From a virus (lineage: Duplodnaviria > Heunggongvirae > Uroviricota > Caudoviricetes): DNA of 64,000 nt. Below the pieces are notes generated by a model. It was given only the letters and a program-made list of their open reading frames with translations. It had not been told where the DNA came from and did no database searches. Below are positions 1 to 64,000 of this stretch, piece after piece (the first letter of the stretch is position 1; each line of letters begins with the position of its first letter). The translations under genes were made by a program, and so were the position numbers. The stretch is taken from IMG/VR virus record IMGVR_UViG_3300027963_000050; one strand, given 5' to 3'.

Positions 1-335
1 GTATTTTTGAACGCTTGTTTGATTTTTTTACTAAAAACGTCATTAATCCATTCTTTTTCACCAACAACATCAATCCGATAACCATATGACATTATGTTTA
101 CTTGAAACAATGAATTCACAATACGAGTCAAATCTTCAACAAATTTGTTCATTTTATTACCAGAATTAACTAAATTTAGTTTATTTTCAAGTAAATCAGA
201 CATATTTAACCTAAAATCAAGTCTATATGAGTATCCTGTATCCCTTAAAAAACCAATAATACCTTCAGGAAGATGTTTCCCGAGGTATCTCTCAATAATT
301 TTTTTTAATTCAGGTGTTATTTCATTGTGACTCAT
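1..335 (-). CDS. hypothetical protein (3'-truncated by window edge)
   Basis: Minus-strand frame from ATG at 333-335 (MSHNEITPELKKIIERYLGKHLPEG...) stays open to position 1. The start overlaps the upstream stop (TAATG). Missing from the ORF track only because it is incomplete. Confidence 0.4.
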   Translation of the reverse strand, partial: MSHNEITPELKKIIERYLGKHLPEGIIGFLRDTGYSYRLDFRLNMSDLLENKLNLVNSGNKMNKFVEDLTRIVNSLFQVNIMSYGYRIDVVGEKEWINDVFSKKIKQAFKN

Positions 336-703
336 TAGTATTTCTCAATCGTTTTAACTTTATGGTTATATGTTTTTTCAAACCATTCTTTTAATAATGT
401 CTCAAAATGGTCTCCAAATATAGATTGAATGTTTTTAAGCCAATATTCACCGTATCTTAATATTGGTAAATCTTCTTCATTACCTTCATCACCCGGAGTA
501 TCTTGATATTGTAGAGTCCAATCATCATTTTCCCAATCTTCTTCAGTATCTTCATAAAAATTTAACACATCTAAATCAACATAACGACTTTTTTCTTGAA
601 CCCAATAATCATAAGACCTAGTACCTTTTTCTAAATCAGAATAAGGTACCATCATCTTTTCAAATATGGAAAATAATTTATCGTATTTAATATTAAGGTT
701 CAT
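335..703 (-). CDS. hypothetical acidic protein with family-2-like leader (MNLNIKYDKLFSIFEKMM)
   Basis: Track ORF 335..760. The internal Met at 701-703 gives a TAA-A-ATG junction with the upstream gene and the 'aaggttcat' start context shared with family-2 genes. Confidence 0.5.
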   Translation of the reverse strand: MNLNIKYDKLFSIFEKMMVPYSDLEKGTRSYDYWVQEKSRYVDLDVLNFYEDTEEDWENDDWTLQYQDTPGDEGNEEDLPILRYGEYWLKNIQSIFGDHFETLLKEWFEKTYNHKVKTIEKY

Positions 704-704
704 A

Positions 705-1076
705 TTACCAAGTTCTACACGCCCAATATCTTGCCTTCCATCTTGGTCCCGGATTATCACAATTCATTCTTGCTCTAAAAGATTTTCTTCTAGCAGGATT
801 ATTTTTCTTAATGGTCATTCTTTTTCCGTGAGCAGATTTTCCACCAAAACCAAAGTTAACCTTAACAACTTTACCTTTGTCGTTCTTAACATACACTTTA
901 GATTTTTTAACATCCCCTTGCATAATTTTACCAAGTTGAACTTTACGTCCCTGATATTCTGCTTCATTTATTAAGTCACCAACAACAAAGTCGGTCTCTT
1001 CAACTGAACCGTAAAAACTATCGTCTAATTCGTTGAATATTCTATTGTACTGTGATTCTGTAATTATTATTTTCAT
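705..1076 (-). CDS. leader-family-1 protein (MKIIITESQ...), basic C-terminus
   Basis: ORF with the conserved N-terminal MKIIITES leader. The C-terminus is K/R-rich. Confidence 0.6.
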   Translation of the reverse strand: MKIIITESQYNRIFNELDDSFYGSVEETDFVVGDLINEAEYQGRKVQLGKIMQGDVKKSKVYVKNDKGKVVKVNFGFGGKSAHGKRMTIKKNNPARRKSFRARMNCDNPGPRWKARYWACRTW

Positions 1077-1663
1077 TTCTTTTTATAACTTGTCATTGTT
1101 GGTTTATTTCCTGTTCCCACTTTTGGGTCTTTTCTTTCTGCTGTTCTTTTTTGTTGTGTCATCGCCTTCTTCTCACCTTTATCGTATGATGATGCAACCT
1201 TTGGTGTTTCAGATGAAACTTTTTTTGATGGACGACATTTTGGGTAAGCTCTTCCGTCAGCATCCTTTCTTCCACAAGGTGGATGTTTCCCATCAACTTT
1301 TCTACTTACGTCAACCCATTTCTCCTTAAACCAATTACGTAAATCTTCATTTACATTCTTTGGTTTAATTCCTTTTTTTTTCATATTGATGGCAATGGCC
1401 GCTTGTTGAGCCGGACTTGACGCTTCGTTAGTTTCCTCAGATTCGTTAGCCGATTTTTTTTTAACCGTTCTCCATCCACCTCCGTGTTCTTTATACCACT
1501 TTGATGCGAATCCGTTAGCGTAAGCACTTGGATAGACCTTGTACTTAGATTTAGCCGCAGCCTTAGCTCTTGACCATAACTCCGGATTGGTAGGTTTGTT
1601 CTTACCTTCGGTTAAATAGTCCTTCAATAATTGTTCTTGTCTTTCTGTAATTATTAATTTCAT
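1073..1663 (-). CDS. leader-family-1 protein (MKLIITERQ...), Lys-rich basic protein
   Basis: Track ORF 1073..1744. The internal Met at 1661-1663 gives the MKLIITE leader and a TAA-A-ATG junction with 1665..2720. The protein is about 25% Lys; possible DNA-binding or internal head protein. Confidence 0.55.
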   Translation of the reverse strand: MKLIITERQEQLLKDYLTEGKNKPTNPELWSRAKAAAKSKYKVYPSAYANGFASKWYKEHGGGWRTVKKKSANESEETNEASSPAQQAAIAINMKKKGIKPKNVNEDLRNWFKEKWVDVSRKVDGKHPPCGRKDADGRAYPKCRPSKKVSSETPKVASSYDKGEKKAMTQQKRTAERKDPKVGTGNKPTMTSYKKK

Positions 1664-1664
1664 A

Positions 1665-2720
1665 TTATTTATAAATTTTTGATGGTTTAGTATGATGAAT
1701 AACTTCCCGACCATTACTTGATTGGATAACATCGTAATTCTCATTCTTAAACATAATGAACATATTACCTTTATTATAGAGAATATAATTCAAATTTGGT
1801 TTATCTTTATACATATTTTTCATTCCGTAAGTATGTACCACAATATCTCCATTATCTAATTTTTCAGTTTTAGTTACCGGTTTTACTTGAATATTAAAAG
1901 GTTTTTTGCCTTCAATTTTTATTGTAATGTCGGTGGCATCATATCTATCTTTTTTATGTCCCGGAGGGTATGTCGTATATTCAAATTGATATCCTTCTTC
2001 CGTTAACATTTTAACCAAATTCTTTAACGCTTCATCTTCATTTTCAAACCCACTTTTTATTGAGTTCCACTGTATATCCAATAACTTTTTTAAAAATGTT
2101 TTATCATTCTTAAAAACATCCGATAACCATTCAATTTTATCATCACCACCTTCTAACTTCCATCTATGGTTAATTAAATTCTTAACCTCATTTTTTGTAT
2201 CAAAAAAATTCATAATAGACCAATCAATATCATTACCAAGTCTTTCCCCAATAGTATGGATGTTTCTTAATCCGGATGTAAAGTCTTCATCTTCCGGTAC
2301 CCAATAATCAATAAAGGCCAACTTCAAAGAGTCATTAATTTCTTTAGCATTAAAATCTTCTTTAGAAAAACTTGGTTTATCAATTTTTAATAACGGCAAT
2401 AATTTATTATAAACATTTTGACTTAAATCTCTACCAAAAACAAATGGAGATTTTCCGTCAGAACGAACAAAATCTTTATGGAACGCAAACTCACCAAGAG
2501 GACCGTCAAATGTTACTTCAGAACCTTCGTGGTTTTTAACATATTCACTTTGATTAAAAATAGGTCCATTAAAATATATAACACCAATCTCTTCCGGTCT
2601 ATTCTTATCCGGAAGAACACCAATACTCTTATAGTGATATTCAGGTGAAAGAACATTAAAGTCTTTTACCTTCTTAACTTCTGAGATATTGTATTTAGAT
2701 TCTATATTTTCTATATTCAT
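1665..2720 (-). CDS. hypothetical protein (351 aa)
   Basis: Long ORF, tightly packed. No recognisable motif. Confidence 0.55.
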   Translation of the reverse strand: MNIENIESKYNISEVKKVKDFNVLSPEYHYKSIGVLPDKNRPEEIGVIYFNGPIFNQSEYVKNHEGSEVTFDGPLGEFAFHKDFVRSDGKSPFVFGRDLSQNVYNKLLPLLKIDKPSFSKEDFNAKEINDSLKLAFIDYWVPEDEDFTSGLRNIHTIGERLGNDIDWSIMNFFDTKNEVKNLINHRWKLEGGDDKIEWLSDVFKNDKTFLKKLLDIQWNSIKSGFENEDEALKNLVKMLTEEGYQFEYTTYPPGHKKDRYDATDITIKIEGKKPFNIQVKPVTKTEKLDNGDIVVHTYGMKNMYKDKPNLNYILYNKGNMFIMFKNENYDVIQSSNGREVIHHTKPSKIYK

Positions 2721-2760
2721 TACTATAAATATATTGATTTATAGATTAATTAACTAAAAT

Positions 2761-2790
2761 AAAAAACCCCCAATTAAGGGGGTTAAATTT
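2761..2790. terminator. intrinsic terminator hairpin (AAAAAACCCCC-aatta-GGGGGTT + T/A tracts)
   Basis: Perfect 5-7 bp GC stem flanked by an A-tract and a T-tract, directly downstream of the stop of 2790..3167. Confidence 0.7.
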
Positions 2791-3167
2791 TACATTTCCC
2801 AAGCCGGGTTGGTAACTATCAATTTACCATCTTCAAGTCTTGGCAATTCACCTAAGTCGTGGTAGTCAGCATATTCAATATCTTCATCATAATATTTTTC
2901 ACCGTCAAATATTACAAAATGTCTATCATCATCTTCTTTACCTCTTTGACTGTGTCCTTGAGCTTTATAAGAATCTTTAGTTGCTCTATCCACAGATGGT
3001 TTTCCAAAAATATCAGACCACATTCCTTCAGTGATTGGTTTAGCATCACCAAGTTTAGAGTTTAATAATTTGTTAAAATTTTCAGTAACAACTTTCATAC
3101 CACCGGTATGTTGTTCACGGATTGAATTTTTTTCTTCTTCCGATAAATTATTTAATATATGTTTCAT
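2790..3167 (-). CDS. hypothetical protein (125 aa)
   Basis: ORF followed by a terminator hairpin. Confidence 0.5.
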   Translation of the reverse strand: MKHILNNLSEEEKNSIREQHTGGMKVVTENFNKLLNSKLGDAKPITEGMWSDIFGKPSVDRATKDSYKAQGHSQRGKEDDDRHFVIFDGEKYYDEDIEYADYHDLGELPRLEDGKLIVTNPAWEM

Positions 3168-3212
3168 AGTATAGTTTTAATATAAATATGCTCTAACTAC
3201 AAAAAAAAGGAA

Positions 3213-3722
3213 TTATACCTTACCAAACACTTCAAAGAATTTATCTTCATTACTTTTTTCAGGTGGGAATATAAATGACCGAACGTGGAAGGTAACAAAG
3301 TCCAGCTCACAATAAGTCATCTTGAAATAATCCGTTAACTCTTTCCCATATTCGTTCTTACTTTTTTTCATACCATACTTATCATCAAAATATAAATCAA
3401 TCCCAACCAAATATTTTTTAATCGGGTCAAATGTTTCAGGGTTATACATCACATTTTCTCTATATCCCGCAGAAACAACATCTTGAATCTCAGGGAACAT
3501 TTTTGTAACAACATCATTGAATGTTTTTGGGATTTCAATTGGCCGGTTATAAGGACTCTCAAAATTATTAGGGTCAACAGCATTACCACTTGAACCATAA
3601 GCGCCGTATGGATTAGCGTAAGCAGTTATTTGGTTATATAAAACATCATCTTCTGTTTCCATACTATCTCTATAATTGAATTGGTAATAATCTTTCAGGT
3701 AGATATTGTTCAGGACAAACAA
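3213..3722 (-). CDS. hypothetical protein (169 aa; may start at internal METEDDV, 3662)
   Basis: ORF. The first 20 codons overlap the 3' end of the neighbouring gene, so the internal Met may be the true start. Confidence 0.45.
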   Translation of the reverse strand: MFVLNNIYLKDYYQFNYRDSMETEDDVLYNQITAYANPYGAYGSSGNAVDPNNFESPYNRPIEIPKTFNDVVTKMFPEIQDVVSAGYRENVMYNPETFDPIKKYLVGIDLYFDDKYGMKKSKNEYGKELTDYFKMTYCELDFVTFHVRSFIFPPEKSNEDKFFEVFGKV

Positions 3723-4092
3723 TGGTTATACTATCAATGTAACCCGGATAATCCAATAAGTAACTCATATCCACCTCATAGGTTTCCCTATAGTTCAACA
3801 CAATATACGGAGTGGTAACCTTATTGTCAATTTTGATTCTAACCTTTTCAAAATCAAATTGCATAAAACGATATTCCCCATTAACCTCACCCATCAGTTT
3901 TACAACCGTTGAGGTTTCACTCTCAGAACTAACCGAACCGGCAATCAAAAAGAACGAACCCGATGTGTGAGTCTCCGTCACATCCTTATTCACCAACTGT
4001 CGTAAATAAATTTTATCTGTATGATAATTTTTGTACTCAACTCTACAACCAACCATCAATAACACAGCAAATAATAACAATAACTTTTTCAT
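3670..4092 (-). CDS. putative lipoprotein (MKKLLLLFAVLLMVGC signal)
   Basis: Track ORF 3670..4137. The internal Met at 4090-4092 gives a classic lipoprotein signal peptide with a Cys lipobox. Upstream lie a TAtcTTTG box (rc, about 4094-4118) and a terminator. Confidence 0.55.
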   Translation of the reverse strand: MKKLLLLFAVLLMVGCRVEYKNYHTDKIYLRQLVNKDVTETHTSGSFFLIAGSVSSESETSTVVKLMGEVNGEYRFMQFDFEKVRIKIDNKVTTPYIVLNYRETYEVDMSYLLDYPGYIDSITIVCPEQYLPERLLPIQL

Positions 4093-4119
4093 ATAACTTT
4101 TTTTCACAAAGATACAAAT

Positions 4120-4157
4120 AAAAAACCCCACAATCAAGTGGGGTTATATTTTTTTAA
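4120..4157. terminator. intrinsic terminator hairpin (CCCCAC-aatcaa-GTGGGG)
   Basis: A-tract, 6 bp GC stem, T-tract. Lies downstream of 4154..4459. Confidence 0.65.
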
Positions 4158-4459
4158 GATTGAATGAATTTAATCTCAACACCGTATTGATATTCAAACC
4201 AATCTTTAATAAATGGTCCGGCATCATCTTCATTGGGAAAATAAACTTTAGCAAAGTTGTCTAAGAAACTCTTATCAATATATAATCTACCATCGTCAGA
4301 GTCATACTCCATCATAATATCACTATCATAATCATCGTCGTGACCATTAGGGTAATAAATAATGATAAAGTTATCATAATCAGATGCACTACCGATAGAA
4401 CGATTTAAGTATTGAAGTTGAAGGTCCCGGAGTTTATTCTCTGTAATTATTATTTTCAT
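4154..4459 (-). CDS. leader-family-1 protein (MKIIITENK...), highly acidic
   Basis: MKIIITEN leader. Asp-rich (DDDYDSD). Confidence 0.6.
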   Translation of the reverse strand: MKIIITENKLRDLQLQYLNRSIGSASDYDNFIIIYYPNGHDDDYDSDIMMEYDSDDGRLYIDKSFLDNFAKVYFPNEDDAGPFIKDWFEYQYGVEIKFIQS

Positions 4460-4464
4460 ATTAG

Positions 4465-4794
4465 TTATTCCGACACAATTATTTCATTTAATATAATAGA
4501 CATATTTGGCAACCAATTTTCCAACCCATATTCAATGGATGAGATTACATTATAATAATCATCCCGGTCATAATCCCCATTTTGATAAATATTAACATAA
4601 ACTTTAATACCCGAATCTGAATCAATTCTATCAACCTCAATACGATTGATGGAATCAATCTCATACAATTCATCCATCTCACCCAAACCCCAATCTTCTG
4701 ACTCCTCTCTAAGATTATTTAATTCAGAGTTAATTTGAGATTGGATATGAGTTTTTAACTTTTCTATTTTATTTTCTGTGACTATAAACTTCAT
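4465..4794 (-). CDS. leader-family-1 protein (MKFIVTENK...), acidic
   Basis: Track ORF 4465..4818 begins at a TTG. The ATG at 4792-4794 gives the MKFIVTEN leader. Confidence 0.55.
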   Translation of the reverse strand: MKFIVTENKIEKLKTHIQSQINSELNNLREESEDWGLGEMDELYEIDSINRIEVDRIDSDSGIKVYVNIYQNGDYDRDDYYNVISSIEYGLENWLPNMSIILNEIIVSE

Positions 4795-4814
4795 ACAAAT
4801 AAATATCAACCATT

Positions 4815-4864
4815 CCAAAAAAAGGGGGCGGGGGGATTGACAAACGACCGGAGGGAGTTCGGGT
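4815..4864. repeat. GC-rich 47-bp repeat copy 1 (AAAAAAGGGGGCGGGGGGATTGACAAACGACCGGAGGGAGTTCGGGT)
   Basis: Near-identical to 5431..5480. GC island in an AT-rich genome, about 45 nt upstream of a minus-strand start codon. On the minus strand it reads TCAATCCCCCCGCCCCCTTTTTTG. Confidence 0.8.
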
Positions 4865-4875
4865 CCGGAAAGACA

Positions 4876-4912
4876 TAAAAAAACCCACTCGTTAAAGTGG
4901 GGTTATATTTTT
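4876..4912. terminator. intrinsic terminator hairpin (CCCACT-cgttaa-AGTGGG)
   Basis: A-tract/stem/T-tract at the stop of 4911..5402. Confidence 0.65.
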
Positions 4913-5402
4913 AATCATTAGGGAATGAAGTGTTTGATAATAATTTATTAGAAATAATCTTCTTACTAATTTCCTTAACATTAGGGGTGTCCAACCATTC
5001 AGGAAATTGGTTTTTCCCACCTACGTGCATCGTAATATAACCATTCTTATTATTGTTACCATTATATTCAAATGGCCATTTAACTTTAGCAAGTATTTGA
5101 GGATTAGTCGATTTATTTATAACAGATAAACTAAACTTCGGATTTTTTGCAAACTCGTGTTGTTCCTCTTTATTTTTCAAATAATAATGTCTATCAATAA
5201 CCTCTTTATGTTTTTCATAAAAACGGTCCAAAGTAGATTGCATTGCATTAATCAAATCGGGCATTTTATCTCTACTTAATGTTTCACCATCTTTAAGAAA
5301 ACCTCTAAAATCAAAATCATCAAATTCTTCATTTAATATTCTTTTCTCCAATTTAATATTGGATTCCTGAATATGTCTGATTTTACTATAACTCCTATTC
5401 AT
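4911..5402 (-). CDS. hypothetical protein (163 aa)
   Basis: ORF preceded (minus-strand sense) by GC-rich repeat copy 2. Confidence 0.5.
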   Translation of the reverse strand: MNRSYSKIRHIQESNIKLEKRILNEEFDDFDFRGFLKDGETLSRDKMPDLINAMQSTLDRFYEKHKEVIDRHYYLKNKEEQHEFAKNPKFSLSVINKSTNPQILAKVKWPFEYNGNNNKNGYITMHVGGKNQFPEWLDTPNVKEISKKIISNKLLSNTSFPND

Positions 5403-5430
5403 AATATTATTTTATTATAAATATATCGTT

Positions 5431-5480
5431 CCACAAAAAAGGGGGCGGGGGGATTGACAAACGACCGGAGGGAGTTCGGG
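5431..5480. repeat. GC-rich 47-bp repeat copy 2
   Basis: Same 47-mer as 4815..4864, ending at the stop codon of 5481..6500. Confidence 0.8.
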
Positions 5481-6500
5481 TTACGTCGGGTCCGTCAATA
5501 AGATACAAATTACCTTGCAACTATACTTCTTCTTTCCCGTACTCTTATGATTATACACATATTCCACAACGCGGGGGGAATCAAAATTAATATCTTTAAT
5601 TTTATCCTCAATACCTTCCAAATCATAGTTCCCATCAATGTTAATCACAAACACTCTTGGAACATTAGAAAACCTTGCCTCATCCCCATACATCATAAGA
5701 TACTTACATACCTCATACGGGTCATTAATGGAAGACTCCCTCCAATTATCACCATAATCCCTCTTATACTCATTAGTGGTACTCTTGGAAACCTTTTGGT
5801 CAAACCCCTCCCCATTAATAAAGAAATCAAGACCCTTCTTCTTACCAAAGGTGGGGATAATATCAATATTACTGTTGAACATCAAATACTCAATGTAGTC
5901 ATTTTTCAACGTACTAAAAATTTTTAAATAACAATACTGTTTGGTATCGACAGTGTGTTTTTTATACGAAGATTCAAATAACTCAGGATTATAAACAGAT
6001 GGAAAAGTAACAGTTCTTGTTACGTAAGAATCATAGTTATTGGCAACATACGGATACTCATATTCTAAATACCCATCATTACGATACATCTCTTGGTAAA
6101 CCTTGAATACCTGCTTAGCGTTCCGACAATTCTTATACTTGTCACTCAATACATACATATCTCTCAATACATCCCGACAACTTATATATTCCCAATGATT
6201 AACAATGTAATCTGTAACATCCCCAATCTTTGAAATGTCCAAAACCTCATCACCCTTACGGTTTTTCTTAACCGGAACATTCCACTTATCCTTCATAAGT
6301 CTTAAGAATTCCAACCCCCTGTTTAAGTTACCAAGTATAGACTTAACCTGTTCCCTCTCTATTCCATTCATTATATTCATATCATAAAGATAACACATTC
6401 CCCCTTTACAATCAATTTTTTTCCAGAAAATTTTTTCATATCTCATATTCCGATATACGATATGAACCCATCCGGAAATTTTCCGGATTACTATAAACAA
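5481..6500 (-). CDS. hypothetical protein (339 aa)
   Basis: Long ORF. No recognisable motif. Confidence 0.5.
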   Translation of the reverse strand: MFIVIRKISGWVHIVYRNMRYEKIFWKKIDCKGGMCYLYDMNIMNGIEREQVKSILGNLNRGLEFLRLMKDKWNVPVKKNRKGDEVLDISKIGDVTDYIVNHWEYISCRDVLRDMYVLSDKYKNCRNAKQVFKVYQEMYRNDGYLEYEYPYVANNYDSYVTRTVTFPSVYNPELFESSYKKHTVDTKQYCYLKIFSTLKNDYIEYLMFNSNIDIIPTFGKKKGLDFFINGEGFDQKVSKSTTNEYKRDYGDNWRESSINDPYEVCKYLMMYGDEARFSNVPRVFVINIDGNYDLEGIEDKIKDINFDSPRVVEYVYNHKSTGKKKYSCKVICILLTDPT

Positions 6501-6511
6501 TTTCCGGATAT

Positions 6512-6543
6512 AAAAAAACCCCTCCGTTGAAGAGGGGTCTTAA
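6512..6543. terminator. intrinsic terminator hairpin (CCCCTC-cgttgaa-GAGGGG)
   Basis: A-tract, GC stem, T-rich tail, downstream of 6544..6816. Confidence 0.65.
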
Positions 6544-6816
6544 TTATATATGTGAGTGGTCTAATCCGTACTTTGAATGAAGTAACTTCTTACCTTTTCT
6601 TTTTAGATGATTAAGTGATTCATCATCACCTTCACAATATCTTATTATAATGGTATCGTCATCATCAATATCTACGTGACCATTCATTTTATTCTCATCA
6701 CATTCCACCGATTGTATATCGTAAGAAATATCTTCGTCTGAATCATTTTCAGTTATCAATGGTTTAACATTACCCAATGTCGATTCCAATAATTGTTTAA
6801 ATCTATTAACTATCAT
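6544..6816 (-). CDS. small highly acidic protein (90 aa)
   Basis: ORF rich in D/E (DDDDTIIIRYCEGDDE). Confidence 0.45.
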   Translation of the reverse strand: MIVNRFKQLLESTLGNVKPLITENDSDEDISYDIQSVECDENKMNGHVDIDDDDTIIIRYCEGDDESLNHLKRKGKKLLHSKYGLDHSHI

Positions 6817-6969
6817 AATATTGTTTTATATATAAATATACACAACCCCACAAATGGGGGAAATTTTTTCCCAAAAATTTTTTTAGAATTTTCTGAACAA
6901 TTTACCCATAAAGTTTTTTTTAGACATACACATTGCAAAAGGGATTATCCCCCTATATGACACACAGAA

Positions 6970-7085
6970 CCCGGAGGGGAGGGAGGGGGGATACGTCCCC
7001 CACGTACAGGGGAGGGGTATAGGGGGTTATTATGGGGAGGGGTGACAAAAAAACCCCCCTGTAAAAGATGGGGGGAGAGGGTGTA
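6970..7085 (+). repeat. G-run tract (GGGG/GGGGGG x about 9) with embedded CCCCCC-N10-GGGGGG hairpin/terminator (7045-7078)
   Basis: Sequence cccggaggggagggaggggggatacgtcccccacgtacaggggaggggtatagggggttattatggggaggggtgac... in an otherwise 30% GC context. The hairpin lies downstream of the 7153..7614 stop. Confidence 0.6.
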
Positions 7086-7152
7086 TATTTAATATATCCA
7101 AATGATATAGGGAAAAGTTATCAACCTGACAGGGTGACAGTTGTTAATAACT

Positions 7153-7614
7153 TTATTTGGTTGTGGATATAAAGTTATCAACAGTTAATCTACGTGGGGT
7201 CTTCTGAGGTGGGTCCCCATCTTTGGCTAAGATTGATTTAAAGTCGTATGTTGTTTTCATATCTTGGGGGATGTGTTCGTATAGTTCCTCAAGGGTCTTC
7301 TCTAACTTCCTTCTTAGGTCAAACATAGTTGAGTCTTCTTGAGGGTATTCAAAGTAACCACCTAAGGCATAAGTCTTTGTATCTCTTTCATCAGGTTGGG
7401 GTTCAAGTAGTACCCTCTTCCAATAGGGGTTCATTCTTAGTCCGGAGTAATCTGATAGTTCAAAGAAGTTAACATATACATCTATCCCCGTCATTGTGTT
7501 ATACTTATTCCAATCCTTAGTTAGGGACCATCCTTTAACGAAGGGGTATTTCTTTGATAATGCTTTGACTGAGATGTCTATCCCTCTATGTTCTTTATTA
7601 GATAATTGTTCCAT
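7153..7614 (-). CDS. hypothetical protein (153 aa), GC-richer than neighbours
   Basis: ORF. Its codon composition is noticeably more GC-rich than surrounding genes. Confidence 0.45.
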   Translation of the reverse strand: MEQLSNKEHRGIDISVKALSKKYPFVKGWSLTKDWNKYNTMTGIDVYVNFFELSDYSGLRMNPYWKRVLLEPQPDERDTKTYALGGYFEYPQEDSTMFDLRRKLEKTLEELYEHIPQDMKTTYDFKSILAKDGDPPQKTPRRLTVDNFISTTK

Positions 7615-7642
7615 AGTAATAAATATATTGAAAATAAATTAA

Positions 7643-7692
7643 ATAATCCCCCTTTTTGTTTGGTGGTTAAATTTATTATTCGTACCTTTGTA
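7643..7692 (+). promoter_or_regulatory. Bacteroidetes-type promoter 1: AATCCCCC upstream element, TTTG(-33), 20 nt, TAccTTTG(-7)
   Basis: aataatccccctttttgtttggtggttaaatttattattcgTAccTTTGta. Confidence 0.5.
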
Positions 7693-7840
7693 TCACTGAA
7701 TTGGTAACCAACCCAACAGGGGGCGTACCGAGTGGTGGAAGAGTAGACTCCAACCTGCTTTATATTTTTTATATAAATCCCCCATCTTTACTGAGAATCT
7801 CATAATCAACCCTACGTGGTTTTGAAAAAATAGTGTAATG

Positions 7841-7886
7841 AATCCCCCCTTTTGTTGTGAATGTCATAATTTATTTATATCTTTGT
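7841..7886 (+). promoter_or_regulatory. Bacteroidetes-type promoter 2 (duplicate of promoter 1 architecture): AATCCCCCC, TTTG, 20 nt, TAtcTTTG
   Basis: aatccccccTTTTGttgtgaatgtcataatttatTTATAtcTTTGtac. Same element order as 7643..7692. Confidence 0.5.
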
Positions 7887-7930
7887 ACTTTGACGGTGGT
7901 TATCACCGGTAACTCTTAATATCTTAAACT

Positions 7931-8101
7931 ATGATTATTCTTATTGTACTACTATGTCTGTCCTTTGTCCTGTTATGTTTTGGTTTCATTCAGGTATTTG
8001 TTATCCCCACTCTATCACCTGATAGTAAGTTACTTAAGTGGTGGGAGAAACATATGGTTATGGAAGACCCCTATGACAGAGGTCCGAGATAAATTCCTCT
8101 A
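7931..8101 (+). CDS. possible small hydrophobic peptide (56 aa, MIILIVLLCLSFVLLCFGFIQVFVIPTLSPD...)
   Basis: ATG about 45 nt downstream of promoter 2. Predicted N-terminal TM helix. Below the ORF-track size cut-off. Overlaps the 3' end of the minus ORF 8058..8396. Confidence 0.25.
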
Positions 8102-8396
8102 CCTTCTTTAGGGAATGGTTTCTAATGTTCATTGACATATCGGTTAAATCATTCTCTGATAGTGGGGAGTCCATATGAATCTTCTCTATGATATCCCCCA
8201 TATCTACATTGGTTAGTAATAACACTTCCTGCTTTATTCTATTCCCGGACTTGAATAGTTCATATTCACAGGTACCCGAGAAGTTCCCATAGGAATAAAT
8301 CACACTATATTGTGTGTCATTTTGTCTTACTTCCGTATTAAAATCATTTAGGTACATAATTGTTGATAACTTTTTTATAAATATAGTTATTAACAT
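8058..8396 (-). CDS. hypothetical protein (112 aa)
   Basis: ORF in a gene-poor region. Confidence 0.35.
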   Translation of the reverse strand: MLITIFIKKLSTIMYLNDFNTEVRQNDTQYSVIYSYGNFSGTCEYELFKSGNRIKQEVLLLTNVDMGDIIEKIHMDSPLSENDLTDMSMNIRNHSLKKVEEFISDLCHRGLP

Positions 8397-8873
8397 TTAT
8401 GTTGTACATACTCTCAGGGGGGATTGTTAATAACTTTTTATGTTAAAATTCTTGATTTTGACAAAATGTCAGTCTCTTTTCACGATGGGGATAATCTTTT
8501 TCCCCACTTTTACCCCCATTTAACTTACACACTCTACCACTTTTTACCACCGGTTATGGTCCTGACGCTATGTAGAACGTCACTTTTTCCCCTCTGTAGG
8601 GGTCTGTAGGACCAATAAATTAGGTATATACGTTTCCCAGTAAATTATGTAAGTAATGGTACATTACGCGTGGGAACCGTTAGGTGTTAGAAAGGTATCT
8701 TCAACGACCACTTTAGTGGGGTATAATTAACCTCTAATGAACGAACTTAACGATTCATATATGGGACACCATAGAGACACAAAATACCATTAAAAGTTAT
8801 CTTTCATATCAACCTTGTGAGTTTTAAACTGACTACAGTGATACAAAACATAACTTATTATAACATCCACTAA

Positions 8874-8925
8874 TGTTCATTTAATTCCATTGTTCATTGC
8901 AAATGAACATCTATTAATAATGAAC
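8874..8925. promoter_or_regulatory. nested palindromic operator: TGTTCAT-N10-TGTTCATTGCAAATGAACA-N9-ATGAACA (4 half sites)
   Basis: Perfect 8-bp inverted repeat at 8891-8909 plus two symmetric outer half sites at 8874-8880 and 8919-8925. Confidence 0.55.
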
Positions 8926-9069
8926 ACCATACGGATTACTAATCGTGTCTGTAGTTTGTCCCCCTTCTTAATGGGGGGACGAAGTCCCCAATATAATGGG
9001 GGGAATATGTATACATTATTGAGTTTTTTATACATATGGAAGTTGACGTGTATAAATAAATGGATTTCT

Positions 9070-9175
9070 TATACATATACGTATTTATCCGTATATATAC
9101 GAAAATGATACGATATATATTATATTATACATTATGTGGTATATTGTGGGTTTTTGTATATTATAATGTACAAGA
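9070..9175. repeat. AT-rich tract with ATACG/CGTAT palindromes (CGTATATATACG at 9090-9101)
   Basis: tatacatatacgtatttatccgtatatatacgaaaatgatacgatatatattatattatacattatg. Possible DNA unwinding element or binding sites. Confidence 0.5.
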
Positions 9176-9224
9176 AAATAGTAAAGGATGAAACTATGAG
9201 TGAATTCCGGAGTGAAACGTAGGA

Positions 9225-9428
9225 CTATGAACGAATAGATTTATCGTTTAGTATTTTTCTATATATTGAGTGTAACCTTTTACTCTCCTGTTCTATCACA
9301 TCTTCCGCCATAAAAAGAAGTTGTTTTTCCTCCTCTGTCTCAAAACCTGTTCTTACAATACATAACGCCTCTAATAATGTTAATTCTTCCATAGTGTTAA
9401 TTATAAGTAATTCCCCCCGGTTAATCAA
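9225..9428 (-). CDS. small hypothetical protein (about 55-67 aa)
   Basis: Short ORF at the edge of the non-coding hub. May start at the internal MEELTLLEA. Confidence 0.3.
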   Translation of the reverse strand: MINRGELLIINTMEELTLLEALCIVRTGFETEEEKQLLFMAEDVIEQESKRLHSIYRKILNDKSIRS

Positions 9429-9438
9429 TAAAATGTTT

Positions 9439-9446
9439 TATCTTTG
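9439..9446 (+). promoter_or_regulatory. TAtcTTTG -7 box driving the 5-gene tandem array
   Basis: tttTAtcTTTGtatgatatttatattgatATGaaaATG. The ATG of the first array gene is about 19 nt downstream. Confidence 0.5.
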
Positions 9447-9464
9447 TATGATATTTATATTGAT

Positions 9465-9734
9465 ATGAAAATGATTATAAGTGAAAGTAGAATGTATAAT
9501 GTGTTTGTGAAATATATTGATTCACAATATGACTTATCATACAATATTAAAACCCGAGAATTTATAGATAAAAATAATAATATCTTTGGATATGTTGGGG
9601 GAGGAGTATTTTATTATGGTGGTTTATCTACGGAATTAAACTTGGAAGGGTTCTTTGGTAATAAAACAAATAAGATGTTAAAAATTTATTTGAGAGATAA
9701 ATTTCCTGATACACCTATATACTCTATTGAATAA
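9465..9734 (+). CDS. leader-family-1 tandem array member 1 (MKMIISESR...)
   Basis: Track ORF 9444..9734 starts at a TTG inside the promoter box. The ATG at 9465 gives the MKMIISES leader. Confidence 0.6.
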   Translation: MKMIISESRMYNVFVKYIDSQYDLSYNIKTREFIDKNNNIFGYVGGGVFYYGGLSTELNLEGFFGNKTNKMLKIYLRDKFPDTPIYSIE

Positions 9735-9746
9735 TCCCCACGCTTT

Positions 9747-10094
9747 ATGAAATTGATTATAACTGAAAGTAGAAGAAATGATGTCGTAACCAAATGGTTG
9801 GATAGGAAGTATAGTAATTTAATACCAAGACAATATAGTGTATTTACCTCATTTGATGATGAATCAGGTAATAGTGTGTTTTCATATAGTTACGGAGATA
9901 TTACAATTGTAAGTCCTGACCTACAATACGATTTATTTAATATGTTTAACTTAAAAAGATATGACTTAAATCAAATCATTAAACCTTGGGTTGAACAAAC
10001 ATATGGTATAGATGTTGATTTGGTTCAGTACACTACTTGGCATTGTAATAACTGTGGTATGTATCATCCTACTAAACATCATATTATAGAATAA
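9747..10094 (+). CDS. leader-family-1 tandem array member 2 (MKLIITESRRNDVVTKWLD...)
   Basis: Preceded by the conserved junction TAATCCCCACGCTTTATG. Paralog of 10107..10421 (shared VVTKWLD). Confidence 0.65.
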   Translation: MKLIITESRRNDVVTKWLDRKYSNLIPRQYSVFTSFDDESGNSVFSYSYGDITIVSPDLQYDLFNMFNLKRYDLNQIIKPWVEQTYGIDVDLVQYTTWHCNNCGMYHPTKHHIIE

Positions 10095-10106
10095 TCCCCA
10101 CGCCTT

Positions 10107-10421
10107 ATGAAATTAATAATAACTGAAAATAAAATGAGTAGTGTTGTAACCAAATGGTTGGATAATAGCTATGGTGATTTAAGAAAGTCCGCATCTCCTA
10201 TGAATTTTAGATTCATCCACTACAAAGATAAAAATAATCAGACCGTCTTTTTGTTTAATCGTGACACCGGTACAGTTACCATAACTAATAAATCGGTATA
10301 CCATTATTTGAAAGATATGTTTGGTCTTAGTGGTTATGAGTTAAATGTTATCTTAATCCCTTGGTTTATAGAAAGATATAATCTACACGTTGAGAAAGTC
10401 CAATATAGTGACTTACATTAA
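10107..10421 (+). CDS. leader-family-1 tandem array member 3 (MKLIITENKMSSVVTKWLD...)
   Basis: Junction TAATCCCCACGCCTTATG. Confidence 0.65.
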   Translation: MKLIITENKMSSVVTKWLDNSYGDLRKSASPMNFRFIHYKDKNNQTVFLFNRDTGTVTITNKSVYHYLKDMFGLSGYELNVILIPWFIERYNLHVEKVQYSDLH

Positions 10422-10436
10422 TCCCCACGCCTTATT

Positions 10437-10739
10437 ATGAAACTAATTATTACAGAGAGTAAATTTTATAAGATGTTCGCCAAGTTTATGGACGACTATT
10501 TCGGTTTAACATATAAGGCCGTTAAGAAAAAATATTATGATGTTGACGCAATTGAATATATCTTTACAACCAAAGATGGTGATACGTTTGGTAGGTCATT
10601 TGAAAATGATACTTTCACGTATAGTTATGATAAGTATATTATAATTGATTCTTTCTTTGGTGATAAAACAGATGAACTATTATTACAATACCTTAATGAT
10701 AAATTTGGAGATTCTGTTAGAATTAGAAGAATATCTTAA
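10437..10739 (+). CDS. leader-family-1 tandem array member 4 (MKLIITESKFYKMF...)
   Basis: Junction TAATCCCCACGCCTTATTATG. Confidence 0.65.
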   Translation: MKLIITESKFYKMFAKFMDDYFGLTYKAVKKKYYDVDAIEYIFTTKDGDTFGRSFENDTFTYSYDKYIIIDSFFGDKTDELLLQYLNDKFGDSVRIRRIS

Positions 10740-10752
10740 TCCCCCACGCTTT

Positions 10753-11187
10753 ATGAAAGTAATTATAACTGAAAGTAGAATAGAAGAAATAATACAAAAA
10801 TCCTTATCCATCGTATTTGGTGGGTTTGAGGATATAACTTGGAGTTGGGCCGACTTTAATTGTGGTTGGGGTGTTTGTTGTGATATATATGCCGTTGGAT
10901 TTGTTTTACCTAATACTGACCACGATGAATATATCTTTAAGTTGGCTGATGGTAAACACTATGATGATGATGGAGATTACCCGGAAGAAATGAAAGGTGA
11001 ACTACCTGAAGAATGTTATAACCAACCTGATTTATATGACCCCCGATTTGATACAATCGTATTCTATGAAGAGTATGCTGAGAAATTGGAAAACTTCTTG
11101 GGTCCGTTAGATAAAGTTAAAACCCCATTGTTAAATGTCCTAAATGAAATGTTTGGTATGGATGCTAAGGTAATTATTGTTATATAA
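10753..11187 (+). CDS. leader-family-1 tandem array member 5 (MKVIITESRIEE...)
   Basis: Track ORF 10645..11187. The ATG at 10753 follows the conserved junction TAATCCCCCACGCTTTATG and gives the leader. Confidence 0.65.
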   Translation: MKVIITESRIEEIIQKSLSIVFGGFEDITWSWADFNCGWGVCCDIYAVGFVLPNTDHDEYIFKLADGKHYDDDGDYPEEMKGELPEECYNQPDLYDPRFDTIVFYEEYAEKLENFLGPLDKVKTPLLNVLNEMFGMDAKVIIVI

Positions 11188-11281
11188 GGCTCAGGACTTA
11201 TATTGTATCTTTATAAGGTTTAGACCTTATATTACACATTTCGGTAATATTCGTGATTATTACACATTTTGGTAATAATAA

Positions 11282-11686
11282 CTATTTTCCGGTTCCTTTT
11301 TTGATTAAATTAAGACAGTCCGGTGGTATGTTTTGGAATGTTACCATATGTTTTGATACGGACCCAAAATGTTTATCTTTATACCACTTAACATCCGGAA
11401 TCATTCTTGTATTTATTTCCCATATATCATCATCATATGTAGAATCAAACCAAGCTCTTTTGTTTGTGGAGTTTGTTGCAAATATTGCTGGTTGACACTT
11501 ATATCCATAACCCACATAAATCTTATAACATTCCCCCGTTTTTGTTCTTAATCCATCTCTAAGTATATCCTCCCTGAACATTGGATTTGATTTGTGTATA
11601 ACAATATCGTTTGGAGTTACTTCTTTTCCCGCAGGTGAATATAATTCGTTCTCTATTAATATCTTTATTGTGTTAATTAATTTCAT
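11282..11686 (-). CDS. hypothetical protein (134 aa)
   Basis: ORF. TAATG-type close packing with the neighbour. Confidence 0.5.
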   Translation of the reverse strand: MKLINTIKILIENELYSPAGKEVTPNDIVIHKSNPMFREDILRDGLRTKTGECYKIYVGYGYKCQPAIFATNSTNKRAWFDSTYDDDIWEINTRMIPDVKWYKDKHFGSVSKHMVTFQNIPPDCLNLIKKGTGK

Positions 11687-11689
11687 ATC

Positions 11690-12109
11690 TTACTTATTGA
11701 TTAATATCTCAACCAATTCATCAAGTATTTGTCCCGGTAAACTTTCATATTTAACATAATAGTCGCCTAAGTGACCATTAAACTCATCCTCATATCTACT
11801 AATATCTACACTCGTTAGACCTAACCATTCTATTTGATGTTCCTCCCCATCTTCATCACTATAATGAAGTGGTTCTTCATCTATTTCTGTCATACCAAAC
11901 CCACTAGCATCACCTAATTCTCTCACTCTTTCTTTAATGTAGTTGACCTTATCAATCTCCTTTAAGTAGGGCTCAATCATATAATAATTTCCCGCCAATT
12001 TAATGGCGTTGGAGACTCCCATCTTATCAATCATTGTTCTGATGGTGTCTTCCTTTTTATCTTCACTGATTAAGGTGCTAATTCTTTGTATGTTTTCTAT
12101 TAGGTTCAT
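11690..12109 (-). CDS. leader-family-2 protein (MNLIENIQRISTLI...)
   Basis: N-terminal MNLxENIxRI leader with the 'ggttcat' start context. Acidic. Confidence 0.55.
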   Translation of the reverse strand: MNLIENIQRISTLISEDKKEDTIRTMIDKMGVSNAIKLAGNYYMIEPYLKEIDKVNYIKERVRELGDASGFGMTEIDEEPLHYSDEDGEEHQIEWLGLTSVDISRYEDEFNGHLGDYYVKYESLPGQILDELVEILINK

Positions 12110-12859
12110 TTATAATAATTCTATAATATCTTTAACAATATCGGTTTTATCTCTCCTGTCACCTTTATCATCGTAAACACTTATAATATGTTTGGCAATA
12201 TCTTTGTTTTTAACATCTTCTTCTTTAGATAATGGGACGTACTTATTCCAATCATTCTCCATATCTAATCCACCCCAACCTTTCATTTCTTCAGTGTCAG
12301 GTAAATCTTCTTTATCAAATTTACCACCCTCACCTTGTCTCATTCTTTGTAACTTACCAATAAGCTCAGTTTCTTTTTCTTTTGTATGTTTGTGGTTCCC
12401 ACTTTGTAACCCTTGAATGATTTGGTCCATAAACCCTGTCCATCTCTCTGTATTACCTTTTCTTAATAACTCCTCTGATTTATCAGAATCTTGAGACGGC
12501 ATTAATAAGAATACGTTAGGGTATTGACTTAATAATTCTTTCACTCCATCATTGTAAACGTGTCCCCCACCAAAATCTAATATTGATGGTGTATTGTATT
12601 TATTAAAGTCCGGTGATAAAACATATTTTACCAACTCAAACTCTTTTCCATCACCATAACCAAACTTCTCTTGTAATTTGTCAAGTATTACATACTCAAC
12701 ACCAAGTTGTTTTGATAGTTCTTCAGCAACGGTTGATTTTCCTACTGTTGGTGGTCCAATTAAGATGATTCTATTTGTTCCGGAATAACCTTTTTGTTCT
12801 TCCTCAACAAGTAATCCCATCATTTCTTTGATTCTATGTATATTCTCGTGTAAGTTCAT
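12110..12859 (-). CDS. leader-family-2 protein with P-loop NTPase / nucleotide-kinase-like domain
   Basis: Track ORF 12110..12937. The internal Met at 12857-12859 (MNLHENIHRIKEMMGL) gives a TAA-N-ATG junction. Walker A motif LIGPPTVGKST. Confidence 0.55.
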   Translation of the reverse strand: MNLHENIHRIKEMMGLLVEEEQKGYSGTNRIILIGPPTVGKSTVAEELSKQLGVEYVILDKLQEKFGYGDGKEFELVKYVLSPDFNKYNTPSILDFGGGHVYNDGVKELLSQYPNVFLLMPSQDSDKSEELLRKGNTERWTGFMDQIIQGLQSGNHKHTKEKETELIGKLQRMRQGEGGKFDKEDLPDTEEMKGWGGLDMENDWNKYVPLSKEEDVKNKDIAKHIISVYDDKGDRRDKTDIVKDIIELL

Positions 12860-12860
12860 A

Positions 12861-13631
12861 TTATTTTTCTTCCGGTAATTTAGTATCTTTGATAAACTTC
12901 TTGTGTGAATCTTTATACGATTTTTGGGTTTCATCATTCACATCTTTGGTGTATTGCCAATTCCAATACAAGTCATCGTTTGGTTTGAATCCGTAGAATC
13001 TATGAACTTCTTTCTGAACTTCAGTAACATTCTCACCATTCCAATTCTGACCAACACAAATAAATCCGGTCTCAATATCCTCAACAAGATTTGATTCCCC
13101 CAATGTTGCGTGTCTGTTCTCAATCCAAGTCAATCTCTCAATTAAGTTCTGATAGAACATATTGGTTTGTCCCCATCTAATTGAACTAAAGAATATAACT
13201 GTATCAGATTCAAACAACTCTTTGGATATCTTCCATAACTCATCCTTTGGATTGTTATAACTTGCCCAACATCTGTGGTCTCCGGATGGATTCTTTTTCT
13301 TATCTTTGAGCATCGCTTTAAGTAACCCACAGCTGTTCCCATCTTTTCTTGATACATTCCCCTCACAAGGAACTATATTAAGTTCTGACACATCAATTAA
13401 CACTGAGTTTTTTAACTCATCGTTAAGATACATTGCAATCATTTTTGATTTTGGTATATCAATATCTTCCTTATCAAATTGGAATCTATTGGAACAACTT
13501 AAGATTAAAACTTTCTTTTTCTTTTTAAGAATGTCTAAGGTAGTTTTGATTGATTTCCACGCATCGGATTGAGCCATCTCTTCCGAAATCATCATTTCCC
13601 TTATTCTTTGTATGTTTTCTTGTAAGTTCAT
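12861..13631 (-). CDS. leader-family-2 protein, flavodoxin-like fold (NAD(P)H-dependent FMN reductase-like?)
   Basis: Internal Met at 13629-13631 (MNLQENIQRIREMM). KKVLILSCSNR ... DTVIFFSSIRWGQTNMFYQNLIERL resembles the FMN_red / flavodoxin_2 architecture. Weak call. Confidence 0.4.
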   Translation of the reverse strand: MNLQENIQRIREMMISEEMAQSDAWKSIKTTLDILKKKKKVLILSCSNRFQFDKEDIDIPKSKMIAMYLNDELKNSVLIDVSELNIVPCEGNVSRKDGNSCGLLKAMLKDKKKNPSGDHRCWASYNNPKDELWKISKELFESDTVIFFSSIRWGQTNMFYQNLIERLTWIENRHATLGESNLVEDIETGFICVGQNWNGENVTEVQKEVHRFYGFKPNDDLYWNWQYTKDVNDETQKSYKDSHKKFIKDTKLPEEK

Positions 13632-13632
13632 A

Positions 13633-14529
13633 TTAATATCTCCAACTTTCATCATCAAACTTAGTTTTATTTAATGTATCTTTATAATTTGATTCTTCTG
13701 TAAACCCTCCTCTTTCATTCACCCAATTATTAATATATTCAGGGTCACTATTAATATATACATTTCCTGTTGATATATTTTCTAATTTTGATTTAATGTT
13801 TTTAATCTCATCATCATTTAATGTTGTCTCTGAACCAACAACCCCATTTTTAATTCCTGACCCCGGTTCAATAGGATTAAATAACACATCCTTTATTTTA
13901 ATGTGTTGTACTATTTTTTCATTCCACGGTTGTGAACTTCCACCAATATTTGTTTTACCTAAATTTCTTGCGTTATTCCAATGTTTTATTTTATCTGCAA
14001 AAGTTTTTACTAATTCGTCAATTTTTCTATAGTAATGTATAAGTATTGTTTTATTTAAATTATTGTCGTTTTCACTAATTTCTTTATATATCTCATACTT
14101 TATTGGTGAAAATTTATTTAAAAATTCAGGAGGAAAATTAAGAGAACCAATCCATCTTCTACCACTTTCATCTGGTTGACTCATAGCGTCGGATGTTGAA
14201 TCAAAAACTAATTCACCTTCTATTTGAAATAGAACTCCTCCTTTTGTATTTATTCCTTTTAAATTAGATAAAAAATCTTTACCAATATATGTAAAAGTTG
14301 ATATTGGTTTTTCTTTACCAATAATAGATTTAATTTGGTCTATACGTGAAATATCAGTTATATGGAATGTTGTTATTTTTTCTCCACCATACAAATAATC
14401 AATAATACTATCAGTTAAAGGTATATTACCACTAAAGATTTGGTCCCTAATATTACTTTGATTTGAAAGGTCTTCATTGATTAAACCCATCATTGTTCTA
14501 ATCCTTTGTATGTTTTCATTTAAGTTCAT
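13633..14529 (-). CDS. leader-family-2 protein (MNLNENIQRIRTMMGL...), hypothetical
   Basis: Internal Met at 14527-14529. The leader is conserved at nucleotide level with its neighbours. Confidence 0.55.
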   Translation of the reverse strand: MNLNENIQRIRTMMGLINEDLSNQSNIRDQIFSGNIPLTDSIIDYLYGGEKITTFHITDISRIDQIKSIIGKEKPISTFTYIGKDFLSNLKGINTKGGVLFQIEGELVFDSTSDAMSQPDESGRRWIGSLNFPPEFLNKFSPIKYEIYKEISENDNNLNKTILIHYYRKIDELVKTFADKIKHWNNARNLGKTNIGGSSQPWNEKIVQHIKIKDVLFNPIEPGSGIKNGVVGSETTLNDDEIKNIKSKLENISTGNVYINSDPEYINNWVNERGGFTEESNYKDTLNKTKFDDESWRY

Positions 14530-14560
14530 AGTAATAAATATCTCGTTCTTTGACATATTG

Positions 14561-16204
14561 TTATAATCCGTATCTTACTGTACCAGCGGTATATATTGTT
14601 GATATCTGAGCAGCTGTTAATGTTTGATTATACACTTTAACTGTTGATATGTTTCCATTAAAATACGCATTACTTGCAGCTCCATTTCTACCAATGTTAA
14701 CCACACTACTACTATCATTAATAATATTACCAGGATTTACTGAAGATGTATAGGTTTGAGAACCATCTAGATATGTTGTAAAATTCGTACCATTAAAAGT
14801 CATTGTCATATTATGCCAAACATTCGTGGATATTGACCCTCCCGTAGTAGTATAGATACCAGTACTTGTATATAAAACAGAAAATAAACTTGATGTACTA
14901 ACAGCAAGACCCCAACCACCTGAAGTACCTCCAAATTTTATAAGGTAATTGGTCCCACTTTGTGCCGAACTTATTTTAAACCAAACACTAACTGTTAAAT
15001 TAGTTGTAATTGAAGATATATTAGTATATGACGTTAAATCTATATAATCATTTGACCCGTCAAATAAAAATGACCTTTGACCATCTCTTGATAAAGCAAC
15101 ACCATTTGTTAATATTCCGTTAGTATTATTCCCACTAATATCGTTAGCAGTACTTGCCGTCATTACCTGTTTGTTTGTATTATTACCATCTAAATATAAA
15201 ACTAACCCATTTGTTGGTATGAATCTTTGAAGTCCTGCGTAGTAATTTTGTAATATTTCTGCATTTGAAAGTGCTCTTTCATAAACTTGTAAACTATACA
15301 CATAACCTTCATAATATAAGTTAGGAATATGTGTTGCACATAAATTTTGGTTATCAGAATTTAATGTTTGTCCTGACAAATTTAATGAACCTGTTGTAGA
15401 TGTGGTATTAACATATAAAGTATGGACTCCGGTAGTTTTATTAAAAATACCCGCCAACATACAATTACTACCCATAGTTATAGGTAAACTAACATTTAAT
15501 AGTGTGTTTGATGAACCTCTAACTTGAAAATATGCGGTTGTAGAGTTTTGAATTGTTAACTGTATTAACTCAGTAATTGAATTTCTATACGAGTATACAA
15601 CTCCCGGAGGACTTACTGGCGTATTTGGATTTATAAAACAAATAACAGTTAATTCAGTTGGATTAGAAATGGGAATATTACTACCCACATTTACATAGGC
15701 ATTACTACCATTACTAAAATATAATCTACCACCATTTGTTGAGTCATATGGAGCACTATTAGCGATTGAACCTCCACCAGCCGCCCCACTCAACTCAGCA
15801 ATTGCACTACCGGTTTTAGGATAACAAGACACAATTCCCATATCCAAATAAATTGTCAAACCACTTGTGACAATATTTGGCACATCCACATTAAGACAAG
15901 TACCTGCACTGGGGTTGTCTTTAAAATAAGTTAACGCTTGCCCTATTGTTGTATTCCCACTCCCACCTAATTGATTGGAATATGTTATTAATTCTGAATC
16001 ATTTGCCGCAGCATAAAGTGTTGGACTACTAGCTCCATTGGATTTGTATATTGTATAACCACTAACATTAGGTGTTTTACCATTCCAAAATCCGGTAACT
16101 GAAGTTAATCCATAACCGCCTTGATTAACTCCGACGGCAAAAGACCCTAACCTAATTGTGTTTATTGATGTTAAGACGGGGGAATATTTAATTACGTTTG
16201 CCAT
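14561..16204 (-). CDS. putative tail fibre / receptor-binding protein with two concanavalin-A-like (LamG-type) lectin domains
   Basis: 547 aa, rich in S/T/N/G. Motifs LTIYLDMG...YFSNGSNAYVNV and LVLYLDGNNTN...FLFDGSNDYIDL with a C-terminal ...NAEILQNYYAGLQRF are typical of the ConA-like/LamG jelly-roll. Paralog of 17192..19120. Confidence 0.5.
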   Translation of the reverse strand: MANVIKYSPVLTSINTIRLGSFAVGVNQGGYGLTSVTGFWNGKTPNVSGYTIYKSNGASSPTLYAAANDSELITYSNQLGGSGNTTIGQALTYFKDNPSAGTCLNVDVPNIVTSGLTIYLDMGIVSCYPKTGSAIAELSGAAGGGSIANSAPYDSTNGGRLYFSNGSNAYVNVGSNIPISNPTELTVICFINPNTPVSPPGVVYSYRNSITELIQLTIQNSTTAYFQVRGSSNTLLNVSLPITMGSNCMLAGIFNKTTGVHTLYVNTTSTTGSLNLSGQTLNSDNQNLCATHIPNLYYEGYVYSLQVYERALSNAEILQNYYAGLQRFIPTNGLVLYLDGNNTNKQVMTASTANDISGNNTNGILTNGVALSRDGQRSFLFDGSNDYIDLTSYTNISSITTNLTVSVWFKISSAQSGTNYLIKFGGTSGGWGLAVSTSSLFSVLYTSTGIYTTTGGSISTNVWHNMTMTFNGTNFTTYLDGSQTYTSSVNPGNIINDSSSVVNIGRNGAASNAYFNGNISTVKVYNQTLTAAQISTIYTAGTVRYGL

Positions 16205-16264
16205 ACTATAAGTTTATATAATAAATATAAAAAAAAAGAGAATATTACTTCCTCTCGTTTAATT

Positions 16265-16546
16265 TTATCTACCTTCATATTGCCATAGAACAGCATTACA
16301 ATAACTATGGACCGCACCTTCTGTCATATTTGTCTTGTGACAATGTTGAAGGTGGATTGGATGGTCTAAAAACCCTTGCGGAAATAAACCCCAAGTAATT
16401 GGTTTTTTTGTTATCCTTTCGGGTGCACCTTCATATAATGTTTCACCACAATACATACACAGATTGTTCTGTTCCTTAATGTATTGTAGTCTAACTTCCC
16501 TCCGTTGTGATGGTGTTAATTTTGTATAGTCCGTTGGTAAATTCAT
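16265..16546 (-). CDS. HNH endonuclease (93 aa)
   Basis: CMYCGETL ... HLQHCHKTNMTEGAVHSYCN: CxxC plus the H-N-H zinc-finger nuclease signature. Sits between the two fibre paralogs. Confidence 0.6.
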   Translation of the reverse strand: MNLPTDYTKLTPSQRREVRLQYIKEQNNLCMYCGETLYEGAPERITKKPITWGLFPQGFLDHPIHLQHCHKTNMTEGAVHSYCNAVLWQYEGR

Positions 16547-16579
16547 AAAGATTTATTTTGGTAAATTAAAATAATATTG

Positions 16580-16587
16580 TATCTTTG
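16580..16587 (+). promoter_or_regulatory. TAtcTTTG -7 box for the plus-strand cassette 16611..17163
   Basis: attgTAtcTTTGtaatc, 24 nt before the ATG at 16611. Confidence 0.4.
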
Positions 16588-16610
16588 TAATCTAATTAAA
16601 ATAATCAGTT

Positions 16611-16775
16611 ATGTCAAATACTATGTCAGTTGATTCATCAACATTCTCAAGATTAAAAAAAGAGTATCAAAATGCTGTGGCTAATTCTAATAACACCTTC
16701 ATTTTTGATGGTAATGAACTTCTAACCACCTACGCAAAATATCTAATCGAGTACTTAACCCCTATGTTTAAATAA
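16611..16775 (+). CDS. small hypothetical protein (54 aa)
   Basis: ATG 24 nt after the promoter box. The stop overlaps the next ATG (TAAAATG). Below the track size cut-off. Confidence 0.3.
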   Translation: MSNTMSVDSSTFSRLKKEYQNAVANSNNTFIFDGNELLTTYAKYLIEYLTPMFK

Positions 16776-16776
16776 A

Positions 16777-17163
16777 ATGGATGATTACCACGCAATTTAT
16801 GTAACAAAAGTTCTTCGTATTATTAAAAAGTATATGAAAAAACATCCTATAACCGGAATGGTTGAAATGCCTCAGTGGTTTCAATTTCATTATAAGGTTA
16901 AAGGGGTTAGATTTAAAAACGATTGCTATTCTTGGAATAGAGTTCTTTATGTTAATATTGAAGTGTCAGACAAATATTGGAGAATATTAAACCCTATCTC
17001 AGGAATTTCAGGATGGGGTCATTCACAATATTATATGTGGTCATCAAGAAGAAGAAACCAATATATTAGAGATTATGTGAAAAAAGATGTGGAAAAATCA
17101 ATTGGTTTATTTACAATCCCTATTAGAGTAGAGATTGGAACAATTAAGATGGTGGGAGAATAA
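16777..17163 (+). CDS. hypothetical protein (128 aa)
   Basis: ORF followed by a GGTGGG-N7-CCCACC terminator hairpin at 17148-17178. Confidence 0.45.
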   Translation: MDDYHAIYVTKVLRIIKKYMKKHPITGMVEMPQWFQFHYKVKGVRFKNDCYSWNRVLYVNIEVSDKYWRILNPISGISGWGHSQYYMWSSRRRNQYIRDYVKKDVEKSIGLFTIPIRVEIGTIKMVGE

Positions 17164-17178
17164 CCCACCATTTTTGTT
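17148..17178. terminator. intrinsic terminator hairpin (GGTGGG-agaataa-CCCACC-ATTTTTG)
   Basis: 6-bp GC stem plus T-run at the end of 16777..17163. Confidence 0.5.
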
Positions 17179-17191
17179 CTTTGACATATTG

Positions 17192-19120
17192 TTATAAGTT
17201 GTGTCTTTGTTTACCCGCATTGTAAATAGTTAAAACTTCTGAAGCCGTTAAAAGATTCTGATAACTTCTAATTACTGACATATAACCTTTAAAATAATTA
17301 ATACTTGAACCACTGTCTCTACCAATATTAACAATTGTACTACCACCATTAGTACATAGATTACCCGCATATGTTGATGATGTAGCAACGACAGAACCAT
17401 CTAAATAAAGAGTATAAGCACCCGCATAATCAAAAGTCATTGTCACATTATGCCAAACATTTAACGATATCACACCCCCTGCACCACTACCACCACCAAT
17501 ATAACTACCGGCAGTTGTATAAAAACTATAATAAAGACCCGAAGAAGAAACTCCAATTGACCATCCCGCAGATGTTGCTCCATACTTTATAATTGTATTT
17601 GAACCAACCGGTGTTGTATAAAGTTTAAACCAAATACTAATACTAAAATAACTACCTTGGTATGTCAAATGATAAGGTGACCCACAATCAATATAATTAT
17701 TTACACCATCAAAAGAAAATGATGTTCCGGCTTCTCTATGAGCAAGACCCATACCATTCATTAACGAACAATTATTAAGGTCAAAACCCATATCATATGC
17801 GGTAGTTGGAGTTATTACCCTTGTGTTTGTGTTTTCACCATCTAACCATAAATTTATAGTATAAGTATTCCCATTAATAAATCTTTGAAGTCCTGCATAA
17901 TAGTTTTGTAATATTTCAACAACTGAGAGTTGTCTGTTATATACCATAACATTTGCTATGTTACCAACCATTGCTTCGGTTGAAACTTCGGAGGATAATT
18001 TATAACCAACCGCCGAATCTAAAACACCCCCTAATGTAACTAATGACGCACCCAATTGTACACCATCAATATATATATAAGCATTTAAATTATTGAACAC
18101 CCCAACCATATTATACCAAACATTATTTGTAAAAGTTTTAGCTCTCGACAATACAAATGTACTACCACCCATTTTAAAAAAAAACTCAGCATTTGACCCA
18201 TTTTTTCTAATACAAGCAATTTCATTACCAACCGTCATAAATCTCATAATTGTATTGGGTTGAGAAGTAAATTTGAACCAAGCAGATACTGTAACACCAG
18301 CAGTTAAAGTCATTGCTGTGGAACCGGTTACGTGTTGATTATTTGAGGCAGCAAAAACTAACGAACCAAAATTACCTGAATCATATGTTGGCCCTGTATT
18401 AACAAATGTTCCATCATTACTATTTCCACTTAAATCTTTCCAAGTAGAACCTCCTTTAGGATATGATGGTGTAAATCCCGCGTCTAAATTAAGAGTTAAA
18501 CCACTTGCAACAATATTTGGATAATCTGTATTAACACAAAGTTTATCTGTTGATGTATTAAAATAATTCAAAGCATCATATTCTGTAGTTATACCAACAC
18601 CACCTAATTGAGTCGCGAAATAAATTAAATCACTTAGAGAGTTTGAAATATACATAGTCGGAGTACTTGTTCCATTACCAACATACACAACAGCACCATC
18701 TCGATTGCTTGGTGATTTTCCGTTCCAAAAACCTGTTGATGATGTTAAACCATATCCACCTTGATTAACACCAATAGCCCCATAGTTACTACTAACTATT
18801 ATAGGTAGGGTTGATACCACCGCATTTAAACAAATACCTTGTACACTTGCAGTACTAAGAGTACTAGCGTATAAAATATTGTTTTTATAATAATAAAGCC
18901 CAGTTAACCCACTAGCACAAAACGCATTTTGGAAAACACCTGAACCACTAAACAACACAACGTTATCCACTTGACCGGGACAAGGAGTTATACCCACAAT
19001 AACTTTGTTAGTAAAAGTTGCATTCCCACCAGTATTTCCTGTTGCAGAATTTATGTCAGTAGCACTAATTGTTGCCACATAACTATTACAAAATGTAGTA
19101 TTTTTAATTGGATACGCCAT
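17192..19120 (-). CDS. putative tail fibre / receptor-binding protein, ConA-like lectin domains (paralog of 14561..16204)
   Basis: 642 aa. Shares N-terminal IGVNQGGYGLTS.TGFWNGK and LT[IL].LD.G...YF motifs with 14561..16204. The 3' flank cgttctttgacatattgttataa is duplicated at 14532 and 17176. Confidence 0.5.
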   Translation of the reverse strand: MAYPIKNTTFCNSYVATISATDINSATGNTGGNATFTNKVIVGITPCPGQVDNVVLFSGSGVFQNAFCASGLTGLYYYKNNILYASTLSTASVQGICLNAVVSTLPIIVSSNYGAIGVNQGGYGLTSSTGFWNGKSPSNRDGAVVYVGNGTSTPTMYISNSLSDLIYFATQLGGVGITTEYDALNYFNTSTDKLCVNTDYPNIVASGLTLNLDAGFTPSYPKGGSTWKDLSGNSNDGTFVNTGPTYDSGNFGSLVFAASNNQHVTGSTAMTLTAGVTVSAWFKFTSQPNTIMRFMTVGNEIACIRKNGSNAEFFFKMGGSTFVLSRAKTFTNNVWYNMVGVFNNLNAYIYIDGVQLGASLVTLGGVLDSAVGYKLSSEVSTEAMVGNIANVMVYNRQLSVVEILQNYYAGLQRFINGNTYTINLWLDGENTNTRVITPTTAYDMGFDLNNCSLMNGMGLAHREAGTSFSFDGVNNYIDCGSPYHLTYQGSYFSISIWFKLYTTPVGSNTIIKYGATSAGWSIGVSSSGLYYSFYTTAGSYIGGGSGAGGVISLNVWHNVTMTFDYAGAYTLYLDGSVVATSSTYAGNLCTNGGSTIVNIGRDSGSSINYFKGYMSVIRSYQNLLTASEVLTIYNAGKQRHNL

Positions 19121-19380
19121 TATTCAATAAGAAATGGTGTTGACCACTCTAATGTAGATAGAATATCTAATATCTCATCATAGGTATAAGGACCTTCCTT
19201 TGTTGTTAATGTTGAAACACATTCCGGTGTTTCACCATCCCATTTAACAAACGTTTTGGTTTGGTCAACGGATTTTCTAACTGTTTCTTCAGATGTTTCT
19301 AATACTTTAGTAAAATCAATCTTGTTTAATTCTGATATGTTGAATATCATAAATTGTCTGTTTTCGTAATCTTGTGTCAT
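19120..19380 (-). CDS. hypothetical protein (86 aa)
   Basis: ORF. ATGA overlap with the upstream gene. Confidence 0.45.
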   Translation of the reverse strand: MTQDYENRQFMIFNISELNKIDFTKVLETSEETVRKSVDQTKTFVKWDGETPECVSTLTTKEGPYTYDEILDILSTLEWSTPFLIE

Positions 19381-19384
19381 AATA

Positions 19385-19780
19385 TTATCCTATATTTGCT
19401 GCTGTTATTCCTCTAACACCATAGTCAGGGAAATGTTTTTTGAAGAAGTCCTGAATCGCATATTTAAAGTGTCTTGACGCATAACCATAAGGTACAAATT
19501 TCACTAACATATCTTCTAATGAATAATCCCACCATATTTGCTCATTCTTTTTATCATACCTCATTAAATATTTATTATCGTTCTTGTCATTAAATAATAC
19601 TATTGTATCATCATTTTCACTATAAGCATTTATCTCCATACTTAAAAACTTAATCATAATTTTTTGCCACTTTGGATATTCCTCTTCATACTCTTGGTCA
19701 TAACGTTCCCTTGAGATATGAGCGTCTTTACCTTCGTCCATTATTGATTTGATTCTATCTATGTTCTCGTATAAATTCAT
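19385..19780 (-). CDS. leader-family-2 protein (MNLYENIDRIKSIM...)
   Basis: Internal Met at 19778-19780 with the 'aaattcat' context. Confidence 0.5.
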   Translation of the reverse strand: MNLYENIDRIKSIMDEGKDAHISRERYDQEYEEEYPKWQKIMIKFLSMEINAYSENDDTIVLFNDKNDNKYLMRYDKKNEQIWWDYSLEDMLVKFVPYGYASRHFKYAIQDFFKKHFPDYGVRGITAANIG

Positions 19781-19799
19781 TATAACTTTATTCTGTTTA

Positions 19800-20405
19800 T
19801 CACACACAAGAAACGAAACTAGTAACAGTTACAACTTGACCATTTTCATTTGTTACTGTACCATTATCACCGAAACCACAATTAGTTTCACTTAAAACCC
19901 CAAATCCTGTGTATGGTATTGTTAATTCTGGATTAGTGAATAGGTATGAACCAACAACTATTGTTTGGTCATTAGAATAAAATGTTACCGGAGTCTCATC
20001 ACAACAAGTTACATATGAAGTGAATGTGTATACTACTGTTGGATAACTATTCCAAAATCCGTTTGACGATAACCAATTTGAAGCATTTACAGCAGTAGAA
20101 AATGTTTGTGGATTACCGTAAACTCTTGAAACAATTTGAGCCCAATTAATAAATGAGCTGGGTGTTAAATCACTTCTATAAAACCCAACTGAAGCATAAA
20201 CACCCGATATAGGCGTTGGTTGAGTATTTCCCGAAACAGGTGCCGCAATTACATAACCTAACTCTTCATCAGGTCCGTTCCACCAAACAACACCACCACC
20301 CAAATCACGAGCGCCAATTGGGCCAATGGCTAATGTACCAACTTGAGTTGCAGAAGCAATTGGTGTTAATGAAGGATTATACGCGAAAGGTCTTGCTCTT
20401 GACAT
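19800..20405 (-). CDS. fibre-module protein sharing N-terminus (MSRARPFAYNP...WWNGPDEELGYVIAAPVSGNTQPTP) with 20433..22016
   Basis: 201 aa. N-terminal about 60 aa paralogous to the next gene. WWNGP motif related to FWNGK of the ConA-like genes. Confidence 0.5.
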   Translation of the reverse strand: MSRARPFAYNPSLTPIASATQVGTLAIGPIGARDLGGGVVWWNGPDEELGYVIAAPVSGNTQPTPISGVYASVGFYRSDLTPSSFINWAQIVSRVYGNPQTFSTAVNASNWLSSNGFWNSYPTVVYTFTSYVTCCDETPVTFYSNDQTIVVGSYLFTNPELTIPYTGFGVLSETNCGFGDNGTVTNENGQVVTVTSFVSCV

Positions 20406-20432
20406 AGTTATTTAATTTTATTTAATTTTATT

Positions 20433-22016
20433 TTATCTTACCCAATACCATATTATTCCCGGATTTGGCATACAACCTTCAACACCACAATTACCACTAA
20501 TCCAAGGTGCTGGGTTCCAACCCCCATTAGTAATTATAGTTCCCCACCATTCAGAGTTGTAAATATATGAAGTTGTTAATATACCACTATTATTACCACC
20601 ACGGTAAGGCATTATTTGTTCAATACTAGAACTACCATACTCCCAAGTACCAAATTTAATATCAAGAGTAATACTTGTTTGAGTGTTAGCTGTATGAACA
20701 AACGAATAAGATTGAGGTGCTGACCATATACCACCAAATTGGTTTCTTTCGTAAGCATCTATCATATATTGAAACGTTAATCCGGTGTCTTTAATATAAT
20801 CAGCATAAGCAACTATTGAATAGTTTTCACCATTTATAACAGGATTAAATTCATTTAATAATATAGAGTTTTCGTATGTCCAATCGTGAGTATCTTGATT
20901 TGTAACTAATAATGTCCATCCACCTCCATCTGTTGTCATATCAGCGTATATTTGGAATGGTGTTCCACCACTAATATTACCATTTACAATCCAATATAAA
21001 CCATCGGTTGATGCTGAAAAATTTGTTTTAATTTGAAGAGCATTATCACCCGCAGTTTGTGGTGTTGTACCATCTTTATATGAATGCCAATAACCGTGGT
21101 CGGTTAACCAAACACCCGCTAAAGTAGCGTTTGAAAAAGTTTGATTAAAATATTTGTTCACTAACGCAATAAATGTTGAGTCTTTAAATGGGTCGACTTG
21201 GTTTTTGGTTCCAATAAATTTAACTGACGCAGTTAGGTTTGAACCCAATAATGTATAACCTTCAGGTACACCATAAGTGGATGTGTTTAAAATTTCCATT
21301 GTACCAATGGTTCCCGGACAAAATGCAGGATAAATGTTTGTTAAACTAAAAGTACTTAATCCACTATTCCCTGATTCCGGAGTTTGGTCTATGTCATTAT
21401 TCCAATAACCACCATTTACTCTTATCCATACTTTAGTAGAACTACAATTTATTACAAAATCAACAATATCGTTGCTTACCCAAGTTGGTAATCCCGATAC
21501 TTCAACGGTTCCATTTTTCCAATAATGTCCAGCAACATCAACACCAATACTTTTATCATCATTACCAGGATAACCTAAAGGTCCTTCATAATTCATAGAT
21601 GATTTTCCAAAACCTATGAAAGCGGGTTCTCCAGGAAATGGAGAAGGGGGTTCTTGGTATTGAACACTAAACATAACTTTATCGTTATTATTTATCAATG
21701 TATTACCTAATACTGTTTGTTGTTTATTGGTGGGTTGATACGCAATTTGGTCAGAAGATAATATAATACTACTTCCTTTATAAACATTACTTAATGTTAA
21801 ATGTCCATCGGGAGCCCCACTAAATAATGGAGTTGGTTGAGTATTTCCCGAAACAGGAATTGCAATAACATATCCTTGCTCTTCATCAGGACCATTCCAA
21901 AATTGAGGTGAATCGGTAAATCCTGTTATTGGAGCACCAACGGCTAAATCACCAACTTGTATAGTACCACTTATTGGGTCTCCCGGATTATATGCGAATG
22001 GTCTTGCTTTAGACAT
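20433..22016 (-). CDS. fibre-module protein with fibrinogen-related-domain-like region (..YADMTTDGGGWTLLV..)
   Basis: 527 aa. The N-terminus is paralogous to 19800..20405. The internal PFQIYADMTTDGGGWTLL matches the FReD hallmark (DxDTDGGGWT[VL]). Confidence 0.5.
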   Translation of the reverse strand: MSKARPFAYNPGDPISGTIQVGDLAVGAPITGFTDSPQFWNGPDEEQGYVIAIPVSGNTQPTPLFSGAPDGHLTLSNVYKGSSIILSSDQIAYQPTNKQQTVLGNTLINNNDKVMFSVQYQEPPSPFPGEPAFIGFGKSSMNYEGPLGYPGNDDKSIGVDVAGHYWKNGTVEVSGLPTWVSNDIVDFVINCSSTKVWIRVNGGYWNNDIDQTPESGNSGLSTFSLTNIYPAFCPGTIGTMEILNTSTYGVPEGYTLLGSNLTASVKFIGTKNQVDPFKDSTFIALVNKYFNQTFSNATLAGVWLTDHGYWHSYKDGTTPQTAGDNALQIKTNFSASTDGLYWIVNGNISGGTPFQIYADMTTDGGGWTLLVTNQDTHDWTYENSILLNEFNPVINGENYSIVAYADYIKDTGLTFQYMIDAYERNQFGGIWSAPQSYSFVHTANTQTSITLDIKFGTWEYGSSSIEQIMPYRGGNNSGILTTSYIYNSEWWGTIITNGGWNPAPWISGNCGVEGCMPNPGIIWYWVR

Positions 22017-22081
22017 AATTGTTTTATTTATCTATAAATACTTCTTCAATTAAAATAATTGTGAGTTTTAAAAATATATTG

Positions 22082-22089
22082 TATCTTTG
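22082..22089 (+). promoter_or_regulatory. TAtcTTTG -7 box, ATG 5 nt downstream (near-leaderless)
   Basis: attgTAtcTTTGacgtATGaaa. Confidence 0.45.
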
Positions 22090-22093
22090 ACGT

Positions 22094-22414
22094 ATGAAAT
22101 TACTTGATTTTTTAGCCGTTAGATTGATTAGTAAAGACACTGCGAGTGCTGTGAAAGTGTATAATGCGTTATATAGCCAACCTCGTGTGGTATATAAACC
22201 TCAACCACAACCCAAACCAATTGTTAAAGTTGTAGAGAAAATTGTTTATGTTCCCGCACCTGCTCCGGTTGAACCTAAACCATCTCCAAAACCTGTTACT
22301 AAGAAAGAAGAATTGTTAGAGTCATTACAGTACCTCAACAATAAGAAATCTAAAACCAAACAAGATAGAGAGTCTATTGATATTATTAAATCAATTTTAA
22401 AGAATATGAAATAA
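22094..22414 (+). CDS. proline-rich hypothetical protein (106 aa)
   Basis: ORF with PQPQPKP / PAPAPVEPKPSPKP repeats. Confidence 0.45.
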   Translation: MKLLDFLAVRLISKDTASAVKVYNALYSQPRVVYKPQPQPKPIVKVVEKIVYVPAPAPVEPKPSPKPVTKKEELLESLQYLNNKKSKTKQDRESIDIIKSILKNMK

Positions 22415-22495
22415 TATTCTTTTTGCATTCCACTACGCATTGTGTAAAGTTATGCAAATGAAATATAATAAAAAATGTCCGTTATTAACGGACAT

Positions 22496-22831
22496 TTAAT
22501 CATAATCGTGTTTAGCAAGTATATAAACTTTATCAGCCTCTATTCTAATCCTATCTTTAAACCACCACCAAATAACTCTTTCAAGTTCTTCTTCACTAAA
22601 TGAAAATACTTTTAATGGTAACCACACATCTCTATAAACATACACAGCATCATTATTTTCCAACCATTTTAATACAATTTTACCGTCTTTATTTTTAAAA
22701 GTTATTCTATGATTACTAAATACAGAATCTTTATTTAAATCAACATCTTCACGAGTCAATTGATTTATTTTATCATCTAATATCTTATATGCTAATTGGT
22801 ATCTTTTATTCTCTGTTATTAGTATCTTCAT
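22496..22831 (-). CDS. leader-family-1 protein (MKILITENKRYQ...)
   Basis: Leader. First of four tandem family-1 genes on the minus strand. Confidence 0.6.
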   Translation of the reverse strand: MKILITENKRYQLAYKILDDKINQLTREDVDLNKDSVFSNHRITFKNKDGKIVLKWLENNDAVYVYRDVWLPLKVFSFSEEELERVIWWWFKDRIRIEADKVYILAKHDYD

Positions 22832-22833
22832 AA

Positions 22834-23223
22834 TTAAATGTAATCATTAGTTATTTGAGCAACTTCTAATCCTGAATTTTCTTCAAACCATTCCTTGAAT
22901 ACCGGTAACCATTTGTCACCAAATAAAGATGTTAATTTTTCACCAACCGAAGGATATACTAACAATAAAGGACATTTATAATTATGTAGGTGTCCGTAAC
23001 CCGCAAAAAATTCATCTTCCGGACCAGCATTGGCATTACACCCGTAATAGATATAAGAGTCTAAATCATTAATAAAAAAAACAAGGTCACCATACCTATC
23101 AACATCTTCTTGATAAGAGCCGTGTCTTGTGTTTTCATTCCACCCATAATCCGGATAATATGTATCATCCAAATACTTACGGATGATTTGATTAACTCTA
23201 TTCTCAGATATTATTATTTTCAT
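22834..23223 (-). CDS. leader-family-1 protein (MKIIISENRVNQ...)
   Basis: Leader. TAATTATG junction. Confidence 0.6.
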   Translation of the reverse strand: MKIIISENRVNQIIRKYLDDTYYPDYGWNENTRHGSYQEDVDRYGDLVFFINDLDSYIYYGCNANAGPEDEFFAGYGHLHNYKCPLLLVYPSVGEKLTSLFGDKWLPVFKEWFEENSGLEVAQITNDYI

Positions 23224-23527
23224 TTTTCATCATTTTACCTTCTAAACCCCAATCTGAAGCGTATTCATCAAGTTCAAGACCAAACATAGGGTTAAGTTGA
23301 GTCTTTATTTTCTTTAACGTATAACTTGGACTGTGAGTCATTTTACCGTCAATAAAACCAATATGTATTTTGGTTCTACTTATAATATTTTCACCTCGTT
23401 TGTTCTCACCACTAGCCAATTGAATTTGTTTTGTTTCAAAGGTCACTTTTCCCACCATAGGAAATGTAGTGAGAATATACTTCTCAATTAAATCATTTCT
23501 TCGTTCTTCTTTAATTAATATCTTCAT
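23204..23527 (-). CDS. leader-family-1 protein (MKILIKEERRND...)
   Basis: Leader variant. TAATG junction. Confidence 0.55.
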   Translation of the reverse strand: MKILIKEERRNDLIEKYILTTFPMVGKVTFETKQIQLASGENKRGENIISRTKIHIGFIDGKMTHSPSYTLKKIKTQLNPMFGLELDEYASDWGLEGKMMKNENNNI

Positions 23528-23850
23528 TAGTTTAATAATCCTTTATTTACGTGTTGGATAATATTAACCGGTAATTCAAATTTATCAGAAAACCATTCTT
23601 TAACCAACATTTTAACCTGATATGGTGTATAACTAAAATATATAATTGGTTTTATCACATCATCACAAATATATAATATCCCTGACATATAAAGCATTAT
23701 CACACCATCCCCATTACGATATTCAATACGTTTTTTCTCCCCCATTGAATCGGTCACATAATTTACATCCTCATACATACCGGAGAACTCCTTATCCAAT
23801 TCCTGTTTGGCTAATTTGTCCCTTTTATTTTCAGTTATTACTACTTTCAT
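23527..23850 (-). CDS. leader-family-1 protein (MKVVITENKRDK...)
   Basis: Leader. TAATG junction. Confidence 0.6.
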   Translation of the reverse strand: MKVVITENKRDKLAKQELDKEFSGMYEDVNYVTDSMGEKKRIEYRNGDGVIMLYMSGILYICDDVIKPIIYFSYTPYQVKMLVKEWFSDKFELPVNIIQHVNKGLLN

Positions 23851-24458
23851 TAGTTTCTGTTTCCAATATTATTTAATCGTGAGTTGTAAACACTTCTGTA
23901 TTTACTTTTGAGTTCATTATCCGGTAATTCTTCTAATTGATTTCTTCTATGTAATGTTTCCTTATCTAAATAATCAATCATTTCTTCTCTACTAATATTA
24001 TCCATATTAATCATCTGATAACATTTATTGAAATTGTCGTTAATTAATGTTTCATCAATTTCAAATTCAGGATGTCCCATTTCTTGTCCAAATTTGGTTG
24101 CGTATTTCTCATCATACCATTCGGTAATTACATTAAGAATAAAGGGTTGTCTAACCTGTAACATTTTGGATAAAAATTCAATCTCATTTTTATCAACATA
24201 TAAATCACCAGCAAAAAACTTTTCTTCATCACTTTCCTCATCACTAAAAAAATATTTTGCCTCCATAACCAATCTATCACCTTTACACCACTCCTCACTA
24301 TAATTTCCGTAATTATCTTCAGGCGGTGGAAGAACTCTTGATGTCTTTGAGATAAGTTTCTCCATATGTTTTATGATAACAGATTCAGCATTAACCCCAC
24401 CTTTAATGAATTTTCTACTAACCTCTTCTCTTAATATTTTTTTAATTAAATCTTTCAT
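23850..24458 (-). CDS. leader-family-3 protein (MKDLIKKILREEVSRKF...)
   Basis: N-terminal MKDLIKxILREE leader shared with 24458..24799 and 41424..42344. Confidence 0.55.
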   Translation of the reverse strand: MKDLIKKILREEVSRKFIKGGVNAESVIIKHMEKLISKTSRVLPPPEDNYGNYSEEWCKGDRLVMEAKYFFSDEESDEEKFFAGDLYVDKNEIEFLSKMLQVRQPFILNVITEWYDEKYATKFGQEMGHPEFEIDETLINDNFNKCYQMINMDNISREEMIDYLDKETLHRRNQLEELPDNELKSKYRSVYNSRLNNIGNRN

Positions 24459-24799
24459 TATTTACCGTTCTTAATTATTAATTCACCAAGTACCTCAATT
24501 AATCCAACCAACTTTTGGAATTCAACTTGTTCCATATTAACATCCTTAGACAAACCACACAGCTTATCAAGGTGTTCTTTGAATTCTTTTTTAGATTCGT
24601 TGATATCAAACTTACCTTCAGAAGCTTTCTTATAGTATGGTAATTTAACTCTAAAGTGGTGATAGGTTAACATAGATGCTCCACCCTTTTCTTTTGCGTT
24701 CTCAGTAATCTTTGACGCTCCGTCAAATCTCTTTTGAGCAAACTCCTCAAACTTGGATTGAGATTCTTCTCTTAATATTTGTTTAATTAAATCTTTCAT
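24458..24799 (-). CDS. leader-family-3 protein (MKDLIKQILREESQSKF...)
   Basis: Leader. TAATG junction. Confidence 0.55.
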   Translation of the reverse strand: MKDLIKQILREESQSKFEEFAQKRFDGASKITENAKEKGGASMLTYHHFRVKLPYYKKASEGKFDINESKKEFKEHLDKLCGLSKDVNMEQVEFQKLVGLIEVLGELIIKNGK

Positions 24800-24820
24800 A
24801 ATATATAAATATCCGGTAAA

Positions 24821-24853
24821 ATAAAAACCCCCACGTTTGTGAGGGTTATTGTT
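24821..24853. terminator. intrinsic terminator hairpin (CCCCCAC-gttt-GTGAGGG)
   Basis: A-tract/GC stem/T-rich, downstream of 24852..25046. Confidence 0.6.
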
Positions 24854-25046
24854 ATCTTATATCAATTTCGGTGTATTCATCATCGGCACCGTCATATTCT
24901 TCCTTTGTAGATTTGATTAAAACATACCCATTATCGGCAACATAATCCAACACTGCAACCTCATTCTCTGTATTAATCTCCATAGCAATATACCCCACAA
25001 GTTCTCCATCCGGAGTCTCTATCTTTGCGTAATTAAACTCTGTCAT
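24852..25046 (-). CDS. small acidic protein (64 aa)
   Basis: ORF rich in D/E. TAATG junction. Confidence 0.45.
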   Translation of the reverse strand: MTEFNYAKIETPDGELVGYIAMEINTENEVAVLDYVADNGYVLIKSTKEEYDGADDEYTEIDIR

Positions 25047-25381
25047 TATAATACTTCAGTTAGTATTCTCCATTCTACTAATTGATTCCCATCAAAGGTT
25101 ACCTCAACCGGTTTTCCCTTTAGTTTATCAACAGAGTCTACCTTAGCCTCCTTTAATAACTTTGAAACGTATCTCATTATTTCAGAGTAATGTACATCTC
25201 TCTGCGATTCAGTCCATTGTGTGTTTTCAGTCCATTTTATTTGTTCTGAATCCCAATTGGCTCTTGTATCTCCAACACCCCAACTTCCATTACCTAATGT
25301 AACGTGAAGACCTAACATCGCTCCTTGATAACCACCAAGACCAAAACTTACCGACTCAATTTTTCCTAATTTCTTTTCCAT
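25046..25381 (-). CDS. hypothetical protein (111 aa)
   Basis: ORF. TAATG junction. Confidence 0.5.
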   Translation of the reverse strand: MEKKLGKIESVSFGLGGYQGAMLGLHVTLGNGSWGVGDTRANWDSEQIKWTENTQWTESQRDVHYSEIMRYVSKLLKEAKVDSVDKLKGKPVEVTFDGNQLVEWRILTEVL

Positions 25382-25788
25382 TACTCTATTGATTTACTTA
25401 ATTTATCTATATACTCCTGAGCATCTTTCTCAATAAGATATACCCTCATATCATTCATAGCTTTTCTCAATCGTCTTGACTTATCACTAAATGGATTGTG
25501 ATACATCCAAAATGAAATTTCCCAAGCAGGTTTACCATCAATATGAGCTTTAGCGTATTCCTTGTCTGAGAATTGTAAAGTACCTTCATTTGTTGTTGGA
25601 TATTTTGGACTATAATAATCTACAAAACATCCACCCATTCCACACATAACTTCTCTTGTCCAAAGTTCTTTATCATTCTCTAATGACCCAATAATACGAT
25701 TAACATATTTTTCGTTAATCTCCTTCATAGTCAGATTCTTCATATCCTTCACTTTTTTTAATTGATGTAGGTTTTTCATACTCACCAA
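25381..25788 (-). CDS. hypothetical protein (start uncertain: M1, M16 or M21)
   Basis: ORF. Its 5' region overlaps the end of 25715..26236 unless an internal Met is used. Confidence 0.45.
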   Translation of the reverse strand: MVSMKNLHQLKKVKDMKNLTMKEINEKYVNRIIGSLENDKELWTREVMCGMGGCFVDYYSPKYPTTNEGTLQFSDKEYAKAHIDGKPAWEISFWMYHNPFSDKSRRLRKAMNDMRVYLIEKDAQEYIDKLSKSIE

Positions 25789-26236
25789 TGGTTTCTAATT
25801 TATTTTTTAACACGTCAATATCCTCTTGAGTATACATCGGAGCAAAGGTTGGTCTTGAATGGAACGGAACGTTCTCTCTATCTTCCCATCTTTTTAATCT
25901 ATCCTCATAATTTTTTATGTCAGCAACAAATGATGATGCTCCATACCACTTATCATAATCCTCTTCAGATTTGATGTAATTAACCTCACCATAGTTACTA
26001 ATGTTAGCATCCGGATTAGTTGTATAAACATCCACAATACCATCGTAGCCATCATACTGCTCGCATAAGTCATTCACCGCACGTTCGTTGGTTAATACAT
26101 TTTTCCAATTATTACCATACGACCTAACCTGACAGATATATACAAACCCATCGTTAAGATTGTGTATGTAATTACCTATCTTATTTTGAAGTTCTCTTAA
26201 TTCTTCTACCGAGTATTTTGTAAAGTCCATTTCCAT
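25715..26236 (-). CDS. hypothetical protein (173 aa)
   Basis: ORF. Confidence 0.5.
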   Translation of the reverse strand: MEMDFTKYSVEELRELQNKIGNYIHNLNDGFVYICQVRSYGNNWKNVLTNERAVNDLCEQYDGYDGIVDVYTTNPDANISNYGEVNYIKSEEDYDKWYGASSFVADIKNYEDRLKRWEDRENVPFHSRPTFAPMYTQEDIDVLKNKLETIGEYEKPTSIKKSEGYEESDYEGD

Positions 26237-26251
26237 AGCACAAATGTAGGC

Positions 26252-26292
26252 ATAAAAAAAGGAACTAACAAATAGTTCCTTATATTTTTTTA
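26252..26292. terminator. intrinsic terminator hairpin (AGGAACTA-acaaa-TAGTTCCT)
   Basis: A8, 8-bp stem, T-tract. Related in sequence to the hairpin at 41393. Confidence 0.6.
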
Positions 26293-26664
26293 CTTCTTAT
26301 TGAAGTCTTCGTCACTCATATATTTTATATTCCATATGTCGTTGGTAAACCTTTTGGTAAATCTATTAGTATACTTTTCATATATTCGTTTAATGATTTC
26401 ATCTTTTATTATATCGTATAACTTATGAGAACTAACCCATACACTAACCAAATCATAAAGTTTTTCATTATTAACCACAATTAAAACTAATTCAGGGTAA
26501 TATCTTGAAATAACATATTCTCTTGTTCTCGGTGTTAAAAATTCTACATATGAAATGTTATTTCTTGTTCTCGCTTGAAATGAATCATACTTATCAACAC
26601 CAATTCCATTAACAATTGTGTCAATTATTTTCTCAACCTTATCTTCACTGATTTTAATATCCAT
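26290..26664 (-). CDS. hypothetical protein (124 aa)
   Basis: ORF. Confidence 0.5.
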   Translation of the reverse strand: MDIKISEDKVEKIIDTIVNGIGVDKYDSFQARTRNNISYVEFLTPRTREYVISRYYPELVLIVVNNEKLYDLVSVWVSSHKLYDIIKDEIIKRIYEKYTNRFTKRFTNDIWNIKYMSDEDFNKK

Positions 26665-26680
26665 ATCTATAAATATAACA

Positions 26681-26780
26681 CGAGGGCAAAAGTTACCCCC
26701 GTCTTTTGAACGAGGGTAATTATCTCAATTTTTTACTCTCGTTTTTATTACGAAGGTAATTTTTTTAGTTTTTTACTTTC
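26681..26780. repeat. three imperfect about 30-bp direct repeats beginning CGA[GA]GG[GT]AA...TTTTTTACT
   Basis: cgagggcaaaagttaccccc / cgagggtaattatctcaattttttactctcg / cgaaggtaatttttttagttttttactttc. Confidence 0.45.
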
Positions 26781-27204
26781 ATTTATTTTTCATTAATTCT
26801 TTAACAAATTCGTGAGCCTCTAATAATTCAGGGTCAGTTTCCAAAAGATAACGAGTTTTCATATCACTGTAGTTCTCTCGAATGTCTGATATACACCATC
26901 CGAAGAACACAAATAATAATTTAACTTTTATCTTTAGTTTTTTTAAACTCATCTTTTAACATAATTAACGCAAACACACAAATAATACCAATCAATAATG
27001 GTACCGGAGCAGAAGGGTCAGGAGTTACCATTACACCTTCTTTGTTTTCTTTTTATACACTCTTTTCTTCTTGACCGGTGGTTCAATAACCACTTCCTCT
27101 TGAACCAATTGTTTAGGTTTTTTCTTTACTAAATAAAGAACAAGCGATACTAAAATCGCGAGGATTGCGGCAGGTGCAATGAAATTCATTTTTGTTGGGT
27201 TTGC

Positions 27205-27522
27205 TTATAGATTAGGGAAGATTAATACATCTTCATCGGATAAATAGTCGTCTATTTTGCTTTGTTTTCTATTTTGAAAACTTTTCCCAATTTTTCTTAT
27301 ATTTTCACACTCTTCTTTAGAATATTCGTGTGTTATTCTATAAATAAGTCCATCTTCGCTAATATTTAAGACAATCCCATTCTCATTTCTGATGTGGGGA
27401 ACTTCATATGAAATCCCATTTTGACTATCAACACAAATGGTGTTAAATACTTCACTAACAACACCTCTATTTATACCACCATACTTGGTGAATTGAACAT
27501 ACATATCCCCTTCTTTAAACAT
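27205..27522 (-). CDS. hypothetical protein (105 aa)
   Basis: ORF. Confidence 0.5.
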   Translation of the reverse strand: MFKEGDMYVQFTKYGGINRGVVSEVFNTICVDSQNGISYEVPHIRNENGIVLNISEDGLIYRITHEYSKEECENIRKIGKSFQNRKQSKIDDYLSDEDVLIFPNL

Positions 27523-27528
27523 ATTTTT

Positions 27529-27921
27529 TTAATTAGTTGGTTTGCAAATATAATACCACACGTAATCACTATACTCAACACCTAATGCTAATTTGCCCGG
27601 ATTGTTTGTTAATGATATAAGATATATGTTACAACGAATACCTTTTTCATCTAAACAATACCACTCACCACCTTTCTCAGTTTTATTAGCCATTGAAATC
27701 ACATTATAAACTTGTGCGGTTTTTGAATAGATAGTTACTTTTGTCTCTTCTAATTTAATTAAGATATCACAACTTTTAATTGTGGTGTTATCCCACACAA
27801 CTTGTTTGTTATAACTCATTGTTCCCGCTTGGAATGTCTCCGCTCTCATTAAGAATGGATTATCCTGTGAATACATTAATGTTGTTAAGAACAACGCAAA
27901 TACCAATAATATTTTTTTCAT
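27529..27921 (-). CDS. secreted protein (signal peptide MKKILLVFALFLTTLMYSQ)
   Basis: Bacteroidetes-style signal peptide. 4 Cys. Confidence 0.55.
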   Translation of the reverse strand: MKKILLVFALFLTTLMYSQDNPFLMRAETFQAGTMSYNKQVVWDNTTIKSCDILIKLEETKVTIYSKTAQVYNVISMANKTEKGGEWYCLDEKGIRCNIYLISLTNNPGKLALGVEYSDYVWYYICKPTN

Positions 27922-27925
27922 TTTC

Positions 27926-28288
27926 TTATTTTATTAAATTAATAACTATTATAGTTGCAACTATTCCAAAAATTAATCCAATTGTAAAAGCTTTAACTGA
28001 ATAATCTGTTTTTACTGGTTCCGGTATAACCTCAACAGGTTTTGGTTTGTTGTATTTCTTTCTGTAATATGGTTTTTTCTTTCTAACCGGTTGCTCACCC
28101 TCTTTAATCACTCTTGGTTCTGATTGTGGTGGTGATAGTATTTCTTTTTTAATTTTAGGAGTTGTTACTCTTTTTTCTTTGTTGAATAATTCTTCTTCAA
28201 CGTGTTCACTTAATTTTCTTGAACTCATTTTGTTTGATTTGTTTTTTTTAATTGATGACGCAATGGCCGGGATAATATTTGGTCTCAT
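27926..28288 (-). CDS. C-terminally anchored membrane protein, basic/Pro-rich ectodomain
   Basis: C-terminal TM segment KAFTIGLIFGIVATIIVINLIK. K/P-rich N-terminal region. Confidence 0.45.
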   Translation of the reverse strand: MRPNIIPAIASSIKKNKSNKMSSRKLSEHVEEELFNKEKRVTTPKIKKEILSPPQSEPRVIKEGEQPVRKKKPYYRKKYNKPKPVEVIPEPVKTDYSVKAFTIGLIFGIVATIIVINLIK

Positions 28289-28434
28289 TAATGTTCTGAT
28301 TTACTTACACCAATTACAATAAAAACAATAGCAGGTATGGCAAATACCGCATTGACAGAAAACATTAAACATACACAACCTAAAGATAAAAGGTCGTATT
28401 TATTATTTACTATAAAGTTTTTTAGATTATCCAT
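28288..28434 (-). CDS. small membrane protein (48 aa, holin-like size)
   Basis: Track ORF 28288..28494 reads through a terminator hairpin. The internal Met (MDNLKNF...) at 28434 leaves a hydrophobic core. Confidence 0.35.
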   Translation of the reverse strand: MDNLKNFIVNNKYDLLSLGCVCLMFSVNAVFAIPAIVFIVIGVSKSEH

Positions 28435-28448
28435 AGCACAAAGATAAA

Positions 28449-28492
28449 CAAAAAACCCCAAGAATTCAACTCTTGAGGTTATTTTTTTTAAC
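28449..28492. terminator. intrinsic terminator-like hairpin (CCCCAAGA-attcaac-TCTTGAGG + T9)
   Basis: 8-bp stem with one mismatch, flanked by A- and T-tracts. Confidence 0.5.
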
Positions 28493-28496
28493 ATTT

Positions 28497-28670
28497 ACAA
28501 ATCCCGTCTCCACCTTTGGATGGGTTACAGACACATTCCTTCTTGGGTTTACCTGTAATCAGTGTATAATCGGGAAATAAAGTCATCAATGATTTAATCT
28601 CGTCAACTCTCCCGGCACTATCAGTAATTGTGATAGTTTTATTTTCAGTATTAATTTTATATTCCATAAT
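28497..28670 (-). CDS. small Cys-containing protein (58 aa; MEYKINTENKTITITDSAGRVDEIKSLMTLFPDYTLITGKPKKECVCNPSKGGDGICK)
   Basis: ORF below the track cut-off. ATGA overlap with the next gene. Confidence 0.3.
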
Positions 28671-28752
28671 AATCCATTATTAATGCACCAGCAATTACTA
28701 TTATAAGAACCACAATAAAAATTTTTGACGGTAAATTAGATTCTTTTTTCAT
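28667..28752 (-). CDS. small single-TM peptide (MKKESNLPSKIFIVVLIIVIAGALIMD)
   Basis: ORF below the track cut-off. Hydrophobic core. Confidence 0.25.
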
Positions 28753-28753
28753 T

Positions 28754-29473
28754 TTATTTTTTGTGGAACTCTATTATTTTCCACTCACCTTTTTTTGTTT
28801 CAACAAGTGCGGTACAGTTCTCACACCAATCCCCACTATTCATATAATTATCTTTTAACTCCGGTTGATGAATATGACCACATACGGCAACATCACAACT
28901 TTTTTTGTAAGCCAATAGTATTGCGTTGTGTTCAAAATCATTTATGAAATTAACGGCTTTCTTAACACCACTTTTAATATCTTTGGAGATGGAATAATAA
29001 GGTAACCCTCTCATCTCACGATATTTGTTATACACTCTATTCATCCATAGTGCTAAGTCATATCCTCTTGAACCAATGTGAGCCAACCATTTTGCTTTGG
29101 TAATAAACACATCCAACACATCTCCGTGAAACACATACATCTTACGACCATCAAGGGATGTAAAGGTATAATCCTCCGTGATTGTTAGATTGGATAATTG
29201 GAATGGGATAAAATCTTTTAGGAACTCATCGTGATTTCCTCTGAGCCAAATAACATTCACACCCTTCTCACTCATCTTCATTATCTTTCTCAAGACTTTG
29301 GTATGACTTTCCTTCCATTTCCCACCTCTTTTGAGAGCCCAACCATCTACGATATCCCCATTTAATATTAAGGTCTCTGTGGTGTTGTTTTCAAGAAATT
29401 CTATAACATCGTTGGCTCTACTTGATTTGGAACCCAAGTGAATGTCTGATAGAATTATTGTTTTGTATTTCAT
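28754..29473 (-). CDS. calcineurin-like metallophosphoesterase, LpxH-like (UDP-2,3-diacylglucosamine hydrolase family architecture)
   Basis: Motifs ILSDIHLG, LNGDIVDGW, GNHDE, GHIHQ in the order typical of PF00149/LpxH. Confidence 0.65.
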   Translation of the reverse strand: MKYKTIILSDIHLGSKSSRANDVIEFLENNTTETLILNGDIVDGWALKRGGKWKESHTKVLRKIMKMSEKGVNVIWLRGNHDEFLKDFIPFQLSNLTITEDYTFTSLDGRKMYVFHGDVLDVFITKAKWLAHIGSRGYDLALWMNRVYNKYREMRGLPYYSISKDIKSGVKKAVNFINDFEHNAILLAYKKSCDVAVCGHIHQPELKDNYMNSGDWCENCTALVETKKGEWKIIEFHKK

Positions 29474-29513
29474 ATTATCTTAATTTGTAATGTTTCCACA
29501 CTTCATACCTTAT

Positions 29514-29822
29514 TTACAAGAAATGATAATCCAAATACATAACCTCTAAATTGTAGTGTTCTTCAATCCATCTCTCCATTATGTTCTGAATTTGTTTATA
29601 ATTCATACTAAAAAAAGATGATAAAAATGACCATATTTCATCATAATTGATAAAAACATCACCACTTTTTTTATTGTATTCAAATATAACCTGTTTCCCT
29701 TTTTTATATAGAATAAAATTAGGTCTGTCTTCCGTTTCATACGGTTCCAAATCACCAAAGTTATCGCTCAACCAATTAATGACAGCTCTCTCTAATTTAC
29801 TTTCTGTTATTATAATTTTCAT
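29514..29822 (-). CDS. leader-family-1 protein (MKIIITESKLERAV...)
   Basis: Internal Met at 29820-29822. TAA-N-ATG junction with 29824..30534. Confidence 0.55.
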   Translation of the reverse strand: MKIIITESKLERAVINWLSDNFGDLEPYETEDRPNFILYKKGKQVIFEYNKKSGDVFINYDEIWSFLSSFFSMNYKQIQNIMERWIEEHYNLEVMYLDYHFL

Positions 29823-29823
29823 T

Positions 29824-30534
29824 TTAAGTCCAATAATTATGTTCCTTTGTAAAGAACTCATCGTTATTTCTATTAAACCAAGATTTAATCATCATCTTAA
29901 CCATATAGAATAAACCTTTGTTCTTGAATCGTCTTGATGTGGTATAAACAATTTTGTCCGCTACATAAAACTTATTTGGTTTTATCTTTGAACTTAAATG
30001 ATAATCCTCAGCAAACTTATCATCCGGATTAAATCCTCCCAATGAATTGAATACCTCTAAATTAAATAACATAAATCCTCCAACCGCAAATGGTGTAAAG
30101 AATTTGGTTAAGTATTGGATAACATCAAATGATTTATATACATAATTATACTTACCATCGTCAGTTCTTATTTTGGTTGTGGATAAATGATAATCATTTT
30201 CTTTCATTTGTTCAACCATCTCCTTCAACAAATTATAATCGTTCAGGTATATGTCCGCATCCAAGAATAAAACATAGGGTGTCGTTATCTTTTTGGTTCC
30301 ATTGTTTCTGGCTTCAGCAGGAAATCCTCCCTTAATAATCTTTACATTAATATTGGTATGATATGAACCAAGAATACATTTTTGCGTATATCCGTTGTCC
30401 GTTGAAGAATCGGCAACCATAACATTTACACCTTTGATATTAGTTTGCAGGTTTAACAATCCTAAAGTTTTCTTTATAATTAACCCCTCGTTTTTGCAGG
30501 GTATGACTATTGTTAAATCTTTACTTAAACTCAT
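29824..30534 (-). CDS. family-2 glycosyltransferase (GT-A fold)
   Basis: LTIVIPCKNE ... VLFLDADIY (DxD). Confidence 0.7.
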   Translation of the reverse strand: MSLSKDLTIVIPCKNEGLIIKKTLGLLNLQTNIKGVNVMVADSSTDNGYTQKCILGSYHTNINVKIIKGGFPAEARNNGTKKITTPYVLFLDADIYLNDYNLLKEMVEQMKENDYHLSTTKIRTDDGKYNYVYKSFDVIQYLTKFFTPFAVGGFMLFNLEVFNSLGGFNPDDKFAEDYHLSSKIKPNKFYVADKIVYTTSRRFKNKGLFYMVKMMIKSWFNRNNDEFFTKEHNYWT

Positions 30535-30593
30535 ACCTATAAATATACCGGAACTAAATTATTGGTGTGTATATTTATTGTTAAATATTAATT

Positions 30594-31181
30594 ATGAAAA
30601 ACCTTTTATTAGTTTTACTTACCCTGACCACATTCTCATCATTCTCACAAGCATTAAGAGATAGTATTGTGGTTAAAACTCCAATGTTTGAAATTGTATA
30701 TTCAGAGAAATTGGAACAACCTAAATTTATTCGTTATACCGTTCAGTGCCCAAATGGGACCGCATCAAGAACCGGAATGGATTTTTATGTTGATAAAACA
30801 ATTAAAACATCTGATGCTAAAGATTACGAAAAAAACCCTTACGACAAAGGTCACTTAGCCCCTGCTGCCGATTTTAATTGTGATAGAGAAACTCTATATA
30901 AAACATTCACTTACCTAAACTGTTCACTACAACAAGAGAACCTTAACAGAACAACTTGGAGATTACTTGAAGTGAGAGAACGAGAACTAGCAAAAACACA
31001 TAAAGTAGTTCAGGTTGAAATCAGATGTATCTTTGGACCAAAATCAATTCTTCTTCCAACCGGAGCAACAATCCCAACAGCTTACAGAAAAACAATTAAG
31101 TATGATGGTGTTACAGAAGTATACTACTTCAAAAATGAAAAACCATTATCAACCGACTTCACCAAATATAAAGTAAAATAA
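30594..31181 (+). CDS. secreted DNA/RNA non-specific endonuclease (Serratia nuclease / EndoG family)
   Basis: Signal peptide MKNLLLVLLTLTTFSSFSQ. Active-site-like YDKGHLAPAADF (DRGH-type motif). Confidence 0.65.
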   Translation: MKNLLLVLLTLTTFSSFSQALRDSIVVKTPMFEIVYSEKLEQPKFIRYTVQCPNGTASRTGMDFYVDKTIKTSDAKDYEKNPYDKGHLAPAADFNCDRETLYKTFTYLNCSLQQENLNRTTWRLLEVRERELAKTHKVVQVEIRCIFGPKSILLPTGATIPTAYRKTIKYDGVTEVYYFKNEKPLSTDFTKYKVK

Positions 31182-31182
31182 A

Positions 31183-31214
31183 AAAACCCCCTATTAAGGG
31201 GGTTTTGTTTTTAT
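31183..31214. terminator. bidirectional intrinsic terminator (A7-CCCCC-tattaa-GGGGG-T4GT5)
   Basis: Between the convergent genes 30594..31181 and 31211..31564. Confidence 0.7.
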
Positions 31215-31564
31215 AATCCTAAAATTTCTCTTTTTGTTTTATCACTCTTTGCTCCCAACTCAACATATAGTTTTTGAATCTCACCATACGACTTATACCA
31301 TCTTGGTATTGCACCAACATATGAAATATAATATCCCATTAAACAAGTACTTAAACTTGAAGAGATATACGGATTACCACTTGAACTAATCATACTATCC
31401 GGTTTAGCACCATCCAATAGATATGGATTACTCTTTCTAACTTTCTCAATGAACTCTAAAACATCTTCGTCTTTTGGGGGAAATCCTGTTACAGATAGAT
31501 TTACCCCCTCATAAATTAATAAAGACACAAAACCAACAATCAAAAATAACACTAATACTATCAT
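31211..31564 (-). CDS. membrane protein (N-terminal TM)
   Basis: MIVLVLFLIVGFVSLLIY hydrophobic start. Confidence 0.45.
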   Translation of the reverse strand: MIVLVLFLIVGFVSLLIYEGVNLSVTGFPPKDEDVLEFIEKVRKSNPYLLDGAKPDSMISSSGNPYISSSLSTCLMGYYISYVGAIPRWYKSYGEIQKLYVELGAKSDKTKREILGL

Positions 31565-31573
31565 AACTTTATT

Positions 31574-32413
31574 TTATTTTAATCCGTACATTGTGTTCGC
31601 TCCTGATGACAATTGAGTACTTGGAAGTGCTCCATCCCATTTCTCAATCCATTGTTGTTGTAACAACATCGGTGTTAAAGTAGATTGTCTCAACTTGTTT
31701 GATTCAGCCTCAGCTCTTGCGTTTGTTAACAAAGCCTCAGCATCTCCTTGTGCTTTCGCCACTTTAATCTTAGCTTGTGCTGTCGCAGTCTGTACTTGGT
31801 TCTCTGCAGTTAACGCCGCCTGTACCGCGTTGTTCTTAGCGTTAATCGCGTTCTTGAACGATGTTGGATATTCCAAGTTAGATGTAAATTGATTCACAAT
31901 AAATCCTTCTTTAACAACTTGTGATTCTAACAACTTTCGTACTTCAACTTCAAACAGAGCTCTATTAGAGATTAATTGTTCTGCGGTATATTTATTGGTC
32001 GCCAATCGGAATGCGTCATAGATAGCGGTCTTTAAAAATCCTTCCTCTAACTCCGGTAACGTTCTTCTATATTTAGCGAAGATTGATGGAGCTTTATCGG
32101 CACTTACAGAGTAGTTTAAGATAGGAGATACTCTGAACTCGGAACCATCTTTTGTGTTAACCGTGAAAGAGTTGTCACCATCCTCAGTATTCTTATACTC
32201 TTTGTGTTGGATAAAAGTTGGAAACTCATAAACCTTTGTTGTGATAGGATTATAAAATACCCATCCTGTACACGCTGTTACGTTATTAACTCCTTTACCG
32301 GAACCATACATATCAACTTTAACCCCTACGTGACCTGCGTCAATTACTTCACAAGAACTGAACACTGCGAAAAACAATACTACTACACCTACAATTACTA
32401 AAATTCTTTTCAT
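31574..32413 (-). CDS. SPFH/band-7 (prohibitin/stomatin-like) lipoprotein
   Basis: Lipoprotein-type signal (..AVFSSC). Ala/Gln-rich coiled-coil ATAQAKIKVAKAQGDAEALLTNARAEAESN followed by IEKWDGALP, typical of SPFH C-termini. TAtcTTTG box (rc) at 32452-32459 upstream. Confidence 0.55.
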   Translation of the reverse strand: MKRILVIVGVVVLFFAVFSSCEVIDAGHVGVKVDMYGSGKGVNNVTACTGWVFYNPITTKVYEFPTFIQHKEYKNTEDGDNSFTVNTKDGSEFRVSPILNYSVSADKAPSIFAKYRRTLPELEEGFLKTAIYDAFRLATNKYTAEQLISNRALFEVEVRKLLESQVVKEGFIVNQFTSNLEYPTSFKNAINAKNNAVQAALTAENQVQTATAQAKIKVAKAQGDAEALLTNARAEAESNKLRQSTLTPMLLQQQWIEKWDGALPSTQLSSGANTMYGLK

Positions 32414-32488
32414 TTTTTTACTTTTTTAATTATTAATTATTTAATTGGGTACAAAGATATTACTTTATTCCGTACTACCAAATTTTTT

Positions 32489-32728
32489 TTAATCTTTTTT
32501 TTCTTCTTCGTCTTTATACGTGAAAACACCTTTCATATTCTTTAAGAACATAGCGATGTTATCCCCAAAATAGAATATTGGCCCCATCGTTATTGTCGCC
32601 AATAATAAAACACCACCATAGAAAATATAGGTGTCCGACAAATCCATAAGGTAGAATGATAAATTAACCAACTCAACCCAAACAAAGAATACTACTAGTA
32701 CTCCGATAAATTTTAATAAGTTTTTCAT
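32489..32728 (-). CDS. small integral membrane protein (2 TM)
   Basis: Two hydrophobic segments. Confidence 0.45.
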   Translation of the reverse strand: MKNLLKFIGVLVVFFVWVELVNLSFYLMDLSDTYIFYGGVLLLATITMGPIFYFGDNIAMFLKNMKGVFTYKDEEEKKD

Positions 32729-32729
32729 A

Positions 32730-32945
32730 TTATCTCTGAATTAACATATTAGTATTCGCCATTGGTACTCTTAACACCGGAACCACTCCTCCGTTTTCCC
32801 CTGATTTTTGCATTACCTCGTAATACCCGTTCTCAACTTTCACAGTCGGAACATCTTTAAAGTTTAATAATTCTGTTCCTCTGAACCCTTCTTGAAGTAC
32901 AACTGTTTTATCTGTACTGTTAAACACTAATGTTTGCATATTCAT
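32730..32945 (-). CDS. hypothetical protein (71 aa)
   Basis: ORF. ATGA overlap with 32942..33715. Confidence 0.45.
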   Translation of the reverse strand: MNMQTLVFNSTDKTVVLQEGFRGTELLNFKDVPTVKVENGYYEVMQKSGENGGVVPVLRVPMANTNMLIQR

Positions 32946-33715
32946 AATTTTAATTTTAATTTATTTAATAATTTATTTAATTTACTTACCCATTCTTTAT
33001 CAACTTTTGGTCTTTCAATTACTCTCTGTTCTATAGAATAACTCATTTGTTGCCCACCACCAATATATTGATTTTTTGGTTCACTCTTTAAAGGATTACC
33101 ATCATATCTTATTTGAAGAAACTCCCTTTGTTCTCTACCTCTATCCATATAAGAATAGGGGTCACCAGCTAATGAAGTTTTTTGTGTTACTCTATCATAT
33201 TCTCTATATCTTGTAACCCATTCTTTCATTTGTTGAATTCTTGGGTGAGATTCAATCACAACCCTAACATCCGACCATCTACGAGTGTTACTCATAGTAA
33301 TATATTCATACAACAAATCCAAATAAGTTTTTACAATAGTTCTGTATGGTGTGACAACAATAATATTAAAATTAACCATAGTAGTCAAGTCATACCATCT
33401 CAATACTTCATCCGTTGATTCTAAAACTGCGCTAATAAGAATTTCTGTTTGACTATACTCCTCTTTCATTTTATAAACAAAACAATAGTTACAAACACCC
33501 CAATACTTTGTGAAATAAACCTCCGATAACATTGTATTGTCTTTATCAATATGATGGCCTAACTCCATATCAAGAAGTCTGTTGATAGTTTTAGTAGTTC
33601 TATCTTGGTCTTCACGGAAATTACGATGCCAATCGGGATTGACCTTATGTCCTCTCCCGACTAAATCTATACCATTATGTAATGCGTTTGATACCATAGG
33701 GCAAATATAAGACAA
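32942..33715 (-). CDS. hypothetical protein (257 aa)
   Basis: ORF. No confident motif. Confidence 0.5.
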   Translation of the reverse strand: MSYICPMVSNALHNGIDLVGRGHKVNPDWHRNFREDQDRTTKTINRLLDMELGHHIDKDNTMLSEVYFTKYWGVCNYCFVYKMKEEYSQTEILISAVLESTDEVLRWYDLTTMVNFNIIVVTPYRTIVKTYLDLLYEYITMSNTRRWSDVRVVIESHPRIQQMKEWVTRYREYDRVTQKTSLAGDPYSYMDRGREQREFLQIRYDGNPLKSEPKNQYIGGGQQMSYSIEQRVIERPKVDKEWVSKLNKLLNKLKLKL

Positions 33716-33752
33716 ATTATTTTATCATACTATTTATTAGTAAAATATTTTT

Positions 33753-34232
33753 ATGGAACATAGCGTATTTGAAAAAATGAGTGATAGAGTTATCTTCTCA
33801 GTTATTAAACAAATTATCAATAATGTCGATATCGATATGGTTGAAAATTCAGCTGATTGGCAATTTTATCAAGTGGTTGAAAGTGTTTGTAAACTATTTT
33901 CAATTGACCCATCAATTCAAGATACGGATTTTCTTTATAATGTTATTAAATTAAATGAAGATATTTTTGAAGAAAATTCTCTTAATTCGCCATTAAAAAA
34001 ACCAACATTAAAAAATTACGAATATGATTGGATTGTTACAATGAAGTCAATTGTTAATGAATATTATAAAAACACAATTTCATTATATTCCGATAAAGAT
34101 GAGCTTAATGACCTTTTGTACACCTTAAAAAGTGAAGGTACTTTAGATGTTTTTGACGGAGATTTATACGAAGAAGATACTAGAGATAGTGAAATGTTAG
34201 ACGATGAACTTGGTAGTGTAACTGAAATTTAA
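33753..34232 (+). CDS. acidic hypothetical protein (159 aa)
   Basis: ORF. D/E-rich C-terminus. Confidence 0.5.
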   Translation: MEHSVFEKMSDRVIFSVIKQIINNVDIDMVENSADWQFYQVVESVCKLFSIDPSIQDTDFLYNVIKLNEDIFEENSLNSPLKKPTLKNYEYDWIVTMKSIVNEYYKNTISLYSDKDELNDLLYTLKSEGTLDVFDGDLYEEDTRDSEMLDDELGSVTEI

Positions 34233-34237
34233 GAATT

Positions 34238-35056
34238 ATGGAAAAGCACAAATTATTAACCTTAGTAAAAAAAACAGGTAGAAGTTTTAAGAATCAAAGT
34301 CCTACCGGAGTATATAGAATGATATTAGAAAATAATCATTATGAAGCATTATCTCACGTTCTTAACGCTAAAGACTTGGTAATCTATTCATTATTGGCCC
34401 CACGTTTTAATATGGAATCAGATATTGATGAAGACTACGATAGAATTGAATATAATATGTTCACAATTGAATTAGTTGAAGTGTATGATACTGAACCTGA
34501 GGTTGAATGTGACGAGTGTTACGGTAGTCGTTTTGAAAATTGTGACCAATGTGATGGTACAGGTGAGCAAGAATGTAGTCGTTGCGATAATACCGGTGAA
34601 GAAGATTGTGATTATTGTGATGGTTCAGGTGTTGATGAAGAAGGTGAAGAATGTGATATGTGTCAAGGAGCCGGTAAAACAACCTGCGGAAGATGTAATG
34701 GTGATGGTAACGAATCCTGTGGATATTGTGGTGGTGATGGAGATGTTCAGTGCGGATATTGTGATGGTGATGGTAAAATAGAATCAAAAGATTCTGCTGA
34801 AATAACTTATACTGATTTTGTTTCTTGGAGTGGTCGTTGGAAAATGTATTTCTCAGGACTAAAACACGATGACCAAGTGGATAAAGAAGATGCTGATAAT
34901 TTCTATAACAATAACCAAACTTTAATATTAAGAGACTACCGAGAAATTTCTGAAGATTATCAAGGTTATGAAAATGGAGATACTTTCTTATTTAATATGG
35001 AAGAAAAACCCAATATTATTACTAGAGCTAACGGTAAAGGTGTTGTTGTTATTTAA
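34238..35056 (+). CDS. Cys-rich protein with about 8 tandem CxxC(D/x)GxG zinc-finger-like repeats (DnaJ CR-type)
   Basis: CDECYGS..CDQCDGTG..CSRCDNTG..CDYCDGSG..CDMCQGAG..CGRCNGDG..CGYCGGDG..CGYCDGDG. Confidence 0.55.
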   Translation: MEKHKLLTLVKKTGRSFKNQSPTGVYRMILENNHYEALSHVLNAKDLVIYSLLAPRFNMESDIDEDYDRIEYNMFTIELVEVYDTEPEVECDECYGSRFENCDQCDGTGEQECSRCDNTGEEDCDYCDGSGVDEEGEECDMCQGAGKTTCGRCNGDGNESCGYCGGDGDVQCGYCDGDGKIESKDSAEITYTDFVSWSGRWKMYFSGLKHDDQVDKEDADNFYNNNQTLILRDYREISEDYQGYENGDTFLFNMEEKPNIITRANGKGVVVI

Positions 35057-35598
35057 TCTGCAAAATTACGATAAGTCTCTAAATGTAATTTTATAACATT
35101 ATAGACCTGTGGTAAATAAAATCTTCTTATCCATCTATCATATAGAGCAAGATTCTCAAAACCATCTTTCCATTTAATAAATGTATAAGGTTCACTTCTA
35201 TCTAAATCACCTTCAGTATATGAAAATTTATCATTAAAAAAATCAACACCATCATATGAATTGGTATCAACCGGAATACCATCATTAACATCCCAAAATG
35301 GTGTTGCTAACGAATATGTAATTTCTTCTTTATAGTCACGCCAATTATCCTCAGACCAATCACAATACCAATCTACGGTACCACTAAATCCCTCAAAACT
35401 TATCTGACAATTTTTGTATTTCATTGGAAATAAACCCTCCTTAATTAAATCACCAAGAATATCATTTGCCATACTCAAATCAATATAACACTCACTTCGT
35501 CTAATTAATTCAAGTTTTGATAACCCTGTCATAGTAGATGATTTCTCTATTCCAAAGTCAGTAATTAAATCATTTAATACTTTTTTTCTATCTTTCAT
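35053..35598 (-). CDS. hypothetical protein (181 aa)
   Basis: ORF. Confidence 0.5.
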   Translation of the reverse strand: MKDRKKVLNDLITDFGIEKSSTMTGLSKLELIRRSECYIDLSMANDILGDLIKEGLFPMKYKNCQISFEGFSGTVDWYCDWSEDNWRDYKEEITYSLATPFWDVNDGIPVDTNSYDGVDFFNDKFSYTEGDLDRSEPYTFIKWKDGFENLALYDRWIRRFYLPQVYNVIKLHLETYRNFAD

Positions 35599-35638
35599 AT
35601 TCTTGTATTCTATTTAATAAATATGTATATTTATAGTT

Positions 35639-36310
35639 ATGGTATCACAAAGATTAATAAAATTATATTACGACAAACTTAAAAAACCAACCATTATACA
35701 CGGATTGGTGTTACACCCATTTATGGTCGGTTATCAAATAAAGTGGGAAGTAGAAAACTCTAATGATGTTTCATTTGCCTCTACAGTAGTTGAAGGTCAT
35801 CTTGAAGAGATGTTACACAACTTTTTAACATTAGCCGGTATTACAAATGCCCATTATCCTAGTTCAGGTCTTGATTGGTCACAACTATCAATAGATTATT
35901 GTAAATTAACTAAATCAGATGTTTATATCAATAAAGAAATTAGAAATAAAATAAATAGGTCATTTAATAATCTTAAAGAAATAACGTTAAATGATAGTGG
36001 TTCAATATTAATTGCGAAATGCTTTATTAAGGATTGGTCTATCGAATATGTTGAAACTGAAGCTCTTGGATTTCATTTAGATTTGGAACTATATAACCCT
36101 AAAATTGATAATGAAGATGTTGATGACGACACATTACAAGATTATATTCAAAGTTTTATATATGACGATACAGCCCACGAACAAGAAACTGACATTATAT
36201 GGAAAGCTGCGTCAATAGTACAGAATGAGAAGAATCTTTTTGATGATGTTTATATGTATACACAAGCAATAATTGGTTATTACGATTCATTTGGAAATGG
36301 TTTAACTTAA
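35639..36310 (+). CDS. hypothetical protein (223 aa)
   Basis: ORF. Confidence 0.5.
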   Translation: MVSQRLIKLYYDKLKKPTIIHGLVLHPFMVGYQIKWEVENSNDVSFASTVVEGHLEEMLHNFLTLAGITNAHYPSSGLDWSQLSIDYCKLTKSDVYINKEIRNKINRSFNNLKEITLNDSGSILIAKCFIKDWSIEYVETEALGFHLDLELYNPKIDNEDVDDDTLQDYIQSFIYDDTAHEQETDIIWKAASIVQNEKNLFDDVYMYTQAIIGYYDSFGNGLT

Positions 36311-36669
36311 TTAAAAGTTAAATCAACACAAACCATAGGTAAGAACTTTTCAATATTATCTAATATTTTATCTTCAATGTCATCTTTTACCCAACTTGGT
36401 AAATCCCCTATCATATATTTTTCCCAATCACCTTCAAATCCAACCATAACATCTGAGTCAAGATAAATAGTACCACTATATTTACAACCAGGTTCAGAAT
36501 CCGTTGGACGAAGAACAACACGGTTTACTGTAAACTTAATTTTCCAATCAGCATAATCATCATCCGAATGACTATACGGCATAGTGTATTGTCCCTCCAT
36601 TTTATTGTCTTTATTAACAATTCTACGGATTAATTCACCTAATTTATTTATTTTTTCTTTCGGTGTCAT
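36307..36669 (-). CDS. hypothetical protein (120 aa)
   Basis: ORF. Confidence 0.5.
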   Translation of the reverse strand: MTPKEKINKLGELIRRIVNKDNKMEGQYTMPYSHSDDDYADWKIKFTVNRVVLRPTDSEPGCKYSGTIYLDSDVMVGFEGDWEKYMIGDLPSWVKDDIEDKILDNIEKFLPMVCVDLTFN

Positions 36670-37709
36670 TATATGTAATCAGGTAAAAACTCATTTATAT
36701 ATTTATCCACTAAACGACTATCAGGGTAATCCGGTATTCTAAAATCAAGATAAGATTCATCACCGTTTTCCATTAAAGTATTCATCATTCCTATCCACGT
36801 ACCAACACTGTCAATATTATAATCATAATACCCCCAATTATTTTTTTCCGCAACATATTTGCGAATAGAGTCAACAACCTCATTTGGGTTAAATTTAATA
36901 TAGTACACCTCTGTAAGTTTTTCAGGATTACCATATAACGCAACAGACTCCCATTTAGCACTTTTCATATCAAAGAATGTTTCCAATTCACTAGTAACAT
37001 CATTATATACTTCCGTTTCATACGCACTATTATAAGCGTTTGAATGAATACCATATAAGTCACCTGACAAATCATCTAAATAATCATTATCAATTAAATA
37101 CATAAACGATTCCTCATCACCAATCACATTACCAACGTTTTCAGGTGTTAGATAAAAAATACCTTCATCATCAGCATAGTTATTAAACAAATCCGGACTA
37201 TCATCATCAACCTCAATTTTCCAATTGGTTAATCTATCTAAAATATATTTTTTTAATAGTTCCATATTTTCCGGATTAAGTTCTTCAATAACATCTCTAT
37301 AGATATCATCTGTTGTATTACCCCATCTTTCAAACATATCATTATCTTCCCCTAACACCGCTCTTGCAACATCTCTAGCTGTAGTGTCACGACCACCACC
37401 ATAAAATAAATCAGCTAAGTCCTCTCTATCTCTAAGCCTTAAATAAAAGATACCATCTTTAGGTATTACATCAGATAGTTGTGCAATACATTTTTCTAAT
37501 ATTTCCTTATCATTAGCAATGTTTAACGAGTAATTTAATATCTCTATTTGATAATCACCTAAATTATTATCAAATGGGTCAATATAGTCCAATAAATCTT
37601 TTTTATGGAAAAATCTTAATATGTTTTCCACAGTTTCAAAATATGGTAATAATTCATCTATATCACCATTATTAAAGGCATTTACGTATTTTAAGTATTT
37701 CTCGTTCAT
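36669..37709 (-). CDS. acidic hypothetical protein (346 aa)
   Basis: ORF. TAATG / ATGA overlaps with both neighbours. Confidence 0.5.
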   Translation of the reverse strand: MNEKYLKYVNAFNNGDIDELLPYFETVENILRFFHKKDLLDYIDPFDNNLGDYQIEILNYSLNIANDKEILEKCIAQLSDVIPKDGIFYLRLRDREDLADLFYGGGRDTTARDVARAVLGEDNDMFERWGNTTDDIYRDVIEELNPENMELLKKYILDRLTNWKIEVDDDSPDLFNNYADDEGIFYLTPENVGNVIGDEESFMYLIDNDYLDDLSGDLYGIHSNAYNSAYETEVYNDVTSELETFFDMKSAKWESVALYGNPEKLTEVYYIKFNPNEVVDSIRKYVAEKNNWGYYDYNIDSVGTWIGMMNTLMENGDESYLDFRIPDYPDSRLVDKYINEFLPDYI

Positions 37710-38227
37710 ATCTTAGTTTGACTTGTATAATCAGGTCTAAAGAATATTACTTTAATACCTGTTTTTGATGTTATGTTCTCTTTGAAATAATCATTGATTC
37801 CCCAATTTACCTCATCACTTACTTCCCAACCGTAATCATCATTGTTTAGAGCATCATCTAAACTCATATGGTCACCACCTATATCAACACTACCAGCTAA
37901 ATCATCAACCTTAACTTTAACGGTAACAAATGGTGCATCATCATTTAATCCCCATTTCTTAATATCGGTCACCTCAAAGAAAAAATTGTAAGCGCCAAAA
38001 TTATTTATGTGGTGACGATTTATAAGTAATAAGTTTTTAGCAAGGTCTTTTGATTGTTCCTCACCTCTCCATTCAATTAAGTATTTGTAGGCTTGGTCAT
38101 AGGTAATCTCTTTATTACCATCCAAACCAAATAGAGAAATAAAAGACTTATCTACACTACCACCATTTTTATCCCAATATCGGAATAAAATGTTTTTGTA
38201 ATGAGATTCTGTAATGATTATTTTCAT
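37706..38227 (-). CDS. leader-family-1 protein (MKIIITESHYKN...)
   Basis: Leader. Confidence 0.6.
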   Translation of the reverse strand: MKIIITESHYKNILFRYWDKNGGSVDKSFISLFGLDGNKEITYDQAYKYLIEWRGEEQSKDLAKNLLLINRHHINNFGAYNFFFEVTDIKKWGLNDDAPFVTVKVKVDDLAGSVDIGGDHMSLDDALNNDDYGWEVSDEVNWGINDYFKENITSKTGIKVIFFRPDYTSQTKI

Positions 38228-38277
38228 TTATTATTTCGTTTCTTAAATTATAATTATAAATAGTTAAAACTATAGAA

Positions 38278-38628
38278 ATGGCACATCCAATTTTACATTC
38301 AAAATCCTCCGCTAAGAAGTTTGGTGGTATATGGGAAGATTATATCCACTTACATAACTGGTTGGACGAAACCAAAGGATGGTATGGACATTCATTACAT
38401 AGAGTCTTTAGACATCACTCTGAAGGAATATTTGAGATGGAGCAGAAGTTCGGCCCATCATTCATAAATAGTGACGGAAAAGTCGTCTATACTCGTTATG
38501 TGGGTGAACAACACATCAAAGAGGACTGTTTTAATTACGTACCATCAGCAAAAGAGTGGATGTTAGCATTAGATGCTAAGGAAAAACCTGTATGGATGAC
38601 TAGAACATTAGATATTAATGTAGATTAA
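38278..38628 (+). CDS. hypothetical protein (116 aa)
   Basis: ORF. Confidence 0.5.
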   Translation: MAHPILHSKSSAKKFGGIWEDYIHLHNWLDETKGWYGHSLHRVFRHHSEGIFEMEQKFGPSFINSDGKVVYTRYVGEQHIKEDCFNYVPSAKEWMLALDAKEKPVWMTRTLDINVD

Positions 38629-38650
38629 TATATTTATAGTAAAAAGATTT

Positions 38651-39349
38651 ATGAATGTACCACAATTAACTCCGGAAGAATTAAAAACTTTACAAGTATT
38701 TGCATATTATTGCCGTTCAAACGGTGCCGACGATGTATTTACAACATTTTATTTATCTGCTTGTAGCAGAGATTGGCAAGACGATGATTGGTCTTCAAAT
38801 CAAATACGTAAATCTATTGAAAGTTATGATAAAATTGATGAACTTATTGAAAAATTAGTTGATAACGAGTCAATTACTGATGAATTTACCGAATGTGATG
38901 GCTCACAACGAATTGAAGTTGAAATTGATTGTAAAGAAAGAATGTTAATAATAAACGCCTACCAAACTGTTTATGGTTCTGAACCACACGGTAGTGATTA
39001 CAGTTTAGAAGATATTGAATCTAGCTATGGTGAGGAAGCATTAAAAGCTGTTGAAGAATTATTTGAAAGACTTGATGGAGCAAATGCTACCGTTGATTTT
39101 AGTGGTGGAGGTGACGACGGTTACATTGAAGATGATATGATGATTGGTGGAGAACGATATGATATACCAAAACCTATTGAAGAATTACTTTATTCAATGT
39201 TAAACGGTAGTCACGCAGGATGGGAAAATAATGAAGGAGCCCAAGGAAGTTGGGAATTTGTCTCAAGAGATAAAACTGTAGTATTTGATTTTAATTATAA
39301 CACCGAAGAAGAAGAAAGTGTTGACTTAGATTACATAATAAGATTCTAA
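38651..39349 (+). CDS. acidic hypothetical protein (232 aa)
   Basis: ORF followed by a terminator. Confidence 0.5.
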   Translation: MNVPQLTPEELKTLQVFAYYCRSNGADDVFTTFYLSACSRDWQDDDWSSNQIRKSIESYDKIDELIEKLVDNESITDEFTECDGSQRIEVEIDCKERMLIINAYQTVYGSEPHGSDYSLEDIESSYGEEALKAVEELFERLDGANATVDFSGGGDDGYIEDDMMIGGERYDIPKPIEELLYSMLNGSHAGWENNEGAQGSWEFVSRDKTVVFDFNYNTEEEESVDLDYIIRF

Positions 39350-39386
39350 AAAAACAAAACCCCCACTGTTAAGTGAGGGTTAGGTT
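39347..39386. terminator. intrinsic terminator hairpin (CCCCCACT-gtta-AGTGAGGG)
   Basis: A-tract/stem/T-rich after the stop of 38651..39349. Confidence 0.6.
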
Positions 39387-39575
39387 ATAGTCAGGTTGGA
39401 AGTTCAATAAGTAAATCAAAAAGAGTTTTAAGTTTTGACAAATTAATTTTGAACTGCTGAGTGTTGAGGTTTGAGTACTTTATCATCATCAAAACGTCGA
39501 CGACTTTCATAATGAGTTTGTAGGTAATACGGAATAGTCCATATATATTACATTATATTCCTTCCGGACACTGAA

Positions 39576-39764
39576 CTATACTTTAGGAACCCCACACTCA
39601 AAACAAGTTTTAACAATGATGAAATATCCACCTTCGTTATACAACTTTAAATATTCATCAGGGTTTTCCGGCTTAACATATTTGGTTGGTCTTAGATAAG
39701 TTCTCTCAACCGGTTTTTCTATATGACAAAAATCACATTCGTCAAACTCCACATCACCACTCAT
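39576..39764 (-). CDS. small zinc-ribbon protein (MSGDVEFDECDFC...CFECGVPKV)
   Basis: Internal Met at 39762-39764 gives a TAA-N-ATG junction. Two CxxC pairs. Confidence 0.4.
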   Translation of the reverse strand: MSGDVEFDECDFCHIEKPVERTYLRPTKYVKPENPDEYLKLYNEGGYFIIVKTCFECGVPKV

Positions 39765-39765
39765 A

Positions 39766-40203
39766 TTAAATTTCGGTGATTTGATTATGGTTATCCAAAA
39801 TATCTTGAATCTCTTCAATTTGTCCTTCCATATGTTTAACCATCTCGTCTCTCTCAACAATTGAGATTTCCGTCTCTTTCACAGCAGGTGTCTCACGATT
39901 TCTTGAGTAGTAATCCTGAACAATCCCCTCATTACAATCTAAGTTTTTAATTCTCGCAATCATAGACTTCAATTCTGACAATCTAAAAATGTAACCATAC
40001 ACCGGTCCATTTGCTCTGTGGATATTTGATTTAAGTTCCACTAACTCATTACTTTTTTGGTTAAGTAATTCCATTGATTCTTTAGCCGAATAGGGTCTAA
40101 CATTCCCAACCTCAACCGAGTTGTATGTTGCCACTCTAGTGTGTAAATCTAAAATCTCTTTAACCAATCGGTTTTTCTCTTTTAAAGCTTTCTTTATGTT
40201 CAT
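39766..40203 (-). CDS. hypothetical coiled-coil protein (145 aa)
   Basis: ORF. Confidence 0.45.
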   Translation of the reverse strand: MNIKKALKEKNRLVKEILDLHTRVATYNSVEVGNVRPYSAKESMELLNQKSNELVELKSNIHRANGPVYGYIFRLSELKSMIARIKNLDCNEGIVQDYYSRNRETPAVKETEISIVERDEMVKHMEGQIEEIQDILDNHNQITEI

Positions 40204-40261
40204 AATAAAATTGTTTTATTGTTTGTTTGTATAGTATAATCAATTTAAATCAAAAGTCAAA

Positions 40262-40597
40262 TTACCACACCTCATATCCGAATACTTTGAACTCACTACC
40301 ACGTAAATCTTTTGCCGATTCTTCCATAACATCTGTAATATGTTTTTTAAAATCATCCGGTGTCATCAACACTCCTTCCACAAAACCAAATATTTGTGCG
40401 GTAGTATTAACAAACACTAATAAATCATCCTCTCTAGAATCCGGGATATTATTGGTCACTACAAAGAAATATTCCCTTGGCTCCGAATAACCCCAATGTA
40501 AATAATAGAACCGATACTCAGGGTGTCTTCTCATTTGGGGAAACTCCTTGTATATCTCAGACAACAAGGAGTTTAGTCTTCTACAGTACTGTGACAT
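40262..40597 (-). CDS. hypothetical protein (111 aa)
   Basis: ORF. ATGA overlap. Confidence 0.5.
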   Translation of the reverse strand: MSQYCRRLNSLLSEIYKEFPQMRRHPEYRFYYLHWGYSEPREYFFVVTNNIPDSREDDLLVFVNTTAQIFGFVEGVLMTPDDFKKHITDVMEESAKDLRGSEFKVFGYEVW

Positions 40598-41343
40598 TAT
40601 ATCATTTTTAAGATGATTTCTGTCTTACCTTCCCATTTCTTAACCTGAGACTTAGGTACCCAAAATTCCATTTCGCCAATCTCTTCAACTCTTCTCAAGT
40701 AATCCTCACGGAATCTGTCAGCTTGACTTATGTCAGTGATGTAAGGGATTCTCATATGTTTAGCACAAGTCTTTCCAACTCCGGTTAACATTGAGAACTC
40801 ATCAGTCAATGTTTTAGCACAACATCTACAAACTTTATTTCTCCCTACTGTCATCTTACCTGAAAACTTAATCGCTTTTGGTGAAACCGCCAACAATTTA
40901 GTAATATCTATAATCATTGGGTTAAATTCTAATCCATAAGTCTCTTTCATTTGTTGACCAATCTTAAGTCCAACAGTTACAGTCTCTCCCGGAGTAGGTA
41001 TTCTCAACTTGTGAGTGTTTGCCTTATCAATATCTTTTTGAATTTGATTCAACGTAGCGTTCACTTGTTTGTCAGACAAAGTTCCGTATTTAATTAACTT
41101 ACTTTTGATTTCGTTAACAAAACTGTTTGGTCCGTCATACTTAGCAATCTTTTGTAAGTCTTCTGACATTGTCTCAACGTTAACCGTTGTTTTAACACTT
41201 TTAAGTGCTTTCTCAGCAAATTCCATTTGTTTTGGTGTTAATTGACCCCATCTTTGTAAAGATGATTTAAGGTTTAATAAAAATTGGTTAGAACCTTCGT
41301 AATTTCTAACTCTTGAAACGGTGGTAGTAGTGGTAGTTGTCAT
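40597..41343 (-). CDS. hypothetical protein with poly-Thr N-terminus and Cys cluster (CRCCAKT...CAKH)
   Basis: Track ORF to 41367. The ATG at 41341-41343 lies 22 nt downstream of a TAtcTTTG box (rc 41365-41372). Confidence 0.45.
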   Translation of the reverse strand: MTTTTTTTVSRVRNYEGSNQFLLNLKSSLQRWGQLTPKQMEFAEKALKSVKTTVNVETMSEDLQKIAKYDGPNSFVNEIKSKLIKYGTLSDKQVNATLNQIQKDIDKANTHKLRIPTPGETVTVGLKIGQQMKETYGLEFNPMIIDITKLLAVSPKAIKFSGKMTVGRNKVCRCCAKTLTDEFSMLTGVGKTCAKHMRIPYITDISQADRFREDYLRRVEEIGEMEFWVPKSQVKKWEGKTEIILKMI

Positions 41344-41392
41344 AATATATCTGTTTTGTGAGTACAAAGATAATACTTTATTTTATATAAAC

Positions 41393-41427
41393 AAAAAAAA
41401 GGAACTAAATGTTCCTCTTTTTTTTAA
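41393..41427. terminator. intrinsic terminator hairpin (A8-AGGAAC-taaat-GTTCCT-T8)
   Basis: Between 40597..41343 and 41424..42344. Confidence 0.6.
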
Positions 41428-42344
41428 TTTGTTAATTCTATCACCGTGTTACCATCCGTTAAGTATTTTGGGTAAGTCCTCAGTATGTCTTGTTTAATTG
41501 TTTTCATAATGTTTTCCACTAGTTCAGGGTTGTCTTTGAAGTTGGAATCCGGAATCATTTTTCTATCAACCATTTTACCTGCTTTAAGAATTTTAACATA
41601 TAGTTTAATCTTACCGTCAACCTCTTCAACATCGTTAATCATAAAATTAACTCTGTGAGCATTTTCCCCCCAACCACCACTAATTAATTTTGATTGGTTA
41701 GTTACACTATCTTTATTCCCAACAAAGTTTGTAACTCTATCCGTATTAACTCTTTCAAGATTATAACGACCATCCATAAGACGTTCTATTTCACCCTTAG
41801 TTACACCAATAACATCTGAGTTTAAGTTTGAATCAAATTTAACAGGGTTGACTTGACTCATTTGTTTTATTGTTGAACTAGAATAAGTATCTAAAGTTCT
41901 ATACCATTGATTATTAATGAACAAGAATACTGGATACCAACCATACGATTTAATCACATAGTACCAATCATTATTATTATTCACATCCCATTGTCCTTCA
42001 ACATTTGAACCTTTGAACGGCATTCTAGCTGAAGCGTATTCATAAGCAGAATTGTTTGCAACTTTCTTTTGTTTGAATTGTTTAAAATCCTTAAAGTTTT
42101 CTTTGGTTATATTTTCGTAATCACCTTCCGGTCTGAAATTGGCGGTATAAACTTCATAATAAAAATTTGACTGATTAGACGATAAACCAAGAACCGGCAA
42201 CATAGACTTAAGAAATTTTAACATTTCCGGTTTAGTCTTAGTCTCCTTTTTATGTTTATCAATATACTTGAATAACATAATTTCCTTTTTAGTTAAAGGT
42301 CCTTCTTGTTCTTCTCGTAATATACGTCTAATTAATTCTTCCAT
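41424..42344 (-). CDS. leader-family-3 protein (MEELIRRILREEQ...), 306 aa
   Basis: N-terminal leader variant of MKDLIKxILREE. Confidence 0.5.
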   Translation of the reverse strand: MEELIRRILREEQEGPLTKKEIMLFKYIDKHKKETKTKPEMLKFLKSMLPVLGLSSNQSNFYYEVYTANFRPEGDYENITKENFKDFKQFKQKKVANNSAYEYASARMPFKGSNVEGQWDVNNNNDWYYVIKSYGWYPVFLFINNQWYRTLDTYSSSTIKQMSQVNPVKFDSNLNSDVIGVTKGEIERLMDGRYNLERVNTDRVTNFVGNKDSVTNQSKLISGGWGENAHRVNFMINDVEEVDGKIKLYVKILKAGKMVDRKMIPDSNFKDNPELVENIMKTIKQDILRTYPKYLTDGNTVIELTN

Positions 42345-42345
42345 A

Positions 42346-42810
42346 TTATTTTAAGAATCTTAATTTATATAACGTAGAATAGATTAATTCTTGAATTGTA
42401 TCAATTTGATTTTGAATGTAAGATTCTTTCACACTTTTTCTTTCTTTTTCAATTGCAAGGTCTAACGCTTTGAAGTATTTAATTAATTGTTCCACACTTT
42501 GATAATCTTCAAGTTTTATTGAATCATATCCTGTAATGATATCGTGTTTACCTTGATAACTTTCAACTAAACCATCTGTTAAATCACCAATACCTTCATA
42601 AAATCCACCCAAAGCCATATGTTCAGCAAAAGATGATTGCGATTTTGTTTGCCAGTGAAATATGTGAACTTGGATTCTAGAGTGAAGTAATTTAGAAACT
42701 AATTTATTAATATTACTTGTTTCAGTTTTTTCTTCTTGTTTAGTTTCCGGCTCTTCTTGTTCTCTCAAAAACATATCTTTTTTCTTGAATTGCATTAATT
42801 TTTTTTCCAT
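42346..42810 (-). CDS. Dps / ferritin-like protein
   Basis: HSRIQVHIFHWQTKSQSSFAEHMALGGFYE resembles the Dps helix-A/B motif (H.FHW...F..H.....YE). Confidence 0.5.
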   Translation of the reverse strand: MEKKLMQFKKKDMFLREQEEPETKQEEKTETSNINKLVSKLLHSRIQVHIFHWQTKSQSSFAEHMALGGFYEGIGDLTDGLVESYQGKHDIITGYDSIKLEDYQSVEQLIKYFKALDLAIEKERKSVKESYIQNQIDTIQELIYSTLYKLRFLK

Positions 42811-42811
42811 T

Positions 42812-43141
42812 TTATTTTCCTATTATAAGGTCGCTATAACCTAGTTTATTCATTCCCCCAACTTCTTCGTCATTATTTTTTTTAAATTCATCATACATAA
42901 ATGATTTAACAACTGATGAAATACTTTGTTCTGCTTGAGCGATTTTACTTTCCATCCAATCTTCTAATTGGTCATCACCGTCATCTTCCATTTTTTCCCA
43001 CATAGCTTGAGTCATTTTAGCAATGAGAAATAATTGTTGTTTTGCCATATATGAACCTTTTTGGTGGTCAGTTTCCGTAATGGTTTTCATTTTGGTAACC
43101 AACTTTTCAAGTTGTTTCTCTGTTAATATAATTTCTTTCAT
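42812..43141 (-). CDS. leader-family-1-like protein (MKEIILTEKQ...)
   Basis: Internal Met at 43139-43141. Confidence 0.45.
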   Translation of the reverse strand: MKEIILTEKQLEKLVTKMKTITETDHQKGSYMAKQQLFLIAKMTQAMWEKMEDDGDDQLEDWMESKIAQAEQSISSVVKSFMYDEFKKNNDEEVGGMNKLGYSDLIIGK

Positions 43142-43171
43142 ATTCAGTTTATTTATAAATATCATAGAAAG

Positions 43172-43222
43172 CAAAAAACCCCCACATTATGTGAGGGTTA
43201 ATTTTGGACCGACATAATGTCG
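43172..43222. terminator. tandem hairpins: CCCCCACAT-t-ATGTGAGGG then CCGACAT-A-ATGTCGG
   Basis: A-tract/stem/T-tract followed by a second perfect 7-bp palindrome. Confidence 0.55.
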
Positions 43223-43252
43223 GCGACTCCACCATCCTATCTTTAAAGAGAA

Positions 43253-43756
43253 TTAGGAAAACTCTGCTGTTGATGATACTCGAAGACCATCAACCTCCTT
43301 ATCATAATAATTTGACATATTAATGAAACTTGGTCTGTAATCTGGTTTTTTACTTTGTTCATTCATATAGTTTTCATCCAACACATATCCATCAGGTTGA
43401 CCCCACTCCAACGCCATCTCAATGAATTCTTCAACATTCTGTAATTCACCATACTCGTTAATTATTCTACCTGAACGAATGAACTTTAATAGTTCTTCTT
43501 TACTAGTGTAGTATTTACCCTCTTGGAAGTTCCATAGAAATTTCCAACCTGAACTTCTCTTTCCTATATGAATTTTCATACCATCAAGGAACTCATCCCA
43601 AGCAGACCATTTCTCAAAACCTTTATTTGTGGTTCTAAAACCATTATAAATGTTCTCCGGACTCCATATATCCAAATCATTTATCTTATCAACCAAGTCA
43701 AGGTATTTAACTCTTACCTCACCTGATTTTGGTATTCTGTAATAATTTGTGCTCAT
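43253..43756 (-). CDS. hypothetical protein (167 aa)
   Basis: ORF. Confidence 0.5.
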   Translation of the reverse strand: MSTNYYRIPKSGEVRVKYLDLVDKINDLDIWSPENIYNGFRTTNKGFEKWSAWDEFLDGMKIHIGKRSSGWKFLWNFQEGKYYTSKEELLKFIRSGRIINEYGELQNVEEFIEMALEWGQPDGYVLDENYMNEQSKKPDYRPSFINMSNYYDKEVDGLRVSSTAEFS

Positions 43757-43768
43757 ATCTTATTATTA

Positions 43769-44044
43769 TTATTTAGTTACTAATGCCTCTACTTTACTTC
43801 TCATATGGTCAGCCAAATCGTAATCATTAACTGATGTTACGATGATTGAATCAACCAAGTGTTTGAATGGAACGTGAATTAAGAAGTCACTTCCGTTGAA
43901 GAAAGTTAAATCATTTTTCAATTCAAGACAACCCTGAACCATTTTCAAGAATAACTTGAATTGGATTGCATCCACAAATGTTTCGTGTAATAGTTTTCCG
44001 AACTTTTCGTTCTCAATTCTAACGGAGTAAGTATTTGTTTTCAT
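43769..44044 (-). CDS. hypothetical protein (91 aa)
   Basis: ORF with a TAtcTTTG box (rc 44065-44072) 21 nt upstream. Confidence 0.5.
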   Translation of the reverse strand: MKTNTYSVRIENEKFGKLLHETFVDAIQFKLFLKMVQGCLELKNDLTFFNGSDFLIHVPFKHLVDSIIVTSVNDYDLADHMRSKVEALVTK

Positions 44045-44195
44045 ATGTTTAATTTTCTATGGGACAAAGATAATACTTTTATTTTAATAAACAAAAAAAA
44101 CCTCAACAAATTTTACTCTGTTAAGGTTTTTATAATACCAACCGTAGAAAGGGGTTGTTGGCTGAATAAATAAATATACAATAAAATTAGAAAAA

Positions 44196-44621
44196 TCAAT
44201 CTTTCTTTAAGATTCTATTAATTAATTTACATAATTGGTCGGTTTTATCATCAAATGGTAGATTTTCAAGGTCAAAGTACCCACATTCAGTGTGTTCCTC
44301 ACCATCTTTGGCGTTTTCCAAGTCCGGATTGATTTTTTCATCTGTTTCCATTAAGAACACATACATAAGACCTTTTACTTCTGAACCATCACGATTATAT
44401 CTTTTAACAAATCCAACTAATTTTAAATCATTATCTAATGTATAATCAGTTTCTTCTTTAAATTCTCGTTTAATTCCATCCATTGGATGTTCATCTTTTT
44501 CTAAATTACCACCCGGTATACTCCATTGACCAGGTAATGAATCTTTAGCATTTCTTTTACATAGTAACACCTCATCACCACATTTGACAATTACACCGGA
44601 ATATCGTTTTACTTCTTTCAT
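44196..44621 (-). CDS. NUDIX hydrolase
   Basis: Nudix box GGNLEKDEHPMDGIKREFKEETD (Gx5Ex7REUxEExGU). Confidence 0.75.
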   Translation of the reverse strand: MKEVKRYSGVIVKCGDEVLLCKRNAKDSLPGQWSIPGGNLEKDEHPMDGIKREFKEETDYTLDNDLKLVGFVKRYNRDGSEVKGLMYVFLMETDEKINPDLENAKDGEEHTECGYFDLENLPFDDKTDQLCKLINRILKKD

Positions 44622-44632
44622 TTTATATTTTT

Positions 44633-44998
44633 TTGTGTATTTATATGTATATGGAATTAAGTATAAACAAAAATAAATTCAAAGTCAAAACTGTTATATC
44701 ATCCAAAGACACTAGTCAAGGAATGATGAACAAAAAATTTGATAATACCTTTAATGGTATGTTATTTATTATGTCCGAAGGACAACACTGTTTTTGGATG
44801 AAGAATTGTATAACACCATTGGATATTATTATGATTGAAGATGATATTATAACAAAAATTCACCACAACTGTCCCCCTTGTAAAACCAAAGATTGTAGAA
44901 ATTATTGTGGTGAAGGTGATATGATACTTGAACTTCAAGGTGGTACCTGTAAAGAATTAGGTATTAAGTCCGGAGACAAAATTGTTCATTACGATTGA
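44633..44998 (+). CDS. DUF192-like small protein
   Basis: FNGMLFI ... HCFWMKNCITPLDIIMIEDD pattern typical of DUF192 (COG1430). Weak. Confidence 0.35.
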   Translation: MCIYMYMELSINKNKFKVKTVISSKDTSQGMMNKKFDNTFNGMLFIMSEGQHCFWMKNCITPLDIIMIEDDIITKIHHNCPPCKTKDCRNYCGEGDMILELQGGTCKELGIKSGDKIVHYD

Positions 44999-46392
44999 TT
45001 TATCTTCTCCTGTAATAATTTTACAAACTCATTCTGAATCATTTTAGTAAACTTAACTGAAGGAGAATCTTCCGCCTCATTATATCTACTACTACCTTTT
45101 GGTGGTCTTTTTCCTCTACCTAAGTAACTTAATCCTGAAATATTTGTAATACATTTGTGACCCCCACTATTTGCTTGAATGAAATCCCAAACATTCACAT
45201 TAATATTATCCAACATTTGTCTATGTTCTTCAGGTAATTCTGAAAAAGGTTTTTCCATCATTTCACCAATGTGGATTAACTTCTCTTTACCATCTTCCAT
45301 TGTTTTAAATTCTTTACCATATAACGCAACAAAATCCTTAAATGTAAACCCAATTGATTCCGCATTAAAATCTTTTGAAGTTTCCGATACCCATTTAATA
45401 GTTGAAAGAGGTATTTCACGTTGTTTTAATTGGTCCTCCCATTTAGACAATACCTCTTGAGCTATCTCACCTAAATTAACACCTTTTAACTCTCGTTCTT
45501 TTTTGAAAGGATTACAAGATGCCTGAACTAATCCTAATGGCCAAGCAATAACTAAAAAGTCAGCTTCAGGATTATTTTTAAATGGTGTATATCTATCATA
45601 AGAACCTGGCTTAAACATTGACCCACCACCGTATTGAACGATAATATTACCTAATACTTTAACATTAGGACTGTCTTGCATTGATTTAACATACTCATCT
45701 TTATTTACTTCAAGTTGTTCCGGTTTTGCATAACCTTTTTCAACCATTATTGATTTAATAGTATTAAGAATATTCAATAACGATGGTGTACATTTCATTA
45801 CCAAAGTTTCTAAGAAACCTGGTTTATTTTTAAATGCCAATAATAGTTTGTTAACAACTAAACCCATTAACATTTTATTTTTTTCTAATGATTTTTCTTT
45901 ATCTACATTGAATAAATAAGATATAACTTGGTCCACACTAATTTCATTCATAGCGTAATTTGCCGAGTCAACCGTTGAAATAAGTAAGATATCTGAAGAT
46001 GGAAATATATCTTTAGGAGATACAACTTGAGAAATTGTTTCAACATTTGAACGAGAACTTCTAAATGAAGTTGATTTAGTATCCTCAGCACCGGCTTGTC
46101 TATCGTGGTGGTCTGTATGAATCACAAACATTGGTTTTCCGTGAGCAAAATCCACTAAGACAGGCATCACGTCCCCTTTGGCATCATTCTTCTTTACAGC
46201 GAATTCTTTATCACCATATTGGATGATATGAGCATCAATTACATCAATACCGTTATTTTTAAGATACTCTTTCATCGCAATTGCTGTCGTAACACCATCT
46301 AAATCTTGGTGAAAATATATTTCAGCCTTAGGATATCTTTTAGCGAGAGCGTTAATATCTCTTAAACCACTTTCATTTATTAATTTTTTCAT
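44989..46392 (-). CDS. DHH/DHHA1-family phosphoesterase (NrnA/RecJ-like)
   Basis: Motifs in order: DLDG (I), VDFAH (II), HTDHHD (III), ..SGGHK.. (DHHA1 GGH). Confidence 0.6.
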   Translation of the reverse strand: MKKLINESGLRDINALAKRYPKAEIYFHQDLDGVTTAIAMKEYLKNNGIDVIDAHIIQYGDKEFAVKKNDAKGDVMPVLVDFAHGKPMFVIHTDHHDRQAGAEDTKSTSFRSSRSNVETISQVVSPKDIFPSSDILLISTVDSANYAMNEISVDQVISYLFNVDKEKSLEKNKMLMGLVVNKLLLAFKNKPGFLETLVMKCTPSLLNILNTIKSIMVEKGYAKPEQLEVNKDEYVKSMQDSPNVKVLGNIIVQYGGGSMFKPGSYDRYTPFKNNPEADFLVIAWPLGLVQASCNPFKKERELKGVNLGEIAQEVLSKWEDQLKQREIPLSTIKWVSETSKDFNAESIGFTFKDFVALYGKEFKTMEDGKEKLIHIGEMMEKPFSELPEEHRQMLDNINVNVWDFIQANSGGHKCITNISGLSYLGRGKRPPKGSSRYNEAEDSPSVKFTKMIQNEFVKLLQEKINQS

Positions 46393-46394
46393 AA

Positions 46395-47498
46395 TTATAT
46401 TGCCGCCTTTACCGCAGTCCCAAACATACTTTTAAGTGCGTCTCCAATAAAGTCACCACCAGTTGATGCAACAGGTGCGGCAGGTGCCGATGTTACAGGA
46501 GCAACTGTCGTTGGTTGTCCATTAATAATACCACCAAAATCTTCCGCCCAAGATTTTTGACCTTCAGGTGTTTGATTAAATTGATTAACTTTTTCTTCTA
46601 AATCACTGTATTTTTGCATCAATTCATCCGGACCAACAAAATTCGCAACACCTAAAAAATCTAATAACCTTAAATACCATTTAGTTCTACCCATTAAAGA
46701 ACGTGTTGCTCTGTTACCAAACAATCTTGGAACACCTCCACGAACTTTTGACATAAATGATGCGTTCGCCAAACCTTTATTATCTCTGAATCCTCTAAAC
46801 GCAGTATCTTTTTCTATTTGTTTTATTAATCGTTTTTTTTCAAGTGAAGATAATGTTTTCCCTTCTAATTTCGCCAACTCAATTGAACGAGTACCCATTT
46901 TTGCTCCGGCACTTTTAAAAATTTGAATATATTCTTCAATAACTTTAACTAACCCTCTACCTAAAAATGGTACTCTACCAATTAACGCTTTTAACATATT
47001 AAGTAATTTAGTCCCCCAACTTGGTGCACTAGAAACCATTTTGGCAATAGGACCTCCCGCAGCTTTAGCCGTTTCCGCAATCTTAGCTGCATCACCAGCA
47101 ACGGCCGCTGCTTTAAACGCTTTAGTACTTGCCCCACCCTTTTTCATCACACCTATCGCCGTTTTACCAATTGCGTCACCAATAATTGGAACTGCGGATA
47201 TTAAAGATAAAATAGCAAATAACTTATCCCCTTGTCTCCAATAACTAATACCATTAACAACATCAACAATACCTGTTGGGTCAAAAATACCAACAAGGTC
47301 ACCCAATGTATTATACCATTTAGCTTCTTTAAGAAGTTTTGATTTTTCAGGATAAGCCGAACGTAAGAACTCAACAACAAAAATTCTATCTTCTTTAGAT
47401 AATGTATCCCATTTTTCTTGAAGTATTTTTTCCTGTTCTTCTTTATATATTTGAAGAATATGTTCTTTTAATTCTGATTCTGTTATAGTTTTTTTCAT
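46395..47498 (-). CDS. leader-family-1 protein (MKKTITESELKE...), Ala-rich 367 aa
   Basis: Leader variant. Central A/G/K-rich low-complexity region (AAVAGDAAKIAETAKAAGG). Confidence 0.5.
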   Translation of the reverse strand: MKKTITESELKEHILQIYKEEQEKILQEKWDTLSKEDRIFVVEFLRSAYPEKSKLLKEAKWYNTLGDLVGIFDPTGIVDVVNGISYWRQGDKLFAILSLISAVPIIGDAIGKTAIGVMKKGGASTKAFKAAAVAGDAAKIAETAKAAGGPIAKMVSSAPSWGTKLLNMLKALIGRVPFLGRGLVKVIEEYIQIFKSAGAKMGTRSIELAKLEGKTLSSLEKKRLIKQIEKDTAFRGFRDNKGLANASFMSKVRGGVPRLFGNRATRSLMGRTKWYLRLLDFLGVANFVGPDELMQKYSDLEEKVNQFNQTPEGQKSWAEDFGGIINGQPTTVAPVTSAPAAPVASTGGDFIGDALKSMFGTAVKAAI

Positions 47499-47499
47499 A

Positions 47500-47859
47500 T
47501 TAATCCCAGCTTAAGAAAAATTTAATTTGATTATCTTCACATCTTAATTTTCCGGCACCCCATCCATTAATCCCTTTAAACTCAATCGCCTCACCAAGTT
47601 TCATCGTAACTTTATCAGTTAAACGAATCGCAGAACCAGTCTTAACAACAATTCCACCAACTGTGGGAGCACCTTTAACAGCAATTACCTGTAAAGCGTT
47701 TGTTTTAGGTAATCCATAATCAGGATTTTTTTTAATAGCATTTAATAATGTATCAGTAAAACTATTTGCCCCACCCATCATTTCATCTTCGTTAATTAAA
47801 TTATATCTTGAACGGATATCGTTTCTTTCTTCTTCGGAAATTATAAATCTTTTTGCCAT
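47500..47859 (-). CDS. hypothetical protein (MAKRFIISEEERND...; leader-1-like)
   Basis: Internal Met at 47857-47859. Confidence 0.45.
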   Translation of the reverse strand: MAKRFIISEEERNDIRSRYNLINEDEMMGGANSFTDTLLNAIKKNPDYGLPKTNALQVIAVKGAPTVGGIVVKTGSAIRLTDKVTMKLGEAIEFKGINGWGAGKLRCEDNQIKFFLSWD

Positions 47860-47902
47860 AATAAATCTTTTAGTTATAAATATACGGAAAATAAAAAAGA
47901 GG

Positions 47903-48766
47903 TTATACAACCTCTTCTTTTAATTCTAATTTTGTTTGTTTTCGTTCATCAATTAACGCTTGGACTCTTTTTCTTGCAATCTCAGTATAATCCGGAGACA
48001 ACTCAATTCCAATCCATCGTCTATCTAATAACTCAGCCGCAAATGCTGATGTTCCACTTCCCATAAAGGGGTCAAGAACAATATCGTTCTTATAAGACAA
48101 TATTTTAATTGCTTTTGACGGGATGTCCATCGAGAATGTAGCTTTAGTTAATGACCTAGTGTCCGCAAAATATTCCCATCGACCAAACACCAAATTCATA
48201 AACTCTTTCTTGTCTTCGTCTTGATAAACCATTTTATTTTTAACCTTACCATCTTCAGTAGTAACCTCAGTTGGTGTTCCCAACCATTGTGAGACCCCTT
48301 TAGATAATTTTTTACTTGTTTTCTTATAAGCTAAAATTATACACTCTTTAGGATTGTAAACATAAGGTGCTGAAGCACTCATCCAAGAACCCCAAGCTGT
48401 CTGTCTAACTCTATGGGGACTATCTTCTGTAAGGTCAACTAACCCACTAAACTTAAACCCCACTTCTTTCATCATCATCCAAAACTCCGCAACAAATAAT
48501 ATTCTCCCACCTCTTTCTTGAACATTCAATTCATTTGGAACATTCACCGCAATCCTACCATCATCCTTCAATACTCGGAACGCCTCTCTCAACCAATCTT
48601 TTGACCACTCGTAATACTCTTCCATTGGTAAATCATCCTTATGAACATCATAAGATATGTTTACGTTATATGGTGGTGATGTTACTAGTAAATCAATTGA
48701 ACCTTCAGGAAATGTTTTCATTACCTCAATACAATCTCCATTTATAATCTTTCCTGTTTCTATCAT
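47903..48766 (-). CDS. DNA N6-adenine/N4-cytosine methyltransferase (beta-class, orphan)
   Basis: N-terminal DLLVTSPPYN (motif IV) and C-terminal DPFMGSGTS (motif I). Confidence 0.8.
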   Translation of the reverse strand: MIETGKIINGDCIEVMKTFPEGSIDLLVTSPPYNVNISYDVHKDDLPMEEYYEWSKDWLREAFRVLKDDGRIAVNVPNELNVQERGGRILFVAEFWMMMKEVGFKFSGLVDLTEDSPHRVRQTAWGSWMSASAPYVYNPKECIILAYKKTSKKLSKGVSQWLGTPTEVTTEDGKVKNKMVYQDEDKKEFMNLVFGRWEYFADTRSLTKATFSMDIPSKAIKILSYKNDIVLDPFMGSGTSAFAAELLDRRWIGIELSPDYTEIARKRVQALIDERKQTKLELKEEVV

Positions 48767-48767
48767 C

Positions 48768-49079
48768 TTACTCTTTTAATTGGTATTCCCAACCATCTTC
48801 TTTTTTAATTGGTATTATTTCTAAATCTAAAAACACTGCGTTCTGCTCACCTGCGTGTAACCCTAATATATTATAATCGTAAAACTCTTCCGCTTCACCA
48901 TAAGTCATTAGGTCTCTTTCTTGTAGTATATTTAATATCCCTTGTTTTGAATATAATATCTTTCTGCCCGAAGAACCAAACTCCTCAACAATCCCAACTA
49001 TTGCACTTTCTAACCCATCCAATAGAATCGCACCTTCTGCGTATTCATCAATATCAACAACCACTTTCAAGACGTTCAA
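48768..49079 (-). CDS. hypothetical protein (103 aa)
   Basis: ORF. TAATG junction. Confidence 0.5.
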   Translation of the reverse strand: MNVLKVVVDIDEYAEGAILLDGLESAIVGIVEEFGSSGRKILYSKQGILNILQERDLMTYGEAEEFYDYNILGLHAGEQNAVFLDLEIIPIKKEDGWEYQLKE

Positions 49080-49290
49080 TTTTACGATTCAAATACCACA
49101 ACGCTTTTTTCATATCCTGAAGTTCTTTATCAGAATCTTTCTTACCAGCTCTTGCGACATATTTTACAACATTGAAGATATAAGCATCTTTATCAAGACC
49201 CCAAGCTTCACACACTTTTACAACCTCATATGGATTGTCTTGTCCCCCGTAATGTTCCGGGTGATTTACCATTTCTTTATTTTCTGACAT
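49054..49290 (-). CDS. DUF3310-like phage protein
   Basis: NHPEHYGG...YEVVKVCEAWGL...NVVKYVARAGKK...ALWYL matches the DUF3310 pattern seen in many phages. Confidence 0.5.
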   Translation of the reverse strand: MSENKEMVNHPEHYGGQDNPYEVVKVCEAWGLDKDAYIFNVVKYVARAGKKDSDKELQDMKKALWYLNRKIERLESGC

Positions 49291-49291
49291 A

Positions 49292-50404
49292 CTATTCTTC
49301 TCTATATTCCCCTAATAATTCTTCATTTGACATAATACCCGAGAATTGTTCTCTGATTTTTGATGTATCCACATCGTCATACATTGCGTGAATGGTTTTT
49401 TCCAATTGGTTAGCAAAAACCAATGCGTCATAAATAACACCAATAACTTTATACGGATTAGCGTTTGACGATGGTCTTCTATCCTCAAGGTAACCTTTCC
49501 AAGTTTCACCAACTGATTTAGGAACTCTAATAGACGCCCCTCTATCCGATATACCCCAACTAAATTTGTCGATTGATTGTGTCTCAAATTTACCAGTTAA
49601 TCTTAAATGATTATCCGAACCATAGTTTTCAATATGAATATTTTGTCTTGAATCAAATGAACCAAAAATTAATTTAAAATAATCTTCCCCACCTACTTCT
49701 CTCATCTTTTTGTTTGAGAAGTTTGTGTGTAACCCTGAACCATTCCACTCCCCAATTTGAATTGGTTTTGGATGAAGTTCAATTGCATAACCTCTTTTCT
49801 CGGCTAGTTTATGTAAGATGTATCTTGACATCCATAAGTCATCAGCTGATGCTAATTTACCTTTGGAGAATATTTGATATTCCCATTGTCCTAACGCAAC
49901 CTCAGCATTGGTTCCCTCAACATTAATACCTAACTCAAGACAATAATTTAAATGTTCATCACTTAAATCTCTACCAACTATTTGTCCACCAACACCACAA
50001 TAGTATTTACCTTGTGGGTCAACAGTTCCACCTCTTTCAAACCCTAGAACATCTTTGTTGTGAGCTGAACGAATAAAGTATTCTTGTTCAAACCCAATCC
50101 AAAAATCGGTATCTTCATCACCTAACTTACTTCTGTCGTTTGTTTCGTGTGGTTTATTATCTTTATCCAACACCTCACATAAAACATAAACCAAATTAGT
50201 ATTACCTTTTTTATACATTCTAACAGGTTTAAGGTAACAATCTGAAGAGAATCCTTCGGCTTGCATAGTTGAACTACCATCAAAACCCCACGCAGGAATA
50301 TCACTAACCTCTTTTGGTAATGTATCAACAACTTTAATTTTACTTCTTAAATTTGGTTCCGGCTTGTATCCGTCAAGCCAAATGTATTCCAACTTCACTT
50401 TCAT
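49292..50404 (-). CDS. glnA: glutamine synthetase, type II (GSII)
   Basis: EYIWLDG..LRSK N-terminus, WGFDGSSTMQAEGFSSD, and HPKPIQIGEWNGSGLHTNFSNKKMRE (GSII ATP/ammonium-site signature). About 370 aa, typical of GSII. Confidence 0.85.
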   Translation of the reverse strand: MKVKLEYIWLDGYKPEPNLRSKIKVVDTLPKEVSDIPAWGFDGSSTMQAEGFSSDCYLKPVRMYKKGNTNLVYVLCEVLDKDNKPHETNDRSKLGDEDTDFWIGFEQEYFIRSAHNKDVLGFERGGTVDPQGKYYCGVGGQIVGRDLSDEHLNYCLELGINVEGTNAEVALGQWEYQIFSKGKLASADDLWMSRYILHKLAEKRGYAIELHPKPIQIGEWNGSGLHTNFSNKKMREVGGEDYFKLIFGSFDSRQNIHIENYGSDNHLRLTGKFETQSIDKFSWGISDRGASIRVPKSVGETWKGYLEDRRPSSNANPYKVIGVIYDALVFANQLEKTIHAMYDDVDTSKIREQFSGIMSNEELLGEYREE

Positions 50405-50608
50405 AATTTAACAATATAATATTTATTTATTTTTATACTTTTTTTATAACCATTTCTTACAGAGAATAATGGTTTTGTTGTAACATTAATCCCAAACCCA
50501 TCATTAAATCTAATAGACCACCCGGATGGTGATATACTAAATAAAATAGAATACTTGAGTACTCTAATTATAGTTTGACTACAACCACTACCAATGTAAT
50601 ATGTTTTT

Positions 50609-50791
50609 TTAGATAGCCACATAATATCCACCACTTAAAGTACTTTCTTTAACATATCCCTCAGATATCAAAATATCTAATTGTCTTTTTGTTTCATCCA
50701 TATCTTTTCTAAGAATGTATTTGGAGATGTAACTGATGTGGATTGGTTGTCGTAACTTATCCATCAATGATTTGATTTGTTTTTTGTCCAT
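50609..50791 (-). CDS. small protein, possible winged-helix DNA-binding (60 aa)
   Basis: ..ISKYILRKDMDETKRQLDILISEGYVKE.. is wHTH-like. Weak. Confidence 0.3.
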   Translation of the reverse strand: MDKKQIKSLMDKLRQPIHISYISKYILRKDMDETKRQLDILISEGYVKESTLSGGYYVAI

Positions 50792-50794
50792 TTG

Positions 50795-51562
50795 TTATTC
50801 TATGTATTTTTTAAGATTAATAGTTTGATTAATATACGCCAATACTCTTCTTTTGAAAATTGGAATCAATGTTTCTTCCAACGGGAATATGTCGCTACAT
50901 AACACTTCAAAAATAGGAAAATCAGATTCATTATTTTTTTCGTATGTTTTAGAAAATTTAGAGATAATTTCTGGAATAGTCAAATCTAAATACTCACCAT
51001 CGTAAATTGATTGCAACGTAGTTTTTGTTTGATTATTTGATTTGTAGACTTTCTTTGTTGTATACATCCAAATATACAACTTTTCTTTAGTTTTATAATA
51101 AAAGAATCCGGATTTACTTTGTAAATTCATTTTGTTTCTTTTTACGACAACTTCAATAGAATCGTAAACAATACTCCAAATAGATTTTGCGTAGTTAAAA
51201 TAGTCGTGTAGTTGTGGTTGACAAGTTTTTAATATTTTTTCATACTCAATTAATTCCTCATCGTCTAATATAGGGATATCCTTAACTTTCAAGTCAGATA
51301 ACACTAGTTCATCATCATTGGAAGTTAATTTTCTATCCGTATATAAAATTTTGTTTTGATTAATTAGGGTTTGGATGTTCCCTAAATGTAATGAAAGTTC
51401 TATAAACATAGGATAAACCTTCATTTCTTCTAAATATTTATTCATCTTTTGGAAGTAATCCAATAAGATGTATTGTTTCTGTTCAGCGTCAAGGATTCCC
51501 TCAAACAACCAATCAGTGTCCATAATAAAATTTACCTTCTTATTTTTTTGTTTTTTTTCCAT
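50795..51562 (-). CDS. hypothetical protein (255 aa)
   Basis: ORF. Confidence 0.5.
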   Translation of the reverse strand: MEKKQKNKKVNFIMDTDWLFEGILDAEQKQYILLDYFQKMNKYLEEMKVYPMFIELSLHLGNIQTLINQNKILYTDRKLTSNDDELVLSDLKVKDIPILDDEELIEYEKILKTCQPQLHDYFNYAKSIWSIVYDSIEVVVKRNKMNLQSKSGFFYYKTKEKLYIWMYTTKKVYKSNNQTKTTLQSIYDGEYLDLTIPEIISKFSKTYEKNNESDFPIFEVLCSDIFPLEETLIPIFKRRVLAYINQTINLKKYIE

Positions 51563-51612
51563 ATATTATATTACTCAAAATATATGAAACTTATTTGTAA
51601 AAAGGAATAGTT

Positions 51613-52992
51613 TTAGTTAGTTCTCATAATATAATACGTCACACCGTTAACTTCTTCACTATCATATTGACCATCATAACTATTCATAATACCCCAACCA
51701 TCAGAATCAACTAAACCTTGAGCAAGTTCGTCTTCATCAATATATTCTTTAATATCTAAACCAAGATTTTTAAGATAATCTAATGGGTCTCTTCTTACGT
51801 CTCTAACAAGTTCCGCAACTTTAGTATCAATCATATCGTCAGTTGGTTCAGTTTCAACCTCAATACTATCTAACTCTTCTTGAAGAGCTTCAATTTGATT
51901 TTCTAAATCCTCATCATAATCATAATAATTTTCATCATCAGAATCTAATTCAAGTCTCTGTTGATTTAAATCCTCAATTTGAGATTCAAGTTGTTCTATC
52001 CTTTCTTCTTGTTCATCAGTCAATTGATAATCCTCATCACTGAAGTAACTATCCGGATAATCTCTAATTTGATAATCATAATCTTCTTCCGCCATATTAA
52101 CAATTGCGTCAACATCTAAATAATCTTCAATAAATGATTCATTAAATCCATCAGCCCCAACATCATCAATATAAGATTTTGCGTATTGTAATGCCGCCTC
52201 GTCCATCTCTTCATAAGTTCCAACCGAGTATTCATTACCTTTAAATCCAGGTATTAAAACTTCAAATTGAGTTAAACCATAATGAGTATATCTTGGTTGT
52301 GGATACATCATATACACATCTACATTATTCTCTTCTAATTCTTCAATTTCACTTTCAGTCTCTTCAATAGCATCAGTTAATTGACTCACCATATCATCGT
52401 CATCAGTCTCATCATATCTTTTCTGTAACTCATCTAACTTAACTTTAAGAACTTTCAACTTTTCTCTACCATCCTCATCTAAAGCATCAATTTCACCAAT
52501 ACTTACTAAGTTATCAAATAACGCGTGAGCCTTTTCTCCGGTCTCATCACCTTGTTCTAAAGCCCACTCATCGCCATCACGAAGAGATTCTTGTTCACCA
52601 AGTTTAGCATTTAGTTCTTGTTTTTCTCTAATTCTCTCACGAGGAGAATTATGGTCAGAAATATATCCCTTAACTTTCATATCACCAAGATTGGACACAT
52701 TAGTTCTACTAATATTCAATGACCCATCAATATAGGCAACATTACCTAAACTATCAGTTGGAGTACTATCAAGGGTTAAGTCACCAGTAATCCATAAAGG
52801 TTTACCTTCAAACCTTTTCATTTTAGTTATCGCTTTCCCGTGATAACTACCCAATCTCATTAATTCCAAATATTCTTCCGGAGATATTTTATAATATTCC
52901 CCCTCAACTTCTTCAGTAAGTTTTTTAATATACTTGGATAATGATTTCTCGTTAAGTTGTATTCTTTTATTCATAATAATAAATATCAACAA
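51613..52992 (-). CDS. large, extremely acidic coiled-coil protein (459 aa)
   Basis: Very high D/E content with long acidic runs (DDDDMVSQLTDAIEETESEIEELEENN; DSDDENYYDYDEDLENQIE). Confidence 0.5.
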   Translation of the reverse strand: MLIFIIMNKRIQLNEKSLSKYIKKLTEEVEGEYYKISPEEYLELMRLGSYHGKAITKMKRFEGKPLWITGDLTLDSTPTDSLGNVAYIDGSLNISRTNVSNLGDMKVKGYISDHNSPRERIREKQELNAKLGEQESLRDGDEWALEQGDETGEKAHALFDNLVSIGEIDALDEDGREKLKVLKVKLDELQKRYDETDDDDMVSQLTDAIEETESEIEELEENNVDVYMMYPQPRYTHYGLTQFEVLIPGFKGNEYSVGTYEEMDEAALQYAKSYIDDVGADGFNESFIEDYLDVDAIVNMAEEDYDYQIRDYPDSYFSDEDYQLTDEQEERIEQLESQIEDLNQQRLELDSDDENYYDYDEDLENQIEALQEELDSIEVETEPTDDMIDTKVAELVRDVRRDPLDYLKNLGLDIKEYIDEDELAQGLVDSDGWGIMNSYDGQYDSEEVNGVTYYIMRTN

Positions 52993-53067
52993 AGATATAA
53001 AATATATTTACATATTACTATTATCGTTGATATTTATGGTTATAAACGTTTAATAATTTAAAATTAT

Positions 53068-53226
53068 GGGCTGCGGATGTAAAAACAAAGCAAATCAATC
53101 ACAACCGGTACAACAATCGGGACAATCTCAACCTCAGGCACCGTCTCAGGCACCACAGCCTAAAACAGCGCCAATCCAAGAGTCAATCCGTAAAGTTGTA
53201 GAGAAATATTACAACAAAAAATAATA
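53068..53226 (+). CDS. small Gln/Pro-rich protein starting MGCGCKNK (52 aa)
   Basis: Stand-alone ORF below the track cut-off, immediately followed by a strong terminator. Not certain to be coding. Confidence 0.3.
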
Positions 53227-53242
53227 TTTCATTATGTGAAAA

Positions 53243-53270
53243 TTCAAAGGGACTTCGGTCCCTTTTTTTA
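53243..53270 (+). terminator. intrinsic terminator (AAGGGAC-TTCG-GTCCCTT-T7; UUCG tetraloop)
   Basis: Perfect 7-bp stem, TTCG loop, T-run. Confidence 0.7.
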
Positions 53271-53324
53271 TTATCTATTTATTAATTAAATTATTTTCAT
53301 TATTCATTGGTATAATTTAAAAAT

Positions 53325-54143
53325 ATGAAATACATAAATGAAAATTCAAACAAAGGATTAGTTAGTATATTTGCTGACTTTTTAGTTAAAGAGATAAACA
53401 AAACACATAATTACGATGTGGTAATTGAAGTTACAGACTGTGGTAAGTTTTTTGTCGTTAACGGTTTAACCAACTCTGATAAGATTTTGGATATGGTTCA
53501 AATGAAAGAAGAGTTCACCAAAGAATATAAAACATTATTAGAGAAGTACGGTTACACTAATCTAAACATTATTGACCTGATTATTTATAGTCAGGAATTA
53601 GCGAAGAAAACAGATTACACTTTTGACTTCTACTCATCAACAAGACCATCATATCACCACAAGGTTATTAATACTTTAGTTGATAACCCACAACCTTTAT
53701 TCAACACTATTCAATACACAACCAAATTGGAGTACGAGTTGGACTATTCAGAGAATAACACATCTAATTTACCGTATTTCACATACGCACCGTTAAATGT
53801 ATCATCCGAATTTCCCCACGGGTATAGTTTAAGTATGGGAAGACAGGAGTATTACTATTCAGAATACATCTGTAATCAATTATTTGATGTAATACTAACC
53901 GATAAGTTAACTTTCAAATATTCGTCCGTTAAAGAAGATGAGGACAATCAAATTAATCTTTACTCAACGAGTTTATTCCCACGAAAAGATATAATCTCTA
54001 TGGTCTTAGATGTATTTGATTTTGATATGTTAATCTTTAATGATAAAATAAAAGGTTACGATATTATGGAAGATTTAACTAAACCATTTGATAAAAAACC
54101 TTGGCTCGTAAAAGATAAAGTTAAAGACCTGATATTATTCTAA
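53325..54143 (+). CDS. hypothetical protein (272 aa)
   Basis: ORF ending at a bidirectional terminator. Confidence 0.5.
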   Translation: MKYINENSNKGLVSIFADFLVKEINKTHNYDVVIEVTDCGKFFVVNGLTNSDKILDMVQMKEEFTKEYKTLLEKYGYTNLNIIDLIIYSQELAKKTDYTFDFYSSTRPSYHHKVINTLVDNPQPLFNTIQYTTKLEYELDYSENNTSNLPYFTYAPLNVSSEFPHGYSLSMGRQEYYYSEYICNQLFDVILTDKLTFKYSSVKEDEDNQINLYSTSLFPRKDIISMVLDVFDFDMLIFNDKIKGYDIMEDLTKPFDKKPWLVKDKVKDLILF

Positions 54144-54180
54144 AAAGAAAGTCCCCAATCAAGGGGACTTTTTATTTTTT
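54143..54180. terminator. bidirectional intrinsic terminator (A5GAAA-GTCCCC-aatcaa-GGGGAC-T5AT6)
   Basis: Between the convergent genes 53325..54143 and 54172..54459. Confidence 0.7.
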
Positions 54181-54459
54181 AAAGTGTTCTTTAATAATTA
54201 ACACACCATCGTCAATGTCTTCATAATCTCTATCCGGAGCAAATAAGAAACTTTTTTCATTATCCTTATCCGGATTCTCAATAATCATAAATGCCGGTAC
54301 AAAATCGTTTTGAGTTACCTCAACAAACATTTCATACTCATCATTATGTTCAAAGATATCTCTCTCAAGAAAATCAATATTAGACTCTTTTAATTTATCT
54401 TTCATTTGAACACAATACGGACAACCATCCATTGTGAAGATAAACAATAACTTATCCAT
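54172..54459 (-). CDS. glutaredoxin/NrdH-like redoxin
   Basis: FTMDGCPYCVQMKDKL: CPYC active site in a glutaredoxin-like N-terminal context. Confidence 0.6.
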   Translation of the reverse strand: MDKLLFIFTMDGCPYCVQMKDKLKESNIDFLERDIFEHNDEYEMFVEVTQNDFVPAFMIIENPDKDNEKSFLFAPDRDYEDIDDGVLIIKEHFKK

Positions 54460-54775
54460 TGATTAGGTTAGTTACCAATTGTTTAATTTGACCTTCCATT
54501 TGCATTCCCGGCTGAGAATACACTTCTTTACCATCAGAAAATGATTTAACTGTTGGGATTGCTCTAATACCTAACTGAGACGCAAATTCTTTATTCTCTT
54601 CAACATTCAAAGTGAATAATTGAACCTCTGAATTTTCTTTTCTATACTCCTCTGAAACTTTTTCAAAAGCCGGTTTCATAACTTTACAAGGTCCGCACCA
54701 CGGAGCCCAAAAGTCTACCACTAATTTTTCCCCATTGTTAATTTTTTCCTGTAATAATTCTTGTGTAATTTCCAT
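54452..54775 (-). CDS. trxA: thioredoxin
   Basis: VVDFWAPWCGPCKVMKP canonical WCGPC motif. 107 aa. Confidence 0.9.
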   Translation of the reverse strand: MEITQELLQEKINNGEKLVVDFWAPWCGPCKVMKPAFEKVSEEYRKENSEVQLFTLNVEENKEFASQLGIRAIPTVKSFSDGKEVYSQPGMQMEGQIKQLVTNLING

Positions 54776-54777
54776 TC

Positions 54778-55098
54778 TTAATCTTTTTTTGTTAATCGTT
54801 TTATTTGTAGTAAAATATAATCTACCACGTTTTGTTTATCCACCTTTGTTAAAATAAATATCTTAGTCTCCGACTTTCGTAAAATTAAAATACCGGTAGA
54901 ATCATATTCATATAATCTATCATTATACACTATTTTGTGTTCATTATTCACAAAATAATTAAACCATAGTAAATGTGATTTATTTAAAAATTTGTCTGTA
55001 TCTTCGTTAGAAATTGTTGGATACACCTCTATAATACTAGGGTGAACTCCAAACCTTTCTTTAAAGGTATCTACGCAATGTTGTGGTATTTCTTTCAT
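54778..55098 (-). CDS. hypothetical protein
   Basis: Track ORF to 55146. The Met at 55096-55098 gives a TAA-N-ATG junction with 55100..56878. Confidence 0.45.
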   Translation of the reverse strand: MKEIPQHCVDTFKERFGVHPSIIEVYPTISNEDTDKFLNKSHLLWFNYFVNNEHKIVYNDRLYEYDSTGILILRKSETKIFILTKVDKQNVVDYILLQIKRLTKKD

Positions 55099-55099
55099 A

Positions 55100-56878
55100 T
55101 TATAATGGGAAAACATCATTATCATCCCAATTTTGAACTGGAACAATATTATAATTATACGAATTTAATTGCATAATTGAATCATTTTTCCAACATAATT
55201 GACGTTCAGTAGTGTCTTTTCCGGTTTTAGTTACAGAATATCTTATTACATCTTTTGACATCCAATCAGAGAACAATTCTCTTTTTTTGAACTCACCTTT
55301 AATCTGTAAGGTATCAAACAAATCCTCATATTGGTAAATTTTATTATCCAATTTGATTAATGCGTCATCCCAACTTTCATCCAATCTATCATTACGTTTA
55401 CCCAAAGTTTGATATCTTTCTAAATCAAACGTGTTATGTAGTGAAGGTAAAGTAATACGATATTCAATTGACGCTCTCTCTTCAGTTTCTCCTTGACCTC
55501 GTCTCATAGATATCAATAAGGAATCAATTCTTCTAACATATGTCTTAACACAATTAGATTGGAATGAGGACTCGTTGTTGTATCGTTTGGATGTTGTTAA
55601 CACCTCAGGATAATATGACCCATCTTTGGTTAAGATAACCTCATTTACTTTATCCACAAACTCTTGGTTGTAGATTCTAGTAAAGTCACCATTGGTGTAA
55701 TGGTTATATTTCTCCGACCAATCATAATGCTCTTGAACAAACTCATCGTGAGTTCTTGATGTCCATTTAACCGGTTCCATTTGGTCCAATAAACGATAAA
55801 ATCTAAAGTGGTCTTCAATTACATTACTGTTAACTAACCCTTTTTGACATAATTTATATATCTCAAAGAAATTGGAAAACTCTTTTTTTGTTAATAACCC
55901 TTTTCCAATATTATTATGAAATGTACTTTGTTTATTATGTTCCAATAATAATTGGACAAACTCATCCGATTGATTTAAAATAAACTTCTCACCAAATATT
56001 GAACAAGCGTTATTAAAATTAAGAACACCATCAAATGATTTAACGTTATGTAATACCCTCTTAACTTTATCCCCCTTTAAGTTATGAACCCTCATTAAAG
56101 CATCAATATACTTATACCCACACTTCACCAAATCTTTCTTCTTTGGTTGGGGATAGGTATTCATAAGTTCAAACCAATTGTTTGGAACTTTAATTCCTTG
56201 AGCATCCAAGTATCTTTTGTAGATTCTTTGTTCAGGAAGTAAGTCAGCATATAGTTCAGTTCCGGGAATGGCGTTAACAAAGGTTGAGATAACCTGATTA
56301 ACTATTGTTGGAATATCCACTTTATCTTTATCAACTATTGAGTTGAATGATTCTCTCAAGTATCGTCTCATATTATTGATAGGGTCATTATTAAAAAGGA
56401 CTCTTCTAATATTTTTACGACATTTTCTCTTCAAATGGTAGTTGTCTAATGAACCGGTATATAACGCATTTGTTTTATAGTTGAATGTAATAAACTTACA
56501 ATTAGTACTTAATCTAAACCATTTACCCGCAACACGTCTTGTTTTACTATAATTGAATACCTTGAAAGAAACTTTATCATTTTCTTTAGTCACACAGATA
56601 ATCACCCTATTCAAATATAATTGAGCAAGTGGGTTCCCGTAATGTTCTACAAATTTTTCTTCTGTATCGTAATCCGCATTAAAAGTATAGTCACCCCAAG
56701 GCGTATAACTTGTATGCCTTCCTGAACTTAAACTAGTTTCAATCGTTCCCCAAAAATCATCCTCAACCTCTTTTTTAAGAGGACGAATAGGATTGGTATC
56801 CAAGTATTCAGACACTTGATACTTCTTTACGGTATAGTTAAATAATTCTTCTTTCATCAGGTTTATTTTGAACCACAA
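55100..56878 (-). CDS. large hypothetical protein (592 aa)
   Basis: Long ORF. No motif recognised by eye. Confidence 0.5.
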   Translation of the reverse strand: MWFKINLMKEELFNYTVKKYQVSEYLDTNPIRPLKKEVEDDFWGTIETSLSSGRHTSYTPWGDYTFNADYDTEEKFVEHYGNPLAQLYLNRVIICVTKENDKVSFKVFNYSKTRRVAGKWFRLSTNCKFITFNYKTNALYTGSLDNYHLKRKCRKNIRRVLFNNDPINNMRRYLRESFNSIVDKDKVDIPTIVNQVISTFVNAIPGTELYADLLPEQRIYKRYLDAQGIKVPNNWFELMNTYPQPKKKDLVKCGYKYIDALMRVHNLKGDKVKRVLHNVKSFDGVLNFNNACSIFGEKFILNQSDEFVQLLLEHNKQSTFHNNIGKGLLTKKEFSNFFEIYKLCQKGLVNSNVIEDHFRFYRLLDQMEPVKWTSRTHDEFVQEHYDWSEKYNHYTNGDFTRIYNQEFVDKVNEVILTKDGSYYPEVLTTSKRYNNESSFQSNCVKTYVRRIDSLLISMRRGQGETEERASIEYRITLPSLHNTFDLERYQTLGKRNDRLDESWDDALIKLDNKIYQYEDLFDTLQIKGEFKKRELFSDWMSKDVIRYSVTKTGKDTTERQLCWKNDSIMQLNSYNYNIVPVQNWDDNDVFPL

Positions 56879-56907
56879 AAGTAAGACATTAAATTTGAAT
56901 ATACAAA

Positions 56908-57198
56908 TTAATTAAGGGAAAAATGAGCAAATTGTGTGTGATAAATTATGGACTTAATCTTATCCATATCAACCTCATCGTTCTGAGATTGTTTAAGAGC
57001 CACAACAATAGATATAATTTGTTTTTGGGTTAAGGAAACATCCTCTCCGTTCTCAATATTATCTAATGATTGTTGTTTTACTCTGTCGTAGAAGTCATCC
57101 TTTAAAACATCCCCAATTAACTCAAGTAAGTCATTGGGGTTGTTGTTAAAGAAAGTTATAAATTGATTAATGTAGATTTCAACGTCAACATTTTTCAT
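56908..57198 (-). CDS. hypothetical protein (96 aa)
   Basis: ORF. Confidence 0.5.
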   Translation of the reverse strand: MKNVDVEIYINQFITFFNNNPNDLLELIGDVLKDDFYDRVKQQSLDNIENGEDVSLTQKQIISIVVALKQSQNDEVDMDKIKSIIYHTQFAHFSLN

Positions 57199-57220
57199 TT
57201 TTGTAGTTTTTTAGTTAATA

Positions 57221-58579
57221 CTAATTTAAATAATAGAATCCCATACCTTCATCATCAAGTCTATCTCGTAAACCTTGTGGTATATTAATGTTTGGATTAA
57301 CATCTTTTAAGTTAATAAACGCAAGATTTGGTAATTCTTTAATACATTCAGGTAAAGATTGTAAATCTTTATTACCCGGAAGAGCTAAGAAATTCAAATC
57401 TTTTAACTGACAAATTGTATCAGGTAATGTTTTTGCAATGTTTTGTAACATTAACGCTTCTAAGTTTTTAAATCTACCAATAGATGTTGGAACCTCTAAC
57501 GCAATTCTTTCTTGACTCTTATTATTGATTAACAATTTAGTAATTGTATCAGGTAAAGACTCAAATAATTCATCAAAACCATATAGAGCAATGAATTTAC
57601 CTGAAGCACTATCCGGATAGTTAATCTCAACAATATCACCACCACCACTTGTTAAACCTTTAGCAAATTGAGGTTTAAAATATTCCTTAAGTTCCGCACC
57701 TCTACCATTTAAGAACTCTACTAAATTAATTCCTCTATCTCTTCTGTCCATATATTGATTAGATGGGAAGTGGAATTGATATCTTTCTTTAGGTAACCCT
57801 GTTTTTTTACCAAACTCTGTTGAACTATTAGGTAGTATTACATAATACGGACCATCTTTGATATAGTGACTAAAATAGGTACCATCAAGTTTTGATGTAC
57901 ACCAATTAGTTTCATCATTCTCATCTCTAGTATCATAATAACCACCAAAATAAGCACCAGCGTTTTTACCTTCGTCATTATTTTCAGTAATTTTTACAAT
58001 TGTCCAATCAGGTGTAACAATTTCAATATTTGAACCGGGATATTGATATGGATTTTCTTTTGTAATTCTTTCTTCTTTAGATGATTTAGAATCTTTAGAT
58101 AATTTAAATTCATCAACAGCTAAAGATAATGTTGCCGGTGTATATTTTGCAATATCTCTTTCACCTTCAGGTAATCTACCTTTAAATCTTTCAAATTTTA
58201 ATAAATCAACATTTATTTTATCCATATCTTCTATGAATAAACGTCTATATTCTTGAGCCGCTCTCTTATATTCAGGTGTACCCACCTCATATTCCAATTT
58301 AGGTTGAACAAAGTTTCTCAACATCCATTGAACATATTTACCAACTTTAACTTTTGACATTTCTTCAAAAGTTGCACCTTCTTTATTAAACCCTTGAGGA
58401 GCTTTAGTATCAGGGTCTCCAAATATTATATTTTTTAATGTGTCAAAATCCATAATACCTTTTACCGGTCTTCCTGTCTCACTCTTTGCTTTTGGGTTTG
58501 GTTTAACAAACTTGTCGTAAAATAATTGTAAACGTGCGTTTTCAGTTATTAAATTAGATAGTAATGATGTAATTTTCAT
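57221..58579 (-). CDS. protein with C-terminal leucine-rich repeats
   Basis: C-terminal LPDTITKLLINNKS..LEALMLQNIAKTLPDTICQLKDLNFLALPGNKDLQSLPECIKELPNLAFINL has an LxxLxLxxN-type periodicity. Confidence 0.5.
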   Translation of the reverse strand: MKITSLLSNLITENARLQLFYDKFVKPNPKAKSETGRPVKGIMDFDTLKNIIFGDPDTKAPQGFNKEGATFEEMSKVKVGKYVQWMLRNFVQPKLEYEVGTPEYKRAAQEYRRLFIEDMDKINVDLLKFERFKGRLPEGERDIAKYTPATLSLAVDEFKLSKDSKSSKEERITKENPYQYPGSNIEIVTPDWTIVKITENNDEGKNAGAYFGGYYDTRDENDETNWCTSKLDGTYFSHYIKDGPYYVILPNSSTEFGKKTGLPKERYQFHFPSNQYMDRRDRGINLVEFLNGRGAELKEYFKPQFAKGLTSGGGDIVEINYPDSASGKFIALYGFDELFESLPDTITKLLINNKSQERIALEVPTSIGRFKNLEALMLQNIAKTLPDTICQLKDLNFLALPGNKDLQSLPECIKELPNLAFINLKDVNPNINIPQGLRDRLDDEGMGFYYLN

Positions 58580-58675
58580 TTTAATTGTTTTAATTATAAA
58601 TATTCGTTTTTTGTAAATAATTCGCTAAACTTTATTCAAGAGTACAAAGATAATACTAATTATCAACAATCCAAA

Positions 58676-59524
58676 TTATTTTTGATAATTCATAATTAAA
58701 AGTTCTTCACCCATATTTTGAGCTTTACCCTTCTTAGCCGCAGCCGCCTTAGCAAATTCTTTCTTCTCCCACACATATTGAAGTTGTGGGAACCAAGTGT
58801 GTAATTGTGGAAAATCATAATACGATAATGAGAACTTACCTTGAATACCTTTTAAACAATCCGCCAATCTCTCGTGGTCCGTACTATCAAAGTCGTGGTT
58901 GTTGTAATAATTCTCAGTCTTCCAATATGGGGGGTCAGCATAAACATATGTAGATGGACCATCATACTTTTGAATAACCTCTTCAAAGTCCATATTCTCC
59001 ACCTTAGTAACCTTTAAGAAGTGTTCCACCCAATCAGGTTTAGATAACTTATCTCGGAATGTAAGATACTTTGATTTATATTTCCCTTTCAAATCTATAA
59101 ATGAACTTGTTTCCGGTTTAGACCCCGAAAATACCTGAGCCAATACATATGCGTATTTTGCAGCAACAACGTAATCGTAAGGTTGTACGCTGAAATTCTC
59201 GGCAAATATTTCAGCTTGGAAGCTGATGAATTGTTCTTTATAGATATCCGGTGTCGGAAACTCATTTCTTTGCTGACAAGGAATATTATTCACTTCTTCT
59301 AATAATCTCTCAGGATTCTGAAGACACTGAAATAAATTGTAGTTAAGCGGATTGAAGTCGTTATAAACAACTTCTTTTAAATTGGGGTACTTGGTTAAGT
59401 CCATATTAAAGAATACCCAAAACATCCCTGAGAATGGTTCTACGTATGTTTCAATGTCGTTAGGTATGAATGGAACAATCCATTTACCTATTTTAGATTT
59501 ACCCCCGATGTATGATAATGCCAT
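58676..59524 (-). CDS. dam: Dam-family (D12 class) N6-adenine DNA methyltransferase
   Basis: Start at the internal MALSYIGGKSKIGKWI (Dam N-terminal motif). Catalytic YADPPYW. Confidence 0.8.
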   Translation of the reverse strand: MALSYIGGKSKIGKWIVPFIPNDIETYVEPFSGMFWVFFNMDLTKYPNLKEVVYNDFNPLNYNLFQCLQNPERLLEEVNNIPCQQRNEFPTPDIYKEQFISFQAEIFAENFSVQPYDYVVAAKYAYVLAQVFSGSKPETSSFIDLKGKYKSKYLTFRDKLSKPDWVEHFLKVTKVENMDFEEVIQKYDGPSTYVYADPPYWKTENYYNNHDFDSTDHERLADCLKGIQGKFSLSYYDFPQLHTWFPQLQYVWEKKEFAKAAAAKKGKAQNMGEELLIMNYQK

Positions 59525-59622
59525 AATTTCTTTTTTATAAAGTATAAGAAATAAAAAGTGAAAAAGCAACTTTCTCTTTCAAATATTTTTAACTATATTT
59601 ATTTTAAATTAAATTTATAACT

Positions 59623-59850
59623 ATGGAAACTGTAGAAGGAGAAATCATTGACGTAACGGAAATAAACAAAAACGTTGTACCTGAACCCCCTAAAAAAAAT
59701 TGTAAAACTTGTAAACAAGGTAAAGAAGCTGTATCGTCTGTTAGACAAACTCAAAAAATACTAGTATTCGCATCTCTTTATTTTTTATTTGCCGGTATAT
59801 ATGGTACAATAAAATTGATTAAGGATATTCTACATTATTTTGGATATTAA
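59623..59850 (+). CDS. small C-terminally membrane-anchored protein (75 aa)
   Basis: ORF with a CKTCKQGK segment and a C-terminal hydrophobic helix. Confidence 0.4.
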   Translation: METVEGEIIDVTEINKNVVPEPPKKNCKTCKQGKEAVSSVRQTQKILVFASLYFLFAGIYGTIKLIKDILHYFGY

Positions 59851-60770
59851 GTTCTATTGAATTTAATAAATTGATTAATATACATATCCCCGTTATTAAA
59901 CCCTTTAGATTTTACTCTAAGGGGTTTTGAACTATCAAACTGACTTGGTAACTTTACTGAAATATTCCCTTTAGGGTGTGGGACCTCTAACATCTCTTTA
60001 TATAAGTCACTTAAATTAAAGTAGGCGTTATAAATCAAATCATCCCCATTTTTTTCAAAGTTATTTTCAGGTTGAACTTTAACACGTAAAACTAAATTAC
60101 CGTACATACCATCTTTCCAATCACCTTTATTTTGAAGTCTTAAAAATTGTCCGTCATCAATTCCGTGTGGTAATTTAATTGTAATACTATCCACTGAACT
60201 TTTAGTACCCTCACCACTACATCCTCCACATATTTTTGTAAAATTGAATCCTCTACCACTACAAGAGTGACAAGGTTGTCTGAATACCTGACTAAACATT
60301 CCCGTACCCATTCTTTGAACAATAAATCCGGAACCACTACAGATAGAACAATTTGTTTTATCTCCACCGGTACCACTACAATCCCCACACATATGTTTTC
60401 TTGAGTAGTTTATTGTTTTATCTTTAGCGTTATAACTCTCAAACACTCCAACATTAACATCAACTATCTTATCCGGAACCGCACGTTTTCTTTGTTGAGC
60501 TCCGTTGAACATATCCCCAAAAGGATTAAATCCACCACTAAATGGGTCAAACCCACCTCCCCCACCAAATGGATTAGAACGTTGATTATCGTATTGACTT
60601 CGTTTATTTTCGTCACCTACCGTATCATAAGCTTCAGAAATCTTTTTAAATTTATTTTCATCACCACCTTTATCCGGATGATGTTCTACCGCCAATTTTC
60701 TATAGGCTTTCTTTATCTCATCTTGAGTCGCGTTTTCATTAACACCTAATGTTTGATAAAAATTTTCCAT
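59847..60770 (-). CDS. dnaJ: DnaJ/Hsp40 co-chaperone (type I: J-domain, G/F region, 4x CxxCxGxG zinc finger)
   Basis: YQTLGV...AYRKLAVEHHPDKGG (HPD). FGGGGGFDPFSGGFNPFG. CGDCSGTG/CSICSGSG/CHSCSGRG/CGGCSGEG. Confidence 0.9.
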   Translation of the reverse strand: MENFYQTLGVNENATQDEIKKAYRKLAVEHHPDKGGDENKFKKISEAYDTVGDENKRSQYDNQRSNPFGGGGGFDPFSGGFNPFGDMFNGAQQRKRAVPDKIVDVNVGVFESYNAKDKTINYSRKHMCGDCSGTGGDKTNCSICSGSGFIVQRMGTGMFSQVFRQPCHSCSGRGFNFTKICGGCSGEGTKSSVDSITIKLPHGIDDGQFLRLQNKGDWKDGMYGNLVLRVKVQPENNFEKNGDDLIYNAYFNLSDLYKEMLEVPHPKGNISVKLPSQFDSSKPLRVKSKGFNNGDMYINQFIKFNRT

Positions 60771-60810
60771 ACTTGTTTACTTATATTTAATATAAAACTA
60801 ATTTTTTATT

Positions 60811-61452
60811 ATGAACTATCTAATAGTATTATTCAAAAATAAGATAAAAAAGAAAATAATAAATAAATTTATAACTCATAAAAAGGCAAATGAGTATTAT
60901 AAAAATTTGTTAATGGAAAGTGATTCCGTAATATTTGAACGGGAATATGAAAATGGTTATCTATGTAGTTATGAACTAGCAATATTAGAAAAAACGTCAG
61001 GTAGTTTTTTACCTATTTTTTTAAAAGATGAATTAGGTAGAAAGATTAAAGTTAACTTAGATGACGACGATTACACTATTAATCTAATATCAAAATATAA
61101 AACAGAAGAATTAATATTAGACACGACCACAAATAAAAAAATAAACTCAAAAGAGTTTATTAAATTATATTTAAGTGGTTCCGGACTTAAATTAGTATCT
61201 AAATTGAATAATAAAGTTGTTGTTCAAAATGATAACACCTTTAATTTATTTACCTTAAAGAATGATAACGACTCAAATAGATTTATTGATTCAATCTCTA
61301 ATTATTTTATAGAACAAAAAAGGTCTGATTGTATTTTTGTTAAAGACTATTCAACCACACAAAGAAAATATTTATACAATCTTTTAATTGATAACGGATT
61401 CTCTAAGAGTTATCTTCAACGTCAGTCAACGACTCATCCAATAAAAACATAA
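60811..61452 (+). CDS. hypothetical protein (213 aa)
   Basis: ORF. Confidence 0.45.
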   Translation: MNYLIVLFKNKIKKKIINKFITHKKANEYYKNLLMESDSVIFEREYENGYLCSYELAILEKTSGSFLPIFLKDELGRKIKVNLDDDDYTINLISKYKTEELILDTTTNKKINSKEFIKLYLSGSGLKLVSKLNNKVVVQNDNTFNLFTLKNDNDSNRFIDSISNYFIEQKRSDCIFVKDYSTTQRKYLYNLLIDNGFSKSYLQRQSTTHPIKT

Positions 61453-61654
61453 ATTCAACCCCCGACAAATCAATCTTAAATTGTTTATGAGAATGGTCAA
61501 TTGTTCTGAAATTTTTTTGAACTTTTTTAAACTCATCTAATTTTAATTCAAGGGCGACAGCGATAACACCATTAGGAAAGAGTTCCTCCAATCCATCCGC
61601 AATTAACGCTAATTTTTCTATAATCCCATCAATACTTTTTGTATTCTCTGCCAT
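61403..61654 (-). CDS. hypothetical protein (83 aa)
   Basis: ORF. Confidence 0.4.
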   Translation of the reverse strand: MAENTKSIDGIIEKLALIADGLEELFPNGVIAVALELKLDEFKKVQKNFRTIDHSHKQFKIDLSGVEFMFLLDESLTDVEDNS

Positions 61655-61818
61655 AACGTTATTTTTTTAGGTGGTTCAGGTGGTTTCGGTAGAATATCCT
61701 CCCTCGTTAATTTTTTTAACTCGTTTATTATTTTCTCTTTTTCGGATTGGAGTTGTATTTGACTCTTTAGTGAGTCATTTTTTAGGAGTTCCAACTCCTT
61801 CAAGACTTTCTTCTTCAT
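61618..61818 (-). CDS. hypothetical coiled-coil protein (66 aa)
   Basis: ORF. Confidence 0.35.
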   Translation of the reverse strand: MKKKVLKELELLKNDSLKSQIQLQSEKEKIINELKKLTREDILPKPPEPPKKITLWQRIQKVLMGL

Positions 61819-62233
61819 CTACTAATTCTATTTTACCGGTTTTTAATTCAAAATTAAGATTTTTTAAACTAGTCAAGTCTTGTCTCTCAAATATTGATTT
61901 AAGCTCCTCAACTTTGTTTTGGAATAATCTATCTTTTTCTTCTCTGTCGTGATTGTATTTAATAATATTCTTTAAATTCTCCGACATTTTCTCCACCGAC
62001 TCTTCATTTATTTCAGAAACAAACGAAAAGAATCTATGTCCATCAGCCTTACTTGTTTGTTCCATCACCTTATCTTCATCAACATATTTTTTAGGTAATT
62101 TCCAAGTAGTCGGAAAACTAAGGTCAAAACTTAAATAACTCTCTAATTTTCTAACCGATTGTAAATAAGGTAACAACGCAGAAAATTCTTTATATAAACT
62201 CATAATTAATTTTGTATTAAATAGGTTAAGCAA
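61775..62233 (-). CDS. hypothetical protein (152 aa)
   Basis: ORF. Confidence 0.45.
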   Translation of the reverse strand: MLNLFNTKLIMSLYKEFSALLPYLQSVRKLESYLSFDLSFPTTWKLPKKYVDEDKVMEQTSKADGHRFFSFVSEINEESVEKMSENLKNIIKYNHDREEKDRLFQNKVEELKSIFERQDLTSLKNLNFELKTGKIELVDEEESLEGVGTPKK

Positions 62234-62394
62234 TACGTTATTGCTAATCCAAGATATATAAGTTCCCCTCTATACCATTCAAATTTCTTTGGTGGGTTAG
62301 AAAATAGGGAACTCATTATCCTAGCAACCGTTCTCAAAACGGTCAGTAGTGAAAAAATGAATACAAATAAAAATATTGTATTAATATTATTCAT
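62206..62394 (-). CDS. small membrane protein (62 aa)
   Basis: Two hydrophobic segments. Confidence 0.35.
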   Translation of the reverse strand: MNNINTIFLFVFIFSLLTVLRTVARIMSSLFSNPPKKFEWYRGELIYLGLAITYCLTYLIQN

Positions 62395-62397
62395 TAC

Positions 62398-62574
62398 TCG
62401 TCTCCTTTTCTTTCTGCTAAAATCTCTTTTCTAAGACTATCCAATAATTTTTTCAATTCTTGTGCAGATTTTCTAGCTCTTGTACCGGCACTTTTATTTC
62501 CGGCAAAGAATTTAGATGTGTCAACTGATAATTCCTCAGTTAAAGACTTAATTTGTTCTAATGTTTCCATTTTA
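62398..62574 (-). CDS. Hc1-like histone H1-type DNA-binding protein (58 aa)
   Basis: METLEQIKSLTEELSVDTSKFFAGNKSAGTRARKSAQELKKLLDSLRKEILAERKGDE. The ..GNK.A..R.R..S..L.K.....RKE.. pattern matches the N-terminal domain of Hc1/HctA-type bacterial histone-like proteins. Below the track cut-off. Confidence 0.4.
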
Positions 62575-62651
62575 AATTTAGTTTAATAATTTATTTTATT
62601 ATGTAAAAAATAATTTTTTTTATGTTATAGTAAACACTATAGGGGTTTTTT

Positions 62652-63119
62652 TTACTTTTTAACATTTTTATCTAACACTTTATATATAGTTGATACCATA
62701 TCAATGTCTGATTTTGTAAAGGATTTTTTAACGTTGAATAGTTCTTTAAAGAATTTACCGATGGAACTTCTAACCTTTTCGTTCTTTTGATGATAAAAAA
62801 CTTCCGTAAAGAACTCATAAAAATAATCGTAATGTTCCCCGTTATTTTGAAAATTAATACCTTCTTGTTTGAAATTACTAATTATCTTACCCCAACACCA
62901 TTCAAAATGTTTTTTATTGTCGTTTTCCGTTAAGATAATTTTAGTTTCATTAGGCAAGTCATTTTCACCTAAATAAGTTTCTAAAATTAAAATATTAAGT
63001 GAATGGGCAAAATCAAAGTATAATTCCATTTTTTCAGGAATCATATTATTCACCCGGAACCAAACGTCAACGTCTTCCGGTGTTAAAGGTTTTGATATGT
63101 AGTTAAAAAAATTCTCCAT
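62652..63119 (-). CDS. hypothetical protein (155 aa)
   Basis: ORF. Confidence 0.5.
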   Translation of the reverse strand: MENFFNYISKPLTPEDVDVWFRVNNMIPEKMELYFDFAHSLNILILETYLGENDLPNETKIILTENDNKKHFEWCWGKIISNFKQEGINFQNNGEHYDYFYEFFTEVFYHQKNEKVRSSIGKFFKELFNVKKSFTKSDIDMVSTIYKVLDKNVKK

Positions 63120-63166
63120 AGAGTTCGTCTATGGAGAAATTATAAGTTATATTATGTGTTTGTAAA

Positions 63167-63991
63167 TTATTGAGTTATTTGATTATAACCCATCAACGAT
63201 TTCATTCTATTAAATTCTTCACTAATTAATTTTTCTTGTTTTTCATTACTCTCAGTTTTAAGATGTAACCCATTTCCCGATTCTTGACCTGTTTTATCAC
63301 TTATAACAGGTTGAGGGGCTTTATTGTATGCCGCTCTTTTAGCTTTATTGTACGCACCTTTCTTACGAGTTTTATTTAATTTTTTATTCTCATCAGTTTC
63401 AACAGCGTTAGCCCATTCTGAATTATTTCCAGTTTTTGATGAACCTTCAATATTATTATCCATCCACTCTTCATTAGGATGAATTTCATCATAATCTAAA
63501 GTTTGCATCCCAGGTCTTAAGTAATCGTCAATAAATTCTTTACCATCGTCAGAAAGTTCATAAGCAGTTTTCTTCATTTTTTCTAACTCTCCATTCCCTT
63601 TAGGGAATACTTTTGGTTCCATTGAATATTCACCTTTAGAACCGTCTTTAAGGTAATCTTTCATTTTTTTAGTAACATCTTTAATGTAATCGTCATTTTC
63701 TTTACCAGAACCTTTGTGAGCCTTCTCATACGCCGAATAACCTTTAGGTGTTCCACCAATTGGTTTTAATTTTGTGTCGGTTGTTTTTTCAATCGCTTCA
63801 GTTTTTTGTTCTTTAACAATTCTTTCAATCATAGATACTAATTCACTTTCAGTTAATCTATAAGATTCTTTAACCTGATATTCTTTACCATCCACTTCAA
63901 ATGAATCTTCCCCACTTTTTTTAGCGTTAGCCAAGGCCCCTGAAAACGCATTACCTTCGTCTGTTTCAGTTTTTTTACCCTTTCTTAACAT
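63167..63991 (-). CDS. Lys/Glu-rich hypothetical protein (274 aa)
   Basis: ORF. Its start lies near the right window edge. Confidence 0.5.
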   Translation of the reverse strand: MLRKGKKTETDEGNAFSGALANAKKSGEDSFEVDGKEYQVKESYRLTESELVSMIERIVKEQKTEAIEKTTDTKLKPIGGTPKGYSAYEKAHKGSGKENDDYIKDVTKKMKDYLKDGSKGEYSMEPKVFPKGNGELEKMKKTAYELSDDGKEFIDDYLRPGMQTLDYDEIHPNEEWMDNNIEGSSKTGNNSEWANAVETDENKKLNKTRKKGAYNKAKRAAYNKAPQPVISDKTGQESGNGLHLKTESNEKQEKLISEEFNRMKSLMGYNQITQ

Positions 63992-64000
63992 CTTAAAATC

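Follow-up and report, generated by a model that had tools for sequence, protein, structure and literature searches.

A short N-terminal leader on unrelated proteins of an uncultured T4-like phage: a candidate capsid-targeting peptide resembling the scaffold C-terminus

The stretch of viral DNA analyzed here (the window, 64 kb or 64,000 nucleotides of IMGVR_UViG_3300027963_000050) belongs to an uncultured T4-like phage and contains five unrelated genes, all on the minus strand, that have in common an N-terminal tag of roughly 19 residues. Their starts, at positions 14529, 13631, 12859, 12109 and 19780, are in each case an internal ATG which opens the signature MNL-x-ENI-x-RI. The first of the four contiguous members, gene 13633..14529 (298 aa), carries the leader MNLNENIQRIRTMMGLINE (14473..14529, minus strand; found by a DNA pattern and by a leader HMM with E 1.8e-8), and its product has no known domain, searches of Pfam and PHROGs being without match. 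It is followed by gene 12861..13631 (256 aa; leader MNLQENIQRIREMMISEE at 13578..13631, minus strand, found by both pattern and HMM), which encodes a protein with a flavodoxin-like FMN-reductase fold, by gene 12110..12859 (249 aa; leader MNLHENIHRIKEMMGLLVE at 12803..12859, minus strand, HMM E 4e-10), whose product is P-loop kinase-like, and by gene 11690..12109, which encodes an acidic protein of 139 aa. The last of these bears a divergent variant of the leader, MNLIENIQRISTLISE (12062..12109, minus strand; HMM E 1e-3), which is kept by its orthologues in contigs L068, L106 and L121. The fifth member is the dispersed gene 19385..19780 (131 aa; leader MNLYENIDRIKSIMDE at 19733..19780, minus strand, HMM E 1.2e-8). 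This gene sits amid LamG-domain, structural-looking genes.

A degenerate DNA pattern matches the same five sites only and finds none in 100 shuffles, and the leader HMM, though trained without window sequences, likewise retrieves only these five genes of the window (E 4e-10 to 1e-3). The earlier note had proposed a family of six; its five minus-strand genes are retained, and the weaker variant at 335..703 (MNLNIKYDKLF...) was left out because the independent HMM does not detect it. Two further sites of the window bear on the family. The cluster continues with gene 11282..11686, which begins with an alternative leader, MKLINTIKILIENE (11645..11686, minus strand), and the remainder of its product, here termed the cargo, bears the MNL leader in other phages: its BLASTP alignment with L029:92-532 (52% identity, E 4e-46) starts directly after the two differing leaders. 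A leader-like peptide, EEFNRMKSLMGYNQITQ (63170..63220, minus strand), forms the C-terminus of the 274-aa product of gene 63167..63991, which finds no match in Pfam, and is assigned to the family only tentatively.

The proposal that the internal methionine, rather than the upstream alternative codon, is the real start is borne out by the TAA-T-ATG and TAA-ATG junctions between the genes and by the position of the motif in database proteins, where it begins at residues 1-3 in 124 of 131. The internal ATGs are thus credible starts of all five window leader genes, and correct the annotation, given that automatic ORF calls take the upstream starts. A promoter-like box, ATATTTAT (14534..14541, minus strand), lies 4 nt upstream of the ATG at 14529, and its placement between this ATG and the upstream alternative start supports the internal start; it probably opens the string of genes running from 14529 to 11282. 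The sequence TATTTAT occurs within 45 nt upstream of 28–31% of ORFs as against 1.9% of random windows. As a mark of the leader genes it was rejected, its frequency being similar before leader ORFs (31%) and other ORFs (28%), and it therefore offers no evidence on timing.

Amino-acid identity among the five window proteins falls from 69% over residues 1-14 to 9% over residues 21-40, collapsing past about residue 19. The claim that the leader is shared and the proteins downstream are unrelated therefore holds, in that similarity ends after the leader. The consensus of the family, MNLQENIxRIKEMMG[LIV]IxE, heads 128 ORFs of IMG/VR contigs, the cargoes of which fall into at least 58 clusters unrelated by BLAST, and it was found in 131 representative protein clusters at 50% identity. 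Descent of all these proteins from one family, as diverged copies best conserved at the N-terminus, could account for certain cargo groups that recur, namely an acidic domain typified by GVSDAIK..YY.IEPYLK and a group with HDTSWENEEG; but the 58 unrelated clusters, their different folds (flavodoxin-like, P-loop kinase, GNAT, and DUF2237 from residue 20) and the drop to 9% identity straight after the leader refute it for the set as a whole. A single paralogous family was accordingly rejected, and we accord it a negligible probability.

The leader appears to be a feature of uncultured phages. A survey of cellular genomes (596 Gb) yielded a single leader match, which is a phage fragment. Neither the region nor the flavodoxin-like protein had a megablast or tblastn match among 50,697 cultured-phage records, and a tblastn search of cultured phages with the 20-aa leader consensus was equally without match, while the leader of phage immuto (see below), used as a control, was found by the same method. 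PHROGs provided nothing useful for the leader proteins. The literal motif strings were not found in a collection of 8 million papers, and searches of the literature on the T4 capsid targeting sequence (CTS) brought up no comparable leader family. A virion proteome was looked for, too, and none was found for a phage with this leader or for immuto.

The identifications of two of the cargoes as a P-loop and a flavodoxin-like protein were upheld. The product of 12110..12859 shows weak P-loop kinase-type Pfam matches (AAA_18/SKI) at residues 31-65, and that of 12861..13631 is matched by Foldseek to FMN reductases (E about 1e-5). In the AF2 model of the latter, residues 3-16 form a helix with a pLDDT of 40–48, detached from a domain that reaches a pLDDT of 96. 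This protein has 1848 homologous clusters and is highly conserved, with 75–96% identity over more than 100 clusters. Across the family the leader precedes a full DUF2237 domain (from residue 20 onward), P-loop kinases, two GNATs, a flavodoxin-like reductase, and proteins with weak ART-PolyVal matches (these, like the M23 matches, being below the Pfam gathering thresholds). Orthologues of a given cargo bear differing leaders. In a few other proteins, such as an M23-like peptidase, the leader peptide is C-terminal, and in fused ORFs it is internal. With its charged and amphipathic composition (E5, R9, K11, E12) and no hydrophobic core, it is unlike a Sec, Tat or lipoprotein signal peptide, in which a hydrophobic h-region of about 10–15 residues follows a basic n-region and leads to a signal-peptidase or lipobox site; the true signal peptides of the window, such as MKKILLVFALFLTTLMYSQ, look different. 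Other stereotyped N-terminal helices are also seen in these phages, namely MKIIITES.. and ..ILREE.

At the nucleotide level, the window leader genes are 75% identical over nt 1-42 and about 30% beyond, with pairwise values of 70–87% over the first 30 nt. The same peptides written with background codons would be expected to show 71.7 +/- 2.1% identity over nt 1-42, and the observed 75% is close to this (P = 0.07). Hence, the description of these 5' ends as nearly identical DNA was an overstatement, the 75–80% identity of the leaders being no more than peptide and codon usage predict. This bears on the view that gene conversion keeps the common 5' ends alike and that these are recombination junctions, which would serve the shuffling of cassettes. 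The occurrence of one leader on unrelated cargo, together with that of differing leaders on orthologous cargo, shows that there has been recombination at the leader or close to it, and the T4 genes ipII and ipIII have 32 identical nucleotides in common. However, where residues are identical the codons agree in 64% of cases within a locus as against 59% between loci, which speaks against homogenization and does not sustain the ongoing gene conversion proposed earlier; orthologous leaders retain their own codons, orthologues being more alike than paralogues. Furthermore, the pairwise identities over nt 1-42 (62–83%) do not exceed what the peptide predicts, and exactly identical stretches are neither long nor numerous enough to sustain efficient homologous exchange. 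We regard this explanation as very improbable.

An RNA-level role of the 5' end, also suggested in the earlier note, fared no better, the 5' regions being unstructured, without match in Rfam, and encoding a peptide that also occurs at protein C-termini. Minimum free energies of the five leader genes range from -1.1 to -4.7 kcal/mol (z between -0.07 and +1.24), and a search of 11000-20500 against Rfam returned no match at E <= 1. A more specific version of this idea holds that the A-rich, unstructured first 40 nt act as a translation-initiation enhancer suited to hosts that make no use of Shine-Dalgarno pairing, and that the peptide is a by-product. In its favor, folding of the 5' region is weaker than in shuffles in four of the five genes, TATTTAT stands 4–6 nt before the ATG in many genes, suggesting near-leaderless mRNAs, and leader codons differ from those of the cargo (AAC at N2, 69% vs 24%, and at N6, 67% vs 24%; ATA at I7, 93% vs 44%; CTA at L3, 39% vs 10%). 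This start-proximal bias of the leader genes (AAC, CTA, ATA) is, however, for the most part common to all gene starts in these phages, most of it (AAC, CTA, ATC) being present in codons 2-9 of 204 non-leader genes. Moreover, it is the residues that are fixed and the synonymous sites that are free (GAA and GAG stand at 53/47 for E5, and R9 and I10 vary too), the peptide is also found at C-termini and, in fused ORFs, at internal positions, and within the contiguous block of four genes three are linked to the preceding gene by translational coupling and do not lie at mRNA 5' ends. We consider an enhancer improbable.

At the close of the leader, a motif of the form [LIVM]xE ends at residues 16-22, mostly at 18-19, in 39 of the 58 cargo clusters (67%) and 103 of the 128 ORFs (80%), as compared with 12–13% in control windows; one-third of the cargo clusters are without a clean copy. 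The earlier note had suggested a leader of prohead-protease or packaging type, with the cut at MNLQE|N. In general terms this idea is supported by this end motif and by the head module and scaffold likeness described below, but the cut itself was misplaced, since the motif that is conserved and enriched is the later one and not MNLQE. As [LIVM]xE closes the leader, a cut there would take off the entire tag. A comparable motif is present in the capsid protein of related phages, whose N-terminal region contains an invariant (Y/H)LINE-AA. We infer that the capsid protein may be cleaved at LINE|AA; against this, MAFFT does not align the T4 cleavage site FLTE|AE exactly with this motif but some 10 residues downstream of it. 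The corresponding place reads IVSE-AN in immuto and LISE-AN in Microcystis phage Mel-JY01. The leader of gene 13633..14529 closes with this very tetrapeptide, LINE. The N-termini of the protease and the scaffold carry ILIE and SILE, and in T4 gp21 carries LLIE and gp22 LIAE.

The head genes in question come from related contigs such as L113, which share leader genes with the window at 82–84% identity (84% for the flavodoxin-like one). A T4-type head module, absent from the 64-kb window itself, is found in these contigs within about 2 kb of the flavodoxin-like leader gene. Its portal is of the T4 type (Pfam 1.7e-75), and its prohead protease belongs to S77 (Pfam 1.1e-22) and is 31% identical to T4 gp21 (E 2e-23); the other members are an acidic scaffold protein and a Gp23 capsid protein (Pfam 3.9e-75). 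The window represents a distant, uncultured lineage of T4-like jumbo phages that probably infects Bacteroidota.

The core of the leader resembles the C-terminus of this scaffold, ..FSRIKEMMKKIK, which in the window lineage has the general form ..YENPQFxR[IM]K[ED][ML]MxKIK; the protease of the same lineage ends in ..DRMKKLMG.LD.FLSK*. The likeness of leader and scaffold is short here, essentially xRIKEMM, and the leader HMM gives the scaffold end only about 5 bits (i-E 1.4–3.5), which is not significant. Since in the window lineage it is only suggestive by HMM, the case rests on a sister lineage, which includes the cultured Flavobacterium phage immuto (vB_FspM_immuto, host Flavobacterium sp. 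LMO8). In that lineage leaders of the form ..RRMQKLAGIITE[SG] face a scaffold that ends in ..RRMQKLAGIIK*. The ending ..RMQKLAGIIK* is found on at least 120 ORFs, most of which are scaffold-like by their N-terminus, and a Gp23 motif adjoins 100 of 120 such loci. Of 139 occurrences of the peptide RRMQKLAGIITE itself, 133 are N-terminal, and these leaders are distributed over 77 cargo clusters. In immuto, two unrelated proteins carry the leader SEQFRRMQKLAGII, which agrees with the scaffold end SEQVSRWQKLAGII in 11 of 14 positions. Each leader type excludes the other, over 1.08 and 1.06 Mb of loci. Leader and scaffold match in a lineage-specific manner in the two lineages compared. In Mel-JY01, with the scaffold end ..ERMKKLAGIVK*, no matching leaders were detected at the sensitivity of tblastn.

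The leader is, in our view, probably a propeptide that targets proteins to the capsid (prohead core), similar to the CTS of T4 and acting through mimicry of the scaffold C-terminus. Residues 3-16 are predicted to form an amphipathic helix, with the hydrophobic positions L3, I7, I10, M14 and L/I17 at 4-3-4-3 spacing, which would imitate the C-terminal peptide of the phage's own scaffold and thus dock to the same partner in the assembling prohead, be it a Gp23-type capsid protein or the scaffold core. A protein fused behind the helix would be co-assembled into the head, where the S77 (gp21-type) prohead protease may cut after the closing [LIV]-x-E and free the cargo; the latter would stay in the head and presumably enter the host along with the DNA on ejection. 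What the sequences show is the leader on unrelated cargo, the head module of related contigs, the enriched protease-type motif and the lineage-specific match of leader and scaffold end; the steps from binding and encapsidation to cleavage and ejection are inferred. The restriction of the leader to viruses and the low-confidence helix set apart from the folded domain in the AF2 model also count in favor of capsid targeting, as does the occurrence of the peptide at either terminus, which indicates position independence. Against it stand, besides the shortness of the leader-scaffold likeness in the window lineage, the offset of LINE from the aligned T4 site and the third of cargo clusters without a clean [LIVM]xE, the conservation of the flavodoxin-like cargo, which is unlike that of the fast-evolving T4 internal proteins, and the large share of genes, perhaps too many, that would have to be considered packaged if the MKIIITE and ILREE leaders were added.

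Alternatively, the leader could be a generic docking or oligomerization helix acting in the infected cell, with a phage hub, chaperone or compartment as its binding partner, instead of loading the capsid. Its resemblance to the ends of scaffold and protease would then reflect a shared helix type or a shared folding or assembly chaperone. The amphipathic character and heptad-like spacing of the leader would suit such a helix, as would the stereotyped helices on many other proteins of these phages, the DnaJ encoded in the window and the GroEL/ES of immuto, and the metabolic appearance of the conserved enzyme cargo. What it leaves unexplained is the copying of the extreme C-terminus of the scaffold in two lineages with different sequences, and the protease-type [LIV]xE after the leader, which is absent from the scaffold end. 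We judge a docking helix of this kind unlikely.

The T4 CTS peptides, of 10–19 residues, direct proteins of otherwise diverse kinds into the core, and gp21 cleaves them off (PMC9026906, PMC3012670). Those of IPI, IPII, IPIII and the Alt propeptide are, like the leader, short N-terminal peptides on otherwise unrelated proteins of a phage with a head of the gp20/gp21/gp22/gp23 type (for the leader, as judged from head genes in related contigs), and both end, the leader in most cases, in an L/I-x-E of the type cut by the gp21 (S77) protease. IPII and IPIII have MKTYQEFIAE|A in common, identical also in DNA, and the scaffold gp22 begins with MLKEQLIAE|A; the CTS (..EFIAE|A) thus resembles the scaffold N-terminus, whereas the leader resembles the C-terminus. 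Beyond M-[KN] and the terminal x-E there is no recognizable similarity between the leader and MKTYQEFIAE or MKTFKEF, and the leader, with its 14-residue helix and G[LIV]IxE, is longer. Unlike the CTS, it is now and then found at the C-terminus and is known from sequence alone. Its cargo extends to at least 58–131 families, many recognizably enzymatic and one highly conserved, as opposed to the handful of small, basic proteins in T4.

In other systems, too, a terminal peptide serves to enter a shell. The scaffolding protein of P22 has a C-terminal coat-binding helix-turn-helix by means of which foreign cargo has been brought into P22 particles, and the HK97 prohead protease has a C-terminal targeting tail. 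As is proposed for the leader, the terminal peptide of a core component there binds the shell interior, and its fusion suffices for encapsidation. Such loading is engineered or confined to a single protein, whereas the leader phages, in which scaffold end, protease end and leader have one motif in common, have apparently furnished dozens of their own genes with copies of the peptide and added a protease site. The cargo-loading peptides of encapsulins, which are short, terminal and found on diverse enzymes, direct these into an HK97-fold shell from either terminus; they differ from the leader in sequence, in the lack of removal by a protease, and in serving a bacterial nanocompartment with no co-packaged DNA. 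In giant phages the propeptides are long and not known to form a single shared short tag, the cleavage motif being S/A/G-x-E. For phiKZ, 201phi2-1 and SPN3US, two reports describe many head-internal proteins cut after Glu by a gp21-like protease, and large numbers of proteins packaged in jumbo capsids (PMC5694885, PMC7411985).

On a broader scale, a large aquatic clade of T4-like phages, with genomes up to about 320 kb and Bacteroidota-type hosts, might possess an address code for the virion interior that can be read from sequence, a generalization to which we give somewhat less than an even chance. Such a code would consist of a copy of the scaffold C-terminus with a protease site, placed on dozens to hundreds of enzyme families and co-evolving with the scaffold in each lineage; its cargo would include kinases, acetyltransferases, candidate ADP-ribosyltransferases, redox enzymes and peptidases. 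If the capsid-targeting interpretation is correct, the CTS principle would not be a curiosity of T-even phages but a general and greatly expanded strategy of abundant uncultured phages, and the head-borne, host-injected proteins of the latter could be predicted from metagenome sequence alone. Leader-tagged proteins would then be prime candidates for anti-defence and takeover effectors, and the leaders themselves might serve as short natural cargo-loading handles for T4-like capsids. The apparent derivation of the tag from the capsid-binding end of the scaffold offers a mechanistic clue which, to our knowledge, the T4 system has not made explicit. In the sister lineage the leader is carried by gp083 and gp230 of Flavobacterium phage immuto, which, being cultured, makes this interpretation testable in culture.

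The window is a gene-dense stretch of 31.8% G+C, with no tRNA genes and with most genes on the minus strand, and it contains five minus-strand genes that share an MNL-x-ENI-x-RI leader beginning at an internal ATG. These are 13633..14529, whose leader ends in G[LIV]INE and whose cargo (the protein downstream of the leader) has no known domain; 12861..13631, with a flavodoxin-like FMN-reductase fold (AF2 and Foldseek); 12110..12859, which is P-loop kinase-like; and 11690..12109 and 19385..19780, both with no known domain. The earlier note's descriptions of the kinase-like and flavodoxin-like cargo both hold. A degenerate DNA pattern for the leader peptide recovered exactly these five sites in the window, with none in 100 shuffles, and a profile built from non-window leaders only recovered exactly the same genes (E 4e-10 to 1e-3); a sixth copy that had been placed at 335..703 was not detected by this profile. 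As had been proposed, the likeness is confined to the leader: amino acid identity falls from 69% over residues 1-14 to 9% over residues 21-40, and nucleotide identity from 75-80% over the first 30-42 nt to about 30% past that, and simple paralogy of these genes is refuted. In an AF2 model, leader residues 3-16 are helical (pLDDT 40-48) and detached from the confidently modelled domain. The internal ATGs are credible starts because the junctions between contiguous leader genes read TAA-T-ATG or TAA-ATG, the ATATTTAT box of the first leader gene lies between the upstream alternative start and the internal ATG, and the motif starts at residues 1-3 in 124 of 131 database protein clusters, all of which agrees with the choice of the internal Met made from the sequence alone.

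The suggestion that the DNA likeness exceeds what the peptide demands was not sustained, the observed 75% comparing with 71.7 +/- 2.1% from synonymous resampling of the five peptides (P = 0.07). Among 123 distinct metagenome leaders, the synonymous sites of E5, R9 and I10 vary freely, while N2 and N6 prefer AAC, L3 uses CTA above background and I7 is ATA in 93%. Most of this bias (AAC, CTA, ATC) recurs at codons 2-9 in a set of 204 unrelated genes whose starts are confident, and is thus largely a trait of gene starts in general; the ATA preference alone is distinct. Ongoing gene conversion, also suggested earlier, has left no sign, as synonymous-site identity is 64% between paralogues within a locus versus 59% between different contigs and orthologous leaders retain their own codon choices; nor did an RNA-level function of the 5' end find support, the 5' regions being unstructured and matching no Rfam family. 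A role as a translation enhancer may contribute, though as an account of the leader it is improbable, and one as a recombination junction may do so too with slightly poorer prospects still; both leave unexplained the peptide-level conservation, the C-terminal copies and the lack of homogenisation. Leader-type peptides also form the C-terminal end of some proteins, among them an M23-like peptidase and the product of window gene 63167..63991, and lie inside fused ORFs, where they still begin with Met. These copies argue against a purely mRNA-level role, and the peptide appears to work at either protein end.

Scaffold-type C-terminal peptides are seen on non-scaffold proteins in the database loci L254 and L256 (ORFs of about 221 aa), L225:3229-4188, L024:4867-5457 and L082 (a 283-aa ORF), with such termini as ..EEIQRIKTLMK in the M23-like peptidase and ..EEFLRMQKLAGIITE in a 319-aa protein. 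The leader lies mid-protein between two domains in L105:58-870 and in the database proteins P0194 and P0268, which look like fusions of two adjacent genes and which, if [LIV]xE is cleaved, would act as small polyproteins.

Scanned with the degenerate pattern, IMG/VR yielded at least 120 loci and at least 160 matches. Nearly all matches listed are N-termini of ORFs 100-520 aa long; the contigs have 27-39% G+C and reach 321 kb, and the extended consensus is MNLQENIxRIKEMMG[LIV][ILN]xE. The 128 distinct complete ORFs among the matches listed form 58 clusters that show no BLAST similarity to one another outside the leader; Pfam matches to the cargo, several of them scoring below gathering thresholds, include DUF2237 (a complete domain from residue 20), two GNAT acetyltransferases, P-loop kinases and weak ART-PolyVal matches. 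Searched exhaustively with a profile, 1.84 billion representatives gave 131 clusters at E <= 1e-3, a lower bound given so short a motif. The leader was not found in 50,697 cultured-phage records and is virtually absent from bacterial and archaeal genomes (596 Gb), the single match being a phage fragment (L121; CAZYEM010000367.1, 3283 bp) in an 'uncultured Bacteroides sp.' MAG, which reflects either mis-binning or a hint of the host. This fragment comes from a near relative of the window's phage, the two flavodoxin-like proteins being 92% identical, and has four leader genes in a different order. Leaders are exchangeable between cargo: some orthologues of the flavodoxin-like protein have MIKLTDLINEMM in place of the MNL leader, and window gene 11282..11686, next in the cluster, begins MKLINTIKILIENE and is 52% identical to proteins with the MNL leader, in an alignment that begins exactly past both leaders.

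Related contigs, which share with the window the flavodoxin-like leader gene, at 84% identity, and a further gene, at 82%, carry within about 2 kb of the former a T4-type head module that lies outside the 64-kb window. Pfam recognises in it a Gp20 portal (1.7e-75), a Gp23 capsid protein (3.9e-75) and a prohead protease of the Peptidase_S77 family (1.1e-22), which has 31% identity to T4 gp21, and an acidic scaffold occupies the position of gp22. Genes resembling gp32 and UvsX/RecA are present elsewhere in the contig set. The closest cultured capsid proteins, about 40% identical, are those of Microcystis phage Mel-JY01 and Flavobacterium phage immuto, and immuto's host, together with Flavobacterium-style signal peptides in the window, suggests a Bacteroidota host.

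The scaffold of the window's lineage ends in ..YENPQFxR[IM]K[ED][ML]MxKIK in 8/8 variants, and the leader HMM scores about 5 bits on this end; taken alone, this resemblance of the leader core to the scaffold's extreme C-terminus is only suggestive. The S77 protease of the lineage ends in ..DRM(K/S/V)KLMG.LD.FLSK (L005, L040, L062, L081, L103, L104, L113; e.g. L113:6798-7481), a motif that resembles both leader and scaffold and is placed where T4 gp21 has its processed C-terminus. It is the sister lineage, to which immuto belongs, that makes the case for the apparent likeness. The immuto scaffold-position protein ends in ..SEQVSRWQKLAGIIK, and two otherwise unrelated immuto proteins (NC_055915.1 25061-25456 and 111675-112139) start with MKKQILSEQF(R/K)RMQ(K/F)LAGIITES. 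Among the IMG/VR matches listed (L129-L248), this second leader type, M..E.LRMQ[MK]LAGIITE[SG], is N-terminal in 133 of 139 and heads at least 77 unrelated cargo clusters, while at least 120 ORFs (L249-L368) end in ..RMQKLAGIIK, with an identical core; most of those listed have scaffold-like N-termini, and their loci contain the Gp23 motif in 100 of 120 cases and S77 motifs in 56. The two leader types never occur together in 1.08 and 1.06 Mb of loci among the matches listed, which suggests that each lineage's leader is a copy of its own scaffold end, with the final K and stop swapped for T-E plus cargo; this covariation spans two lineages, with T4 as an analogue.

The leader also appears to be closed by a protease-type motif: among the matches listed, 39 of 58 cargo clusters and 103 of 128 ORFs have a [LIVM]xE that terminates within residues 16-22, versus 12-13% of control windows, and many leaders finish exactly in G[LIV]INE. 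[quoted passage not shown] Near their N-termini the lineage's protease has ILIE and its scaffold SILE, the T4 counterparts being LLIE in gp21 and LIAE in gp22.

The internal proteins of T4 bear N-terminal capsid targeting sequences of 10-19 residues that bind the scaffolding core, suffice for the packaging of foreign proteins and are cleaved off by gp21; beyond this sequence, the internal proteins of T-even phages are diverse (PMC9026906, PMC3012670). T4 ipII and ipIII have 32 identical nt in common, coding MKTYQEFIAE|A, and the scaffold gp22 starts with MLKEQLIAE|A. The logic is common to both systems but the sequence is not: the MNL leader mimics the C-terminus of the scaffold whereas the T4 peptide resembles its N-terminus, and the leader is longer, has a far larger range of cargo, part of it enzymatic, and is matched by a sister type in a neighbouring lineage. 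Placement of the leader in the functional class of T4-type capsid targeting sequences is supported on the criteria open to sequence analysis, and the encapsidation and cleavage that define the class are predicted. That it is instead an intracellular docking helix is rather unlikely, since this leaves the mimicry of the scaffold end and the appended protease motif unexplained.

Ten window genes (starts at 1076, 1663, 4459, 4794, 9747, 10107, 10437, 10753, 29822 and 38227) begin with an exact copy of another N-terminal family, MK[LIV]IITE[SN], and variants occur too, also at 22496-23850, mostly on proteins of about 100 aa. Because the family aligns with MMGVINES, the final eight residues of the MNL leader, it may be that signal pared down to a minimal [LIV]I-T-E, or else just the opening strand of its domain; if this family also marks packaged proteins, the packaged set would be very large. 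A third type, M(K/E)(D/E)LI(K/R)xILREE, is found on the minus strand at 24458-24799, 23850-24458 and 41424-42344; in other contigs it grades into the MNL type (MNLQENIRRILREE..), and it also occurs internally in multi-domain ORFs.

A TATTTAT box precedes the ATG in about 28% of ORFs of at least 100 aa in this phage group versus 1.9% of random 45-nt windows, lying 4-6 nt upstream with a second mode at 14-17 nt. Boxes are seen at 14534-14541, 2725-2732, 7619-7626, 24805-24812, 26669-26676, 30539-30546 and other places in the window, and upstream of the portal, protease and scaffold genes of L113. The box, the reverse complement of the T4 late-promoter box TATAAATA, resembles a promoter element, in which case the mRNAs would be nearly leaderless.

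The leader genes sit amid genes for large Laminin_G_3 (concanavalin-like) proteins (14561-16204, 17192-19120, 19800-20405, 20433-22016), probably fibre or adhesin genes, whose products have in common an 'NYYAGLQRF' junction and 'MS(R/K)ARPFAYNP' N-termini, one with weak SPRY and fibrinogen-C matches. The window further encodes a glutamine synthetase, a full-length DnaJ, DUF5856, a Band-7/SPFH protein, a calcineurin-like phosphoesterase and two DNA methyltransferases (N6_N4 and D12 class), jointly at 49292-50404, 59847-60770, 42346-42810, 31574-32413, 28754-29473, 47903-48766 and 58676-59569.

Follow-up and report, generated by a model that had tools for sequence, protein, structure and literature searches.

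Between positions 14,561 and 22,016 of the window, by which we mean the whole 64-kb stretch of DNA that was analysed, four genes, here called A, B, C and D, lie on the minus strand at the coordinates given in an earlier note made from the letters alone. The inventory in that note holds for the open reading frames, but in D it overlooked a SPRY and an intelectin-like domain, in B an insertion of about 95 aa, and beside B a conserved 86-aa partner gene, the stop of which shares an ATGA with B's start codon. The features are listed below, where N-module denotes a domain shared by the four proteins.

14544..14566: first copy of a 23-mer; end of A (Leu codon and stop) plus 17 nt of flank, no hairpin
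14561..16204, minus strand: gene A, 547 aa; N-module and two LamG domains
14564..15226, minus strand: LamG 2 of A, about aa 327-547 (Pfam)
15227..15889, minus strand: LamG 1 of A, about aa 106-326 (Pfam)
15890..16204, minus strand: N-module of A, aa 1-105 (HHalign to the C/D module)
17146..17174: intrinsic-terminator hairpin of the convergent plus-strand gene 16777..17163 (terminator scan)
17175..17197: second copy of the 23-mer, directly after the hairpin
17192..19120, minus strand: gene B, 642 aa; interrupted N-module and two LamG domains
17195..17875, minus strand: LamG 2 of B, about aa 416-642 (Pfam)
17876..18511, minus strand: LamG 1 of B, about aa 204-415 (Pfam)
18512..19120, minus strand: N-module of B with insertion, about aa 1-203 (module alignment)
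19120..19380, minus strand: 86-aa gene, of a family of LamG neighbours
19800..20405, minus strand: gene C, 201 aa; contiguous N-module and small domain
19803..20042, minus strand: small domain of C, about 80 aa, four Cys
20043..20405, minus strand: N-module of C, aa 1-121 (match to D; HMM)
20433..22016, minus strand: gene D, 527 aa; split N-module, nested SPRY domain, C-terminal domain
20436..21077, minus strand: C-terminal domain of D, aa 314-527, the first ~45 aa like FReD/intelectin subdomain A
21078..21242, minus strand: N-module of D, part 2, aa 259-313
21243..21824, minus strand: nested SPRY domain of D, aa 65-258
21825..22016, minus strand: N-module of D, part 1, aa 1-64

The four proteins are as rich in S, T, N and G as had been claimed, these residues making up 37-46% of them against 24 ± 3% in 30 other ORFs of the window, and charged residues amount to 7-13% against 29% in the same ORFs. 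Among ORFs of at least 90 aa in the 64 kb no others have this composition, bar two short plus-strand ORFs of 93 and 102 aa that were taken as spurious. Neither a hydrophobic signal nor a TM segment was found in A-D, and exposure outside the cell would therefore need the virion or lysis. Around them lie small K/E-rich ORFs and two genes, one P-loop kinase-like and one endonuclease VII-like, in a window that has a low GC content, many ORFan paralog families, and DnaJ- and glutamine-synthetase-like genes. No recognisable structural gene for capsid, portal, sheath or baseplate was found among the scanned ORFs of at least 120 aa in the window, and the four genes are not located in a tail or baseplate gene cluster there, which gives no support to the baseplate attachment proposed in the earlier note.

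Lectin-type domains of the four proteins

A and B are paralogs, with 40% identity over 536 aa (E 1e-100), and the duplicated LamG-like motifs noticed in them are found by Pfam as Laminin_G_3 (PF13385), twice in A and twice in B. The scores are 115.3 bits for A (E 3.4e-33) and 121 bits for B (E 6.4e-35) against a cut-off of 27.6, and the best stretch spans profile positions 1-151 of 151. Judged by these profile matches, A and B are members of the Laminin_G_3 / concanavalin A-like lectin superfamily. A also matches an S-layer-domain protein in the PDB (4qvs, 3e-7). B opens like the module (MAYPIKNT), has its Cys-containing insertion after the module's first strand, and resumes the rest of the module at about residues 106-200.

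The common start of C and D covers residues 1-66 at 65% identity, and a second, weaker match joins C67-121 with D259-313, the module of D being split by the SPRY insertion into residues 1-64 and 259-313. C matches the HMMs n1 (2e-26) and n2 (3e-13). Residues 65-258 of D have the bent beta-sandwich fold of SPRY domains, which usually bind proteins and not sugars. Against PF00622 this domain of D scores 21.2 bits, under the gathering cut-off of 26.3, and many of its homologs have a precomputed PF00622 match; the second BFVD match, from Burkholderia phage AH2, is a tail fibre with a SPRY domain. The C-terminal domain of D scores 20.6 bits against PF00147, under the cut-off of 22 and over profile positions 13-52 of 221, and among PDB profiles it matches intelectin-1 (1.8e-5) over about 45 residues only. 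This start resembles the FReDs of intelectins, ficolins, tenascin and FIBCD1, including the D-G-G-G-W-T-L motif, whereas the other ~165 residues have no detectable similarity to FReDs or intelectins. AF2 gave the domain a mean pLDDT of 38 (55-sequence alignment) and of about 30 in the full-length model. A cyanophage homolog of it sits in a tail-fibre gene cluster.

The shared N-terminal module and its distal domains

The xWNG[KP] segment that was reported as common to the four proteins is homologous in all of them, but it belongs to a whole domain of about 110-125 aa rather than being a short motif, and it is N-terminal with the reservation that it is interrupted in B and split in D. Aligned by HHalign, the A/B-type and C/D-type segments match with a probability of 96.4% (E 1.2e-9, 94 columns). 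Searches of Pfam, PHROGs, PDB sequences and deposited phages found nothing that matches the N-module, and no member is therefore known from a virion; by sequence it is a previously undescribed domain. Its profile matches 1,468 representative metagenomic protein clusters, counted at 50% identity, and in almost all of the best 150 of these 1,468 matches the module occupies the very start of the protein, from residue 1. The motifs WNGPDE.LGYVIA and NGYWNSY are near-invariant and the C-termini vary, the 0-840 aa after the module comprising Laminin_G_3, DUF285, a DUF5122 propeller, sialidase-N, L-type lectin, discoidin and others. Such a repertoire bears out the proposal of a conserved N-terminal domain with interchangeable lectin-type distal domains. 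In the AF2 monomer model the N-module folds into a compact alpha/beta domain and the protein consists of globular domains only, with no sign of a fibrous shaft or coiled coil, which lends no support to the trimeric fibre N-domain expected in the earlier note. Of 148 relatives, 47 have a Pro/Thr-rich linker behind the module.

Domain swapping, which the earlier note proposed to look for across related phages, is found in the related contigs. The SPRY domain is present or absent at an orthologous position, precisely between D64 and D259, when contig L007 is compared with the window and L001, and in the second gene at an orthologous position the C-terminal domain differs between related contigs. 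Tandem arrays of two to four module genes occur in L001, L007, L009-L015 and L107, and L025 lacks D, C and A. The A-D region is a hypervariable island. In L001 and L007, which hold the closest relatives of D and C, the neighbours are glycosyl- and methyltransferase genes and not tail genes.

The 86-aa gene and the context in cultured phages

All 38 occurrences of the 86-aa family lie within 100 nt of a LamG ORF on the same strand, compared with 3% of control ORFs, and 25 of the 30 distinct family members lie directly downstream of the LamG gene. The window departs from this usual order, its 86-aa gene being upstream of B. Homologs are found in Synechococcus phage S-SKS1 (62% identity) and Flavobacterium phage immuto; there is no match in Pfam or PHROGs and no significant one in the PDB, and the protein falls in no known chaperone family. 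Tail-fibre assembly proteins and chaperones such as lambda Tfa and T4 gp38/gp57A are coded beside the fibre genes, and like them the 86-aa family invariably adjoins an adhesin gene, usually immediately downstream, and this adjacency persists over wide sequence divergence. By analogy, we propose that the 86-aa protein may be a chaperone or an adaptor.

The related contigs reach up to 321 kb and encode endolysins, which marks them as bacteriophages, and they also code for PG_binding_1, GH19/GH25, an L,D-transpeptidase-like domain and an ECF sigma-70 factor. The phage of the window possibly infects a member of Bacteroidota. The LamG proteins of Flavobacterium phage vB_FspM_immuto carry a structural annotation, and LamG together with the homolog of the small gene lies there between tail-fibre genes, near the genes for sheath, tube and baseplate hub. 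S-SKS1 has three LamG proteins and the small gene after its baseplate wedge and tail fibre genes. The LamG proteins of both phages are without the N-module. Jumbo phages are reported to have lectin domains of the LamG3 and SPRY kinds on tail fibres and virion components (Iyer et al. 2021, PMC7824862). The proteins of immuto, S-SKS1, AH2 and the jumbo phages belong to the same domain families as A, B and D, in large phages, and the first two share with the window the adjacent small gene of ~85 aa. The window differs from the jumbo-phage proteins in that the SPRY domain of D is nested inside the module, and from the cultured phages in that its genes lie outside a recognisable tail cluster.

Possible roles of the locus and the repeat at its border

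With moderate confidence, we favour the view that A-D and the 86-aa gene together provide a large uncultured freshwater tailed phage with modular adhesins displayed on the virion. Association with the virion is suggested by the composition of the proteins, their lack of export signals and the gene context in the two cultured phages. The N-module would dock each adhesin onto one conserved virion partner, and the lectin-type heads (two LamG domains each in A and B, SPRY and an intelectin/fibrinogen-like domain in D, a small Cys-containing domain in C) would bind glycans of the host surface. Several paralogs with one anchor could give each virion several binding specificities, and recombination, in the form of head swaps, domain insertion and added paralogs, could alter the host range. 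The 86-aa protein may then serve the LamG proteins specifically, helping them to fold or to attach, much as tail-fibre assembly proteins do.

Alignments show in these proteins what is expected of receptor-binding proteins, namely a conserved anchor at the N-terminus and distal domains that vary and are exchanged horizontally, and the pattern fits known swappable host-recognition proteins of phages. Modular sets of receptor-binding proteins and tailspikes, with a conserved N-terminal anchor and exchangeable C-termini, are exemplified by the CBA120/G7C multi-tailspike phages and the T4 gp10-like docking domains. The shared N-module paralogs, tandem genes and exchanged distal domains are features in common with the CBA120/G7C-type sets, but the anchor of the window is not detectably related in sequence to known anchors, the monomer model predicts no trimeric beta-helix or fibre, and the heads are lectin-type jelly-rolls, in relatives often on Pro/Thr linkers. 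A bolder reading, which we advance tentatively and consider possible rather than probable, is that the N-module is a docking domain common among the large uncultured phages of aquatic habitats, and the basis of a different way of recognising hosts in which mixed monomeric lectin heads replace trimeric fibres. The heads would sit on flexible, possibly O-glycosylated Pro/Thr linkers, or be looped out like SPRY, and all would plug into one conserved virion site, helped by the 85-aa partner.

The globular domains on flexible Pro/Thr linkers, in place of rigid trimeric fibres, would also suit accessory proteins that decorate the surface of capsid or tail, after the manner of T4 Hoc or whisker-type proteins. 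Such proteins would be bound by the N-module and would not be the primary receptor-binding proteins that set host range; the adhesion they give, to particles, mucus-like polymers or cell surfaces, would be weak and non-essential. A shared anchor in several paralogs is what many equivalent binding sites would lead one to expect, the genes lie outside any recognisable tail cluster in the window, and their presence varies between close relatives, the lack of D, C and A in L025 suggesting dispensability. We find this role rather unlikely, however: in the two cultured phages the pair of LamG gene and small gene lies in tail-fibre and baseplate clusters and not in head clusters, and A-D show neither Ig-like domains nor any resemblance to known decoration proteins.

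That the proteins are not part of the virion at all, but act inside the infected cell or after lysis, is less likely still. They might then take part in takeover by SPRY/LamG binding of host proteins or glycoconjugates, block receptors on cell debris, or work together with neighbouring glycosyltransferases, whose genes, with those for methyltransferases, flank D/C-type genes in L001, L007 and L111. The SPRY domains of eukaryotes are intracellular protein binders, A-D sit among many small early-gene-like ORFs, and no structural genes are adjacent in the window. Yet the composition of A-D is typical of fibre and surface proteins and unlike the rest of the window, the C-terminal repertoire consists mostly of extracellular lectin and adhesin families, a conserved, strictly N-terminal anchor with variable distal domains is the pattern of virion adhesins, and one cultured phage has homologous LamG proteins that carry a structural annotation. 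A eukaryote-infecting giant virus, with A-D as capsid-fibril or host-mimicking lectins, is most improbable. It would suit the low GC, the ORFan paralog families, the DnaJ and glutamine-synthetase-like genes and the eukaryote-type glycosyltransferases (GT10, GT92, GlcNAc-T) of some related loci, but no NCLDV hallmark gene was found, the related contigs carry peptidoglycan-directed endolysins, the L,D-transpeptidase-like domain and the ECF sigma-70 factor, the best structural neighbour carries the label 'uncultured Caudovirales phage', and the small gene and LamG have their homologs in tailed phages.

Nothing in uncultured phage genomes is harder to predict than host recognition. The anchor domain picks out about 1,470 clusters of candidate adhesins, the small partner gene picks out LamG adhesins, and both markers together would help annotators to spot host-range determinants in freshwater and marine jumbo-phage contigs where they are now 'hypothetical'. 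The nested SPRY domain and the presence or absence of genes among near-identical genomes (the window, L025, L001 and L007) form a natural series for the gain and swapping of adhesin domains, and the heads, if they bind defined bacterial glycans, could also serve as lectin reagents. The general picture of modular phage receptor-binding proteins is unchanged, and is extended to a new domain family.

The 23-mer said to flank A and B on the 3' side does occur in two copies, where chance would give zero, although they lie at 14544..14566 and 17175..17197 and not at 14532 and 17176, and the second is not identical but has one mismatch. Seventeen nucleotides are indeed flank, and the last six are the final Leu codon and the stop. 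The first copy marks the border of a duplicated or recombined segment. The hairpin that precedes the second copy is kept, together with the core ATGTCAAAGAAC, after the orthologous LamG gene in L025.

Four candidate adhesin genes and their common N-terminal domain

The genes that the earlier note described as a fibre and receptor-binding cassette determining host range lie at 14.5-22.0 kb, and are here called A to D:

14561..16204, minus strand: A, 547 aa, two Laminin_G_3 domains
17192..19120, minus strand: B, 642 aa, two Laminin_G_3 domains
19800..20405, minus strand: C, 201 aa
20433..22016, minus strand: D, 527 aa

The proposed kinships were borne out. A and B are paralogs with an identity of 40% across 536 aa (E 1e-100), and the Laminin_G_3 (LamG) domains score far over the Pfam cut-off in both. 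C and D have a common start, the first 66 residues being 65% identical, and a second match joins C67-121 to D259-313. All four proteins are rich in S, T, N and G, as had been claimed for their distal parts (37-46%, against 24 ± 3% in 30 other ORFs of the window, which has a GC content of 31.8%), and poor in charged residues (7-13%, against 29% in the same 30 ORFs). The only other ORFs of at least 90 aa in the 64-kb window with such a composition are two on the plus strand, of 93 and 102 aa, which we take to be spurious. A, B, C and D show neither a hydrophobic signal nor a membrane segment, and megablast with the region as query had zero matches among 50,697 deposited phage genomes.

The short xWNG[KP] segment that had been noticed in all four proteins is indeed common to them, but it is part of a whole domain of about 110-125 aa, the N-module, which is interrupted in B and D. 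The profiles of the A/B type and the C/D type match each other with 96.4% probability (E 1.2e-9, 94 columns), and the domain is thus common to all four. When 120 homologs of D are aligned, two near-invariant blocks stand out, residues 1-64 and 259-313, around a variable middle, and in many relatives these blocks are directly fused. For residues 1-315 of D the AlphaFold2 model has a pLDDT of about 90; the N-module is there a compact alpha/beta domain, in which the first block forms four short strands and the second a fifth strand and two helices, while residues 65-258 make up a separate beta-sandwich. Since the two blocks fold as one unit and the middle folds apart, the SPRY domain is nested inside the N-module of D. 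B begins with MAYPIKNT, resembling its relatives, and the N-module picks up again near residue 106, after an inserted stretch of about 95 aa, four of them Cys (residues ~11-105; 18806..19090, minus strand), which follows the module's first strand and is missing in A and in the ortholog on the related contig L025. The N-module accepts insertions, that of B being the second case beside the SPRY domain of D.

We found no counterpart to the N-module fold in structure searches, which were all dominated by SPRY, and no match to its sequence in Pfam, PHROGs, PDB or the 50,697 deposited phage genomes. Its consensus had no tblastn match in these genomes either, and whole D gave weak matches only, to SPRY and the C-terminal domain. 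Among 1.84 billion representative proteins, an exhaustive profile search found 1,468 N-module clusters at E ≤1e-3 and 892 at E ≤1e-10; it was used instead of a word-indexed protein database, where the first 115 aa of A retrieved only 4 relatives. Of the 150 best matches, proteins of 147 to 958 aa, nearly all begin with the N-module at residue 1. Pfam recognises Laminin_G_3 in 26 of 123 representatives, DUF285 in four, a DUF5122 propeller and a sialidase N-terminal lectin in two each, and Fib_succ_major, Gly_rich_2, an L-type lectin and discoidin in one each; most of the 123 C-termini had no Pfam match. Some relatives consist of N-module and SPRY alone (312-324 aa). A Pro/Thr-rich linker directly follows the N-module in 47 of 148 representatives, and with so many such linkers it is conceivable that the proteins are glycosylated. 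Tandem arrays of two to four N-module genes are found on related viral contigs (L001, L007, L009-L015, L107).

The C-terminal domain of D (residues 314-527) is more difficult to place. Its first ~45 residues resemble the conserved opening stretch of two lectin groups, the fibrinogen-related and the intelectin lectins, with DGGGWTLL among the matching residues, and the last ~165 did not match anything. The domain reaches 4e-4 both against Pfam Fibrinogen_C, which is under the cut-off, and against Xenopus embryonic epidermal lectin (XEEL), and its family profile reaches 1.8e-5 against intelectin-1. A first profile for fibrinogen-related domains (FReD) held LamG sequences in the same columns and matched mostly LamG, and these matches were not counted for FReD. 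Two attempts with AlphaFold2 gave no confident fold (pLDDT 38 with a cleaned alignment of 55 sequences). The intelectin-like label is a lead and not a claim of membership. Weak homologs of the domain, among them the S-ShM2 gp035 family, occur in T4-like cyanophages, in one of which a tail fibre gene lies four genes upstream of the homolog.

Exchange of cassettes in a hypervariable island

The earlier note expected domain swapping between related phages, and the contigs give direct evidence of it. At the position of D, L001 has a gene of the same architecture (59% identity), and L007 has a D-type gene without SPRY, the gap falling exactly between D64 and D259 and the two flanks being 65-67% identical. 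The C-terminal domain of the second gene at the D/C position differs in each contig.

The contig L025 (IMGVR_UViG_3300032330_001609, 214,776 bp) is a close syntenic relative, which we compared with the window at 11.7-22.1 kb. The flanking genes are 75-97% identical in amino acids, so the window probably comes from a phage of about 200 kb; exact-protein look-ups with its end genes gave no extension, and a 40-mer from its right end had no match in viral_contigs or metagenome_contigs. Missing from L025 are D, C and A, together with the three genes that lie downstream of A in the window. L025 holds one LamG gene, at the position of B, which is 38-39% identical to A and B alike and is flanked by homologs of 19120..19380 and 16777..17163. 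The four genes are therefore not a fixed operon, but the current content of a fast-changing island. An endonuclease VII-like gene (window 16265..16546) occupies the place of D and C in L025, and a small nuclease gene beside variable cassettes might promote their exchange.

The identical 23-nt flank reported after A and B is a real repeat (14544..14566 and 17175..17197; by chance none is expected), but the copies have one mismatch and include coding bases, as the 23-mer covers the last Leu codon and the stop as well as 17 nt of flank. A core of 22 nt is the same in both, while the adjoining coding DNA is far more diverged. The copy at B is the intrinsic terminator tail of the convergent gene 16777..17163, with the stem ATGGTGGG/CCCACCAT; the hairpin and a 12-nt core, ATGTCAAAGAAC, are kept after the orthologous LamG gene in L025, and no hairpin accompanies the copy after A. 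The simplest reading is that the 23-mer is the breakpoint left by a duplication or recombination that added a second LamG cassette to the island, an event that would be younger than the 40% identity of the coding sequences implies. We also considered the repeat as an MSKN start region of the downstream gene (in frame with 13633..14556) and rejected this, because the paralogs of that gene start at MNL and the same bases at B are the terminator tail of the convergent gene.

Another short element, the 14-mer CAAAGATACAATAT followed by AT-rich sequence, is situated about 40-70 nt upstream of the starts of D and the endonuclease VII-like gene (22076..22089 and 16574..16587, minus strand). These are the only two exact copies in 64 kb, and they could be promoter elements of the phage. 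The window also holds small K/E-rich ORFs that group into several paralog families, whose N-termini are conserved:

11690..14556, minus strand: K/E-rich paralog ORFs
19385..19807, minus strand: K/E-rich paralog ORFs
22496..24799, minus strand: K/E-rich paralog ORFs
41424..42344, minus strand: K/E-rich paralog ORFs

Five of these genes start with MNLxENIxRIxxMM, two of them directly flanking adhesin genes; three contain MKDLIKKILREE, and four tandem genes of 107-129 aa start with MK[IV][ILV]I.E.

A small partner gene and the probable role of the proteins

A gene of 86 aa, not mentioned in the earlier note, precedes B, and its stop codon shares bases with the start of B. The family comprises 30 distinct proteins in 36 fetched loci, and members found with BLAST are from 78% down to 25% identical to the window protein; no relative was found in Pfam, PHROG or PDB. 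Members include:

19120..19380, minus strand: 86-aa gene of the window
L001:8726-9001: family member
L009:7097-7372: family member
L025:9732-9998: family member
L116:8992-9330: family member
L117:7998-8249: family member

In all cases (38/38) the gene has a LamG-domain ORF on its own strand no more than 100 nt away, which is true of only 3% of control ORFs of similar size, and 25 of 30 are directly downstream of the LamG gene. Two cultured phages have homologs. In Flavobacterium phage vB_FspM_immuto the gene follows two LamG "structural proteins" and is bracketed by an annotated tail fibre gene and a putative tail fibre-like one; tail sheath, tube and baseplate hub come a few genes further downstream. 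In Synechococcus phage S-SKS1 it is 62% identical and follows three LamG proteins, directly downstream of the baseplate wedge gene and a tail fibre gene. The strongest evidence for a tail association of the LamG half of the set is this context, in phages whose LamG proteins are without the N-module. The 86-aa protein may be a chaperone or adaptor and, by analogy, could act like a tail-fibre assembly factor.

We consider the most likely reading, with slightly better than even confidence, to be that A to D are adhesins exposed on the virion. The N-module would dock each protein onto one conserved virion partner, and the variable lectin-type heads would bind glycans on the host surface; several paralogs could then give one particle several specificities, and recombination in the island could change the host range. 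The main rival, which we hold to be rather unlikely, is that they are non-essential decoration proteins like Hoc; this agrees with linkers that are flexible, with genes that close relatives can do without and with the absence of tail genes next to them. That the proteins have a role outside the virion is in our view quite improbable but conceivable, as N-module proteins have never yet been observed in virus particles.

Phage receptor-binding proteins are as a rule built from a conserved anchor and variable heads, and A to D share this layout. LamG and SPRY lectin domains have already been described on fibres and virion components of jumbo phages (PMC7824862). What is new is the N-module anchor family itself, the SPRY insertion in D as a domain within a domain, a predicted architecture that is tethered-globular and not fibrous, and the obligate small partner gene of the LamG proteins.

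The phages that carry the module

No match to hallmark structural genes was found among the scanned ORFs of 120 aa or more in the window. The N-module loci lie on contigs as long as 321 kb and encode endolysins (PG_binding_1, GH19, GH25), an L,D-transpeptidase-like domain, ribonucleotide reductase and an ECF sigma-70 factor, and from this gene content the carriers are bacteriophages. A giant-virus origin is very unlikely in view of the endolysins, the sigma factor and the tailed-phage homologs. In BFVD the top neighbour is an "uncultured Caudovirales phage" protein with SPRY (40% identical, 323 columns). A baseplate (BppL_N) match in another locus, L005, was set aside, as it covers 13 residues of a 25-position profile.

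In 185,579 bacterial and archaeal genomes the N-module occurs only on three short MAG contigs (L112-L114), labelled Flavobacteriales, Bacteroidota and "uncultured bacterium", and no Shine-Dalgarno-like sequences precede the genes at 14.5-22 kb of the window. Together this is a weak hint of a Bacteroidota host.

In the closest relatives, D/C-type genes are situated inside clusters of glycosyltransferases and FkbM-type methyltransferases (families GT2/GtrB-like, GT9, GlcNAc-T PF11397, GT10 and the PLOD-type Pfam GT_PLOD):

L001:3093-9968: glycosyltransferase/methyltransferase cluster
L001:12840-20680: glycosyltransferase/methyltransferase cluster
L007:2952-11578: glycosyltransferase/methyltransferase cluster
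L111:493-6758: glycosyltransferase/methyltransferase cluster

Further genes recognised in the window are:

47903..48766, minus strand: N6/N4 DNA methylase
49292..50404, minus strand: glutamine-synthetase-like
58676..59569, minus strand: Dam-type (D12) methylase
59847..60770, minus strand: DnaJ

The DnaJ is full-length, with J domain, CXXCXGXG and C-terminal domain, and has homologs in megaphages (Lak, LR-series records).
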